Below the pieces are notes generated by a model. It saw nothing but the letters and a program-made list of their open reading frames with translations. It did not search any database and was not told the origin of the DNA. Below, piece after piece: positions 1 through 64,000 of a stretch of DNA of 64,000 bases. Each line of letters starts with the position of its first letter. Position 1 is the first letter of the stretch. This DNA is from Tubiluchus corallicola. Taxonomy: Eukaryota > Animalia > Priapulida. A program made the translations under genes and the position numbers. The stretch lies in NCBI GenBank assembly GCA_030141605.1, contig JAQGDQ010000020.1:186001-250000 (forward strand), in the 5' to 3' direction.

Positions 1-199
1 CGTCGGCAAGTAGATTCTCAAGCAGGCGCAGGTACTACATTTCGTTTTTGGTGTATATTCATTCGCCGAATAAATACACTATTTACTGCAAATGGTAATT
101 TTTTATGATCTATAATATTCTTTTAATGTAAGAATTAATATTTTTAATATATTTTTATACATTTTGTGATTTTTTAAGCAAAATTCATCAAATCTATAC

Positions 200-371
200 A
201 TTACTGTACAATACGTACTATGCATACGTAAAATACTTTAGACGGAGTACCGCAAAAACCCGTGAAGCAGCGAAAGTATCGCAATAAATATTTTACATTA
301 ATACTTTTTGAAAACCCGTGGAACAGCGAGACTGCGATAAAGGAACCGCGAAGTAGTGAAGGAACACTGTA
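200..371. mobile_element. Terminal part of a Tc1/mariner (pogo/Tigger-like) MITE
   Basis: CpG-rich stretch ending ...CCGCGAAGTAGTGAAGGAACACTG|TA. Its reverse complement begins TA|CAGTGTTCCTTCACTACTTCGCGG, the TA+CAGT terminus style of pogo/Tigger MITEs. Internal repeat AAAACCCGTG-x-A-x-CAGCGA occurs twice. The other terminus was not seen. Confidence 0.45.
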
Positions 372-1357
372 TTTTTGTATAACTGAAAAATCATTTTCAG
401 TAGCTAAGATCCAGATTTGCTTTATCACTAAGAAAAATTTCACCCTACAGATTCAGGTTGTATAATAGAGTTTTCATTTTCATGCTGAACTTTGATCTCA
501 AGACACTCAAAAATAATTTAAGTGCAAATGCAAGTAAGGATATCTATAATTTTACGTTTACAACAAGTTCGTTTAGCAGCAGATTTTTTCTGTTGGAGAT
601 CAGCATTCTGGTCTTAAGGTAACAACGCCTAATCTTTCTCATAAAAGCTTGACACCATGCATATATCCTTGAGCAAAATAATTAAAACTCGTTTCTTGTA
701 GTCAGTTAAGTATAACAGAGATACATTTTCTGGAACAAGAGACAAATCGTTACAATGTTTCCTGTTTTCCCCTATATTTATAGTTATTCTCTAAGGTGGC
801 TAAGGCAGTGGCTGTCAGCCAGCGATTGTGAGACAAAAACCGGGGAGGCATGGCTTAGTAATGTAATTCTGCCAACTGTGATCTGTGATCAGTCAATATC
901 TAAAAGGCTTTAATTTCTGGCTTTAATTTTGCCACACCACACTAATATATTTTAGAGGTGTAAATGGGCATATACATTTGTGTATTTATTATGGTCTGTT
1001 TTTATTTTTTTGCTCCATTTGAGAAGGTAGAGAAGGTCAAAAGAGATGGTTCAAATAAATAAATAACAATTATCGAGCAATATTGTGCTTTATCACAGTT
1101 ATGCTCAGTTAAAGTTTCAGAAATATGTGCCTAAAAGACTGAGCATCCATCACACGAGAACACAACACAGCCATTATAACAATTCAATTTTGCAACTTAA
1201 AAACACATACAACTTTTAAGATGAAGTACAAAAAGCACGAAAACACTCAATAACAACTATAAATTGTAACATGAATTTTAAAAAATATTTTATGTTCTAT
1301 AAACGCCTTTTTTTTACTTCAGCAATGTCTTTTTAACATTAGAAGCATAAGCATTAC

Positions 1358-4300
1358 CTGATTTCTCCAAAGACACTTCCAGAATGCAAAGTAGCCAGAA
1401 CAATGTCATTTTTCTCTCCTCCCATAACTTGAACCTGGCCATTGTTTACAATGTACATTTCGTGCCCTACATCTCCCTAAAGACACAAGTGAAACCTTTG
1501 CATGTTTTTGCTAAATAAAATACTATTTACGGACCATGTAATAATTTCAGAATTATTTCATCAAAACAGCCAAAAAAGGAACTAGCAGGATTGTATTTTT
1601 GTCAGTGTCAAGATGTGCATGAATAAAAATGTTTGTTTCTAACAAGTCAGCTCAAGAAAGGTTTGCTTAATATTTATATAATGATATTGTTCAGTGTTAA
1701 ATTCTACAAAATAATGCTGATTTAGATTTATATAAAAAATAAACAGTACCTTTCTGCAGACCAAATCACCAGGCAGATATAACACGGGGCGCAATCGTAA
1801 CACTAGCACTCGAAGCAGCCCTTTTTCACAGTCCTGGAAATTTAATAAGAAACTACAGAAAATGAGAATGCAGTAACAAACATTATATTGTTAAGTGAAT
1901 AAATGTAAGTTTATAAATTAATCATAAAATAGTATTATTGTAAAACAACACCCATCATTGTTTGTAAATGCTCCAAAATTTTTTTAGTGATTTCCAGATA
2001 GCAATTGATGGTACAATTTTTTTAAAAAAATTATGGTTTATATCTTATACTTAATTTGCAAAAATTTTTAATGCGAATTTAATTTTAAATACAGATCTGT
2101 CAACTGAAAATATTTAGTGATTAAATCAAAACGTTCTGTTTTAAATAAATTATTGAAGTAAACAAGTGAAGTATTGCAAACATTAGAATAATTTGTTTAC
2201 AAATGCTCACAATTAAATTTTATGTAAAGTAACATATGACTTGAAAAAGATAACAAACACATAAAAAATTGCACGACTGAAAAGTTGTAAAAATATAAAT
2301 ACAGCAGTGATAATCATCGTGCTGTTAAATAATCATAAAGAACAAACACCTAAAATTACCTGAAACAGTTGAACTTTGCTCAGTGTTTGAAAATGAACAT
2401 TTATAGCCATATCTGTTCTCATCTTCAATGGCAGAATTTGAAGGGCTGCATTCTCGTCTAGAAAAGAAGGCAATCACTAGACTGCGTAAAAGGCAGAACC
2501 ATAACAGAATCACTACCACAGGCACAAACCAGAAATATTCAAGCGGAGAGAATATAATTTTAATGTTCAAAATGTACATTGGTGATAATTTCTCAATGTT
2601 ATAGTCATTTTAATCTCTCTTCTATCTCTGCATTTATGTAGATATGGGACTTGTTCAATTTGTTACTTGAACTGATACTGTAAATGTTACATGCATATAT
2701 CTTGCAAAAACGAAAATTTTTCTTACAATTATTATTAGACATACAGCAATTAAATATAAAATAAATGCAGCACAATGTAGCAGAAAAAAACCGGCAAAAC
2801 ACCAGAAAATATCAGATGTAAAAACCAGAGATTCAGAGTTACAAACTTTTTAAGTTTTGTTAGAGAAAAGTTTCTTTCAGAAATGCGAAAAATTATGTTA
2901 AAAAATAAAAACACACTCAATGTTTTCTGCTGTTCCCAGTTATAGTTAAACCACAGTCTGACTCGATCCTGAAGGTCTGAAGGAACTTTCAGATTCTGCA
3001 TATAGTTTATGGTTATATCCATAGTCTTTCGATATTCAGTCTTTGTCATTCTTGCAGCTTGGAAAATATCCCTAACCTAAAAGTGCAAAATGCGCTTACA
3101 CAAATACTGAAAAGCAAAATACGAAACCAAAATATTAACAGCTATAGCTATTCACTATTCTTGGAAATGTGAATGTTCGTTGTTTAGGGTATGTAATGAA
3201 CAACAGTTATAGTATAACAGTAAAATAACGAATTAATTTAAATCTCCAATGAAAGCAGGCAGAACTGCAAAACATTTCAATATTTATTTAACATGATGCT
3301 TCAAAAGAATTATATCAAAATAAAAATAACCTTTGCATATACAATTGAATACATACAGAAATGTTCAAGTATGCATTCAATTGTACAGGTAAGGAGTATT
3401 TTAATTATAGTTTAATTTTGTTGCAGTCCCAAAATTATGCTAGAAGCTTATTCCAAGATTTCATGTTAAATAAATGATTGGAGATTTGTTTCAGCGCAAC
3501 ATTGAAATAGTTCACTGACAGTGAATAATTTGCAAGCCAAAATGTATGTAGAAATGTACCTGACCAATAAGTAAAGCAAAGACGAAAACTCCTAGTAACC
3601 AAGACACTGTCATGTACAAGAACTCATTTAACTGTTCTGGTTTTGGATTATTTCCTATAGATGTTGCTGTTTTAGTTGCAAAGTAGAAGCATCGTATATA
3701 CCTGTAATCCAGTAACATAAGTTACAAGGCAAAGAAAAAACAGAATACTGAGCTACATAATAAGAATCAACATTCCACAAACATATAGGTAGCAGCACAT
3801 TTGTAGTATTATTATTATAAAAGCAGACTGAACAATCATTGCTCAGCATATAGACATTTTTCTGTATTGTCATAAGACGACTTGCATTACCAATTTAAAA
3901 CTTTTCATAATTTAATTAATTTAATTATTGAAGGCAAAAAATTTGTATTTTATATGCTGATCTCAAAACCTAGTTAATTATGCTAATATCATTAAATAAT
4001 CAGCGGTGGCCATTTGACATTATTTTCCAGCTTTTTACTGTGCTTCTTTTTAAGAAGTTGGCAAGATGGTAAACTTACGCGTTGCCTTCATTTTTGTGTA
4101 TCCAGTCAGATACAATTCCCTGGTTTCTTTCATATTCAGAGAAAGCATAGAATGCACAGGTTTGTATATGAATCATAAATAGCATGTAAGTGAAGGTTTT
4201 GAAAACTCGTATGGCATGTGGAGCTTTTGCCACTGCATCAAATCTTGTGTAGAATTCCCAAAATGTCTGTATCTAAGGTTATACAATAAAATAAAATAGT

Positions 4301-7300
4301 AAAATTTACTTAGATAGCACAATGGAAAACAGTAAAATTTCTTTAGGTGATATACCGGAAGAAACAGCAGAAAAGTGCAAAAAGAGCATGTAGTTTATAA
4401 AGTGAAAATCTACAATGTTTCTAGCGTGAAATAACACTGGCAAATTTTTCAAGATAATGAGGAAATGAAGCTTGAGCATTACATAGTATGAACGGGAAAA
4501 CAACTAATATTAGGTGGCATATAAAAATGTGCTGAAGTTTTGATCATGATATTACAAGAAAATAATGCAATCGCATGCAAATTACATCATTGATGTTACA
4601 GATGCTTATGTATAAATGCCAAAAATCTTAGGTCATCACCTTACATTTTTCGAAAAATACAGACAAGTCAGAAAATAAATGCCAGAAAGATCTTTGTAGT
4701 GCTCCATGTGTCCGCCATTTAGAATGCAAACTGGTGGAAGCATTTCTTCCAACAACATTCAATAATTTTTGTCTTTGTTCCGTGCATCAAACTGCTCTGT
4801 ACAACCCACATACACTTTCTCTTATGAGTGCTTTATTTTTGTGAAGACCATGCTGCAAACTGGTTGATTTCTTTTTCGTTTTGTTGCATCTGTCACATTT
4901 TATACATCAACGTTGTTTTTCAATTGTTGATTAACTGACATTGTTCAGAAATTTAAATTGTTAACAAACAAGTTTTTGGTCATAAATAAAAGACTACCAA
5001 AGCTATAAACTTGTAATTTTTACAGCCAAAACTAAATGTATTTTCTAAACCTGTACATTTTTTCTGTGCTACCTGAAACATAACTGTATTAAAAGTATCC
5101 TGGAGACCGTAATCTTACATTCTGTCAAAACTGCTATACCAGTAGAATGATAGTAACTATGAAAAGGGAAATATAACAAACAATAAATGATATGAAAAAA
5201 AATATCCGTGTGTTATCACATTTTACACTTCTTCTACATAAATTTTTCACTAATGCAAATGTACAGTTGTGAAAATGTACACTAAAATAACCAAATTACT
5301 GTATTTTAAACTAAAATAACCTTAAGTAATCTTGGTAGTCGAAGCATAGGTTTCACTCCCACAGCCAAATACAGGATATCCAAAGGTAGCAGACTCGCAA
5401 CATCACACTAAAATATGTACAAAATATTGAAATTGGGTAACTTGAACTTATTCAAGAGTATTCAACAAACAATGTACAGTCAATGTGAGTAAACATGGCT
5501 ATAGCAATAACAACATAGTAACAAAACTACATAAAAATACAGCTTAATTGATGATGAATCCTAGTGCTCATAAAGTCTGCTAAAATTATGCACTAAAGAC
5601 ATTTCGCTAATGTGTAATTATTTAAAACTTAAAAGGGTATAAATATGGCCTCAAAATTGCCAATCGATATATAATTACACTTGCCGAAACATCTATCTCT
5701 AACAAAATCATACCTTGAAATTTGTTGTCTTCACATAGTTTTTTTCCATTGCCTTTCGATCATCCTAAATAAATAATTATTTTGTGAAAGTGGTGACATG
5801 ATTGAAAAATATAGTGTTCCATTTCTGTTATTGATGCAGCTACAGTTCTCATTCATACTAACACATCTAATCTTGCAAACAATTCAAAATTTAAAATGTA
5901 ACAAATCTGCTAATGCGCCTCACTTGTTAAAACAACACTTGTTCAGATTCTATTAAGCCAGAGAAACGGTTTATTTGTTAGTATTGCTAAAGTCCATTGT
6001 GGTTGCTAGTAAGCATGAATGAAAAGATTATGTGATCAATATAGGTATTTAAGAAAAGTGTTATATGTTGTATGAACTATAGCTAATAAACTGTACTTAC
6101 CACAAATATGCCTTCATCAAGGAATATGATATGAGATTTGACGATAACAATATCAAGTAGATACAGCAAATCACAAATATAATCTGCGATTAGCCAATAT
6201 GCCCGGTTGCTCTCAGTCTCGTATGGGAACGAAGCCCGTAAAAACATACTCCAACAGTTATATGTGTATGCACAAGTCAGCAGAAACAACCACATTAGAT
6301 ACCATGTACCTGAAACAAGCAGTGTCGTAACACATTACCTGAGTATATACACATCGGGCCACCCAAAAAGCTTTATGTAATTCCAAGTTTAGTAATTTCA
6401 ACAATCAAAATCTTGTATTATTAAGATTTGGCCACACATTAGAAATTGGATGTTACCTGTTAACAGTACAAATTTTAGAAATCCAGATGATAATAACAGC
6501 TAAAGAACCTAAAACACTCTGAAAAAATACAATATGATTGCACACTTGATACACCAGTGTAGGACAGCGTGGAAAGCTTAGCATTACTTTTAACGAGGAG
6601 GTGGTTTTCTATTTTCACAGAGCCAGAGGCACAAAATCAAAAGAAAATTAATTTTCACAAAAAAGTGAATGGATACTTCAATATCCCGAGTACAGTCTGA
6701 TAATGTTTCACGGAGTATTTCATGTGATGTGATATTTGAGGTATTTGATTAACAAACATAAATTCATACTATTATTCAAGTCTTTACCTTGAGGATCTAT
6801 GGCAAGTTTCTTAGGAACTTTGCACCGTAAAAATCCAGGGAGTTTTAACTTTCGCCCTAATATGTCCACATACAGTGGCTCCTCCTGTCTGTGTAGGGTA
6901 TCTTCTATGAAAGAGTCAAAACGTTGAGGCTGCTTCTTTGTTTCAACTTCAGCTGCAATGAAAATCCTATTTTACAATGTTGTACTGCAGTCAAAAGAAT
7001 ATTGTATGGCTGATTACATTGATTTTAGCAGCTTAAAAATTTTGAGTAACATACGTGTTGACCTCCCGCTGTCTGATTCAGTGGGAGTTGGTGGTTGTGC
7101 TACTCTCTCTTTGATTCTCCATGCTCGCTCAGAAAATGCGTTAACGAGATTGCGAATGCGTTCATGAACTACATCGCTTTTCTCCTCTCCAATGCTACAA
7201 ACCAATTTAATTAAAACATATAATTCTATAAAACATTCAAAATATATACAATTAGGGCTCTAATAAATAATATACCTAATTTTAATCAAATTGTTAAGAT

Positions 7301-10300
7301 GGGTATGTAATGAAGTTAATGAACAATTAAAATTTTCTTGATCAGGATATGTAATTATACAAGAATTACTACAAAACTACGGATTGATAGTTTGATACTC
7401 TATTGTTTGAAACAAAGTGAATACATTTGTTCTGGAAATCAATACAGCTTATATGGCATCATCATCATCATCGTCATCATCATCATCATCATCATCATTA
7501 TCATCACCACCACCACCACTAAAACCATCACCACTACCACCATCACCACCTCCACCACTACCACCACCACCACCACCACAACCACCATCAGCAGAAGCAG
7601 TCATAATGCATTTTTGCATGGAAAGTTAAGCTTCAAACGTTCTTAGCAAGCAATTCGAAAAAAATATATATTTGAGCAAATATCCAGTAACAATAAAATA
7701 AGCATGTTAGACAGCAGTATTAACTAATATCTAAACATTTCAAACATGGATGATAATGTAAAAGTTCTGTTTCAGAAGGCAAAAAACAGACGACTAAAAC
7801 AATTAATCGTAATTAAGTAAATCATAAGAAAGCTAAAAACAGCTATCTTTCATGCTTATGTCATTTATTAAGATATACGGAATGTCAGGAAATGATAGCC
7901 CTGCTACATTAAAGCGGAAGCGCAAGTACAAAAAAAACACATTTTTTCATATTCTATTCATAATAATAATAATCATCATTCAATCCATTTTTAAAAATTC
8001 ATTCCACTTTTTATTATCAAAAATTAAAAATCAACCAAGTTATTGAAGAAGTGAATCTTGACACTACTCTCATTGAAAAACTAAAATGAATTGTACTCTT
8101 GCCTATTTATGGCCTTCAGAGATGCGAAGGGCAGCAGTACTATATATACTAAAAATATTAAAATAAGTTAATTTAATGCTCTTTGTCATGGTAATGTCAA
8201 TTGTTATCCTCTCCTTGGGGGCTAATTATTCCCTGACACCCTTACATTATTATGCAGAAAACTTACACTGATGATAAGGATTTTAAAGAACGGGTACTGC
8301 CTGCAGACCGACTTCGAGCTAGCCTAGAGATAGATTTCCACGACTGCTTGTGGGTATGATCCGCTGAAAGTGAATCGATGCTGACAGTGGCACGAAGAGA
8401 TTTGCGCTTCCATACAGAAATTGCAGACTTTCCAGAAGATGTCACAGATGCCTGACTACCACGTCTCAAAACTGAAAACAAATGAAAAATAGATGACATT
8501 TTTCGTCACTGTACACTGCTTTACAAAGTGCTTAGTAAGTGTTTTATAATATAAATGCCATACCTATGACTGAGGTTTTTTAGCAGTAGCTTATTTATTT
8601 TGGTATGTTTTAAGTATAAAAGCGGATATTGTTTTATAAATTCACATTCCAGACTTGGAAAATTTATAGGTACGTATTTGATAGAATATGTTTGACACTG
8701 TAAAGATCTGTAATATAACAAAAGTTACACATCTAGGAAATGATCTGAAATAACTGGAAAGGCAGCTCTCTAGTTTTTCAACTTTTTCTGGAAGCTTTCA
8801 TATTTTTTCACTTCTTTCAAAGGTAAGTTTGCTGCCAAGCCGCTCAATAATATTTTTACAGACCACAAATTAACAAGCTAAAAAAGTCAGCTGTTTGTAA
8901 GGTACATTAAAATCCCTGTTTTAAATTTATTTGTTTAAAATTACTAATATTTTGAGTTATTATGCTTCAAAAATGTGATTCAGCTTGACAACTGCTTTGT
9001 GTAACAAACAAACAGCAATAAAGAATGGATATATAGAAGAACAAATAAATAAGTTGTTGGACAAACAAAACAGCCTCCAAAATAAAAATTTTTTGCACTG
9101 AATAATTTTTCTGTTTCTTCTACAGTCTTGAGTATAATCCACTTGAAATAACAAATATTATCTACACTTAAGTGTTCTGATAAGTTAACTTAGGCAATGC
9201 CAACGCAAACAGGTATTGATTAATGAAACCACATTAGGGCTGGATTTCAAGTATTGCCCAGGCAACAGGTTCTGGAGCACGATCAATACCAGTTGCCATG
9301 GTAATCCATCAGAAAGAAGCACAATGTTGAATGAAGCCACAAGCCACAGGACATGCAATACAATTATCTGTATACATTATTATCATTTGTCCATTATGCT
9401 ACAATATGACTATTATTGTGGCCAAAAATTGTCTTAAAAACCCAATCTAAAGTTGATTTGGAAACTGTGATTTAAAGATATAAAAAGTTTTTATGAAATT
9501 TTGTATCTTTAAAGAATAAAATCCTTTGTACTGTATATAATTCAAAACATGTTTGTTTAGAATAGTAATTTTATCGTAGTACTGAATAACACTAGTAGTA
9601 CTAGTCTTTATAAACATCATTTATTTAAAAAGTAAATTCTACTAAAAAAATTTTTAGGCAATGAATCTCAGAGCAGCATAGCCTTAGGAATACGTATTAT
9701 TGAAGAATTTGAATTTTGTCTCTGAAGAACCACATACGCTTGTATTTCTATCCACCACTTTATACAAATAATAGGTTATAGTCAAATGGAGTCAAATTCT
9801 AGCTTGTTAGACCAATGTGGAATCAATACTAAAATTATGTCTAAAGATAATCTTGAAAAAGATTTTGTTTTACCAGTTACGTTTTCACCAGAAATTCATG
9901 TGTCTTCATTTTCAAATTTAATGCTCGTGTTGAACTGCATACATACGAGAGACTTGAGAACCAGGTACAGCTAATGTGTCGTGAGCTCCACTGATGCCAC
10001 CAGATATATTACTCCCTCTCCGGACAGTGCTGACAGAACCATTGCTATTGCTGTGCCCATCAGCTTCCTCTTTTACTGTTACCGTCCGTCCCGTCTCCAC
10101 ATTTTCAAAGGAAAAAATGGGATTATCTATTCCTCTAAAAATGATGAGAATAATGGACATAAATAAATACAGGAATGCTACATACTAGCATGAAATTAGA
10201 AAATATTAGAAAATTGCGATGAATGAGCACTGCATATATATTAGTTAAGTTTATTAAATAAATTGCAAAACTTTCTGTTACAATACCAGTGTTATAGAGT

Positions 10301-10602
10301 TATTGACTTTACTGCCTTGAAAATCTTAAGTGGCAATACTTACATACTAATAACATACTAAAATAAATTCATGATGACTAAATTTACGCAACTGGCTAAA
10401 AAAGTTTGAAAAATAATACCTTATGAAATTCAAAAATGATTTTGTTCTAGAAGTAAAGTAATGATTTGCCCAACCACAAACAAACTGACCTATTTGAAGG
10501 ACTTTCCTTTGTTCCTGGAAAACCATGCACTTGAATAGCTGGAGCATTGCCAATGTCAGCTTCATTCTTAATCAACTCTGCAGTATCTTCTACTTTTGCC
10601 AT
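1358..10602 (-). CDS. CNGB: Cyclic nucleotide-gated channel beta subunit (CNGB/TAX-2-like), 3' end outside window
   Basis: Phase-consistent GT-AG exons: 10602-10490, 10134-9947, 8471-8267, 7194-7055, 6952-6788, 6309-6101, 5764-5714, 5407-5321, 4272-4079, 3701-3560, 3076-2917, 2457-2360, 1833-1750, 1476-1358. They encode the beta-type N-terminal motif [21 protein letters not shown]3/S4 [20 protein letters not shown], the pore [16 protein letters not shown], the C-linker, and the [24 protein letters not shown]...GSVFGEI. An in-frame TGA sits just before the ATG. A probable 5'UTR exon donor (GTAAGT) is at about 10829. Confidence 0.93.
7457..7590. repeat. Compound (CAT)n/(CAC)n trinucleotide microsatellite in a CNGB intron
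   Basis: Directly visible; explains the poly-I/T and poly-S/P ORFs at 7338 and 7417. Confidence 0.95.
9253..9305. promoter_or_regulatory. Pair of RFX X-box-like motifs in a CNGB intron
   Basis: ATTGCCCAGGCAAC (9253-9266) and GTTGCCATGGTAAT (9292-9305) versus consensus GTTNCCATGGNAAC. Confidence 0.5.
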
Positions 10603-11119
10603 TCAGTGCAAAAATTTCTTTTCAGTTCCAGCTAAAATATACGGAAGGATCATCGGGGTTATATGAATTTCACATTAAAGTAACTGAAAAGTATGTTTTA
10701 AAACACAATATTTTAAATTATTTAATTGGTGCACAGAATTTAATTTCCCAAGCCACTTAAAATTTTGATAAACTTATAAATTGGCATGAAAAAGTAAGAC
10801 AAACCTAAAGAAACTACTTAAATACTTACTGTCAAGCCATATCTATCAAGAAACCTGCCATGCTTTTCACAGCTCCGTTTCACCCGAAGCAATAATCTAA
10901 TTGCAGGTGCGTCAATAACAGCAGCTCACAAGCTGTAACCATCACATGTGATCAGACAGCTACATGCTCAGGTGAGTTTAACCATCACCATGTAGCTTGG
11001 CCAAAGCCATGCATAGTTCACATGGCCTCTAGGAAGCCACCTGGAAACCCGATTCCTTTACTTGTCAACAGAAAAGTATAAGCAAAGACGTGTAGCTTTG
11101 GTAATGATACATTGCAATG

Positions 11120-11490
11120 ATGCATCACCTCATTTTGTTTTACTTTAGCACAACTCACCTCACTTCATTTCATCTTACCACAGTTCACCTCACCTCATTT
11201 CAGATGACCTCATTTTTCTAATCTAACTCAACCCAATATGATCTACATACACAACCACAGACATCTGGCATAGTAAAGTGGAATCTAACCTAGTCTAGCC
11301 TAATCTACCAATTTTAGTCCAGTCTAGTTTGTCTAGTTTAATCTAACAAAATCTAGTATTATCTGGTCTAGTCTATTCTAGAATCCATCCTAATTAAAGG
11401 TAATTTACTCTGATACAATATAATATAAGTGAAGCTATGATAACATAATCTAATCTAATCTATTCGATATATAAACTAAACTAAACTTAA
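11120..11490. repeat. Degenerate pentanucleotide repeats (CACCT/CTAGT/AATCT) between the CNGB 5' end and the MOB4 3' end
   Basis: 5-bp periodicity visible, e.g. ctcacctcacttcatttcatct, tctagtttgtctagtttaatcta, taatctaatctaatct. Confidence 0.7.
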
Positions 11491-12673
11491 GAGCACAATC
11501 ATATACATAAAGTAACAGTGGCACATTTTATATTAATTTATACTGAAAACTAATTATTAACATTGATTTTCAAATACAAAATACAACAGTGAAATCACTC
11601 CTGTGATCCACAACACAAGATTGATTCAGCATTAACTGTCAAATGCAATAGGAAGGGCTATGATAACGCTAACTGTAAAAATTGATAATTGACGACTTAA
11701 TCGGAAGTGCAAAGGTACAATTATGTTAATTAGGACAACCCAGCACTACAATGCATAATGTTGTCGCGAACTTTAATGCCAGAACAAAGCAAAAGAAATG
11801 AATCTTGTTTTTCTGTTAATTACATGCAGAATGTGTACATTGTTGCACAATCTTAAAAAACCTTGGCTATGAGTCCTGTTCTTTTCCGTTCATTGTTAAA
11901 GCAATGCAAACTCCAGTGAGAAGATACAAGTCCGATATTTTCAACAGCATACTGTAAATTTTGTTATCATCTTACAATTACGTTTTCTTCAGAGCAGCCA
12001 GGATATTATAAAAACAATACAAATTAATTACCTTGTTTGCAGTTGATGGTTTGACAGAAATATTGCAAAAATAAGCCAATTTTTTTTAGATTAGAAGACA
12101 TATCAGAGATCACTCAGGTCAACTAAGACTAAACTCTGAATTTAATTCAGATAGGCTGCTTACAATAAAGAAAACACACATTTAGTCACGAATTACATAT
12201 TTTTCTTACATCAAATGCCAATGAACTACTTAAGCACAGATTTGCATTTTGAATATTTCTTAGTATATGCAGATGCTTGATAGCAGTACACATGAGTATC
12301 TAGTCTCGATCATTAAAAATAATATCAGGTCCCCTAAAATGAAATGAGACATTGAAGTATTTAACACCATAATCAAAGCTAGGAAGTAAAGCAGAAAATT
12401 ACCAAAAGCATTATCTTCAGAAAATACAACTATTAATAAATAATGTACGTATAATGTACGTAGTGCATGTATAATAAATACATATTTACACAGTTTTAAA
12501 AGTGAATTAACATGCTAAGTTCTTTTTAGAAAAAAAGTAGGTTACACAGAAAAAAAACTTATGTTCAAAACTATACATCAATTTAATAGCCAGTCTATAA
12601 AAATTCGCAATGGAATTTACTAAGAATGAAATTTATATGAATTCCTAAATAAGCCCCTAACTTGTTCACCACT

Positions 12674-15600
12674 TCAAGCTTCACTCTCTGTTGGCTGGTT
12701 CCCAGTGTCATCTTCCAATATAGGAACGATCAAGTTGTCCTTGGACATCAGATTGTATTTCGTAACAAACATGGTAAACCTCTTACATAAGTGGGTGTCA
12801 TTCTAAACAGAAAAAACTCATTCAAAGAGTTCTGTAAACATCAAACCAGCAGTAAAATACAAAGCATGGTGTTTGTAAAGTGTCATTTAATTTAAATGAA
12901 AACATTTGCAAAACTACTTTTAGGCAACAAATTAAACAACTTTTATCTTAAAACCTACTGCCAACACTGGGCTAGAAAAACATTTTATCTATTATAATTT
13001 ACAGTAAACCTTTGATTAAATTGTTTAAACTTTTGTAATGTGGTAAGAGTAACATCTTTTTGACAAAGAGTTACTTTTCCAGTCAAGTAACTTAAACTGT
13101 AATTACACTTTCCTTGTAAAAATAAAGTAAAGACTGTTACTCACCTAACATAACTAGCTAACTTACAACTCTGTGTTGGTTATCAATATTTACAAGATGA
13201 AACTGCCTGACACACATAAGGCTAATTCATACAATGAATGGGCAAATTTTCATGAATTTATTCTTACTTAAATGCACTTAAATATAATGACATAATTATT
13301 AGAGTGTACAATAGCAGTATGTAATAAAAGACAATGGAAATTGGAAGGGCCTGGATTCAAATCCTCGACCTTGAGCAAAGAGAATGGGCATTGGCAAAGC
13401 AAGGCCTATGCAATGGCTCATCACATTGTTGTGCTTTTAGGTTTTCCATGCAGAGAGGAACACCAGAACAGTTAAATGTTTTCTACGTGTACTCTAAACA
13501 GCTAATGCTAGTACAAAGAAAATAGAAAACATGTATTTGTCTGTGCCAGGCTTAACTACTTAATGGTTGTTATTAGTGGTTAAGTTGTTCTTGCTTATCG
13601 AACATTCTTATTTGTTTGCACTTCTTTTCAGCAGGAGCAAAGTCATTTAGGCAAGAGCCAAACACTGGATAACACTTAAAGAAAACACACTGAATCTTAA
13701 ATAATGTGGTACATATTGTGTATGTTAGCCATAAAATGAGAAACTTATTGGTGATGGGGAAAATAAATTCTAGAAATACTAAGGAAAAGGCATACCTCAA
13801 ATTCATCAAAAAGTTCTCTGTGATGGAAATATGCATGGGAAAATATTCTGTACACACGTCGACATACAGAACCAAGTTTTGCTACTGAAGATTCTTTTAT
13901 ACTGACCCTGCAAAAACACATGTAACATTCACACCCTCAAAATAATTATCACTAGTATTACACAAATTAAAATGTGCAGGAAGACGCATCATAATTACAT
14001 AATGCCGAATATTGTAAAAGAGTAAAATATTTTTAACTTCACTGGTTAATTATATAGAGACAAACAATGAAACTAATGAATGCAGTAAAAAGTGAAAAAA
14101 AACAATAAGATTAAATACACAAAAAAAAAACTATTACAGATTGTTATGTAAATGTCAATACTGTCAATTAGTAGAAGCATTAATACCTGCTAGGGAAATA
14201 CTTGTTGCTGTTAAGCAAACATGCAGCTCCATCTAGTGTGTGTCTAGTGTAATCAATTGCTGGACACTGAAAGCAAATTTTCTGTTTAACAAAACTTTCA
14301 AAAAGCAGCAAGTCACTCTGAAATAATACACAGTTTAGAAGTTTAAATTATTGGAAAAAAAGCCATTTATTTTTATAATTTGCCATTGACTAGTATTTTC
14401 AGGTAAAAAAAAATAAACTCACTTCTTTAGGTGTTTTGTGTGCAGCACAGAGAAAAATCCATTGTTCAGTTGCTGTCATTTGCGTACAAGTTTCAGGCTG
14501 GCATTCACCCTAAGAACAACAAAAAGGCGTCAGTGAGTTGTTAGCAAAACTACCATACTTAATAACAAAAGTAGTAACAATCTTCAATACAGAAGGAGTG
14601 TAATCAATTATTGAATTTTATATTAATGTTTGTAAATTTAATCAATTGTAAACATTTGCTAAGCAATATATAAATAATAATAATAATAATAATAATAATA
14701 AACCAACAAATTAGATTTCTTGTTGTACCATTATCTTTTGGTTTATTGCTTTATAAATTTAATACAAATCACTAGGTCAGAAAGTGGTTAGTAAAAATGA
14801 ATAAGCTTTCCATTTTTCAAATGTTCTACCTTTTTCAATGAATAAAACAATATCAAAATGAAAATAATGGTCACTAAACGTATGCATATTATTTATAATA
14901 AAAATCCACGCTAGTTACACAAAGTTCATGTGAAATGCTCACTTACTTTAAAATTTTGAATGAAAGCAAAGAACTGCTATATAAACATTCAAATTACGGT
15001 GTCATATAAGCTTAAGTTCATAGACTTCAGATTAGCACTGTACCTGTAGTTTTACAGCCAGTCCATTTAGTTCTAAACAAAATTGACGAAGATGTTCATA
15101 TTTCCACACCCCTTCGTCCTGACCTTCTGGAGGTGTAAGAATTTCAGCTATGTTCATAGGATCTTTTCGTATTGTTTGCTGGATAAACTACATATGTAGA
15201 AACAGGTTTATAATGCTCGATGAATTCTGTAATAAGCTGCTTCGTTCTGTTTTTGTTACTGGATATTCAAATGCTTATATAATAGACCGACAATATACTG
15301 ATTATTAATAAGCTAGACAATATTATAGTTGAAGTATCAGAAATTCAATATAATTCCACTTAGCTGATGTTTCTTTATTAAACAGGTAAATCAAACTAAA
15401 GCAACAAAGTATTAGAATTTCATGTAACTGATGGGTACTGGAAAAATGTTTGTTATGTATTCAACGAGCATTTATATGCACATATTAATATGAAAATCCT
15501 ATAGTAACAATTTCAAATTCTTAAGCTAACCCAGCATCAACCAAACGTTGTTTGCTCGTACTTTATTTTAATATAAAATGCAGCTGTATGCTGTAACTAA

Positions 15601-18600
15601 TACTAATTTATATTGCTGGTATTAGAGCACTTAGATTGCATAGTTTCCAGCAACAACCCCCCAGATTTAGATGCAAATATGCAGCAAAAAAAATTTGATT
15701 TGGTTTATAATTAGTGATTAATTTACAATTCTAAATCTCGTCTAACGGAGGATCACAAACTGTTTCAAAAATTTAAATAGGACCATCCCGATATCGAGCA
15801 GAAAACTTAACTTTAAGTGAAAGCCAGAAGCTTAACACAGAAAACAGCAATTCGTCATGCTTTCATACTCAAACCGCAAAAAGAAAAACTTTAATCACAA
15901 TCAAACAAAAATATTAATTATTCTGATACCTGCTGTACAGCCAGTGTGCTATCCATTTCCTCAAATGGTTCTTCTGGCCATTTTGAAAAATCCTACAGAA
16001 AAATAATAATTTCATTTACACAGGTACACCATTTACTTTAGTTCAGAGTAATAATGATCTTTATTTAAAGTTGATTTTAAGTTCAACATACATCACGAGA
16101 GTCTGGCAATATGGCGTACCTTGGGAAAACTGAAACCACAACAACTTTGACACTTTTCCAAAGACATATAATTTTCAAAGTCTTCCAGAAAAATTCACAG
16201 TATTTTTTATCCCACAAAATTTGTACTGCTAAATTAATTTTTATTCTATATTTCAAGACAAGGAAGTCAAAGAAGTCAAGAATGAAATAAATGGTTTTAT
16301 AGACATATATTTAATACAAATAGTTCATAAACTGACAAAATGGAATTTGTAAAAAACTAAAACAGGTTCCATTCTTTAAATTAAATTACTGTACTGTACT
16401 AAATTATCTATGTTTAGTTTAATTAATGGAAGATATCACACTTTGTATACATTATACTGTAATTTCCACAATGATAAATTATGTGATGTATACCTTACCT
16501 GTATATATTTAGTGCTACTGTACTAAGTTACCTGTATGTACTCATACTAGGCACCTGAACTTATAAACACTTAAGTATAAATCTAGAAAAATATTTTTGT
16601 CTGCCATTAAACCATGGAATGTTGAACAATGAACATGCCTAGATGTGCAAAGCAGCATTCTGGATTAAGTATGAGAGAAGTAAGCTGTTAACTGGCCAAG
16701 AACACTCAAATCATTCAATAAGAGACTGCACCACACTGCATTACTAATTAATATAGTAGTGACCTGGTGTTAAGGCAGGGGGAGGTATTTTGTTAAAGGA
16801 AAGCAGGTAATTTGAAAGAAAATCCTCATTTTATTTTCTAAATTGCTTTGTCACTTAATAAGACATTCACTAGTTAGAGGTACTATGCGAATATTTACTT
16901 TTCAAACAATGAATGTTCATTCAGCCAATCTAGGTAATTTGTTAGTCCTTAGAAGTTTTTACTCACCAACAATAAGCCAAGCTCACCAGTGAGCACTAAT
17001 AAGCAGAAATGTAGTAAAACAGAATTTTAAGAAACTTCCATCCTAATGTCAAGCATCTGCTGTGTCAGATAATGGATAAAAAATTGTCTTGGAACAAGTA
17101 CAAGAGTAGGGATGTGCGGTTGCTATTACTGGGCGAACGTACAAGGCTTCACTAGTTTTTTTTATTTGGGACACTATAATAACTTTCCTGTTTTTGTTCA
17201 GGGTCTATTCTATTAACTGCGTAGGCCAAATAACAATGGCTCTGGCAAATCAATTTCTAGTACTGAATAGATACAGATTGTGAATCCTTATAGACATGAT
17301 AAAATAATGAATAAAAACCACTGTTAATTTTTCCAATAAATTTCTTCTTAATTTTCAACCCTAAAATTCTGAAATTTTTTCAAACACGAGAACCATCAGC
17401 CAACCCACTGGGCAGGCATTTAAGTCTGTGATATACACAGTCCAACAGTAGTCAGCAGCAGGAATTATAAGTGCGCTTGCAAACCAAAATCGTCAATAAG
17501 TTGGCATAACTAAAACTACGTTATGACGCTTCAAAGTAGAATGCACTAAAAATTTGGTCAAATATCAATTTTTTGTTTTTTATAAAATCAAATGTTAAAT
17601 ATATTGCACTTTTATATTCTGGCATCAAATTATCAAGATAATGTTCAAAAAGTACTAAAAATTTAATGTTATAAACCCCTATCCACTTTTCTGGCTAGAA
17701 ACTAGTAATGCAATTGTAAAAAACTTGTATTTTGAAACTCTGATAGTAGCTTGTGGAAGCAGCCATTTTGCTTCGGGTTTTTTTTGTTGCGAAGCCCAGA
17801 TCTTAATCAGGAAGTGCCATCTACTGGATTAAAACATAACTTCAATGTGTTCTTGCAAAGTCCATAGCAACCAACATTTGTGCGGTTGCTAAGTGTTTTG
17901 CAGAAACGTGATAAAAAACAATGGCTAACTTTAAAAGCGATTTTCTCAAGATTAAGTTTTTCAGTGCGCAGCCTACACTTCATCTTCAATGTGAATTATC
18001 TCAGCATAGAAATAACATAGAGTGATGAGCTTGGTATCAAAATGATCCTCACAAAATGGAAATTCAGGATATGTGAATAACTAGAAAAGCTTAATTGACA
18101 ATTATTTCACACTGAATCCAGCAAAACAATTTGTGGTCAATATCTTCAGCAGCATTAGCACAGTTAACTGTAAGCAACAGTAAGCCTTTTTACAATAAAA
18201 AGTATAAAGTTTACTCTTTAAAGTAAAAAAAATTGAACCAAAAACTTGCAATAAGAAAAAAGGCTTTAATGCCACTCTGACACACTTATTTAACGTACAT
18301 AATTCAGTTCAGGCACTCCTTACGACTTAACTGTTGAACAGTGATGCATCTTATATTTTTTGCACTCTAGTTGCATGCATCTGATATTCGGGAGCATTTT
18401 ATATTCTGTTTAATATATATAGAGCGTCTAATAATTATACTCTTCCTTTATAGTAATACTAACAGGAAGAATTCAAGATTCAAATGGTAAATCAGGTAAG
18501 TGACAGTTACATAGTGAATCAGTGCTAAGCCAATGTTTTATGTAGTTACTGCTGTCAATGTTGTTGCATTCCTGTAGCCTTATTCAGAATAAACTAAACT

Positions 18601-19161
18601 AAACTAAACAGTAAACTATTTTACCAACCTGAATTACTTCCAAGTTAAGGTGGCCTAACTCGGTACCATGACAACGGCATAAACTTCCTTTATATTTAGC
18701 CCACTAATGCTCATCTACATAACTTTGTGCAATGCTATAGTATACACCCTTCATGTGCCAACATAAATAAAAATTATAAAGACCACAAAAACTGCCTTAA
18801 CAGTTTTCGATGTGCTTAAGTTGAGGAAATGTTAATAATTTAGTTTTTTTACCTTCAGAATAACAATCACAGATAGTATATAACAATGAGTTACAAAGTT
18901 TAGAGAAGACATAAGAACTTTTATTTCACACATAACAAGATATGCAGATCGTAGTCAGTTGACAAGTAAATATTTAAATAATGTGGGGAAAGGGAACGAC
19001 CATACGGTCTTCTGCTCCCTTTCCCCTAGAAGGGCGCCGAAAACTACAGCGTTTTTATTTCAGTGATCGGTTAATGTTATCCCGGTTAGTTAGAAGTGTT
19101 AAACTACCTCAGCCTTAGTTCCTGGCCGATTTCTTCTCAAAACAACGATTGCATCCGACAT
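12674..19161 (-). CDS. MOB4: MOB kinase activator-like 4 (phocein), 222 aa, 7 exons
   Basis: Exons 19161-19108, 15992-15930, 15187-15044, 14509-14423, 14266-14187, 13907-13796, 12802-12674 give [39 protein letters not shown]...[24 protein letters not shown]...[65 protein letters not shown]...[14 protein letters not shown]...ESEA*, a close match to known phocein. Confidence 0.97.
18666..18820. repeat. Left arm of a diverged inverted repeat (partner 19571-19732)
   Basis: Shares colinear blocks TAAACTTCCTT, CCCACTAATGCTC, TACACCCTTCA-x-GTGCCA, TAAAGACCA and TCGATGTGCTTAAG with the reverse complement of 19571-19732. Confidence 0.85.
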
Positions 19162-19536
19162 TTTGGTTTCTTCCGTATGTTCCATAACAACAAAGAAATC
19201 TGACCGCGCAGTATGCACCGATCAGTTAACTTCCGTCCTACAACGCGCACCTTGAATGAAACCAGAGAGACAAATTATGATTAGTTACATATTTACAAAA
19301 AAAACATTACACTCAAAATTGTACAACGAAAAATAAACACAATAAATAAATAATTTAGCGAAAAATAACAATATTAACTTTCAAATTTTTACTCAATAAT
19401 AGAAAATACTATAAAAGAATACCACTGATCACTATAGTGACCAATTATAATTGCAAAACAAGCACATTTTTAAATGGCTGTGTAATGATAACGACTTTTA
19501 TCAGACTGTGTATACGTTCTTTAACGCAAAGTTGAC

Positions 19537-19732
19537 AAAAATGCTGTAGTTTTCAGCATTTTTATATTTTCTTAAGCACATCGAGTTGAGGTGGATGGGT
19601 TTTTTCTGGTCTTTACAGTTTATATTTGTACTGGCACGTGAAGGGTGTACAGCAGTGCGCAAAGTCATGTAGTCGAGCATTAGTGGGTTAAACCTGAAGG
19701 AAGTTTATTAAAGTTAACATAACATGTCATGG
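19537..19732. repeat. Right arm of the inverted repeat upstream of MOB4
   Basis: 19571-19732 is the reverse complement of 18666-18820, and 19537-19558 is the reverse complement of about 19035-19056 (GAAAACTACAGC). Confidence 0.85.
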
Positions 19733-20099
19733 AATCAATTCATAAGTTCACCAGCAGCACATCACAACATCTCACATGATCGGTACGTAAATTTTACGTT
19801 AACACAGTATTCACTCACACATTGAAGTAAATAACCTCAGTATACACGTATCGTCACCTTAGTTTCAGTTAATTTTCTTGCCAGTGTATTTATTTTATTT
19901 CAGACCCCCCTTTAAAGTAGTCAGCTCTCGCATATAAGTATAATGAAACGTCTATAAAATCCTTTTTTCTTTTTGCTACACTGACTGCATTTCCTTCTCA
20001 AATGGCTAATGTCATAGGCTAAAATTGATTGATTAGTATAGCAATGCGAAAAATATGGCTCCCACACAGTGACACAACTGTATGCTTCGCTCTCTCAAG

Positions 20100-20280
20100 T
20101 CGGACTTCACAATCTCCAAATTTGTTCATCAACACCAAGGCTGAACTGTTGCCTACTTTGCATCAGCATCGAATTACTTAAGAAAACCGATTTCGCAATA
20201 TTGGGTGTGGCTCTACTAGACGCCTGCCATCTTCTTGTAATTTCAACCGAAACTCTGTAATAATAAATAATAATAATAAA
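20100..20280 (+). mobile_element. Probable 3' remnant of an RLE-type (R4/Dong/NeSL-like) non-LTR retrotransposon
   Basis: Peptide ...TPRL...ISIELLKKT..AILG resembles the C-terminal LQKTAILG motif of RLE LINEs and is followed by a (TAA)n tail at 20258-20280. Confidence 0.35.
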
Positions 20281-21185
20281 ACCTTTTCATCACAATTTTT
20301 TCCAATAAATCACTATCTAACATTTTACCATCCAATATCTCAATTGTCGAAAGCCACTTCAAAGAAGATCTTGACATTTATCCACATTTGTTAGTATTCA
20401 ACATAGATACTGGAGAAGAATGAAATCTTAGTGTTCCATTTGCTTGTGCAGGCGGGCTGCTGCTATTTGCCAGGTTATTTTTTAATGGCTCCCTGAATGC
20501 ACCTAGCATTTCATGATGTCAAATTACCATTCTTAGAACATTTATTGATGCATATCGTTTAGTTTACTGTTGTTTTGAAGGCAGACTTGCCAGTTTCGTG
20601 AATAAACCACTAGCAGTATGCAATTATAGCAGATAAACAGCAAAATTAATCTATGATCCACAATACTGACAATAAAGGCCTGTTCAGTCTGTCTAATGTT
20701 CACTAGTTTACCCACTATTGCAAGCAACCTTGGCAATACAATTTATTCTGTTATGCAGTTACAAAGTATGTGAAATTCTCTACTTATACGTGTAAGACTT
20801 TTTTCAGGTGTTTCCCCCGAAAAATAATTAAAACCCTAGTTGTAAGTAACGATGCTTTCGAGGGAATCAAAACCTTCGCTATAGCTTAAATAACAATAAT
20901 AAGTCACCGAGGTTTCCTGTTGGCTGGAAAAAGAAAGAAGCCATACAACCTGTTAAATGCTCATCAGTACATTCTTTTGTTGTTATTAATGATAATGGGT
21001 GCGTGTCGGTGTGGACGTGCTAATTTAACACAAGCAGTGGTAAATTACTACTGGATACAATAATAGTACTATGATTAATGCAACAATACTGAACCACTGT
21101 TTCTTGTAGAAGGTTACCCGTATGTTTTCAAGAAGTATTGCAATATAATGAGCTGGGCATGTCTCTCCTTGAATTACTGCTCCGA

Positions 21186-21211
21186 TTATATATATATATA
21201 TATATATATAT
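21186..21211. repeat. (TA)n microsatellite
   Basis: Directly visible. Confidence 0.9.
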
Positions 21212-21839
21212 CCCCCAAGTTTGCAGACTGTGCTAGTTATATAGGCAGTTGGCATAGAGGCTTCACATTTTAGTATTGAAGGCATGCCAGGTTCTCTATT
21301 GTTTCAGCAGTACCCTGATGTAATAAATTGGCATGATACTTTTTGTTGTGCACTATTACTCATTTTTTACACTCCTGTAGCAAAAAGTTATGTGTAACGC
21401 TCATTCATCCAGTAATTCCTGTATTACTATTCAATTCAATTCAATTTAATTCAAGTTGATTTTCTCAATAACAGTTAAAAATTCGACATGATTTATTAAG
21501 ATTTTAATGCAACTGAGAAAGGCCTATTGGTCACTTGATTTTTACATGTAATACATGTTTACTTACAGGCACATGACATTTTTGGTGATTATTATAAAAA
21601 AACATTACAGTATTAAAAATAGATTGTGCATACTTAATCACTTAATCTAGTCAAATTTTTAAAGAATGGAGAAATAGTAAGAGACAATTTCATGATACCT
21701 GAATACAAGGTTACATTTTAAATAATAATAATAGTTATACTATAATTATGCATAAATTTATGATAAAAATGAAACAGACACAGTAATGTCAAAATGCAAT
21801 ACAAAAACAAATCAATAAATATATCTCATATCAAATGAA

Positions 21840-22025
21840 AACAGAAAAAGCAAACAAAATTCTGCAAAGCAAACAAAAATTATCAAAGAATAAAATGATT
21901 ATATCAAGCAAAACTCAATTCAACTCAAGGTAAAAAGAAGTTATCACAAGCAAAGCAAAACAGAATTCAGCTTAAAGCAAGAAATTATATCAAGCAAAAG
22001 CAACAAAAAATCAACTCAAGGCAGG
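21840..22025. repeat. Degenerate A-rich tandem repeat, unit about 45 bp
   Basis: Recurring ATTATATCAAGCAAAA and ATCAACTCAAGG/TTCAACTCAAGG blocks. Confidence 0.6.
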
Positions 22026-22342
22026 ACTTAAGTAAAGCTATTCGTAGCAGTCCAGCAGAAAATGTAATAATCCCTCTAGTCGTTATTATTATGGAATGCT
22101 GAGTCGAATTCACAGTCTTCTCTACAATAAAACAATATAAACTGAACAGGTTAGCTCAGAGTAAACTTGTCATCATTCAGGCTCTTGCCTTTTGCGTGCC
22201 TCTGTTACGGCTTTTGCTTGTCATGCATGATAAATTTGTGTAACTTAATTATTAAATTTTTAAATACACTTTTTATGTGTATAATCTGTAAAAGAGAAAT
22301 ATCGCTATTTATTAGTTTGTCATTACATTTCATTTAGTTACC

Positions 22343-25300
22343 ATGGTAAGTCTAATATTTATTTACCCTCAATATTTATTAATTCATAAATTGAATTCCC
22401 TCGCATAGTTAAACAGTATCTAAAAGTTGAAGCTGTGAAAAAGTGTGATGATATGATAAAACTGAGATTTATGGAAAATAGTGTGGAAATTTTGGGAACA
22501 GGCAATAAATTATGTGATGGAGTGTGATGAAAAAACTGTGTATGAAATTACTGAATTGAAATTAAAGATGATCAAATTAAAGTGTAATTATAAAAATAAG
22601 TGTAAGGATGATTTAATCTGTCCACTGTGTGCGAAGGAGTGTGATACGAATGAATATCTGTTGAAATGTGAAGTAGCTAAAAAGTGTTTGGAAATCGTAA
22701 TGAACGAAGCAGATCTATGTTCAGTAAACACGGGCACACTAGTACTGCTAGTAGTAAGAGTCAATGCTTGGATCAGACAAGTGATAAAATTTAGAGAAAT
22801 CTTGGGGCTCAGTGTAGAGGTGTAAGATCAACAGCGTGACAGGATGCACTTTTCTTTTTGGCTTGCTCCTTTATGATGTGGATATACAGAGCTTGACAGA
22901 AATATCAGAATAGCCTCTGTGAATCGCCTCACAGATGTATCAGCTTAGTGTGGATGCAAGTCTCTGACTATTATGATGATAATATGCGTGTAATATTCAG
23001 TGGTAATTGTAAATTACGACATATTGTATTTTATTAAGATTCTGCTTCACGGCAGAATGTTCTTGTTAATATTGTTTTATTTGTTTTCGTAATAAGACCA
23101 ACAGAGCTTCTTCGTGGCATTTTGCTTCTGTAATTACTAGTGTCTCTCTCCACAAGTTTGCAAGGGCTAAACACTGTACTGATTGTATTCTTCGTCATAG
23201 TTTCCATCCATATCTGCTCCTGCAAAAAATTTTCTGCAACATATACAATCTTCCACAGAGTTTGATGCCTTCAACAGTTTTAATGCAGTAGATGACTCTG
23301 TTCTGTCAATTAACGAAGCACTTGAATAATTCTTTCATATGTTTGACAGTATTCTAAAGTATGAATGACCATTTAAGATACTATCAAGGAAGTAAGCAGA
23401 AATATTTAGGAAACCTTGGATAATGCCTAGGGTCCTTGACCGTAGGAGCGGTTATTATTCACCATACAACTTTCCATGCCCCTGCCCTACATTGTGAATT
23501 TAACTCGAAGTCCTAGGTGTTGAAAGGTTATCAAATGCCTGACTAGTTTCCAGTGTCCTTGACCTTGTCGTTTATCACTCCAGTTTTAAAGCACAAGAAA
23601 ACCTTTCACATCATAAAGCTTAAAAATTCGTCTCCAAATTTTATGCCACTTATGTACTACCTTTTCATATGCATGGCTTGCATCGGCCGTAACGCTGTAT
23701 AAGACATGTAAATTTAAACTCCCGCGATGGCCGTTAGGCACAGCCATTTTAATGGTAGGTCGTTTGAAACAAGTCTTGATAACATTGAGTAAAGTTTGAA
23801 AAAATAATCAGAGCATTAATAGCATACATGTTGCTAATTAAGTAAAATTTTAAATTACTGTATCTTGTCAATAAGATTAAAAATACGTTTTTGGTTAGTG
23901 AGTGTCGCACCCTGGAGGGTGTGTCAGTGACATTTTACCGACTGGCACAAGCATTTTAAATTATTAGTCTAGTTAGATAAGTCTTTCCAGCAGGTAAGTG
24001 AACTGCTAAGTAATATAGATTTGCACGGAAAGTTTTTTGGGTCACAATTTAACATTGCCCTTTCTTCCCTTGATTTACATGGCATAGTGACGTCATGGAA
24101 TGGCACCGTCGAAACAGTATTGCGGGAGATTTAAAATGCAAACAAACGAAAATTCCTTTCAACGCGAACACGATTGTATGTGCATAAAATTGTTGTAAAG
24201 CAATATCATTTTTCAAGGCGATTTTTCTGAAACCTACTTCAGGTGCCCCTTTTCTTGTCCTTTAAGCCCCTTTATTAATCTTAATTTCTACTAACCTTGT
24301 ATATTTAATGGTTTATTGTTTTATTTTGATGTATAAGTAGGTGCTGCATTTAAATATTTGATCTTTTTCAGAGTATACTTGCGTACAACGGCGGTGTGGT
24401 AATGGCCATGAAGGGGAAGGATTGTGTGGCTATTGCCTGTGATAGAAGATTTGGTATTCAGGGGCAAACAATTTCCATGGATTTTGACAAAGTTTTTGAG
24501 ATGAGTCCAAAATTATATGTTGGTTTGCCAGGTTTAGCAACAGATACACAGACAGTGTAAGTGTTGTGCTACCATCAAGTATAAAATAAAATGTGTGCAG
24601 ATTTACTATATTGTAATGATAAGCATTTAGCTTTGTGCTTAGACCTAATCGTAATGTTAAGAGCTAGTCGGCTGTCTTAGCGTACTCTGTGTAACTTCAC
24701 CTTCAAAACCGATGTTAATTAGTACCGTCCTGATTTGATTTTACGAATAACTTAAACAGTAAAAAAAGACATTATTTTGCCAGACATTGTGTAGATAGTT
24801 TGTTGTAAGCTGAAAGTTACAAGCTTATTTTCTCATTATTTTGTGCAAATTGTTTGATAATTAAATAAAAAAGTGTCTTAGTCTTGGTTTCGTACATTTA
24901 ATGCTTTGTTATGATAGGTTACAATTGGTACCTATTCAGGTTCTTTTTACTTTCAGTGCTCTAAGATTAAAGTTTAAAGTTAATCTGTATACTCTGCGGG
25001 AGAACAGGCCATTAAAGCCAAAAACCTTTATGAGCATTGTTTCAAATCTTCTGTATGAAAGAAGGTAAGGAGTTTATATCTTTTATGTTATTCACGTCCA
25101 TTGCATAGTTGTTAATACATGCACGCATGTAAAACCTTTACATATTGGAAAATAAATCATATACATACTAATATTAACAGATAGCCAACTACTATTGTAT
25201 TTTGCATTATTAAAACAGTGCTTTCTTTGCCTATTCCTAGTGACCACCTCCCCAGTTGTTCAGTAATAACTAATTCTTGATTTGGCTTTTGGAATACCTA

Positions 25301-26897
25301 TCGCTCTGTTTTCAATGCTGACATTTTTACAAAATTAGTCACATCTGCAAATTTAGAACTTTCAATTTCATTGAAATTAAATTAAGGCATGTGATCCGTA
25401 AATACAATGGATTTAATAAAATAATGCCCAAAGTGCCTTTGAGTCCATTATGGCATAATTTAGTCTGCCAAGTTTCCCACTATTTTTAGTTAACCATAAT
25501 TGTTAAAAGTTTTGTAGTTTAACTAGAGTGAATACGGGTATACTGAGTTTGAATTTGAACAGTTGGTTTTATTTTTATTTTGTTATATTATGGTAAGTCT
25601 CAAAAACGTTATGACTTTATTTGCAGTTAAGTACAAAATGTCATGCTTGATATTAATACTCAAAAGTATTATTGCTGTTGACTATATGAGAAACTTTCAT
25701 TAAGTAATTAAGACTTGGAAATGCCCGGATTATACATGTATTTTTTATCTTTAGGTTTGGCCCGTATTTTGTTGAACCAGTTATTGCTGGACTAGATCCA
25801 CAGACTAATGAACCATTTATATGTTCATTGGATCTTATTGGTTGTCCTATGGTCACTGATGATTTTGTCGTGAGTGGGACGGCTAGTGAGCAAATGTATG
25901 GAATGTGCGAATCTTTATGGGAACCTAACTTGGTAAGACACAACTTTTTCTTAGAAAACGTAGCCCAACTATTAAGATGCATGGCTCAGGTTTGACTTGT
26001 AGTATTATGGCTTATTTACTATTGTGAAAATCTGAAATGTTTCTTTTGTTAATATCTTGCAAATGATTTGACTTGTGAATCTATTGGCAGTAACACATCG
26101 TTATCTAGTTAGGTGAGAACAGTTTTCAGTACGGATATGTCCCTTTGTTTAAGCTTGTTTTTTTAATAGGGTCCAGATGAATTATTTGAATCTATATCAC
26201 AAGCTTTGCTAAATGCTGTTGATAGAGATGCCATTTCAGGTTGGGGTGCAAAAGTATGGATCATGTAAGTGCTTTAAATAATCTTTTCTGCTTTTGTGCT
26301 TTTAAGTATGCTTGTAGTTTTGCTGAAGGATCATTAATAATAAACCAAAGTGCTCATTATAAACAAACCCTGCAGCCTAAAACTAGATTTTTATTTTAAT
26401 GGACGTAAACTGTAAGCGTTTGCATATTTTTGACATGTACATAGTTATATAGTTATATTGTCTTCACTAACAGTACAAGTTTACAAGATTGTTAGTGTTA
26501 TTAATGTGTATTGAGAGTTTTCCAAGCTCAGTTATGCACGGTTTTGCGTGCTTCTCTTAAATTGTAGAAAATCAGAAGATTGTTGTACACTGCTCATAAG
26601 ATTTGTATTTCATTAAATCATGAGAGTTCTTCAATACAGTAAAGTTGTTGATATTACAATTTAAATAAGTATAAGTAAATTTTAATGTAGACAGTAGTAT
26701 GAGCCGCAAAGCAAAAGAGAAAGTGTAAGGGACACAGCACTCTATCTCGAGAGTTAGATTGTAATAGTGTCAATTAGATACTGACAAAGCATTATTTTAT
26801 CATTACGTTTTTTATCATGTTGTATTAAAGGTAATTGTTTTTTTGCAGTGAAAAAGACAAAGTGACAGTGCGGACTTTAAAAACTAGAATGGATTGA
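22343..26897 (+). CDS. PSMB3: Proteasome subunit beta type-3, 205 aa
   Basis: ATG-only first coding exon 22343-22345 (ACCATG|GTAAGT), then exons 24372-24556, 24957-25064, 25755-25932, 26170-26264, 26849-26897: [31 protein letters not shown]...GLATDTQTV...[15 protein letters not shown]...DLIGCPM...[12 protein letters not shown]...[12 protein letters not shown]...RTLKTRMD*. The ATG exon placement is inferred. Confidence 0.96.
22410..22985 (+). mobile_element. 5'-truncated LINE 3' end in PSMB3 intron 1
   Basis: Degenerate ORF ending with a CCHC-type knuckle ([17 protein letters not shown]) typical of non-LTR ORF2 C-termini, then a 3'UTR and a short TATTATGATGATAAT tail. Confidence 0.6.
23590..24261. 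mobile_element. Non-autonomous Kolobok-like DNA transposon (MITE), copy 1, full length 672 bp
   Basis: TTAA|AGCACAAGAAAA ... TTTTCTTGTCCT|TTAA: TTAA target duplication, AG..CT termini, 12-bp TIR with 1 mismatch. The interior is homologous to 30440-31079 and 35488-36085. Confidence 0.85.
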
Positions 26898-29250
26898 ATT
26901 TCTTTATAAAAATGTATGATACATATGTACATATAATCATTTATCATTGTGTCATATTTGCAAAAAAGATGGTACATTTTACACTTTCTTGTTTCTGGAT
27001 GTTGCAATTTGAAAATTTTTGTAGGTATAAATGAACACTGTTCTTTATGGTATGAAGCAGAACTATTCAACTGTTGTTTTATTTTTTTATGAGCATTATT
27101 ACTGCATTGTTCATTAAGAGTATTTCCATTGAGTAGACGAATGTTTAATTGTATTTTTAAAAAAATCTGTACTCATTTCAGAAGAAAGTGTATCTTAAAG
27201 TGGATGTTGTATGATGTCAAATAGGTGTAACTAAATTTCTTTCAATGTGTAAATTATTTGCATTCAGAAAAAAGTGCTTCTTGTGTTTTTTCCTACTGGT
27301 TTTGTAAAATCGCAGTGACTTCCAAATAATGTTTAATGATGTTATTATGTAAACAGTTGGGTAAAAGAGATTGAAACCTTGAAAATTGTTTGTAACTTTG
27401 AAACTTAGAAAACATTAATCTAGTTGTTATTCCATTTTGAAAGAGTGTATGAGGTGACAATAATTGTCAAACACAATTGAAAAACAGTTTTTGAATAAAC
27501 CGAACGTTAATGTATAATTCCTAGGTTTTACAGAATGGTTGGTGTTTGCAGAATTGAATTGTTTAACTAGTGATTAAGGTATTTGCACATGTGCAATTCT
27601 CGCAGAGGTTTTGAGAAAAACCATTGGATGAAACATTTTGCCTGTAGTTACAAGGTATACTAATAGTCGCTACTGGCTGAGAGTGTTCTCAACACAGTTT
27701 TGGCATTTAGTGATATGCTGCACTTAATTTAAGGCTTATTTAATTTAAGGTTGTGAAAAGACACAGTCCTAACACCTGATTAATTACTAAGGACAATAAT
27801 CAATGAGACACTGAACTGGCAGAGGTACAGGTCTGTATGTTTATGTAGGTACTTCCTACCAATATAAGTATATGCAGTATGCCACATGACTAAGCACATG
27901 ACACACTATGACCATTGAGCTATTCTCTTCAATCTGTAAGTTACACTCTGTTCAGAATCAATGACTTGCACTGTTCCATGATGATAGGGATGGAGATAGA
28001 GATCTTTATTTTTATTAATTTGTTGAATTTTCAAATATATGTTCTGAGATTTTAATAGTAGTCAGCTGGCATTGCTTTGGCACTGGTTTACTGTAAGAAT
28101 TTGTGCGACACTAGTTATTTACCCTTTAGAGCTTTAGTCATTATGTAGTTATTAAATTTGTCAAAGAAGGGAAAAGACAGAGTCAAAGAGAGAGAGAAGG
28201 GGGGAGAGAAGTAATTTGTGTGAGTGCGTGAATGGCTGAGTGATCTGATAAATAGGTACAAATGCCATTTAGTCAAAAACCTTTGTAGAGGGAAGTAAAC
28301 GGGCAAAAACTTTTGTTCCTCATATTTAGGGCTTCTGTTTAATACACTTTACAAATTACAGTATTAGGCATGAACACATGTAGTTCGTACAACATAACTT
28401 GCACTCTTGCAGTTACAGGTCTACAAGTCTATGTATTATAGTTTTTGCAATATCCATTCAATGCATTATATAAAGGTATACTTTTACCTGTGTAATCATC
28501 TAATATTAAAAATATAACGATTTCTATTCTTTTGCTGTGTGTGCATATCGTGTAAATATTATAATGAATGTAATAGTAATTATTCAACGTGATGTAGCCA
28601 TGCAACTGAGTGCATGTTGCCAAGCTTCATGTTACTATCAGAAGCATGCCAAATTAATTATACATTCAATTTTGTGTTTATCAGGAAAGTGGGGATTATC
28701 GTAAACACAAATATAAGTAGACTACAAGGTTACGTAAATTGCCAATAAAATGTGCATACTACAAAGAAAAGATAAGTTTAGGACAGTAGAGAACCAAATC
28801 TTCAGAGACTTCTGTAAGAACGAAAGAGGCATCTATATGTGTCACTTTAAAAGTCATTGTACAGACTATCAAGGCAGGTCACGGCAACCGAGTGTTATTT
28901 TTATGCAAAGCATGTCATAACAAGCTACACTTGGCCAGTTAAGAGGATTGAGTTAGAGAATTAAAAGATGAATACAATGCTGTTAACTAAATATGTAAAC
29001 AGACAGAGCGTAGAAAAATAGATGGTTGAACAAAATAGAATTCTTTGCTAATTTCTAGTGAGCAGGAATCTGTTAATGTTTGTAAAAAATAACTGTTATT
29101 GCGACATAATTGGAGAAGCTTGCAAAATTGCAGCATAGCTCATTTTTAAAGTGATTTGTTAAAATGTTTAGGACAGAAAACTAGATCGTTAGTTACAGAA
29201 ATTAAAACATAACGTTAGACAGTGGTTTCTTTGAAGCCATACATGTTGAT

Positions 29251-31556
29251 CTACAAGTTAAAGTAGGATTTGAGGAGTAAGTATTGATTTGAGGCTGGTG
29301 GTACAACACCTGGCATAGACAATAGTGTTGCATCACCGTAGAGTGTACATTCCTCACTTGTTGAATCTAGTCCTATCAGCGTACATCGGTCATCCCTCAT
29401 ACAATGATACATACATCTCACTTCTAAATATGTTGATTCAGTTCTAGAAAAAAGAAGAAGTATTCTAGGTTTCCTACGGTTAAATTTCGTTCAATACTGT
29501 AATTACCCGCATGCAAAATTTACACATGTAATAAGAATGAGTATGCGAAAATCTTTCGTACAAAGGTCGGAGTCATAAGACACAACAAGTGCAAGAGTAT
29601 ACAAGTCAAGATGATTCAAGTTTTTCTTTTTTTGAATATTTATGTGCGACTAACATTACTTTTCCCTATCTGGATTCTGTTTTAAAGTTCATCATCATCA
29701 TACGCCCGTCACATCTATTGTAGACATTGGGCAGGCACAATTATAAAATAAAAGAAATCTGCCTTCAGACAGGTAAACGCAGCAGTAATCCAACAAAAAA
29801 ACTACACACTGCTACGCCAGTGGCTTGTCAGCACCACTTCCATTTCCTTTAAAGTTGTTGCGGTTTTAACTATTTGTGTGTTAAACGACATTTAAAAGGA
29901 TGCCTAGGTACATGTATACCGATTTTATTAACCGTTTATTCTAAAAAGTCATTTTCTTTTTTAATGCACGACGATTAATGTAGCAAAACCAATGTCCACA
30001 ATTAACCCAGTGGAGTTTTTTCGGCAAAATTACCTTAGTTTTGCCCAGAAATCTTGCTTAGAAAACCATAGTAGCAAAACGGTAAAACCTAGGTTTGCGT
30101 TTTCTGGAGAGTAATCAGGATTTTGCTCAGACAAATCAGGTTTAATAGACGATTGTGCTTACTTCGTGGCTATAATGTCTACAGTTTTTCCATTCGTATC
30201 TGCGGCATTGCCTCTCGTCCATTCATGTTTTCCCTCGTTAATTACTTGTCCTGTGTCAAAATAATTAAGCACGTTTATGTACAGCTCAAAAAAGTCAGTT
30301 AGCATAAAAACAATGATAGAAATCATGGCCTCCAAGACTCCAAAAACAACTTTGCAGAACAAAAAATGCTTTCGGCCCCTGTCGATTCTGCAACATTGAA
30401 TATTCGTGGTCTATTTATTTTATCTAAACTCCCAATTAAAGTGCAAGAAAGCCCTCCACTTACATAAAGCTTAAAAATTCGTCTTGAAATTTTATACCAC
30501 TTACATACTGTCTTTTCATATGCATGGCTTGCATCGGCAGTAACGCTGTATAAAACTTGTAAATTCAAACACCCGCGATGACCGTTAGACGCAGCCAGTT
30601 TTTAATGGTAGGTCGTTTGAAACAAGTTTAGATAACATTGCGTGCAATTTGAAAAAATAATCAGAGCAATCGTAGCACACATGTTACTAACAAAGTAAAA
30701 TTTTAAATTACTGTATCTTCTCAATAAGATTAAAAAACGTTTTAGGGTGAGCCAGCGATATTTTTCCAATTGGCACGAAAATTTAAGTTATTATTTATAC
30801 TTACATAAGGCTTTCCAGCAGGTAAGCGAAATGCCAAGTAATATAGATTTGCATTGAAAGTTTTTTGGGACATAATTTAACATTGCCTTTTCTTCCCCTG
30901 ATTTACATTTGCATAAGCGACGTCGTGTAACGGTGACTTCAGAACAGTATTGCGGGAGATTCAAAATGAAAACAAACAAAAATTCCCTTTAACGCGAGTA
31001 CGATATATGCATGAAAATGCTGTAAAGTAATATAATTTTTTAAGGCAATTTTTCTGAAACCTACTTCTTTTCTTGTCCTGTATAAGTTAAAAACGTTTAT
31101 CGCACAACACAAAATTTTTGCTTCTTTGTAAAAAACATGGTTATGATGAAATATCCACATAGATTTTTGGCGTGTGATTGAATGCACAACTGAACACAAC
31201 ACAAAGACAAAAAGAGTGTGTAAATTCATATGCGGTTCCTGACCGTGTTTCTGTTGAACACTCTTTTGATAAGCCCTGATGAAATTATCGAAATATACCT
31301 GACGAAAAAATCGTAAAACAATTCTTGGACAACGTGTGTGTTTGTAAATACTTGTGTGTTGTTATTTCCTATTATTGTTACTAACTTTAATTACACATTA
31401 TAAGATATGGGAACAAAATAATCCATCCATCTACCTATCTCTCTATATCTATATCTATGTCTATATCTATATCTATATCTATATCTATATCTATATCTAT
31501 ATCTATATCTATATCTATATCTATATCTATATCTATCTATCTATCTATCTATCTAC

Positions 31557-31626
<70 letters not shown>

Positions 31627-32019
31627 CATCCATCCATCCATCCATCCATCCATCCATCTATCTATATGTATATATATATATACATATATGCAATCCGAAG
31701 CAAATATATATACGTAAAACAAAGGGGATTGCAATATATGTGTCTGTAAAAATGAATGAGGCTTACCTTTGACAAAGTGAATGATTTCACAGCAGCAAAT
31801 TATCACGCTCACCTGTAAAAATAATATTCAAGAAGACTGAATGACAAAATGCTGATACAGAACGAAACTATAGTCAGTCTTAGCTATATTATTAATTTAA
31901 TCATACGGATCTATTGACTGTAGGTAATCCATTGTGTCTAAAGATTTATCCCAACGAAGTATACAGGATTTACGGCATGAAGCGCCTTTTTTGTGTCAAC
32001 TTACTATGCCGATCTTCAT
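29251..32019 (-). CDS. Small secreted protein (113 aa) with a single PAN/apple-like Cys motif
   Basis: Exons 32019-32005 (ATGAAGATCGGCATA|GTAAGT), 31812-31767, 30250-30163, 29443-29251. All junctions are GT-AG with matching phases 0, 1, 2. Protein: [113 protein letters not shown]. Signal-peptide-like N-terminus and a C-x3-C-x5-C-x11-C-x-L motif. Confidence 0.8.
30440..31079. mobile_element. Kolobok-like MITE, copy 2 (in intron 2 of the PAN-like gene)
   Basis: TTAA|AGTGCAAGAAAG ... TTTTCTTGTCCT; colinear with copy 1. The right target duplication is degenerate. Confidence 0.85.
31421..31688. repeat. Compound microsatellite (ATCTAT)n(ATCT)n(ATCC)n(TA)n
   Basis: Directly visible; source of the YIYI/SISI ORFs. 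Confidence 0.97.
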
Positions 32020-33260
32020 TTTTATGCCGAAATCCCAACAAAATAATGTGACAAAGCTGCTAGTTTTCCTTGTGTGTAAGTTGATGAAGCCGCTCTGCGA
32101 TACCAGTTACAGTTGCGCATAACTTCCAAGAGAGTCGCCAGTTGATATATTTCTAGCTTAATGAATCCATACACCCGAGTCACACATTATTGGTTAACAC
32201 GAAAAGTTGTAATCTAGTGCTAGACTTGAATTTTAGTGTTGATATAGTCCAAAAACGTTTTACAAGTAAAAAAACAGTGGCGGCAAGGTTTCCAGCTTTC
32301 ATTTAAAATTTAAAATTAACCAGTGATGCAGTTGTTTTCTGCAGAAAATACCAAAGCTAAAATTGAGACATATCCCTAAGACATTAAGCTTTCAGATAAA
32401 TCTTAATAACCATAAAATTGTGTAACTTGCGTGCATGGCTAAATTAGAAATAGGGACTACATCGACCGGCGACTTTACTAGGAATTAGAAGGTCAAGTTT
32501 TTCCTGTGTTACTGGCAAATGGCTAAAGGCATCAAGATTTACAAGACGTTCTCAGTTGAGAAACTATTTCTGCCTTGTTTATCAAAAGCCCCGACTCGTT
32601 ATATTGACCTTTGGCTGCAATATTATACCTTGACTAAATAACGTGAGCTTATAATACGTCCCGTTTAGCGCGAACCAATTTAAATAGTAAAGTAAATAAC
32701 AATTCTCATCTCATTTCTGCAATTAATGCAAATAATGCTGGGTTCCAAAGATCATAAGAAATATACACAGATCTCTCAATAACCAAATTTCTGTATGAAC
32801 AACGAATGAAAAGAGTAATATTATTAATAAGTTAAACTGGATTGCTAAATGAGATAGCTGTTCGACGCGAGAAATTTCGTGAGAATATTTTTGTCGTTTA
32901 TATTGTGAGCAGCCTTCAAGGTAATTTTGCTTGCTTACATTTTCTTCTAAGATAGATATCTTGTAGAAGCCACTGTTCTTGTGAAATTTGAATCTGAATC
33001 AAAGTAAAAATTACAACGTAAATGTTTAATGTTTTTTCAAGTGTTTTGTAATAATGTGTGGCTTAATTACTTTCACCTTTATTAAGGCATTATAATAAAA
33101 TAAATTGTTATGTAAAGCGCAAGATCCAATGGCGAAAAATATAAATCTGATGGTGTTGCCAATCACGATTCATAAAAGAATTTTAAATAAACAAATATCT
33201 AAAAATATGCTAAATCGACAGTTACTGGCTTCTGTACAGAATTTTTAAAACACATGCGGA

Positions 33261-44463
<11,203 letters not shown>

Positions 44464-47058
44464 ACTGCAGGTTAAGCACTGCGGGTTGTATATATAACAC
44501 ATTGCGACATTTATTTGACATTTGTAATGATAAATTTTTGAACTAAAAAGTTCAAATTTTTGAAAAAAACTTTTTAAGGATTACATTAAGGCATACATGT
44601 GATGGAAATATTTACTATGTTTTATAACATTTTTTGCGAGTATAGCTAGACTAAAGTGCTTTAAAAAATTATAATTGTACCTCGCAATTTCCCGTCCACA
44701 CTGAGACGTAATAATTTTATTTTGACTACTAAAACTACACTCGTAGTTCACATGAAAAAATCTTCTCTGACTGTTTTTTCATTTCTTATGCATAGTCAAC
44801 TGCACATAACTTAGATGCTTAGGAGGCCAAAGAAATGGTCGAATTGAAAAATGAATCGAGTTTAAGCGAAACCACCCATGCAGGTGCCATGTTACTCTGT
44901 GGATGGTCTGTTCGCTTACAAAGGGCTTTATCTTTGTTATATACATATATATATCTTATATATATATATGTATACATATTTCTGTTATTGTAATGTATTT
45001 CTTTTTACTGTTTTATTTTATGTAATATTAACTGAATAATTTAAATCTTAATTAAAACTAAAATAAAATGAGATAAGGAATAAGGACAACTAATTTTCGT
45101 TGGAACAACACTGTTGTCATTTTTGTGCTTGTTATGAATAGTGTATTTGAGAGTTCTTTAATAATTTGATTGAAGATTTGTTTAATGAATTAACAATTAC
45201 ATTGTTTTATAAAAAGGTTTAATAAAGTGCTCATATAGTAATTATAATACCCATTATTTTTGTTTTTTTAAGTGTTACAGGAAGTAAGGAAATTAGCTGT
45301 GCAATTCTATGATTGTTTGGTTGTCATGATCGCAAGTAATTATGAATAATATAATCTAATTTCAAGGTTATTAGTTAATAACGAAATAAGCTCGCCAGTA
45401 TTTTAGTTTTTGAAACCAAATTGAGCATGGATGAGGAGATGGATGAGAAGAAAGTGAGCCCAGATTTGCACCAAGAATCTTTGGAATACAAGTTCAGTTC
45501 CATGGCACTTAACTGTACATGCCTATGTGATAATATTCAGTTCTAACAGTTAACTAACCAATTCAATATTTTCAAGTGTTAGCTTGCTCAAGCCAGAATA
45601 ATTATTAGCTAGGTTAGTTTAAAATTGTCTTCGCGCCATGAGTTTAATTAATTTTGGGGTAATTATTATTTATATTATGAATTTCAAAATTATTGCTTAA
45701 TAGCGGAATAAATTTTGGTTAAACGTAAAGAAAATATGAAGCAGTCGCTATGATTTCGGAGTCGCGGGTACGTTGTATCATAATTACGAGTATTCTTCAT
45801 AGAAAGTCCTTCGAGTCTAACTTCTGCTGGTCGAAAATATTAGCTTGTTCAGCAATCCACATTGAGCAATCCACATTGTTGCCTACTATACACATACACA
45901 CATACAATCATCCATACACCTGGAGATTGCTGCCTCTTGTTACTATCCTTCTCTCGCGGATATTACATTCTCTGCAGTTACGATGTATTAGGGAAGCCAA
46001 GTTGGTTTACGGGTTACGGGTCAAGGGTTACCGGTCGGTACAGAGGATTATATACGAGCTTTAATTTCGCATTAGAATTTAAAAGCTACCCATTACTTTT
46101 CTTGACGATGCCACTGTCTTAGTTTGTTTTTTCTATAAAATTGTGAGTTGAATAGTCACAAAAATGAAAAATCGCGAAAACTACCACCGTTAGGTAGAAC
46201 TTTTCGTAGTGTCATTATACAGTCGTTAGTGCACAGTTTTTTAAAAAGTTACCAAAATGTGGGTGCTGCACTATATCTTGTTTTATTCTGCTTTCTAGGC
46301 CTAATCGCCTTGCAGTGAACTAAACGTCCTCTGATCTTGGTTCCTACTTAGTAAAAAAATTAAATCCAGTGAAATTTTTTCAGAACTTTGCTATTATGTG
46401 CTTTTTTAGAACGTCTATAAAACTAAAATTTATAACTAATATTTCTTTATTTTTGTATAAAATTATTCTAAACGAGAAAAACAGTTTAATTTACCTAATT
46501 CGGGATGGGAGCATCTATACTTTCTCAGTTTGTTTTACGCCGGCTAGACATAGCAGCTATTTCAAAAACTTTGCTTTTATTTTTAGACTTTCACCTTTTC
46601 GCACTTTGAGTACAATGGGAAAAAAAATCTGTGGACTCTAGTTTAAGGAGGTTTTAGAGATAAATGTGTTTTTAAAGCCAATGTGTCGTGTAAAGTTTGA
46701 TGAAACACCTTCGCGCCGTCAAGAAAACGTAGCTTCAAATAAAAGGAACAATTAATAAAAACTATTTTGAGCTTTTTTGTTATTTGTGCATTAGTTCTGG
46801 CGTAGTGCTCTAATAATTACTTAGGTGTCATTTCGTGTTGACATAATTTGGTTTATTGAGGATTGAAAACTACACGTTTTTTGGGTAATATAATTAATTT
46901 TCTGGTTTCATAAAGAGACTTGTTTTGGCTTTCGGCAGTAGCCCTCTAATTTGAGGCTTCAGCATGCTATTATGTTAGACGGTTTACAAACAGTATATTC
47001 ACTATGAATACCGCCAGATGTCAGGAAGTTGTAGCACGTACCAGTCAATAGTCAATAT

Positions 47059-47986
47059 ATGGGTGACAACATTCGCGAAGTCGGTGAAATTCCAAGGAAC
47101 ACTAATGATTATTCAGCTAGTGGAAGCAGTATGCACGTACCTTTATACGAAGAAGTTCCAGATTCCGGCATTCAATTTGCGAGAATGCCGAAAAATGTAG
47201 AGAAAAGGAAGCCAATTGGACATGCTGTGAGTGTCAGTGAACTTGATGCTTTAAGAATACATTATAGAAATATATTTTATTGTTTGAATGAAATGATACT
47301 GAGTAACAAAATACGCACAAATTACTTTTTTCTTGGCACATCTTGATCATACTATTCATTATTCGCTTGTCGGATCTATGTTGTTTAATAGTTTATTAAA
47401 CTATTGTCTAGTGAATATATCAGACAAGAGTTTCTAGATTTGTTAGCTACTATTTATATTGCTCCCTCTGTTTTGTTCCACATTGCTGTTTAGGTTTTTA
47501 CCTATTACGTGCTGAAGTAGGCATATTAACGCGGTGAATTAGTTTAACAAGGTTTTTCTGTGTTCACTTTTATAAAGCACTAGTTGTAGTAACATATTGA
47601 ATATGATTTACTATTACTACGTTTATAAATTTCTTTTTGCTCTTGTATACGATATGCCATAGTTGATTAATTATTAACGTAAAGTGCATCAGGTATATCT
47701 CGATAATAAAACGAATTATTTTTGAGCTTTTGAGCTTGTTTAATTTTTGGCAAGTGAAGCTGCCTACTGCTGTTGCTTTTTCATTGCAATCTAATTAGGT
47801 ACTTCCTTATATACGTTTTATTTTCACCGCAATTCACCAATTTTGCATTTATAGGTGATGGGTGTAATTCTTGGAGTCATCTATCTGCAGCAGGAACTAA
47901 ACCAGGAAGCCGTGCAAAACATCATTTCTGTCTTGTTTATTTCAATTATAGTCATGTCTGTGAACAACGCTTACACAGTAGTAAAT
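47059..47986 (+). pseudogene. Collapsed White-family ABCG pseudogene retaining only exon 1 and exon 12 homologues
   Basis: 47059-47250 matches exon 1 of copies B/C (DYS..S.MHVPLYEEV..SGIQFA.M.KNV....PI....SVSELDA), but its donor reads TTAAGA instead of GTAAGT. 47855-47986 matches exon 12 ([21 protein letters not shown]...). No homologues of exons 2-11 or 13-19 were seen. Confidence 0.85.
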
Positions 47987-48219
47987 GTAGGTGCTAAATT
48001 GCACAAAAGTTCATCTAGTCAGTTGAAGCCCTTTTCTTTTCGCCATTGTTGTTGAAGTTGGTTGTGTTCAACAGGTTATCGGTTCAAGCCGAAAAGCTGT
48101 CAGATTTTTTTGTGGAGTATAACACTTTTCAAACTTTGACCAGTGCTCAATGGCAGACTTTAACTAATGTAGATGTTGCAACGACACTAATTCTGGACAC
48201 TGAACGGCAGAACTGGAAC

Positions 48220-48375
48220 TAGTAAGTTCGGTAGAAGTAAGTTTGGTCCTGGTAATTTTGGTACGATGAAATTTTGGTACCGGGAAAATTTGGTACTGGT
48301 AAATATGGTACTAATGAAGTTTTGTCAGGCACTTTTGGTACAAGTAAATACAGTACAAGGTAAAAATGGTATGGA
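48220..48375. repeat. Degenerate 15-16-bp tandem repeat (GGTAAATTTGGTACT-like)
   Basis: About 10 units, e.g. ggtaattttggtacg, gaaaatttggtact, ggtaaatatggtact, ggtaaaaatggtat. Confidence 0.75.
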
Positions 48376-48599
48376 ATGAGTTTGGAATTACACAAGCGAG
48401 AACAACATCACAGCGAAATGAGCGGCTCTATAGAGTTATTTTCATGCGAATAACCCAAAAACATAATATTAACCCAAAAGCAAAAATCAAGTCTCTTGAG
48501 AAATTGGGCATATTTTAACATTTGAGAAAAATGTACGAAAGTTTCAACAATAAAATTGTTGGACTATAGGCCTTGGGGCGGTCATTTCGAAATAAAGTA

Positions 48600-48960
48600 A
48601 AAGTAGAAAGTAAAAAAAAAGATTATTTTTCTCTGAATGTTACAAAATAAACATAAACAAACGCTAAAAACTAAAATAAAGACGGGGTGGCGAAAAGACC
48701 AAGGGTCACCAAGTCAACCACCCCTATTCAAACTGAAGAAAATTAAGTGACCTGTCAAGTAAGGTATGTACAAATGAAAATAATCAGCAACTTAACAAAA
48801 TAAAAAATAAATGAGGCAAAAGTTCAAATGAGTTTAAACTTAGAAACAATAAATAAATTTGGCAATGAGAAGAGGCAAAATTTAAATTAGCAAACAAAAC
48901 GGAAAATTTAAACTAAACACTTATTTCGCCAGAGCTTGAACGAACTTCTTTTGCAGTTAC
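48600..48960 (-). mobile_element. Possible LINE (L2/CR1-like) 3' end
   Basis: Stem GGGGTGG...CCACCCC (48684-48724) inside a T-rich (minus-strand) 3'UTR-like stretch. Weak evidence. Confidence 0.3.
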
Positions 48961-49194
48961 AGTTACTACTATTTAATACAAATAACAGAATAATTATTTT
49001 AGCAAGCTAAAACTGAACTCTATGCGTTAAGTTTGCGCAGCTTCGCATAACTCTACGCTTACCTGTAATAATGTTGTGTATTATTTACGCATTTTGAGTT
49101 ATAATCCCGTGGATTAAAGCTATGCAAACACTTAAAAGTTATTAAAAACGGATCGGTCGACTAATTTTTAACACAGTTAAACACAAATAATTAA

Positions 49195-49402
49195 GTGGTG
49201 TTTACTAGACATCCGGAATGCGTATGCGTTATGCGGATGCAAAATAGATAAAATCGGTTTATATTGTTTTCAATGCACCCGTTTATCAAACTTACGTTAT
49301 GCGTTATTTTTTCCTGCAGCTATGTCCCATTGATATTTTATACGCAGGTATTCCGCATTTGGATAATGCATAACGCATTCCGGATGCTCTGTAAGCGACT
49401 CT
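49195..49402. mobile_element. Tourist/PIF-Harbinger-like MITE
   Basis: Perfect inverted core CATCCGGAATGCGT (49210-49223) / ACGCATTCCGGATG (49373-49386), extended by imperfect TIRs and flanked by TAA/TTA. Confidence 0.7.
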
Positions 49403-51935
49403 TTAGTCAGCTACTATAGTGGAATTTTTGAGTGAAGTGCAAAAGCATCGTATGCATGCCTTCGTGCTTTCCACCAACTTACGTAATTTTTTACAATACT
49501 CCCGCAGCGAGGTTTGTTTGGCGAGAGATATAAATGACTTAAATTTCTTTCGCAATTTTAAGCAACGCATTTTATGCGCCTATATTACGTCTTAATTAAG
49601 ATTTTTAGGTGTATATTAAAACACAATCTTATTCGAGAATTGGTTCTTCCTCTAAGCAAAAACTTCCATTTATTTAAGTCAACCAGGCAGTCTTTTAGTG
49701 TGTACAGCTATGCTTTCTCAATTTACGTTACAGTCACATATAATAGCCATTTAAAAGCTCCTGCAGTTTTGACCTTTAGACTTTCACCTTTTTTGCACCT
49801 TGAATGTTGTGCGGCATAAAAAACAGTGTTTGTTTGCTACTAGTTGATATTAAGTAAAATCGATGTGTGGTGTGAACTTTTGATGATACAGTTCTGTGCC
49901 TCACCAATAAGACGTAACAATTAATTGAAAACTATTCTGGGATTTTTTTATTAATTGTTTTGATTCTTATTTTAGTTGTTTAAGTTTAAAGAAATAGTTT
50001 CGCTTTTGTTAATCCATGTTAAAATTCATTGTGAAACGTGGCTTTTCACAATATACCATCGTTGTGTGAGCTTGAAGTACAATATTTTATGCCTCTGTAA
50101 GTGACACGTTTTGCCTTAAGCAAATGTTTGAATCATTATAAGTGAACGTCATTTAAAACGTTCTGCTAGAGCATGCTCAGTATGGATACCGGCAACAATG
50201 CTGCATGTGACAATGCTGCTAGTGATTATTCCATCAGTAGAAGTAATGTTCATGTACCGATGTACGAAGAGATTTCACATTCTGGCGTTCAGTTTGCTGG
50301 CATGTCGAAAAATGTGATGAGAAAGGAACCCATTAAAAAAGTATTGAGTGTTAGTGAACTTGATGCGGTAAGTTAGAAATTCCTTATATGTTAAGAGGCA
50401 CAGAGAGCTCGCCGATGCTCATAACGTTATGTGGCTATCTTTCAGCAATCGTAATAAACGTTTTAGCGTTTTACAAACAAAATGAAAATAATATTGAGCA
50501 ACCACTTTCTTTTTTCCATTTTGCTTGAATATTATCCATTCAGTACACTCCATTTTACAGTATAACATCGATCGGATTATATATAGTCAACCCAACAATA
50601 TTTATTATTAAATAAATACACAAAATTTATTGTAAACTCTGTTTGTTATCAATTTTCTTACGATTATGGGCATGAAATTATTATATTGCTTAGGTTAACA
50701 TAACTTGGGAGAATATAAACGTCTGGGCGACGCTGAAAGGTGGACGAAGTCGACATGATAGAGAAGCTGGACAATCTGACCCGGAAAAGCAAACAGAAAA
50801 AAGAGTTAAGAAGCATATTCTCCGAAATGGTATTAAAACAAAATTTAAAGACTATTTACTAGCACGACATTACATTAGTCTTTGTCACATTATTTTAATA
50901 ACTTGAGTTGGCCATTTCAATGTGCATCTAAGTTAAACAATCTGTTTATTTAAATTCCTCTAAAAGTAAATAATTTTGAGAAATATACGTTAAACTAACT
51001 AGCACAGAACGGGCTGCTTCTACAAAAGATTGAATTGTTTCTGATAGGTGTAGTCACTGGCCACCCGAATAAATTAAGATCGTGTAAGTAGAGCGCATAT
51101 AGAAACTGTAAATAATTTTTGTAATAACACGTTTTCTTCACTCTGCACCCAATTTTCGTATTTAGTTTAGCATAGCTTTGTGCTGCAGTAAAGTGATTCG
51201 AGTTCTCGCTTAGAGCTGAGGGCTTGCTTCTACTATAAGTTCCGTAGCACAAAGGATAAGGCAGCAGCACCTTCATGCTATACTCAGGAGACTGCACTGT
51301 TAATGCAGCTTGGTTTTACTTTATGCCATTTTAAATTTGAGAATGTTTTGGAAAATGCATTCCCGAGAGGTGTAGGCCTTTTATTTAGTTAATAATGAGA
51401 TTAAGTAATTCACGTTAGTCTGTTAGGAGTGCTCATCCCAACTGCATCTAGTAAATTGTTGTAAAAAGTTGTCCTGCTCGCTTGTTTATTCCAACGACAT
51501 TAATTTACAAGTTTCATTAATATGTTTTGTGAAAATTTGTTATTGCAGTTACTGGGTACGCAAAAGCCGGTACGCTGTTAGCAATTATGGGTGCCAGGTA
51601 TAAAAGCATAGTCATATTAAGAAAAATTATATTGTTGACAAAAATATTTATATTGTCAAATTGAAGGCAAAATAGATTCTATACACTCGGATCGATTTAA
51701 AAGAGTTTATTTAGCTGTAATTATTTTCCGAAATTATCATAGCCAAAATTCATGTTAAATCAGTTTTGCAATAATTATTACTTTACAAGCCGACTGGCTG
51801 ACAAGTAAGGATACGAACCAGAAGCAAGATTCATTTGTTGTTTGTTTGTTTTAGTGGTGCAGGCAAAAGTACACTTATGAACATTCTGACGCACAGGAAT
51901 ACTGAAATGTATACTGTTGAGGGTACAGTCAAAAT
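49362..51935 (+). repeat. Recent segmental duplication, copy 1 (partner about 61421 to window end)
   Basis: Upstream DNA, exons 1-4 and introns align nearly base for base with 61421-64000. Confidence 0.95.
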
Positions 51936-54900
51936 TAATGGACAGCCAATTGGTTTTGGTCCTGGCATGAGGTCCATTTCGGCATACGTTCAGCAGGAAG
52001 ATTTGTTCATTGGTACCCTAAAAGTAAAAGAACATTTGAGATTTCAGGTATTTTAATTGCACTGTCAAAAGCTTCACCACACAGAGTTTGTCTACATTTG
52101 AAACAGATTAAGGTTTTTAGTTCATTACACTTCTTTTTACAATTTAGCTTATATTACTGTCTTATATAGAGTACCAAAAGCATTTTTCAAACATTTCTTA
52201 AAAAATAAATAACAAAAATGATTAAAACAAAGTGTGGCAGTGTAGCTTGTACTAATCATTTTAGTGTACCTTGTACAACGCAAGTTATTTTTAAACAATG
52301 AAACAAACTATACCACTGCAAACAATTCAGTATCAACATAACAAAACAACAAATCAATACATTTCAGTAACACAACAACAATGCAGTGCAATACAATACA
52401 GCAATACAAAAATGTCAGGCGATACAGTATAGCGTTCAGGACAACAATGTATGCTAAACACTAGATCACTGGTCTTATGCTGTGCTGCTGTGCAAAATTG
52501 TACATCTAAAATATCTGCTGTTTTGAGTTGTAGGCTCTATTGAGGATGGACAAAGAATTCACGTATTCTCAGCGAATGAAGAAAGTCGAAGAAACTCTCA
52601 CGGAGGTAATTTGCTACACCTGTATTCGTTTTTAGGATTTTAAAATAATTTATACTAAATTTTTTCGAGCCATAATTAAATTACTCAATTCTGCCGATGA
52701 TAAAAGAGGAAAAAATAGTCAAAGAAAAAGCATAAAAAATTTTCAGAAGAATGAAAGACTTAAAAAGGAATGAAGGGAAAAGGGGGCATCGAAAAAATTA
52801 TGAAAAGAATAGAAAGAAGGAAGCAAAATCATGTGAAATAATTATTTGCCATTACAGCTTGGTTTAAAGAAATGCGAGAACACATGGATAGGCGTCCCTG
52901 GTAGAATAAAAGGTATTTCAGGAGGCGAAAGAAAGCGTCTTGCATTTGCATCTGAGGTTAGTAAGTTATACTTTGATAATGAAGAAGCATTGACTCGTTT
53001 GTATTTATTAAAATATTGCTGGCACCTTTTGTGTCTGTGCTATTACTGAAGGTTAATAATGACATGGTAGCTACTATATGTAGAATAGTTTGAAAATTTT
53101 ACCTACCCATCATTGTCATAACAATTTTTATTAAAAGACTGTTAAAATCAGTCTTACATTGTTTGAAAATAAGTTTGCTCTAACTATACCTGCAATGTTA
53201 TGGGTCTTGAATTAGCATCATAGCATTTACAAATGATCTGTAAAGAGAAAAAACATTTGTCATAATTATTTCAGCAACTATAATGAAATAAATGCCTTTT
53301 TCTAGATGCTAACAAATCCAAAATTAATGTTTTGCGATGAACCAACATCTGGTTTGGACTCCTTTATGGCACAAAACATCATATCTGTTTTGAAAGACAT
53401 GGCTTGTAAAGGGCGAACTATCCTGTGCACCATACATCAACCTTCATCTGAAGTGTATGCCATGTTCGACAGGTAAAAGTGCCGTGTATACATTTTCTAC
53501 ATGCAAAAATGTAGACTTCATGCTTCACTATCTAAATACATATATATTTTATAAACCATTTTAACAGTAATAGTGACTACGTAGTTACTTTTGGCTTCCA
53601 ATTTTTATTGCTGAGTCATTTTAAATTTAAAATATGTTTTTACCTGAAAACATTAAAAATTTGTATTTAGTTATTTAAATTTTAAACTTTTAACTTTTAA
53701 ATCTCGTATGACTTTTATGCTTTCTAAGACATATTTAACGTATTCCCTAATTTCTAGTTCTGAATGACGGTTGATAGCATTTTTAAACGCCTATGTATTT
53801 CCATTTACTTATGCTTTTTCCTGAGTATTTTTTTGTAATTTTAGGATACAGTTTTTTGCTGGTTTTAGACTTTGTTTTACTCGCTTAAAATTCCAAATTT
53901 GCCTTCTGCTAACTTACTTGGACCATAGAAACAACTGCTTGACAATGTTTTTTATGTAGGCCTATATATGTAAAAATAAATTACTATTCTCTAAATTGTA
54001 ATGCAGGATATTGTTAATGGCAGAAGGCAGGGTGGCATATTTAGGTTCAAGAAAAACTATTCATACATTTTTCAAGACGATGGATTACAAATGTCCACCA
54101 AAGTTTAATCCTGCTGATTACTATGTGCACAGTTTAGCTGTAATCCCAGAAAAGGAGGCCCAATGCAAAGACAAAGTAGAGGTACGTACGCAGCTGCAGC
54201 ATTACCTGTAGTAAAGATTTTATAATTATTTGAGCTTATAACTTCAATTGAATTTTGTTAAAACATTTTTTATTAATAATTTGTTGGGTGAATAACGGCT
54301 TTCATTAATTGTAATTTTCATTAATTAAAACTGTCTTTTCGTTTTTCTTACTTTCCAACTTGTTACTTTCAGAGAATATGTAACGCATTTGAAGTTTCCC
54401 CTCAAGGTTATCTTGTCAAACAAGTTATCATGGAGGATAATCGAAATGAACAGCTCATTGACGTAAGAAAGCAGCTGATATTAATTGGCATTGCATCTTT
54501 TAATATGTTGTTCAGTTTAGTAGCATTTATTAACAATCACTAATGTTGGATCTGTTAATATGTTATTCAGTATAGTAAGCCTCCGTTCGTGCATCTGTCC
54601 CTTTGGCTGTCCATGCTTCCGCCCGCCCGTTTGTCTGTAATTTCGTTATTGGTCTTGTGAACACTTTTCAAGCTAACCTTTTTTCAAACATGACATTCAT
54701 TTTTCATATAATATATAGGCTCATCTGTCAGTAGAGAAACGGCCCTATCGACTTTGTGCGCCCCTTATCAAAGGTCAAGGTCTCAGTTGGAAAAGTTTGT
54801 GAACACATAGCCTAAACTTTCATATTTTACGTATTCATCGACTGTCAACAGGGGAAGAATCTTATGGGTTTTGAGGCCTTAAGATCAAAAGTCAGTGTCA

Positions 54901-57900
54901 TAGGATACACTACTTGAAAAAGGTTGCGGACTCATTCTAAGTCTAAAAAATTAATGCAATGCATTCGACTTTCACATGTGGGCCACCCATCAATAGGAGA
55001 AGAACCTTATCGCTTTTGGAGCCCCAGGGTTAAAAGTCTGAGTCACAGGAACCAATACGGAATAATACTGTTGTCAGGGGATGTTCCGCTTTGTGGTGTG
55101 CTTTGTTGATATTTGTAGTAAATGCAATTTTGTAATATCTTGTTATGTATTACAAATAACGCTTAACCAAGACAGCTGTTTTCAGCAGTTTCATTGCAAT
55201 TATTTATACATGCATTTTTTCAGTTCGGTGAATTGCTGGCTCATCGTTCTGCGTAAGTAACCTCTGTTCATTAAATACAATCCAGTAACTATATTTTAAT
55301 TATTTAGTAATAATACAAAAGATTGCAGTTTATGAGTTTTTATTAAATTAGTTTTAGCTACTTTTTGCGTAAAAAATTGTTGAAAATACCACTGGAAACA
55401 AGAATACAAAAACTGAAAAACCAGACTTCCAAATTCAAAATGCATCTGAACTCCTTGCTGCTAGCATTTTTGTTGTCACGATTATTGTGGTTGTACTTTG
55501 TGACGCATTTGCGATAAGTACCTGCACAAGTGAATGAGTGCCGTCATTTAAATTTCAATTTCACTAATTTAACTTGAGGTTTTCCTTATCAAGTATTGCC
55601 AAACAATCACAGATATTTTTTCATCTTTTCCTTTTCAGACTCACGTATACTTTAATGTAGAAAATCAAGTAGCCAATTATAACCAGCACACGTAATTCTT
55701 ATTGTAAGTGGTTTAGCAATTACAAGCCTAAAAGTCTGTCGCCTGCGAATTACAGTTAACCAAACATTTTAGCGTATGTTTCATTTAGGTATAAAGCAAG
55801 TTGGATAAAGCAGTTTATCACTCTAACACACAGAGCATTAATCAGCGTGATTCGAGATCCAATGGCAATAAAAGTGAGAACTTTTCAAACAATGGTAAGT
55901 AGAAATCAGACTTAACTAACTAAAAGCTATGTGAATATGATGCGAAAAATATTGTATACGAGAGGTTTATTAGTGCAAAACATCTGATGCTTTTTTCAAC
56001 TCTTTTCAGTTTTCACAAATTTTTATTTTGTAGGTGATTGGTATAATACTTGGAATTGTCTACCTGCAGCAGGAAATGAATCAAGAAGCTGTGCAAAACA
56101 TCACTGGCGTCCTGTTTCTTCTAATTATAAATATGACTATGCAGAACTTATTTTCAGTAGTTCACGTAAGGGAAAACTGTAAAAATCCCATCTACACGAA
56201 CTGCTTCAATAACTGCAGCATCACCGTTGCTGAATCCGTAATACGGAACGGGGTGTTGTTACGTCACAAAACAGCAAAGCTCTAAAATACTTCAGTAAAA
56301 TGCTTTATCTAATGAAGTTAGAATCGTAATCTGGTTCATTATCAAGAATAATTATCTAAAAGGAGACATTGAACTGGCAGAAATTCTTGGCTTCATTCAG
56401 ACACATCCTTGCTCAATGGGGTAAAAAGCTAAGATCAGTGTGGTAGACGAAACCACCCAAGACACTTTTTTCAGCAGAAGCTGAGCATCGCTGTTAGGTA
56501 TAGCCTTGTATCACACTTCAAAGAAAATCTTTTTGATCGAAGCTTCGATTGATGTCTTCACAAACCTGGCTTGAGCAGTCATGCACAATCGAACCTGCAA
56601 ATCAATTTAGGCATATTTAAGGTTAATGATCCCACTCGAATTTCTGATCGTATTACAAAAAACATTTATTTACCGGCTTCCTTTACTTTACTCCCAGCCT
56701 GGTGGATGTATATATATATATATATATATCACTGGATGTATCACTAAAATACTTCTTGTATGCAATTTTTGCATAAGGATAATTTCCATGAAAGTTTAAG
56801 AGAATTTGGAAGTTTGGGTTAAGCTGAAATCACGCACATTCATTTTGTAAATAATGTAGCTTGAAAATTTTTATTACTAGGCCGATGTTTTTACTCCAGT
56901 TATTAAAATATATGTACTTTTAGTTGTTTCTGCTTGCAGGTGTTTTGTGAAGAGTGTGTCATTTTCCTGAGGGAGCACTTTAATGGTTGCTATAGGTTGG
57001 ACACATATTTCCTCAGCAAAATGCTGGCAGAGGTAGGGGCTGTATATTATATACACTGATGAAATTAGTGATAAGAGTTATTTAAAGCAAGTAAGTGATA
57101 CTGGATAAATGTTTTTAATTTAATGCAGAATTATTGCAAAGCTGCATACGTAATTAAGGTGTGACGTAATACAGACTTAATTATAAATCTGAAATTCTGC
57201 AACATCAGTTTTCGATGCTGCAAGGTTTTAGGAAAAAAGGAAGAAATATTACATACTTATGGGGAAATATTTAATCTCGTTAAGAAATAGTAATATGAAA
57301 TATCACACAGAGAAACTAAAACTCCATATTAGGCATTTAGTGGTTTTGAGATATAATAGTGTAATCTTTCAAATTATTGTATCATTCAACTACCATTGTT
57401 CTTTCAGCTACCATTTTTCATCCTGTTGCCATTTCTGTTTACGCTTATAGACTATTTTATGGTGGGTAAGTAATAATGGATCCTTATCCCGCATTTTTAT
57501 TTTGTAGTGAGCTTTTTATTTTAAACTTTGATGTATGTTTTACTTATTGAGTAGTTTTCTGTGTTTTTTCAGGTTTATATCCTTCAGCGTCGCACTTTTT
57601 TGTTTGCGCAGGAATTCTCATTTTAATAGCTAATGTAGCAGCGTCATTCGGTAAGCTTACGATCACACAAGATATTCTAATTTTGTAATTTTTTTCAACA
57701 ATTTCTGTGAGCATCTATGTCATATTTTGGTCCAGGGAGCCATATTTTGGTTCAGTAAGCGCCATGCAGAAATATGGCATCAGTATCAATTAAAGTATAA
57801 AATAAAAGTCTGTTGCTGATAATTTTAAGAGCAAGAAGGTACAAAAGCGAAATCTCTAGCACAATTTGCAAAAAGACATTAAAATAAACAATTGAACAAG

Positions 57901-59846
57901 CTTATTTTAACAATAGTATAAATTATGTGCGACAATTAACACTGCTCAGCAATTACATATTATTTGCACATGCTTTAGCAAAGTGAGGGACGAATAGTAT
58001 AATGTTGTACTAACAATAGATGAAGTTCGCATGTACCATGCAGTAAATGAAATCTGCTGTGTTTGCCAGATGCCTAAGACGAGGCGAATGTTTTTGTGTG
58101 GCAGCTCACATTTTTGCAGAAATAGTATGGGAGAGAATATAACATACTGTTATACTGTTGTACTAACAATAACATGAAATTCGCATATACCAGGCAGGCA
58201 GTAAAAGGAGCCTGCTGTGTTTGCCAAATGTTCCAGACAAGGTGAATATCTTTGTGTGGCAGCTCACGCTTTTACACAAACAATTCATTTTATAATTAAG
58301 ATAATAAATTATGTAACAGGTAATTCTGCCCTAATTGATGAGCAACAGACATTACAGTAGCTTTGATTAGGTCTCTTTTTAAACCAGCCTGTTTTAAGAA
58401 GTAGTAGTATTATTTGCATGGCTTATGTTTCTGTTTGTAGGCAAAGGTTACTTAACACTTTAATTTGAATGACCTTGATTAACTTTGATTGGCAAGATTT
58501 CTTTGCATCAACTCATCGTTTTTTTCATTTCCTTTCCAGGTTATATGATGTCTTGCTTCTCCTCCAATCCGGAGATTGTAATGGCTGCTGCTGCGCCATT
58601 TCTTATGCCAATGATGCTGTTTGGTGGTCTATTGCTGAATGTGGAGTAAGTTAAATTTACCAAACAACAATAGTTGCAAGGTATTAATATTATTATGTAG
58701 GTGCTCTATTTAATGACAGGGCTTTGCCTGCTCACTATCACTGTTCAAGAACGTGTAGATAGAATTAGCTGGCTAAGCAGATGGCAGAAAATTAATTTGA
58801 GGACTGAGTCAGATATTAAATTGAGAGTAAAACCAGGAACGCAGGCGAAAAATTTTTCAACGTGGACTTCAAGACTTTTTTGTGCGTTATTCAGGGGCAT
58901 GCGGCAAGACCACTTGCTATCATGAACGATTTTTTTCACGTTTGGGTTCACATTGATGATGACAAAAGGCATTGCCGAATTATCTGAATTATAATATGAA
59001 TGTGTATTTCCAGGTCGATTCCTGTATATTTTATATGGCTTGAATATCTCAGCTGGTTTAAATACGGGAATGAGGCTCTGAACATCAACCAATGGAAAGA
59101 TGTTACAGAAATATGCAAGTATTTGTGCTGGGGGTAGCATATAAATGTTCCATCAATAAATTCTGTTAATCACAGTTTAGTGCAATTTGGCATATTTTAT
59201 TATTCGAAATTTTTCTGTGTAGACAATTTATCAACTTAGGCTTATCTTAATACTGTGAATTATTAAAATATTATATGGAATTTTCATTACATGTTTAATT
59301 TATAGCATGTGAAAATGGCAATGAAACTCAGCGGCCTTGCATACATGATGGGACAGCTGTGCTTCACCAGTTCAACTTTAAAGAGGTATCTTAACAGAAA
59401 TCGTTTCTGTGTATGTCAAAACACAGCAGTTTTATTTACAAGAAAACTGTTTGAATTGGATGAGAGTGGTGATACACGCTAACAGAATTTTCAGGTTTTA
59501 TGAATTTCATGACCCTCATTATTTTAAGAAGCCAGACTCAAAAGAGTCTGACACAGTCTTTTAAGAGTGTGACACAAAATTCTCAGGAAGAAATTTTTGA
59601 CATTTTCCTATGGTATAAGCTTGAGCTAACAACTGTGATCTAGTTTTGAGATTTGTATGAGAACATTTTTGCTGTAATCCAATTTTTGGACTCCTTATTT
59701 TCCTTAAATAATATAGTTATATTGTTTTTATTTGTCTTTTTCAGGATAATATGTACCAGAACGTTGGCTTGTTATTCGTTCTGATGGCTGGATACAGGCT
59801 TTTGGGTTTCATCATTCTTTCATTTCGAACACGCAATAAAGGCTAG
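50182..59846 (+). CDS. white: White-family ABCG half-transporter, copy B (19 exons, 683 aa)
   Basis: Exons 50182-50367, 50694-50829, 51549-51597, 51855-52047, 52534-52605, 52858-52956, 53306-53472, 54007-54181, 54373-54462, 55224-55252, 55789-55894, 56034-56165, 56940-57032, 57408-57465, 57573-57650, 58540-58645, 59014-59114 (GC donor), 59306-59385, 59745-59846. Intron positions and motifs are the same as copy A. An extra in-frame ATG at 50173 is not conserved in copy C. The symbol is family-level. Confidence 0.92.
52300..52440. repeat. Degenerate (AATAC/AACAC)n pentamer repeat
   Basis: 5-bp periodicity visible in intron 4 of copy B. Confidence 0.65.
54575..55110 (+). mobile_element. Helentron-associated (HINE/DINE-1-like) non-autonomous element
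   Basis: 5' GTCY-like microsatellite (ccgttcgt..ctgtcc..ccgcccgcccgtttgtctgt), three degenerate core repeats of about 120-140 bp ending in AAAGGTCAAGGTC / AAAAGTCAGTGTCA / AAAAGTCTGAGTCA, and a 3' GGGG-led stem-like end followed by TTGTT. Confidence 0.6.
58003..58280. repeat. Two-copy tandem duplication (period about 155 bp) in intron 15 of copy B
   Basis: TGTTGTACTAACAATA..TTCGCAT..CTGCTGTGTTTGCCA..TTTGTGTGGCAGCTCAC at 58003-58122 and 58157-58280. Confidence 0.85.
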
Positions 59847-61420
59847 GTTGATGACATGATGCCAGAAATAGATGCATTTAAAGTGCAAAATTAAAGTCTA
59901 TGCTTATCTTGTTTTGAAGCTTTTCCAATCCGAAGTTAATTATCTACACTTAAATTTAGTATTTCTTTGTTAAAATTCTAAATCAGTAATGTAGGCCTAA
60001 ATCCAACAAACTCAATGTTTTGCATTTAGTTTTTTCTTTACCGTGGATATGTAATAGGTTTTTACAGTGGCAGTTTATAAAGCCGAAATGCTCAAATTCA
60101 ATTCAACCTTAAAATAATATATTGATTTAACATATATCGTAATCACATTAATTTTGAAATACAATATATAATCAATAAAGTAAAAAAATAATTACGCGAA
60201 AATGATCACTGTTTTTAAAAAAGATAATGAAGGGAGACCTAAGAAGCTATGGCTTATGGCAGGACACCCATACATGCTACATAATATTAAGATGTTATAC
60301 AATGTTAAAATCTAAAGGATTTAAATGATTAAATAGTCTGATATGTTTAACACATGTTCAACGCTTTGGGTTCTTTCAGTATTTATGCGATTCTTTGCAA
60401 AAATATTATAATATGTATAAATGATTGTAGGCTACTGTTGTTTGCAGTGTGTCAATAAAAGCTTCCCAACTTTCTAGTATTTTTTTATAACATATCGTCA
60501 TTGTCTGTATATTATGTCTGACATTGTGATTTTTTTATTGTCTAAACAACCGAATGAAATAAATGAATAGAAATACAAAAGAAAGAGCTTAAAGGCAAGG
60601 AGAAAAAAGTGAAAGAAAAATTGACAATAACAGTTAGAAAGTGTTTAACAGAAAAACAAATACAAAGAGAACAGAAAGAGAGGGAGAGAGGAAAGAGAGG
60701 GAGAAAGAGAGAGAATACTATAGCACAAGGCGCACGATGGTCTTGAAACTATTATTACCGATGGTAGAATAAGCAGTATAAAATATTCTGTATGCATGTT
60801 ATGCAAGGAACAGGATACACTGCATATAAAAACCCATGACACGTCCGCATTACTCTTTTGGCTTAACGACGTCAATGGTCAAAGCGTGATTATGGTGCTT
60901 TATATATTATGTGCATTTAATATTTGTTCTATTGTTCTGTGCTGAGTCAACGTACGCTACAGTGAGCTGTGTAAGTAGACTTACTTTTCAAAATAAGTTA
61001 TGGCAGACACTGTTACAAGTGGTCACACATTTATGCTTACCAAGCCTACTGGTTTAAAGTTAAGATTAAAAAATTTACTGCTTTAATTCTAGTTCGAATA
61101 AATTTAAATCCTATGTAAGCCTACGCAAAAATTAATTTGAGGGTTTACAAATAACAACATAGGTTTCACGTTGACGGACTCATTTACGTCGTTGCTTACA
61201 TTAAACACGCGTAACCGAAATTATATCAGCCGGGAACTGTATAATGTTCTTTTACAGATTTTATTGACAAAGCTTAAATATCTCTTGCTATCTGTTGTTT
61301 CTTCACATAAAGGTTTACCTGTCCTGTTCTATCGATTTTTCCATTTAATTTTTTTGTCTTTGAGACAAGGCGAAGCAGAAACAAACCAGCAGAAAATTCG
61401 TCTGGGAATAACCAGTTGGA

Positions 61421-64000
61421 AATGCATAACGCATAACGCATTCCGGATGTTCTGTAAGCGACTCTTTATTCAGCTACAATAGTGGGATTTTTGAGTGAAG
61501 TGCAAAAGCATCGTAATGCATGCCTTCGTGCTTTCCACCAGCTTACGTCATTTTTTACCATACTCCCGCAGCAAGGTTTGTTTGGTGAGAGATATGAATG
61601 ACTTAAATTTCTTTCGCAATTTTAAGCAGCGCATTTTATGCGCGTATATTACGTCTTAATTAAAATTTTTAGGTGTATATTAAAACACAATCTTATTCCA
61701 GAATTGGTTCTTCATTTAAGCAAAAACTTCTATTTATTTAAGTCAACTAGGCAGTCTTTTAGTGGGTACAGCTGTGCTTTCTCAATCTATGTTACAGTCA
61801 CATTTAATAGCCATTTAAAAGCTCCAGAAGTTTTCACCTTTAGTCTTTCACCTTCATTGCACCTTGAAAGTTGTGCGCCATAAAGAACCTCACTGTTTGT
61901 TTGCTATTAGTTGATATCAAGTAAAATCGATGTGTGGTGTGAACTTTTGATGATACAGTTCTGTGTCTCGTTAATAAGACGTAACAATTAATTGAAAACT
62001 ATTCTGGGATTTTTTATTAATTGTTTTGAATCTTATTTTAGTTGTTTAGGTTTAAATAAATAGTTTGCTTGTGTTAATCCATGTTAAAATTCATTGTGAA
62101 ACGTGACTTTTCACAATATACTGTTGTTGCGTGAGGTTGAAGTACAATATTTTATGCATGTATAAGTGACATGTTTTGCTTTAAGCAAATGTTTGAATCA
62201 TTATAAGCGTACGCCATTTTAAACGTTTTGCGAGAGCATACTTAGTATGGATACTGGCAACAATGCTGCCTGTGACAATGCTGCTAGTGATTATTCCATC
62301 AGTAGAAGTAATGTTCATGTACCGATGTACGAAGAGATTTCAAATTCTGGCATTCAGTTTGCTGACATGTCGAAACATGTGATGAGAAAGGAACCCATTA
62401 AAAAAGTACTGAGTGTTAGTGAACTTGATGCGGTAAGTTAGGAATTCCTTATATGTTAAGAGGCACAGAGAGCTCGCTGATGCTCATAACGTTATGTGGC
62501 TATCTTTCAGCAATCGTAATAAACGTTTTAGCGTTTTACAAACCAAATGAAAATAATATTGAGCAACCACTTTCTTGATTCCATTTTGCTTGAATATTAT
62601 CCATTCAGTACACTCCATTTTACAGTATAACATCGATCGAATTATATATAGTCAAACCAACAATATTTATTATCAAATAAATACATAAAATTTATTGTAA
62701 ACTCTGTTTGTTATCAATTTTCTTACGATTATGAGTATGAAATTATTATGTTGCTTAGGTTAACATAACTTGGGAGAATATAAACGTCTGGGCGACGCTG
62801 AAAGGTGGACGAAGTCGACATGATAGAGAAGCTGGACAATCTGACCCGGAAAAGCAAACAGAAAAAAGAGTTAAGAAGCATATTCTCCGAAATGGTATTA
62901 AAACAAAATTTAAAGACTATTTACTAGCACGACATTAAATTAGTCTTTGTCACATTATTTTAACAACTTGAGTTGGCCATTTCAATGTGCATCTAAGTTA
63001 AACAATCTGCTTCTTTAAATTCCTTTAAAAGTAAATAATTTTGAGAAATATACGTTAAACAAACTAGCACGGAACGGGTTGCTTCTGCAAAAGATTGTGC
63101 TGTTTCTGATAGGTGTAGTCACTGGCCACCCGAATAAATTAACATCGTGTAAATAGAGCGCATATAGAAACTGTAAATAATTTTTGTAATAACACGTTTT
63201 CTTCACTCTGCACCCAATTTTCGTATTTAGTTTAGCATAGCTTTGTGCTGCAGTAAAGTGATTCGAGTTCTCGCTTAGAGCTGAGAGCTTGCTTCTACTA
63301 TAAGTTCCGTAGCACAAAGGATAAGGCAGCAGCACCTTCATGCTATACTCAGGAGACTGCACTGTTAATGCAGCTTGGTTTTACTTTATGCCATTTTAAA
63401 TTTGAGAATGTTTTGGAAAATGCATTTCCGAGAGGTGTAGGCTTGTTATTTAGTTAATGATGAGATTAAGTAATTCACTGTAGTCTATTAGGAGCGCTCA
63501 GCCCAACTGCATCTAGTAAATTGTTGTAAAAAGTTGTTCTGCTTGCTTGTTTATTCCAACGACATTAATTTACAAGTTTCATTAATATGTTATGTGAAAA
63601 TTTGTTATTGCAGTTACTGGGTACGCAAAAGCTGGTACGCTGTTAGCAATTATGGGTGCCAGGTATAAAAGCATAGTCATATTAAAAAAAATTATATTGT
63701 TGACAAAAATATTTATATTGTCAAATTGAAGGCAAAATAGATTCTACACACTCGGATCGATTTAAAAGAGTTTATTTAGCTGTAATTATTTTCCGAAATC
63801 ATCTTAGCAGAAAATTCATGTTGAATCAGTTTTGCAATAATTATTACTTTACAAGCCGATTGGCTGACAAGTAAGGATACGAACCAGAAGCAAGATTCAT
63901 TTGTTGTTTGTTTGTTTTAGTGGTGCAGGCAAAAGTACACTTATGAACATTCTGACGCACAGGAATACTGAAATGTATACTGTTGAGGGTACAGTCAAAA
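61421..64000 (+). repeat. Recent segmental duplication, copy 2
   Basis: Near-identical to 49362-51935; begins inside the right arm of the Tourist-like MITE. Confidence 0.95.
62247..64000 (+). CDS. white: White-family ABCG half-transporter, copy C (5' part, runs off window)
   Basis: Exons 62247-62432, 62759-62894, 63614-63662 and 63921 to beyond 64000. Exon 2 reads identical to copy B, exon 1 has a few substitutions, and splice sites are intact. The symbol is family-level. Confidence 0.9.

What the first reader, a model, noticed from the sequence alone, without database searches (positions are those of the whole stretch)
29251..32019. Hidden 4-exon gene for a small secreted single PAN/apple-like protein
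Seen: four short exons (15, 46, 88, 193 nt) with strong donors (GTAAGT, GTAAGC, GTAAGC), pyrimidine-rich acceptors and matching phases join into 113 aa with a hydrophobic leader ending VKG and the motif [13 protein letters not shown]11-CTLY. The ORF track shows only fragments of it. Known: C-x3-C-x5-C-xn-C-x-L is the core of PAN/apple modules, which bind protein or carbohydrate. Inference: a lineage-specific, stand-alone secreted PAN mini-protein (lectin, ligand, mucus or matrix component) that automated annotation would probably miss.
Basis: partly seen in the sequence, partly recalled or inferred. Interest (0 to 1): 0.78.

Follow-up and report, generated by a model that had tools for sequence, protein, structure and literature searches.

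The report
Small secreted single-PAN-domain protein gene
Four short stretches of this animal's DNA join without a stop into a 113-residue protein that is predicted to be secreted and likely consists of one PAN binding domain, an ordinary kind of small sticky protein already known from leech saliva, with an unknown target.

Summary
Exon 2 carries the best acceptor of 333 and the best donor of 334 in the 6.4-kb gap between a proteasome beta-3 gene and a white-like transporter. A second DNA version adds two hydrophobic codons in frame to the leader, and its one listed exon change is silent. Exon 4 is PAN-like by language-model features (0.91) and one phmmer hit to a three-PAN protein; its Pfam score alone is sub-threshold and no better than 2 of 56 control frames. 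Exon 3 is the weak part: poor acceptor, two rival exons. Splicing, secretion and fold remain predictions. Best reading: an intact gene for a secreted 92-residue, four-cysteine PAN module that binds and masks an extracellular protein or glycan. It works like leech LAPP/saratin but is not of that six-cysteine family. The scan has noted hidden secreted PAN genes in other genomes (mussel, octopus). New member of a known kind; low interest.

The parts
32005..32019 (-). Exon 1, coding part (start codon plus 4 codons; n-region of predicted signal peptide); phase-0 donor GTAAGT
   Evidence: best of 4 frame-compatible first exons (donor 5.9 bits, A at -3 of the ATG)
31767..31812 (-). Exon 2, hydrophobic core and end of predicted signal peptide; phase-1 donor falls inside the Gly codon at the predicted cleavage site
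   Evidence: rank 1 of 333 acceptors, rank 1 of 334 donors in 26900-33260; in-frame two-codon insertion in run X1
30163..30250 (-). Exon 3, N-terminal third of the mature protein (likely first strand of the PAN domain); least certain exon
   Evidence: one silent difference in run X1 at 30231
29251..29443 (-). Exon 4, coding part with all four mature cysteines and the stop codon
29341..29415 (-). PAN core motif C-x3-C-x5-C-x11-C-x-L (Cys60, 64, 70, 82)
   Evidence: PAN_1 profile positions 26-58
28005..29250 (-). Possible 3' untranslated region ending at two adjacent AATAAA signals (28016, 28010); inferred only
   Evidence: first canonical AATAAA after the stop; an ATTAAA lies earlier at 28343
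30464..30545 (-). Rival 82-nt middle exon that keeps the frame; lies inside a repeat present three times in the window
30163..30337 (-). Rival longer form of exon 3 (upstream acceptor, same donor, frame open)
30436..31082 (.). Interspersed repeat in intron 2 (81-83% like 23586-24264 and 35490-36067)
31421..31665 (.). GATA-type microsatellite in intron 2
29689..29842 (.). High-copy repeat in intron 3
   Evidence: summed contig depth above 20,000 against about 10 beside it; many loose ends at both edges

Best explanation
The four exons form one open 113-codon frame that is likely an intact gene, predicted to give a secreted 92-residue protein made of a single four-cysteine PAN/apple-type domain that likely binds one extracellular protein or glycan and so coats or masks it. 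Steps: (1) shown: open frame, GT-AG sites, four mature cysteines, no second hydrophobic segment, no N-glycosylation motif; (2) inferred: splicing as drawn; (3) inferred: residues 1-21 are cut off after VKG in the secretory pathway; (4) inferred from HGF: Cys60-Cys82 and Cys64-Cys70 close the hairpin; (5) inferred from the family: with no catalytic or anchoring part it acts as a soluble one-site binder, as leech LAPP does on collagen. It is acidic (pI 4.9; 12 acidic against 8 basic residues), so a protein or neutral glycan is a likelier partner than heparin-like polyanions (inference).
For: Open frame with matched phases 0/1/2. Exon 2 has the top-ranked acceptor and donor of the whole intergenic gap; skipping exon 3 breaks the frame, and only 4 bridging exons keep it. 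Signal-like start: Lys at 2, 9-residue hydropathy 1.9-2.9 over windows starting at residues 1-10, Val at -3 and Gly at -1 (the -3/-1 rule is recalled); the phase-1 intron sits at the predicted cleavage site. Run X1 (DNA contigs) shows a 6-base insertion in exon 2 that adds Leu-Phe in frame, and one listed exon substitution, which is silent. PAN identity of exon 4: ESM Atlas best hit PAN_1 cluster at 0.91 with 182 of 256 features shared and 10 of 10 best family hits in one clan; with PAN_1 clusters left out, 9 of the 10 best family hits still share a family or clan, the listed ones being KIAA0319_N, MANEC, PAN_3 and PAN_4 at under 0.9; phmmer over 1.84 billion proteins gave 1 hit, E 7.8e-7, a protein of three PAN repeats; PAN_1 E 0.0037 and PAN_3 E 0.018. 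Cys spacing 4/6/12 against 4/10/12 for HGF Cys70/74/84/96 (PMC9249922, passages). Null test 0 of 32. The gene is boxed in by a proteasome beta-3 gene ending at 26897 and a white-like gene starting at 33260, and donors after the PAN core score at most 3.5 bits; of those with a positive score none leads to more than 36 further residues, so it stands alone.
Against: Exon 3 acceptor is weak (2.2 bits) and a rival exon scores higher (12.6 against 10.1 bits summed). The Pfam score is under the curated cut-off (17.5 against 21.4 bits), and 2 of 56 control frames from the window hit some Pfam family at E 0.0042 or better. The phmmer E-value sums three repeats of the target; a profile of those repeats gives about 21 bits and does not reach into exon 3. 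Codon-bias scores do not separate the exons from stop-free intron stretches (18-25% of controls score as high). The leader has a Glu at position 14 and three Cys, and no trained signal-peptide predictor was available. The in-frame insertion is weak evidence (about 1 in 3 by chance; 1 of 3 non-coding indels in X1 is also a multiple of three), and X1 may be the window's own sample. Nothing here bears on the ligand.
Confidence: 0.6

Rival explanations
1. Same gene, different middle: exon 2 and exon 4 are joined through the 82-nt exon in the repeat (30545-30464) or the longer 175-nt form of exon 3.
Against: The 82-nt exon lies wholly in a repeat found three times in the window and has intron-like GC (0.34 against 0.42 for exon 3 and 0.40 for known coding DNA); the 175-nt form inserts a second hydrophobic stretch right after the leader.
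Confidence: 0.12
2. A silent relic: the exons remain from a PAN gene (perhaps a larger one) that is no longer expressed.
For: Weak exon 3 acceptor and no clear codon bias; two repeats and a microsatellite sit in the introns.
Against: No stop or frameshift in 342 nt; the listed differences in X1 keep the frame and the protein; start, leader, four Cys and stop are all in place.
Confidence: 0.12
3. A signalling ligand or antagonist in the manner of the HGF N-terminal domain rather than a passive binder.
For: Four-Cys core with first and last spacings equal to HGF's (PMC9249922, passages).
Against: No kringle or protease-like part; acidic rather than basic; the four-Cys core is common to the whole clan.
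Confidence: 0.07
4. A chance assembly of splice-like sites around a cysteine-rich stretch.
For: The loose motif appears 0.23 times per 64 kb by chance; sub-threshold Pfam hits are common in control frames.
Against: 0 of 32 simulated motifs had a matching signal chain; top-ranked sites around exon 2; two further PAN signals.
Confidence: 0.04
5. A LAPP/saratin-family anti-haemostatic or a scorpion-toxin-like cysteine peptide.
For: LAPP is a secreted PAN protein (PMC7191736, passages); three of four chance-level PDB hits (E 0.6-1.9) share a CxYHCxRD stretch with scorpion toxins.
Against: Saratins have six Cys (PMC10671345, passages), this has four; no LAPP or saratin chain among the 4 PDB hits at E up to 10; no C-x-C pair as in the cysteine-stabilised alpha/beta fold (feature recalled).
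Confidence: 0.04

Closest known systems
Leech antiplatelet protein (LAPP) and saratin (PMC7191736, PMC10671345, PMC3631404; passages read)
   Same: Small secreted proteins; LAPP has a PAN domain and acts by binding collagen. That they are essentially one domain of about 100-130 residues, and that saratin shares the fold, is recalled.
   Different: Six Cys against four here; no sequence match; LAPP-like genes form tandem arrays in Helobdella, whereas this motif occurs once in the window; collagen binding untested.
HGF N-terminal PAN (hairpin) domain (PMC9249922, passages read)
   Same: Four core Cys; spacings 4 and 12 at the ends are equal.
   Different: Middle spacing 6 against 10; stand-alone rather than followed by kringles; acidic.
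P0002, unnamed 179-aa protein of three PAN repeats (Logan contig)
   Same: C-x3-C-xn-C-x11-C-x-L-Y pattern, 35% identity over the core; Pro-rich stretch after the core.
   Different: Three tandem repeats, one residue more between Cys2 and Cys3, no leader seen; no name or organism.
Pfam PAN_1 (PF00024) and PAN_3 (PF08277)
   Same: Exon 4 aligns to PAN_1 positions 26-58.
   Different: Below both curated cut-offs with exon 4 alone; lacks the outer Cys pair of six-Cys apple domains.

Membership tests
PAN/apple clan | Four to six core cysteines, four strictly conserved (PMC9249922) | tested here: met
   Cys60, 64, 70, 82 in C-x3-C-x5-C-x11-C-x-L
PAN/apple clan | Profile score above Pfam's curated cut-off | tested here: inconclusive
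   Exon 4 alone: PAN_1 17.5 against 21.4 bits, PAN_3 15.3 against 21.1. The spliced protein, which would add profile positions 1-25, was not scanned.
PAN/apple clan | Sequence or feature likeness to established PAN proteins | tested here: met
   phmmer E 7.8e-7 to P0002, itself PAN_1 at 58 bits; ESM Atlas 0.91, 182 of 256 features, 10 of 10 family hits in one clan
PAN/apple clan | Alpha/beta PAN fold | tested here: inconclusive
   Two models of exon 4 only, mean pLDDT 54 and 45; too poor to test the fold
PAN/apple clan | Nested disulfides (outer Cys pair and inner Cys pair) | not testable with these tools
   Inferred from HGF
Six-cysteine apple domain (factor XI / prekallikrein type) | Third disulfide joining the domain's ends | tested here: not met
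   Only four Cys after residue 21
LAPP/saratin | Six cysteines (PMC10671345) | tested here: not met
   Four mature Cys
LAPP/saratin | Sequence similarity to solved members (saratin 2K13 is named in PMC10671345) | tested here: not met
   No such chain among 4 PDB hits at E up to 10, exon 4 as query
LAPP/saratin | Collagen binding | not testable with these tools
   Needs a binding assay
Classically secreted protein | N-terminal signal peptide with basic n-region, hydrophobic core and small residues at -3/-1; no further membrane segment | tested here: met
   Hydropathy and residue pattern only; no trained predictor; Glu14 is a blemish; the X1 version has a longer core
Expressed spliced gene | Reads across the three junctions | tested here: inconclusive
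   See Tried and rejected

The most novel reading that the evidence does not exclude
A free, PAN-only diffusible ligand: a one-domain counterpart of the HGF N-terminal hairpin that signals through or blocks a cell-surface receptor in an invertebrate, and shares a bidirectional promoter with the white-like transporter array whose start codon lies 1,241 bases from its own.
Probability: 0.05. Interest if true: 0.6.

Novelty: new member of a known kind. Interest (0 to 1): 0.22.

Why it matters
Modestly. It adds an apparently uncatalogued small secreted PAN protein (no close relative) and shows how a two-exon signal peptide plus a split domain hides such genes from ORF and Pfam scans. The domain is in more than 28,000 proteins (PMC9249922, abstract) and small secreted PAN proteins are known from leeches, so it opens no new biology unless its target proves unusual. 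As a 10-kDa two-disulfide binder it would be easy to express and screen.

Tried and rejected
No whole genome is held, so paralogues outside the window could not be sought. Expression: no RNA holder listed; run X1 behaves as DNA (covers introns, no GT-AG joints); run X2, a small RNA-like assembly, splices the neighbouring proteasome gene but has no contig on the four exons, which says nothing either way. The junction 31767/30250 was not inside either stretch laid. Homologue searches: word-based, near length 0 hits of 1 candidate, longer 0 of 13, two-row alignment only P0002 itself of 1811; metagenome scan with exon 4 none of 598 stretches; 80 proteasome beta-3 loci fetched as a synteny probe were at most 86% identical in protein and held no relative (best tblastn E 0.073, outside the Cys core). 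Folding exon 4 gave low-confidence models; VIA-align best Z 2.7 and Foldseek no match, uninformative. ESM Atlas on exon 3 alone gave no usable hit, and Pfam none for it. Codon-bias test inconclusive. SNP density exon against non-exon not decidable (1 listed in 342 exon bases; some differences unlisted). Scorpion-toxin PDB hits rejected as chance (E 0.6-1.9). Rfam 0 matches in the window. No earlier notes near this place or on look-alike sequence. The phrase 'single PAN domain' was in 0 papers; searches (listings only) showed no paper on such a family outside leeches; these phrase searches are narrow and do not show absence from print. No supplements were read.

Full report
Setting. The window is intron-rich DNA of about 33% GC with animal-type genes: an ion-channel gene on the minus strand at about 2.7-10 kb (Ion_trans hit; the label 'cyclic-nucleotide-gated' is my recall), a proteasome beta subunit gene on the plus strand ending at 26897 ('beta-3' is my recall of the sequence type), and an array of white-like ABC transporter genes from 33260. 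The candidate lies on the minus strand in the 6.4-kb gap between the last two, tail to tail with the proteasome gene and head to head with the transporter. No whole genome is held.

Observation. I trained splice matrices on 34 donors and 37 acceptors from the window's transporter and proteasome genes, whose exon chains translate openly (the terminal or unresolved donors were left out). Exon 2 has the best acceptor of 333 and best donor of 334 on the minus strand of 26900-33260. The exon 3 donor and exon 4 acceptor are typical, the exon 1 donor is below median and the exon 3 acceptor is weak. In 150 simulated windows a loose four-Cys motif arose 0.23 times per window; none of the 32 testable cases had an upstream splice chain with a signal-like start at the thresholds the real locus passes. 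So the arrangement exceeds chance, though 32 trials bound this only to roughly under 1 in 10 per motif.

The uncertain exon. Exon 2 ends in phase 1 and exon 4 needs phase 2, so a bridge is required. Four single exons keep the frame: 30545-30464, 30337-30163, 30250-30163 and 30545-30509. The first scores highest, but it and the fourth lie in a repeat found three times in the window, and the first has intron-like GC. The second adds a hydrophobic stretch right after the leader. I favour it, but the splice scores do not decide the matter, and the codon-bias test was inconclusive for all exons.

Natural variation. Run X1 is DNA-like and covers all four exons. It shows a six-base insertion in exon 2 that adds Leu-Phe to the hydrophobic core in frame, and one listed exon substitution, silent at a Gly codon. 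Three indels outside exons measure 4, 16 and 12 bases. This fits a working gene but is weak, and X1 may be the window's own sample.

Protein. Residues 1-21 look like a signal peptide by hydropathy and by Val at -3 and Gly at -1, with the phase-1 intron at the predicted cut (no trained predictor was on hand). The mature part is 92 aa, 10.3 kDa, pI 4.9, with four Cys, no N-glycosylation motif and no second hydrophobic segment. Donors after the core are weak (at most 3.5 bits) and those with positive scores lead to at most 36 more residues, so no further domain follows.

PAN identity, tested on exon 4 only. Pfam: PAN_1 E 0.0037 and PAN_3 E 0.018, both below cut-off; 2 of 56 control frames reached E 0.0042 or better against unrelated families, so this is weak alone. 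ESM Atlas: best hit a PAN_1 cluster at 0.91 with 182 shared features, ten of ten family hits in one clan; the tool notes that a third of shuffled proteins also get ten of ten. phmmer over 1.84 billion proteins: one hit, P0002, E 7.8e-7 summed over three repeats, a clear PAN_1 protein; a profile of its repeats scores the core at about 21 bits and does not extend into exon 3. The Cys spacing 4/6/12 compares with 4/10/12 in HGF (PMC9249922, passages). Together these make PAN likely (about 0.85). The fold could not be tested: models of exon 4 had pLDDT 54 and 45.

Mechanism. [quoted passage not shown] A lone secreted copy has no catalytic or anchoring part, so it most likely binds one extracellular partner and masks or coats it, as LAPP does with collagen (PMC7191736 and PMC3631404, passages). 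The acidic make-up argues mildly against heparin-type ligands. PAN_1 was also listed among domains of phosphate-mineral matrix proteomes in lophotrochozoans (PMC13425148, passage), so a matrix role is possible. The partner is unknown, and all of this is inference.

Works like versus member of. It likely works like LAPP/saratin, but fails their six-Cys pattern (PMC10671345, passages) and shows no sequence match, so it is not filed there. It meets the clan's four-Cys core and likeness tests; the profile cut-off and fold tests are inconclusive. It lacks the third disulfide of classical apple domains.

Novelty. No close relative was found, but all database searches used exon 4 of a fast-evolving domain. 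Earlier notes of this scan describe hidden secreted PAN genes with other partner domains in mussel, octopus and other animals (unchecked). Verdict: probably a real, ordinary gene; new member of a known kind; interest 0.22.

Noticed in passing
window 33260-44480, 47035-47970, 50219-59860, 62284-64000: Tandem array of white-like ABCG transporter genes: two near-complete copies with matching exon structure, fragments of another between them, and the start of a further copy; 61423-64000 is 95% identical to 49360-51934 over 2,580 bases, a recent duplication.
   Followed up: partly
window about 59114 (+): The second white-like copy seems to have a GC donor (GCAAGT) where the first has GT at 43785; read from the alignment, and a GT guess 4 bases on broke the frame.
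   Followed up: partly
window 24372-26897 (+): Proteasome beta subunit gene; run X2 joins three of its introns, with contig pieces 91-98% identical to the window, so X2 is likely a related population or species.
   Followed up: partly
window 29689-29842: About 150-base element with summed contig depth above 20,000 in run X1 against about 10 nearby; likely a very abundant short repeat; no Rfam match.
   Followed up: no
window 23586-24264, 30436-31082, 35490-36090: About 650-base interspersed repeat, three copies at 81-83% identity.
   Followed up: no
window 18679-18820 and 19571-19708: Inverted pair of about 140 bases at 75% identity, 750 bases apart; could be the ends of a decayed DNA transposon.
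   Followed up: no
window 22466-22825 (+): 119-aa open frame with a Cys-x2-Cys and further Cys, recalling the tail of a non-LTR retroelement protein (recalled); no Pfam hit.
   Followed up: no
window about 2750-10184 (-): Exons of an ion-channel gene (Ion_trans E 3.6e-5 for 6086-6334), by recall of cyclic-nucleotide-gated type.
   Followed up: no
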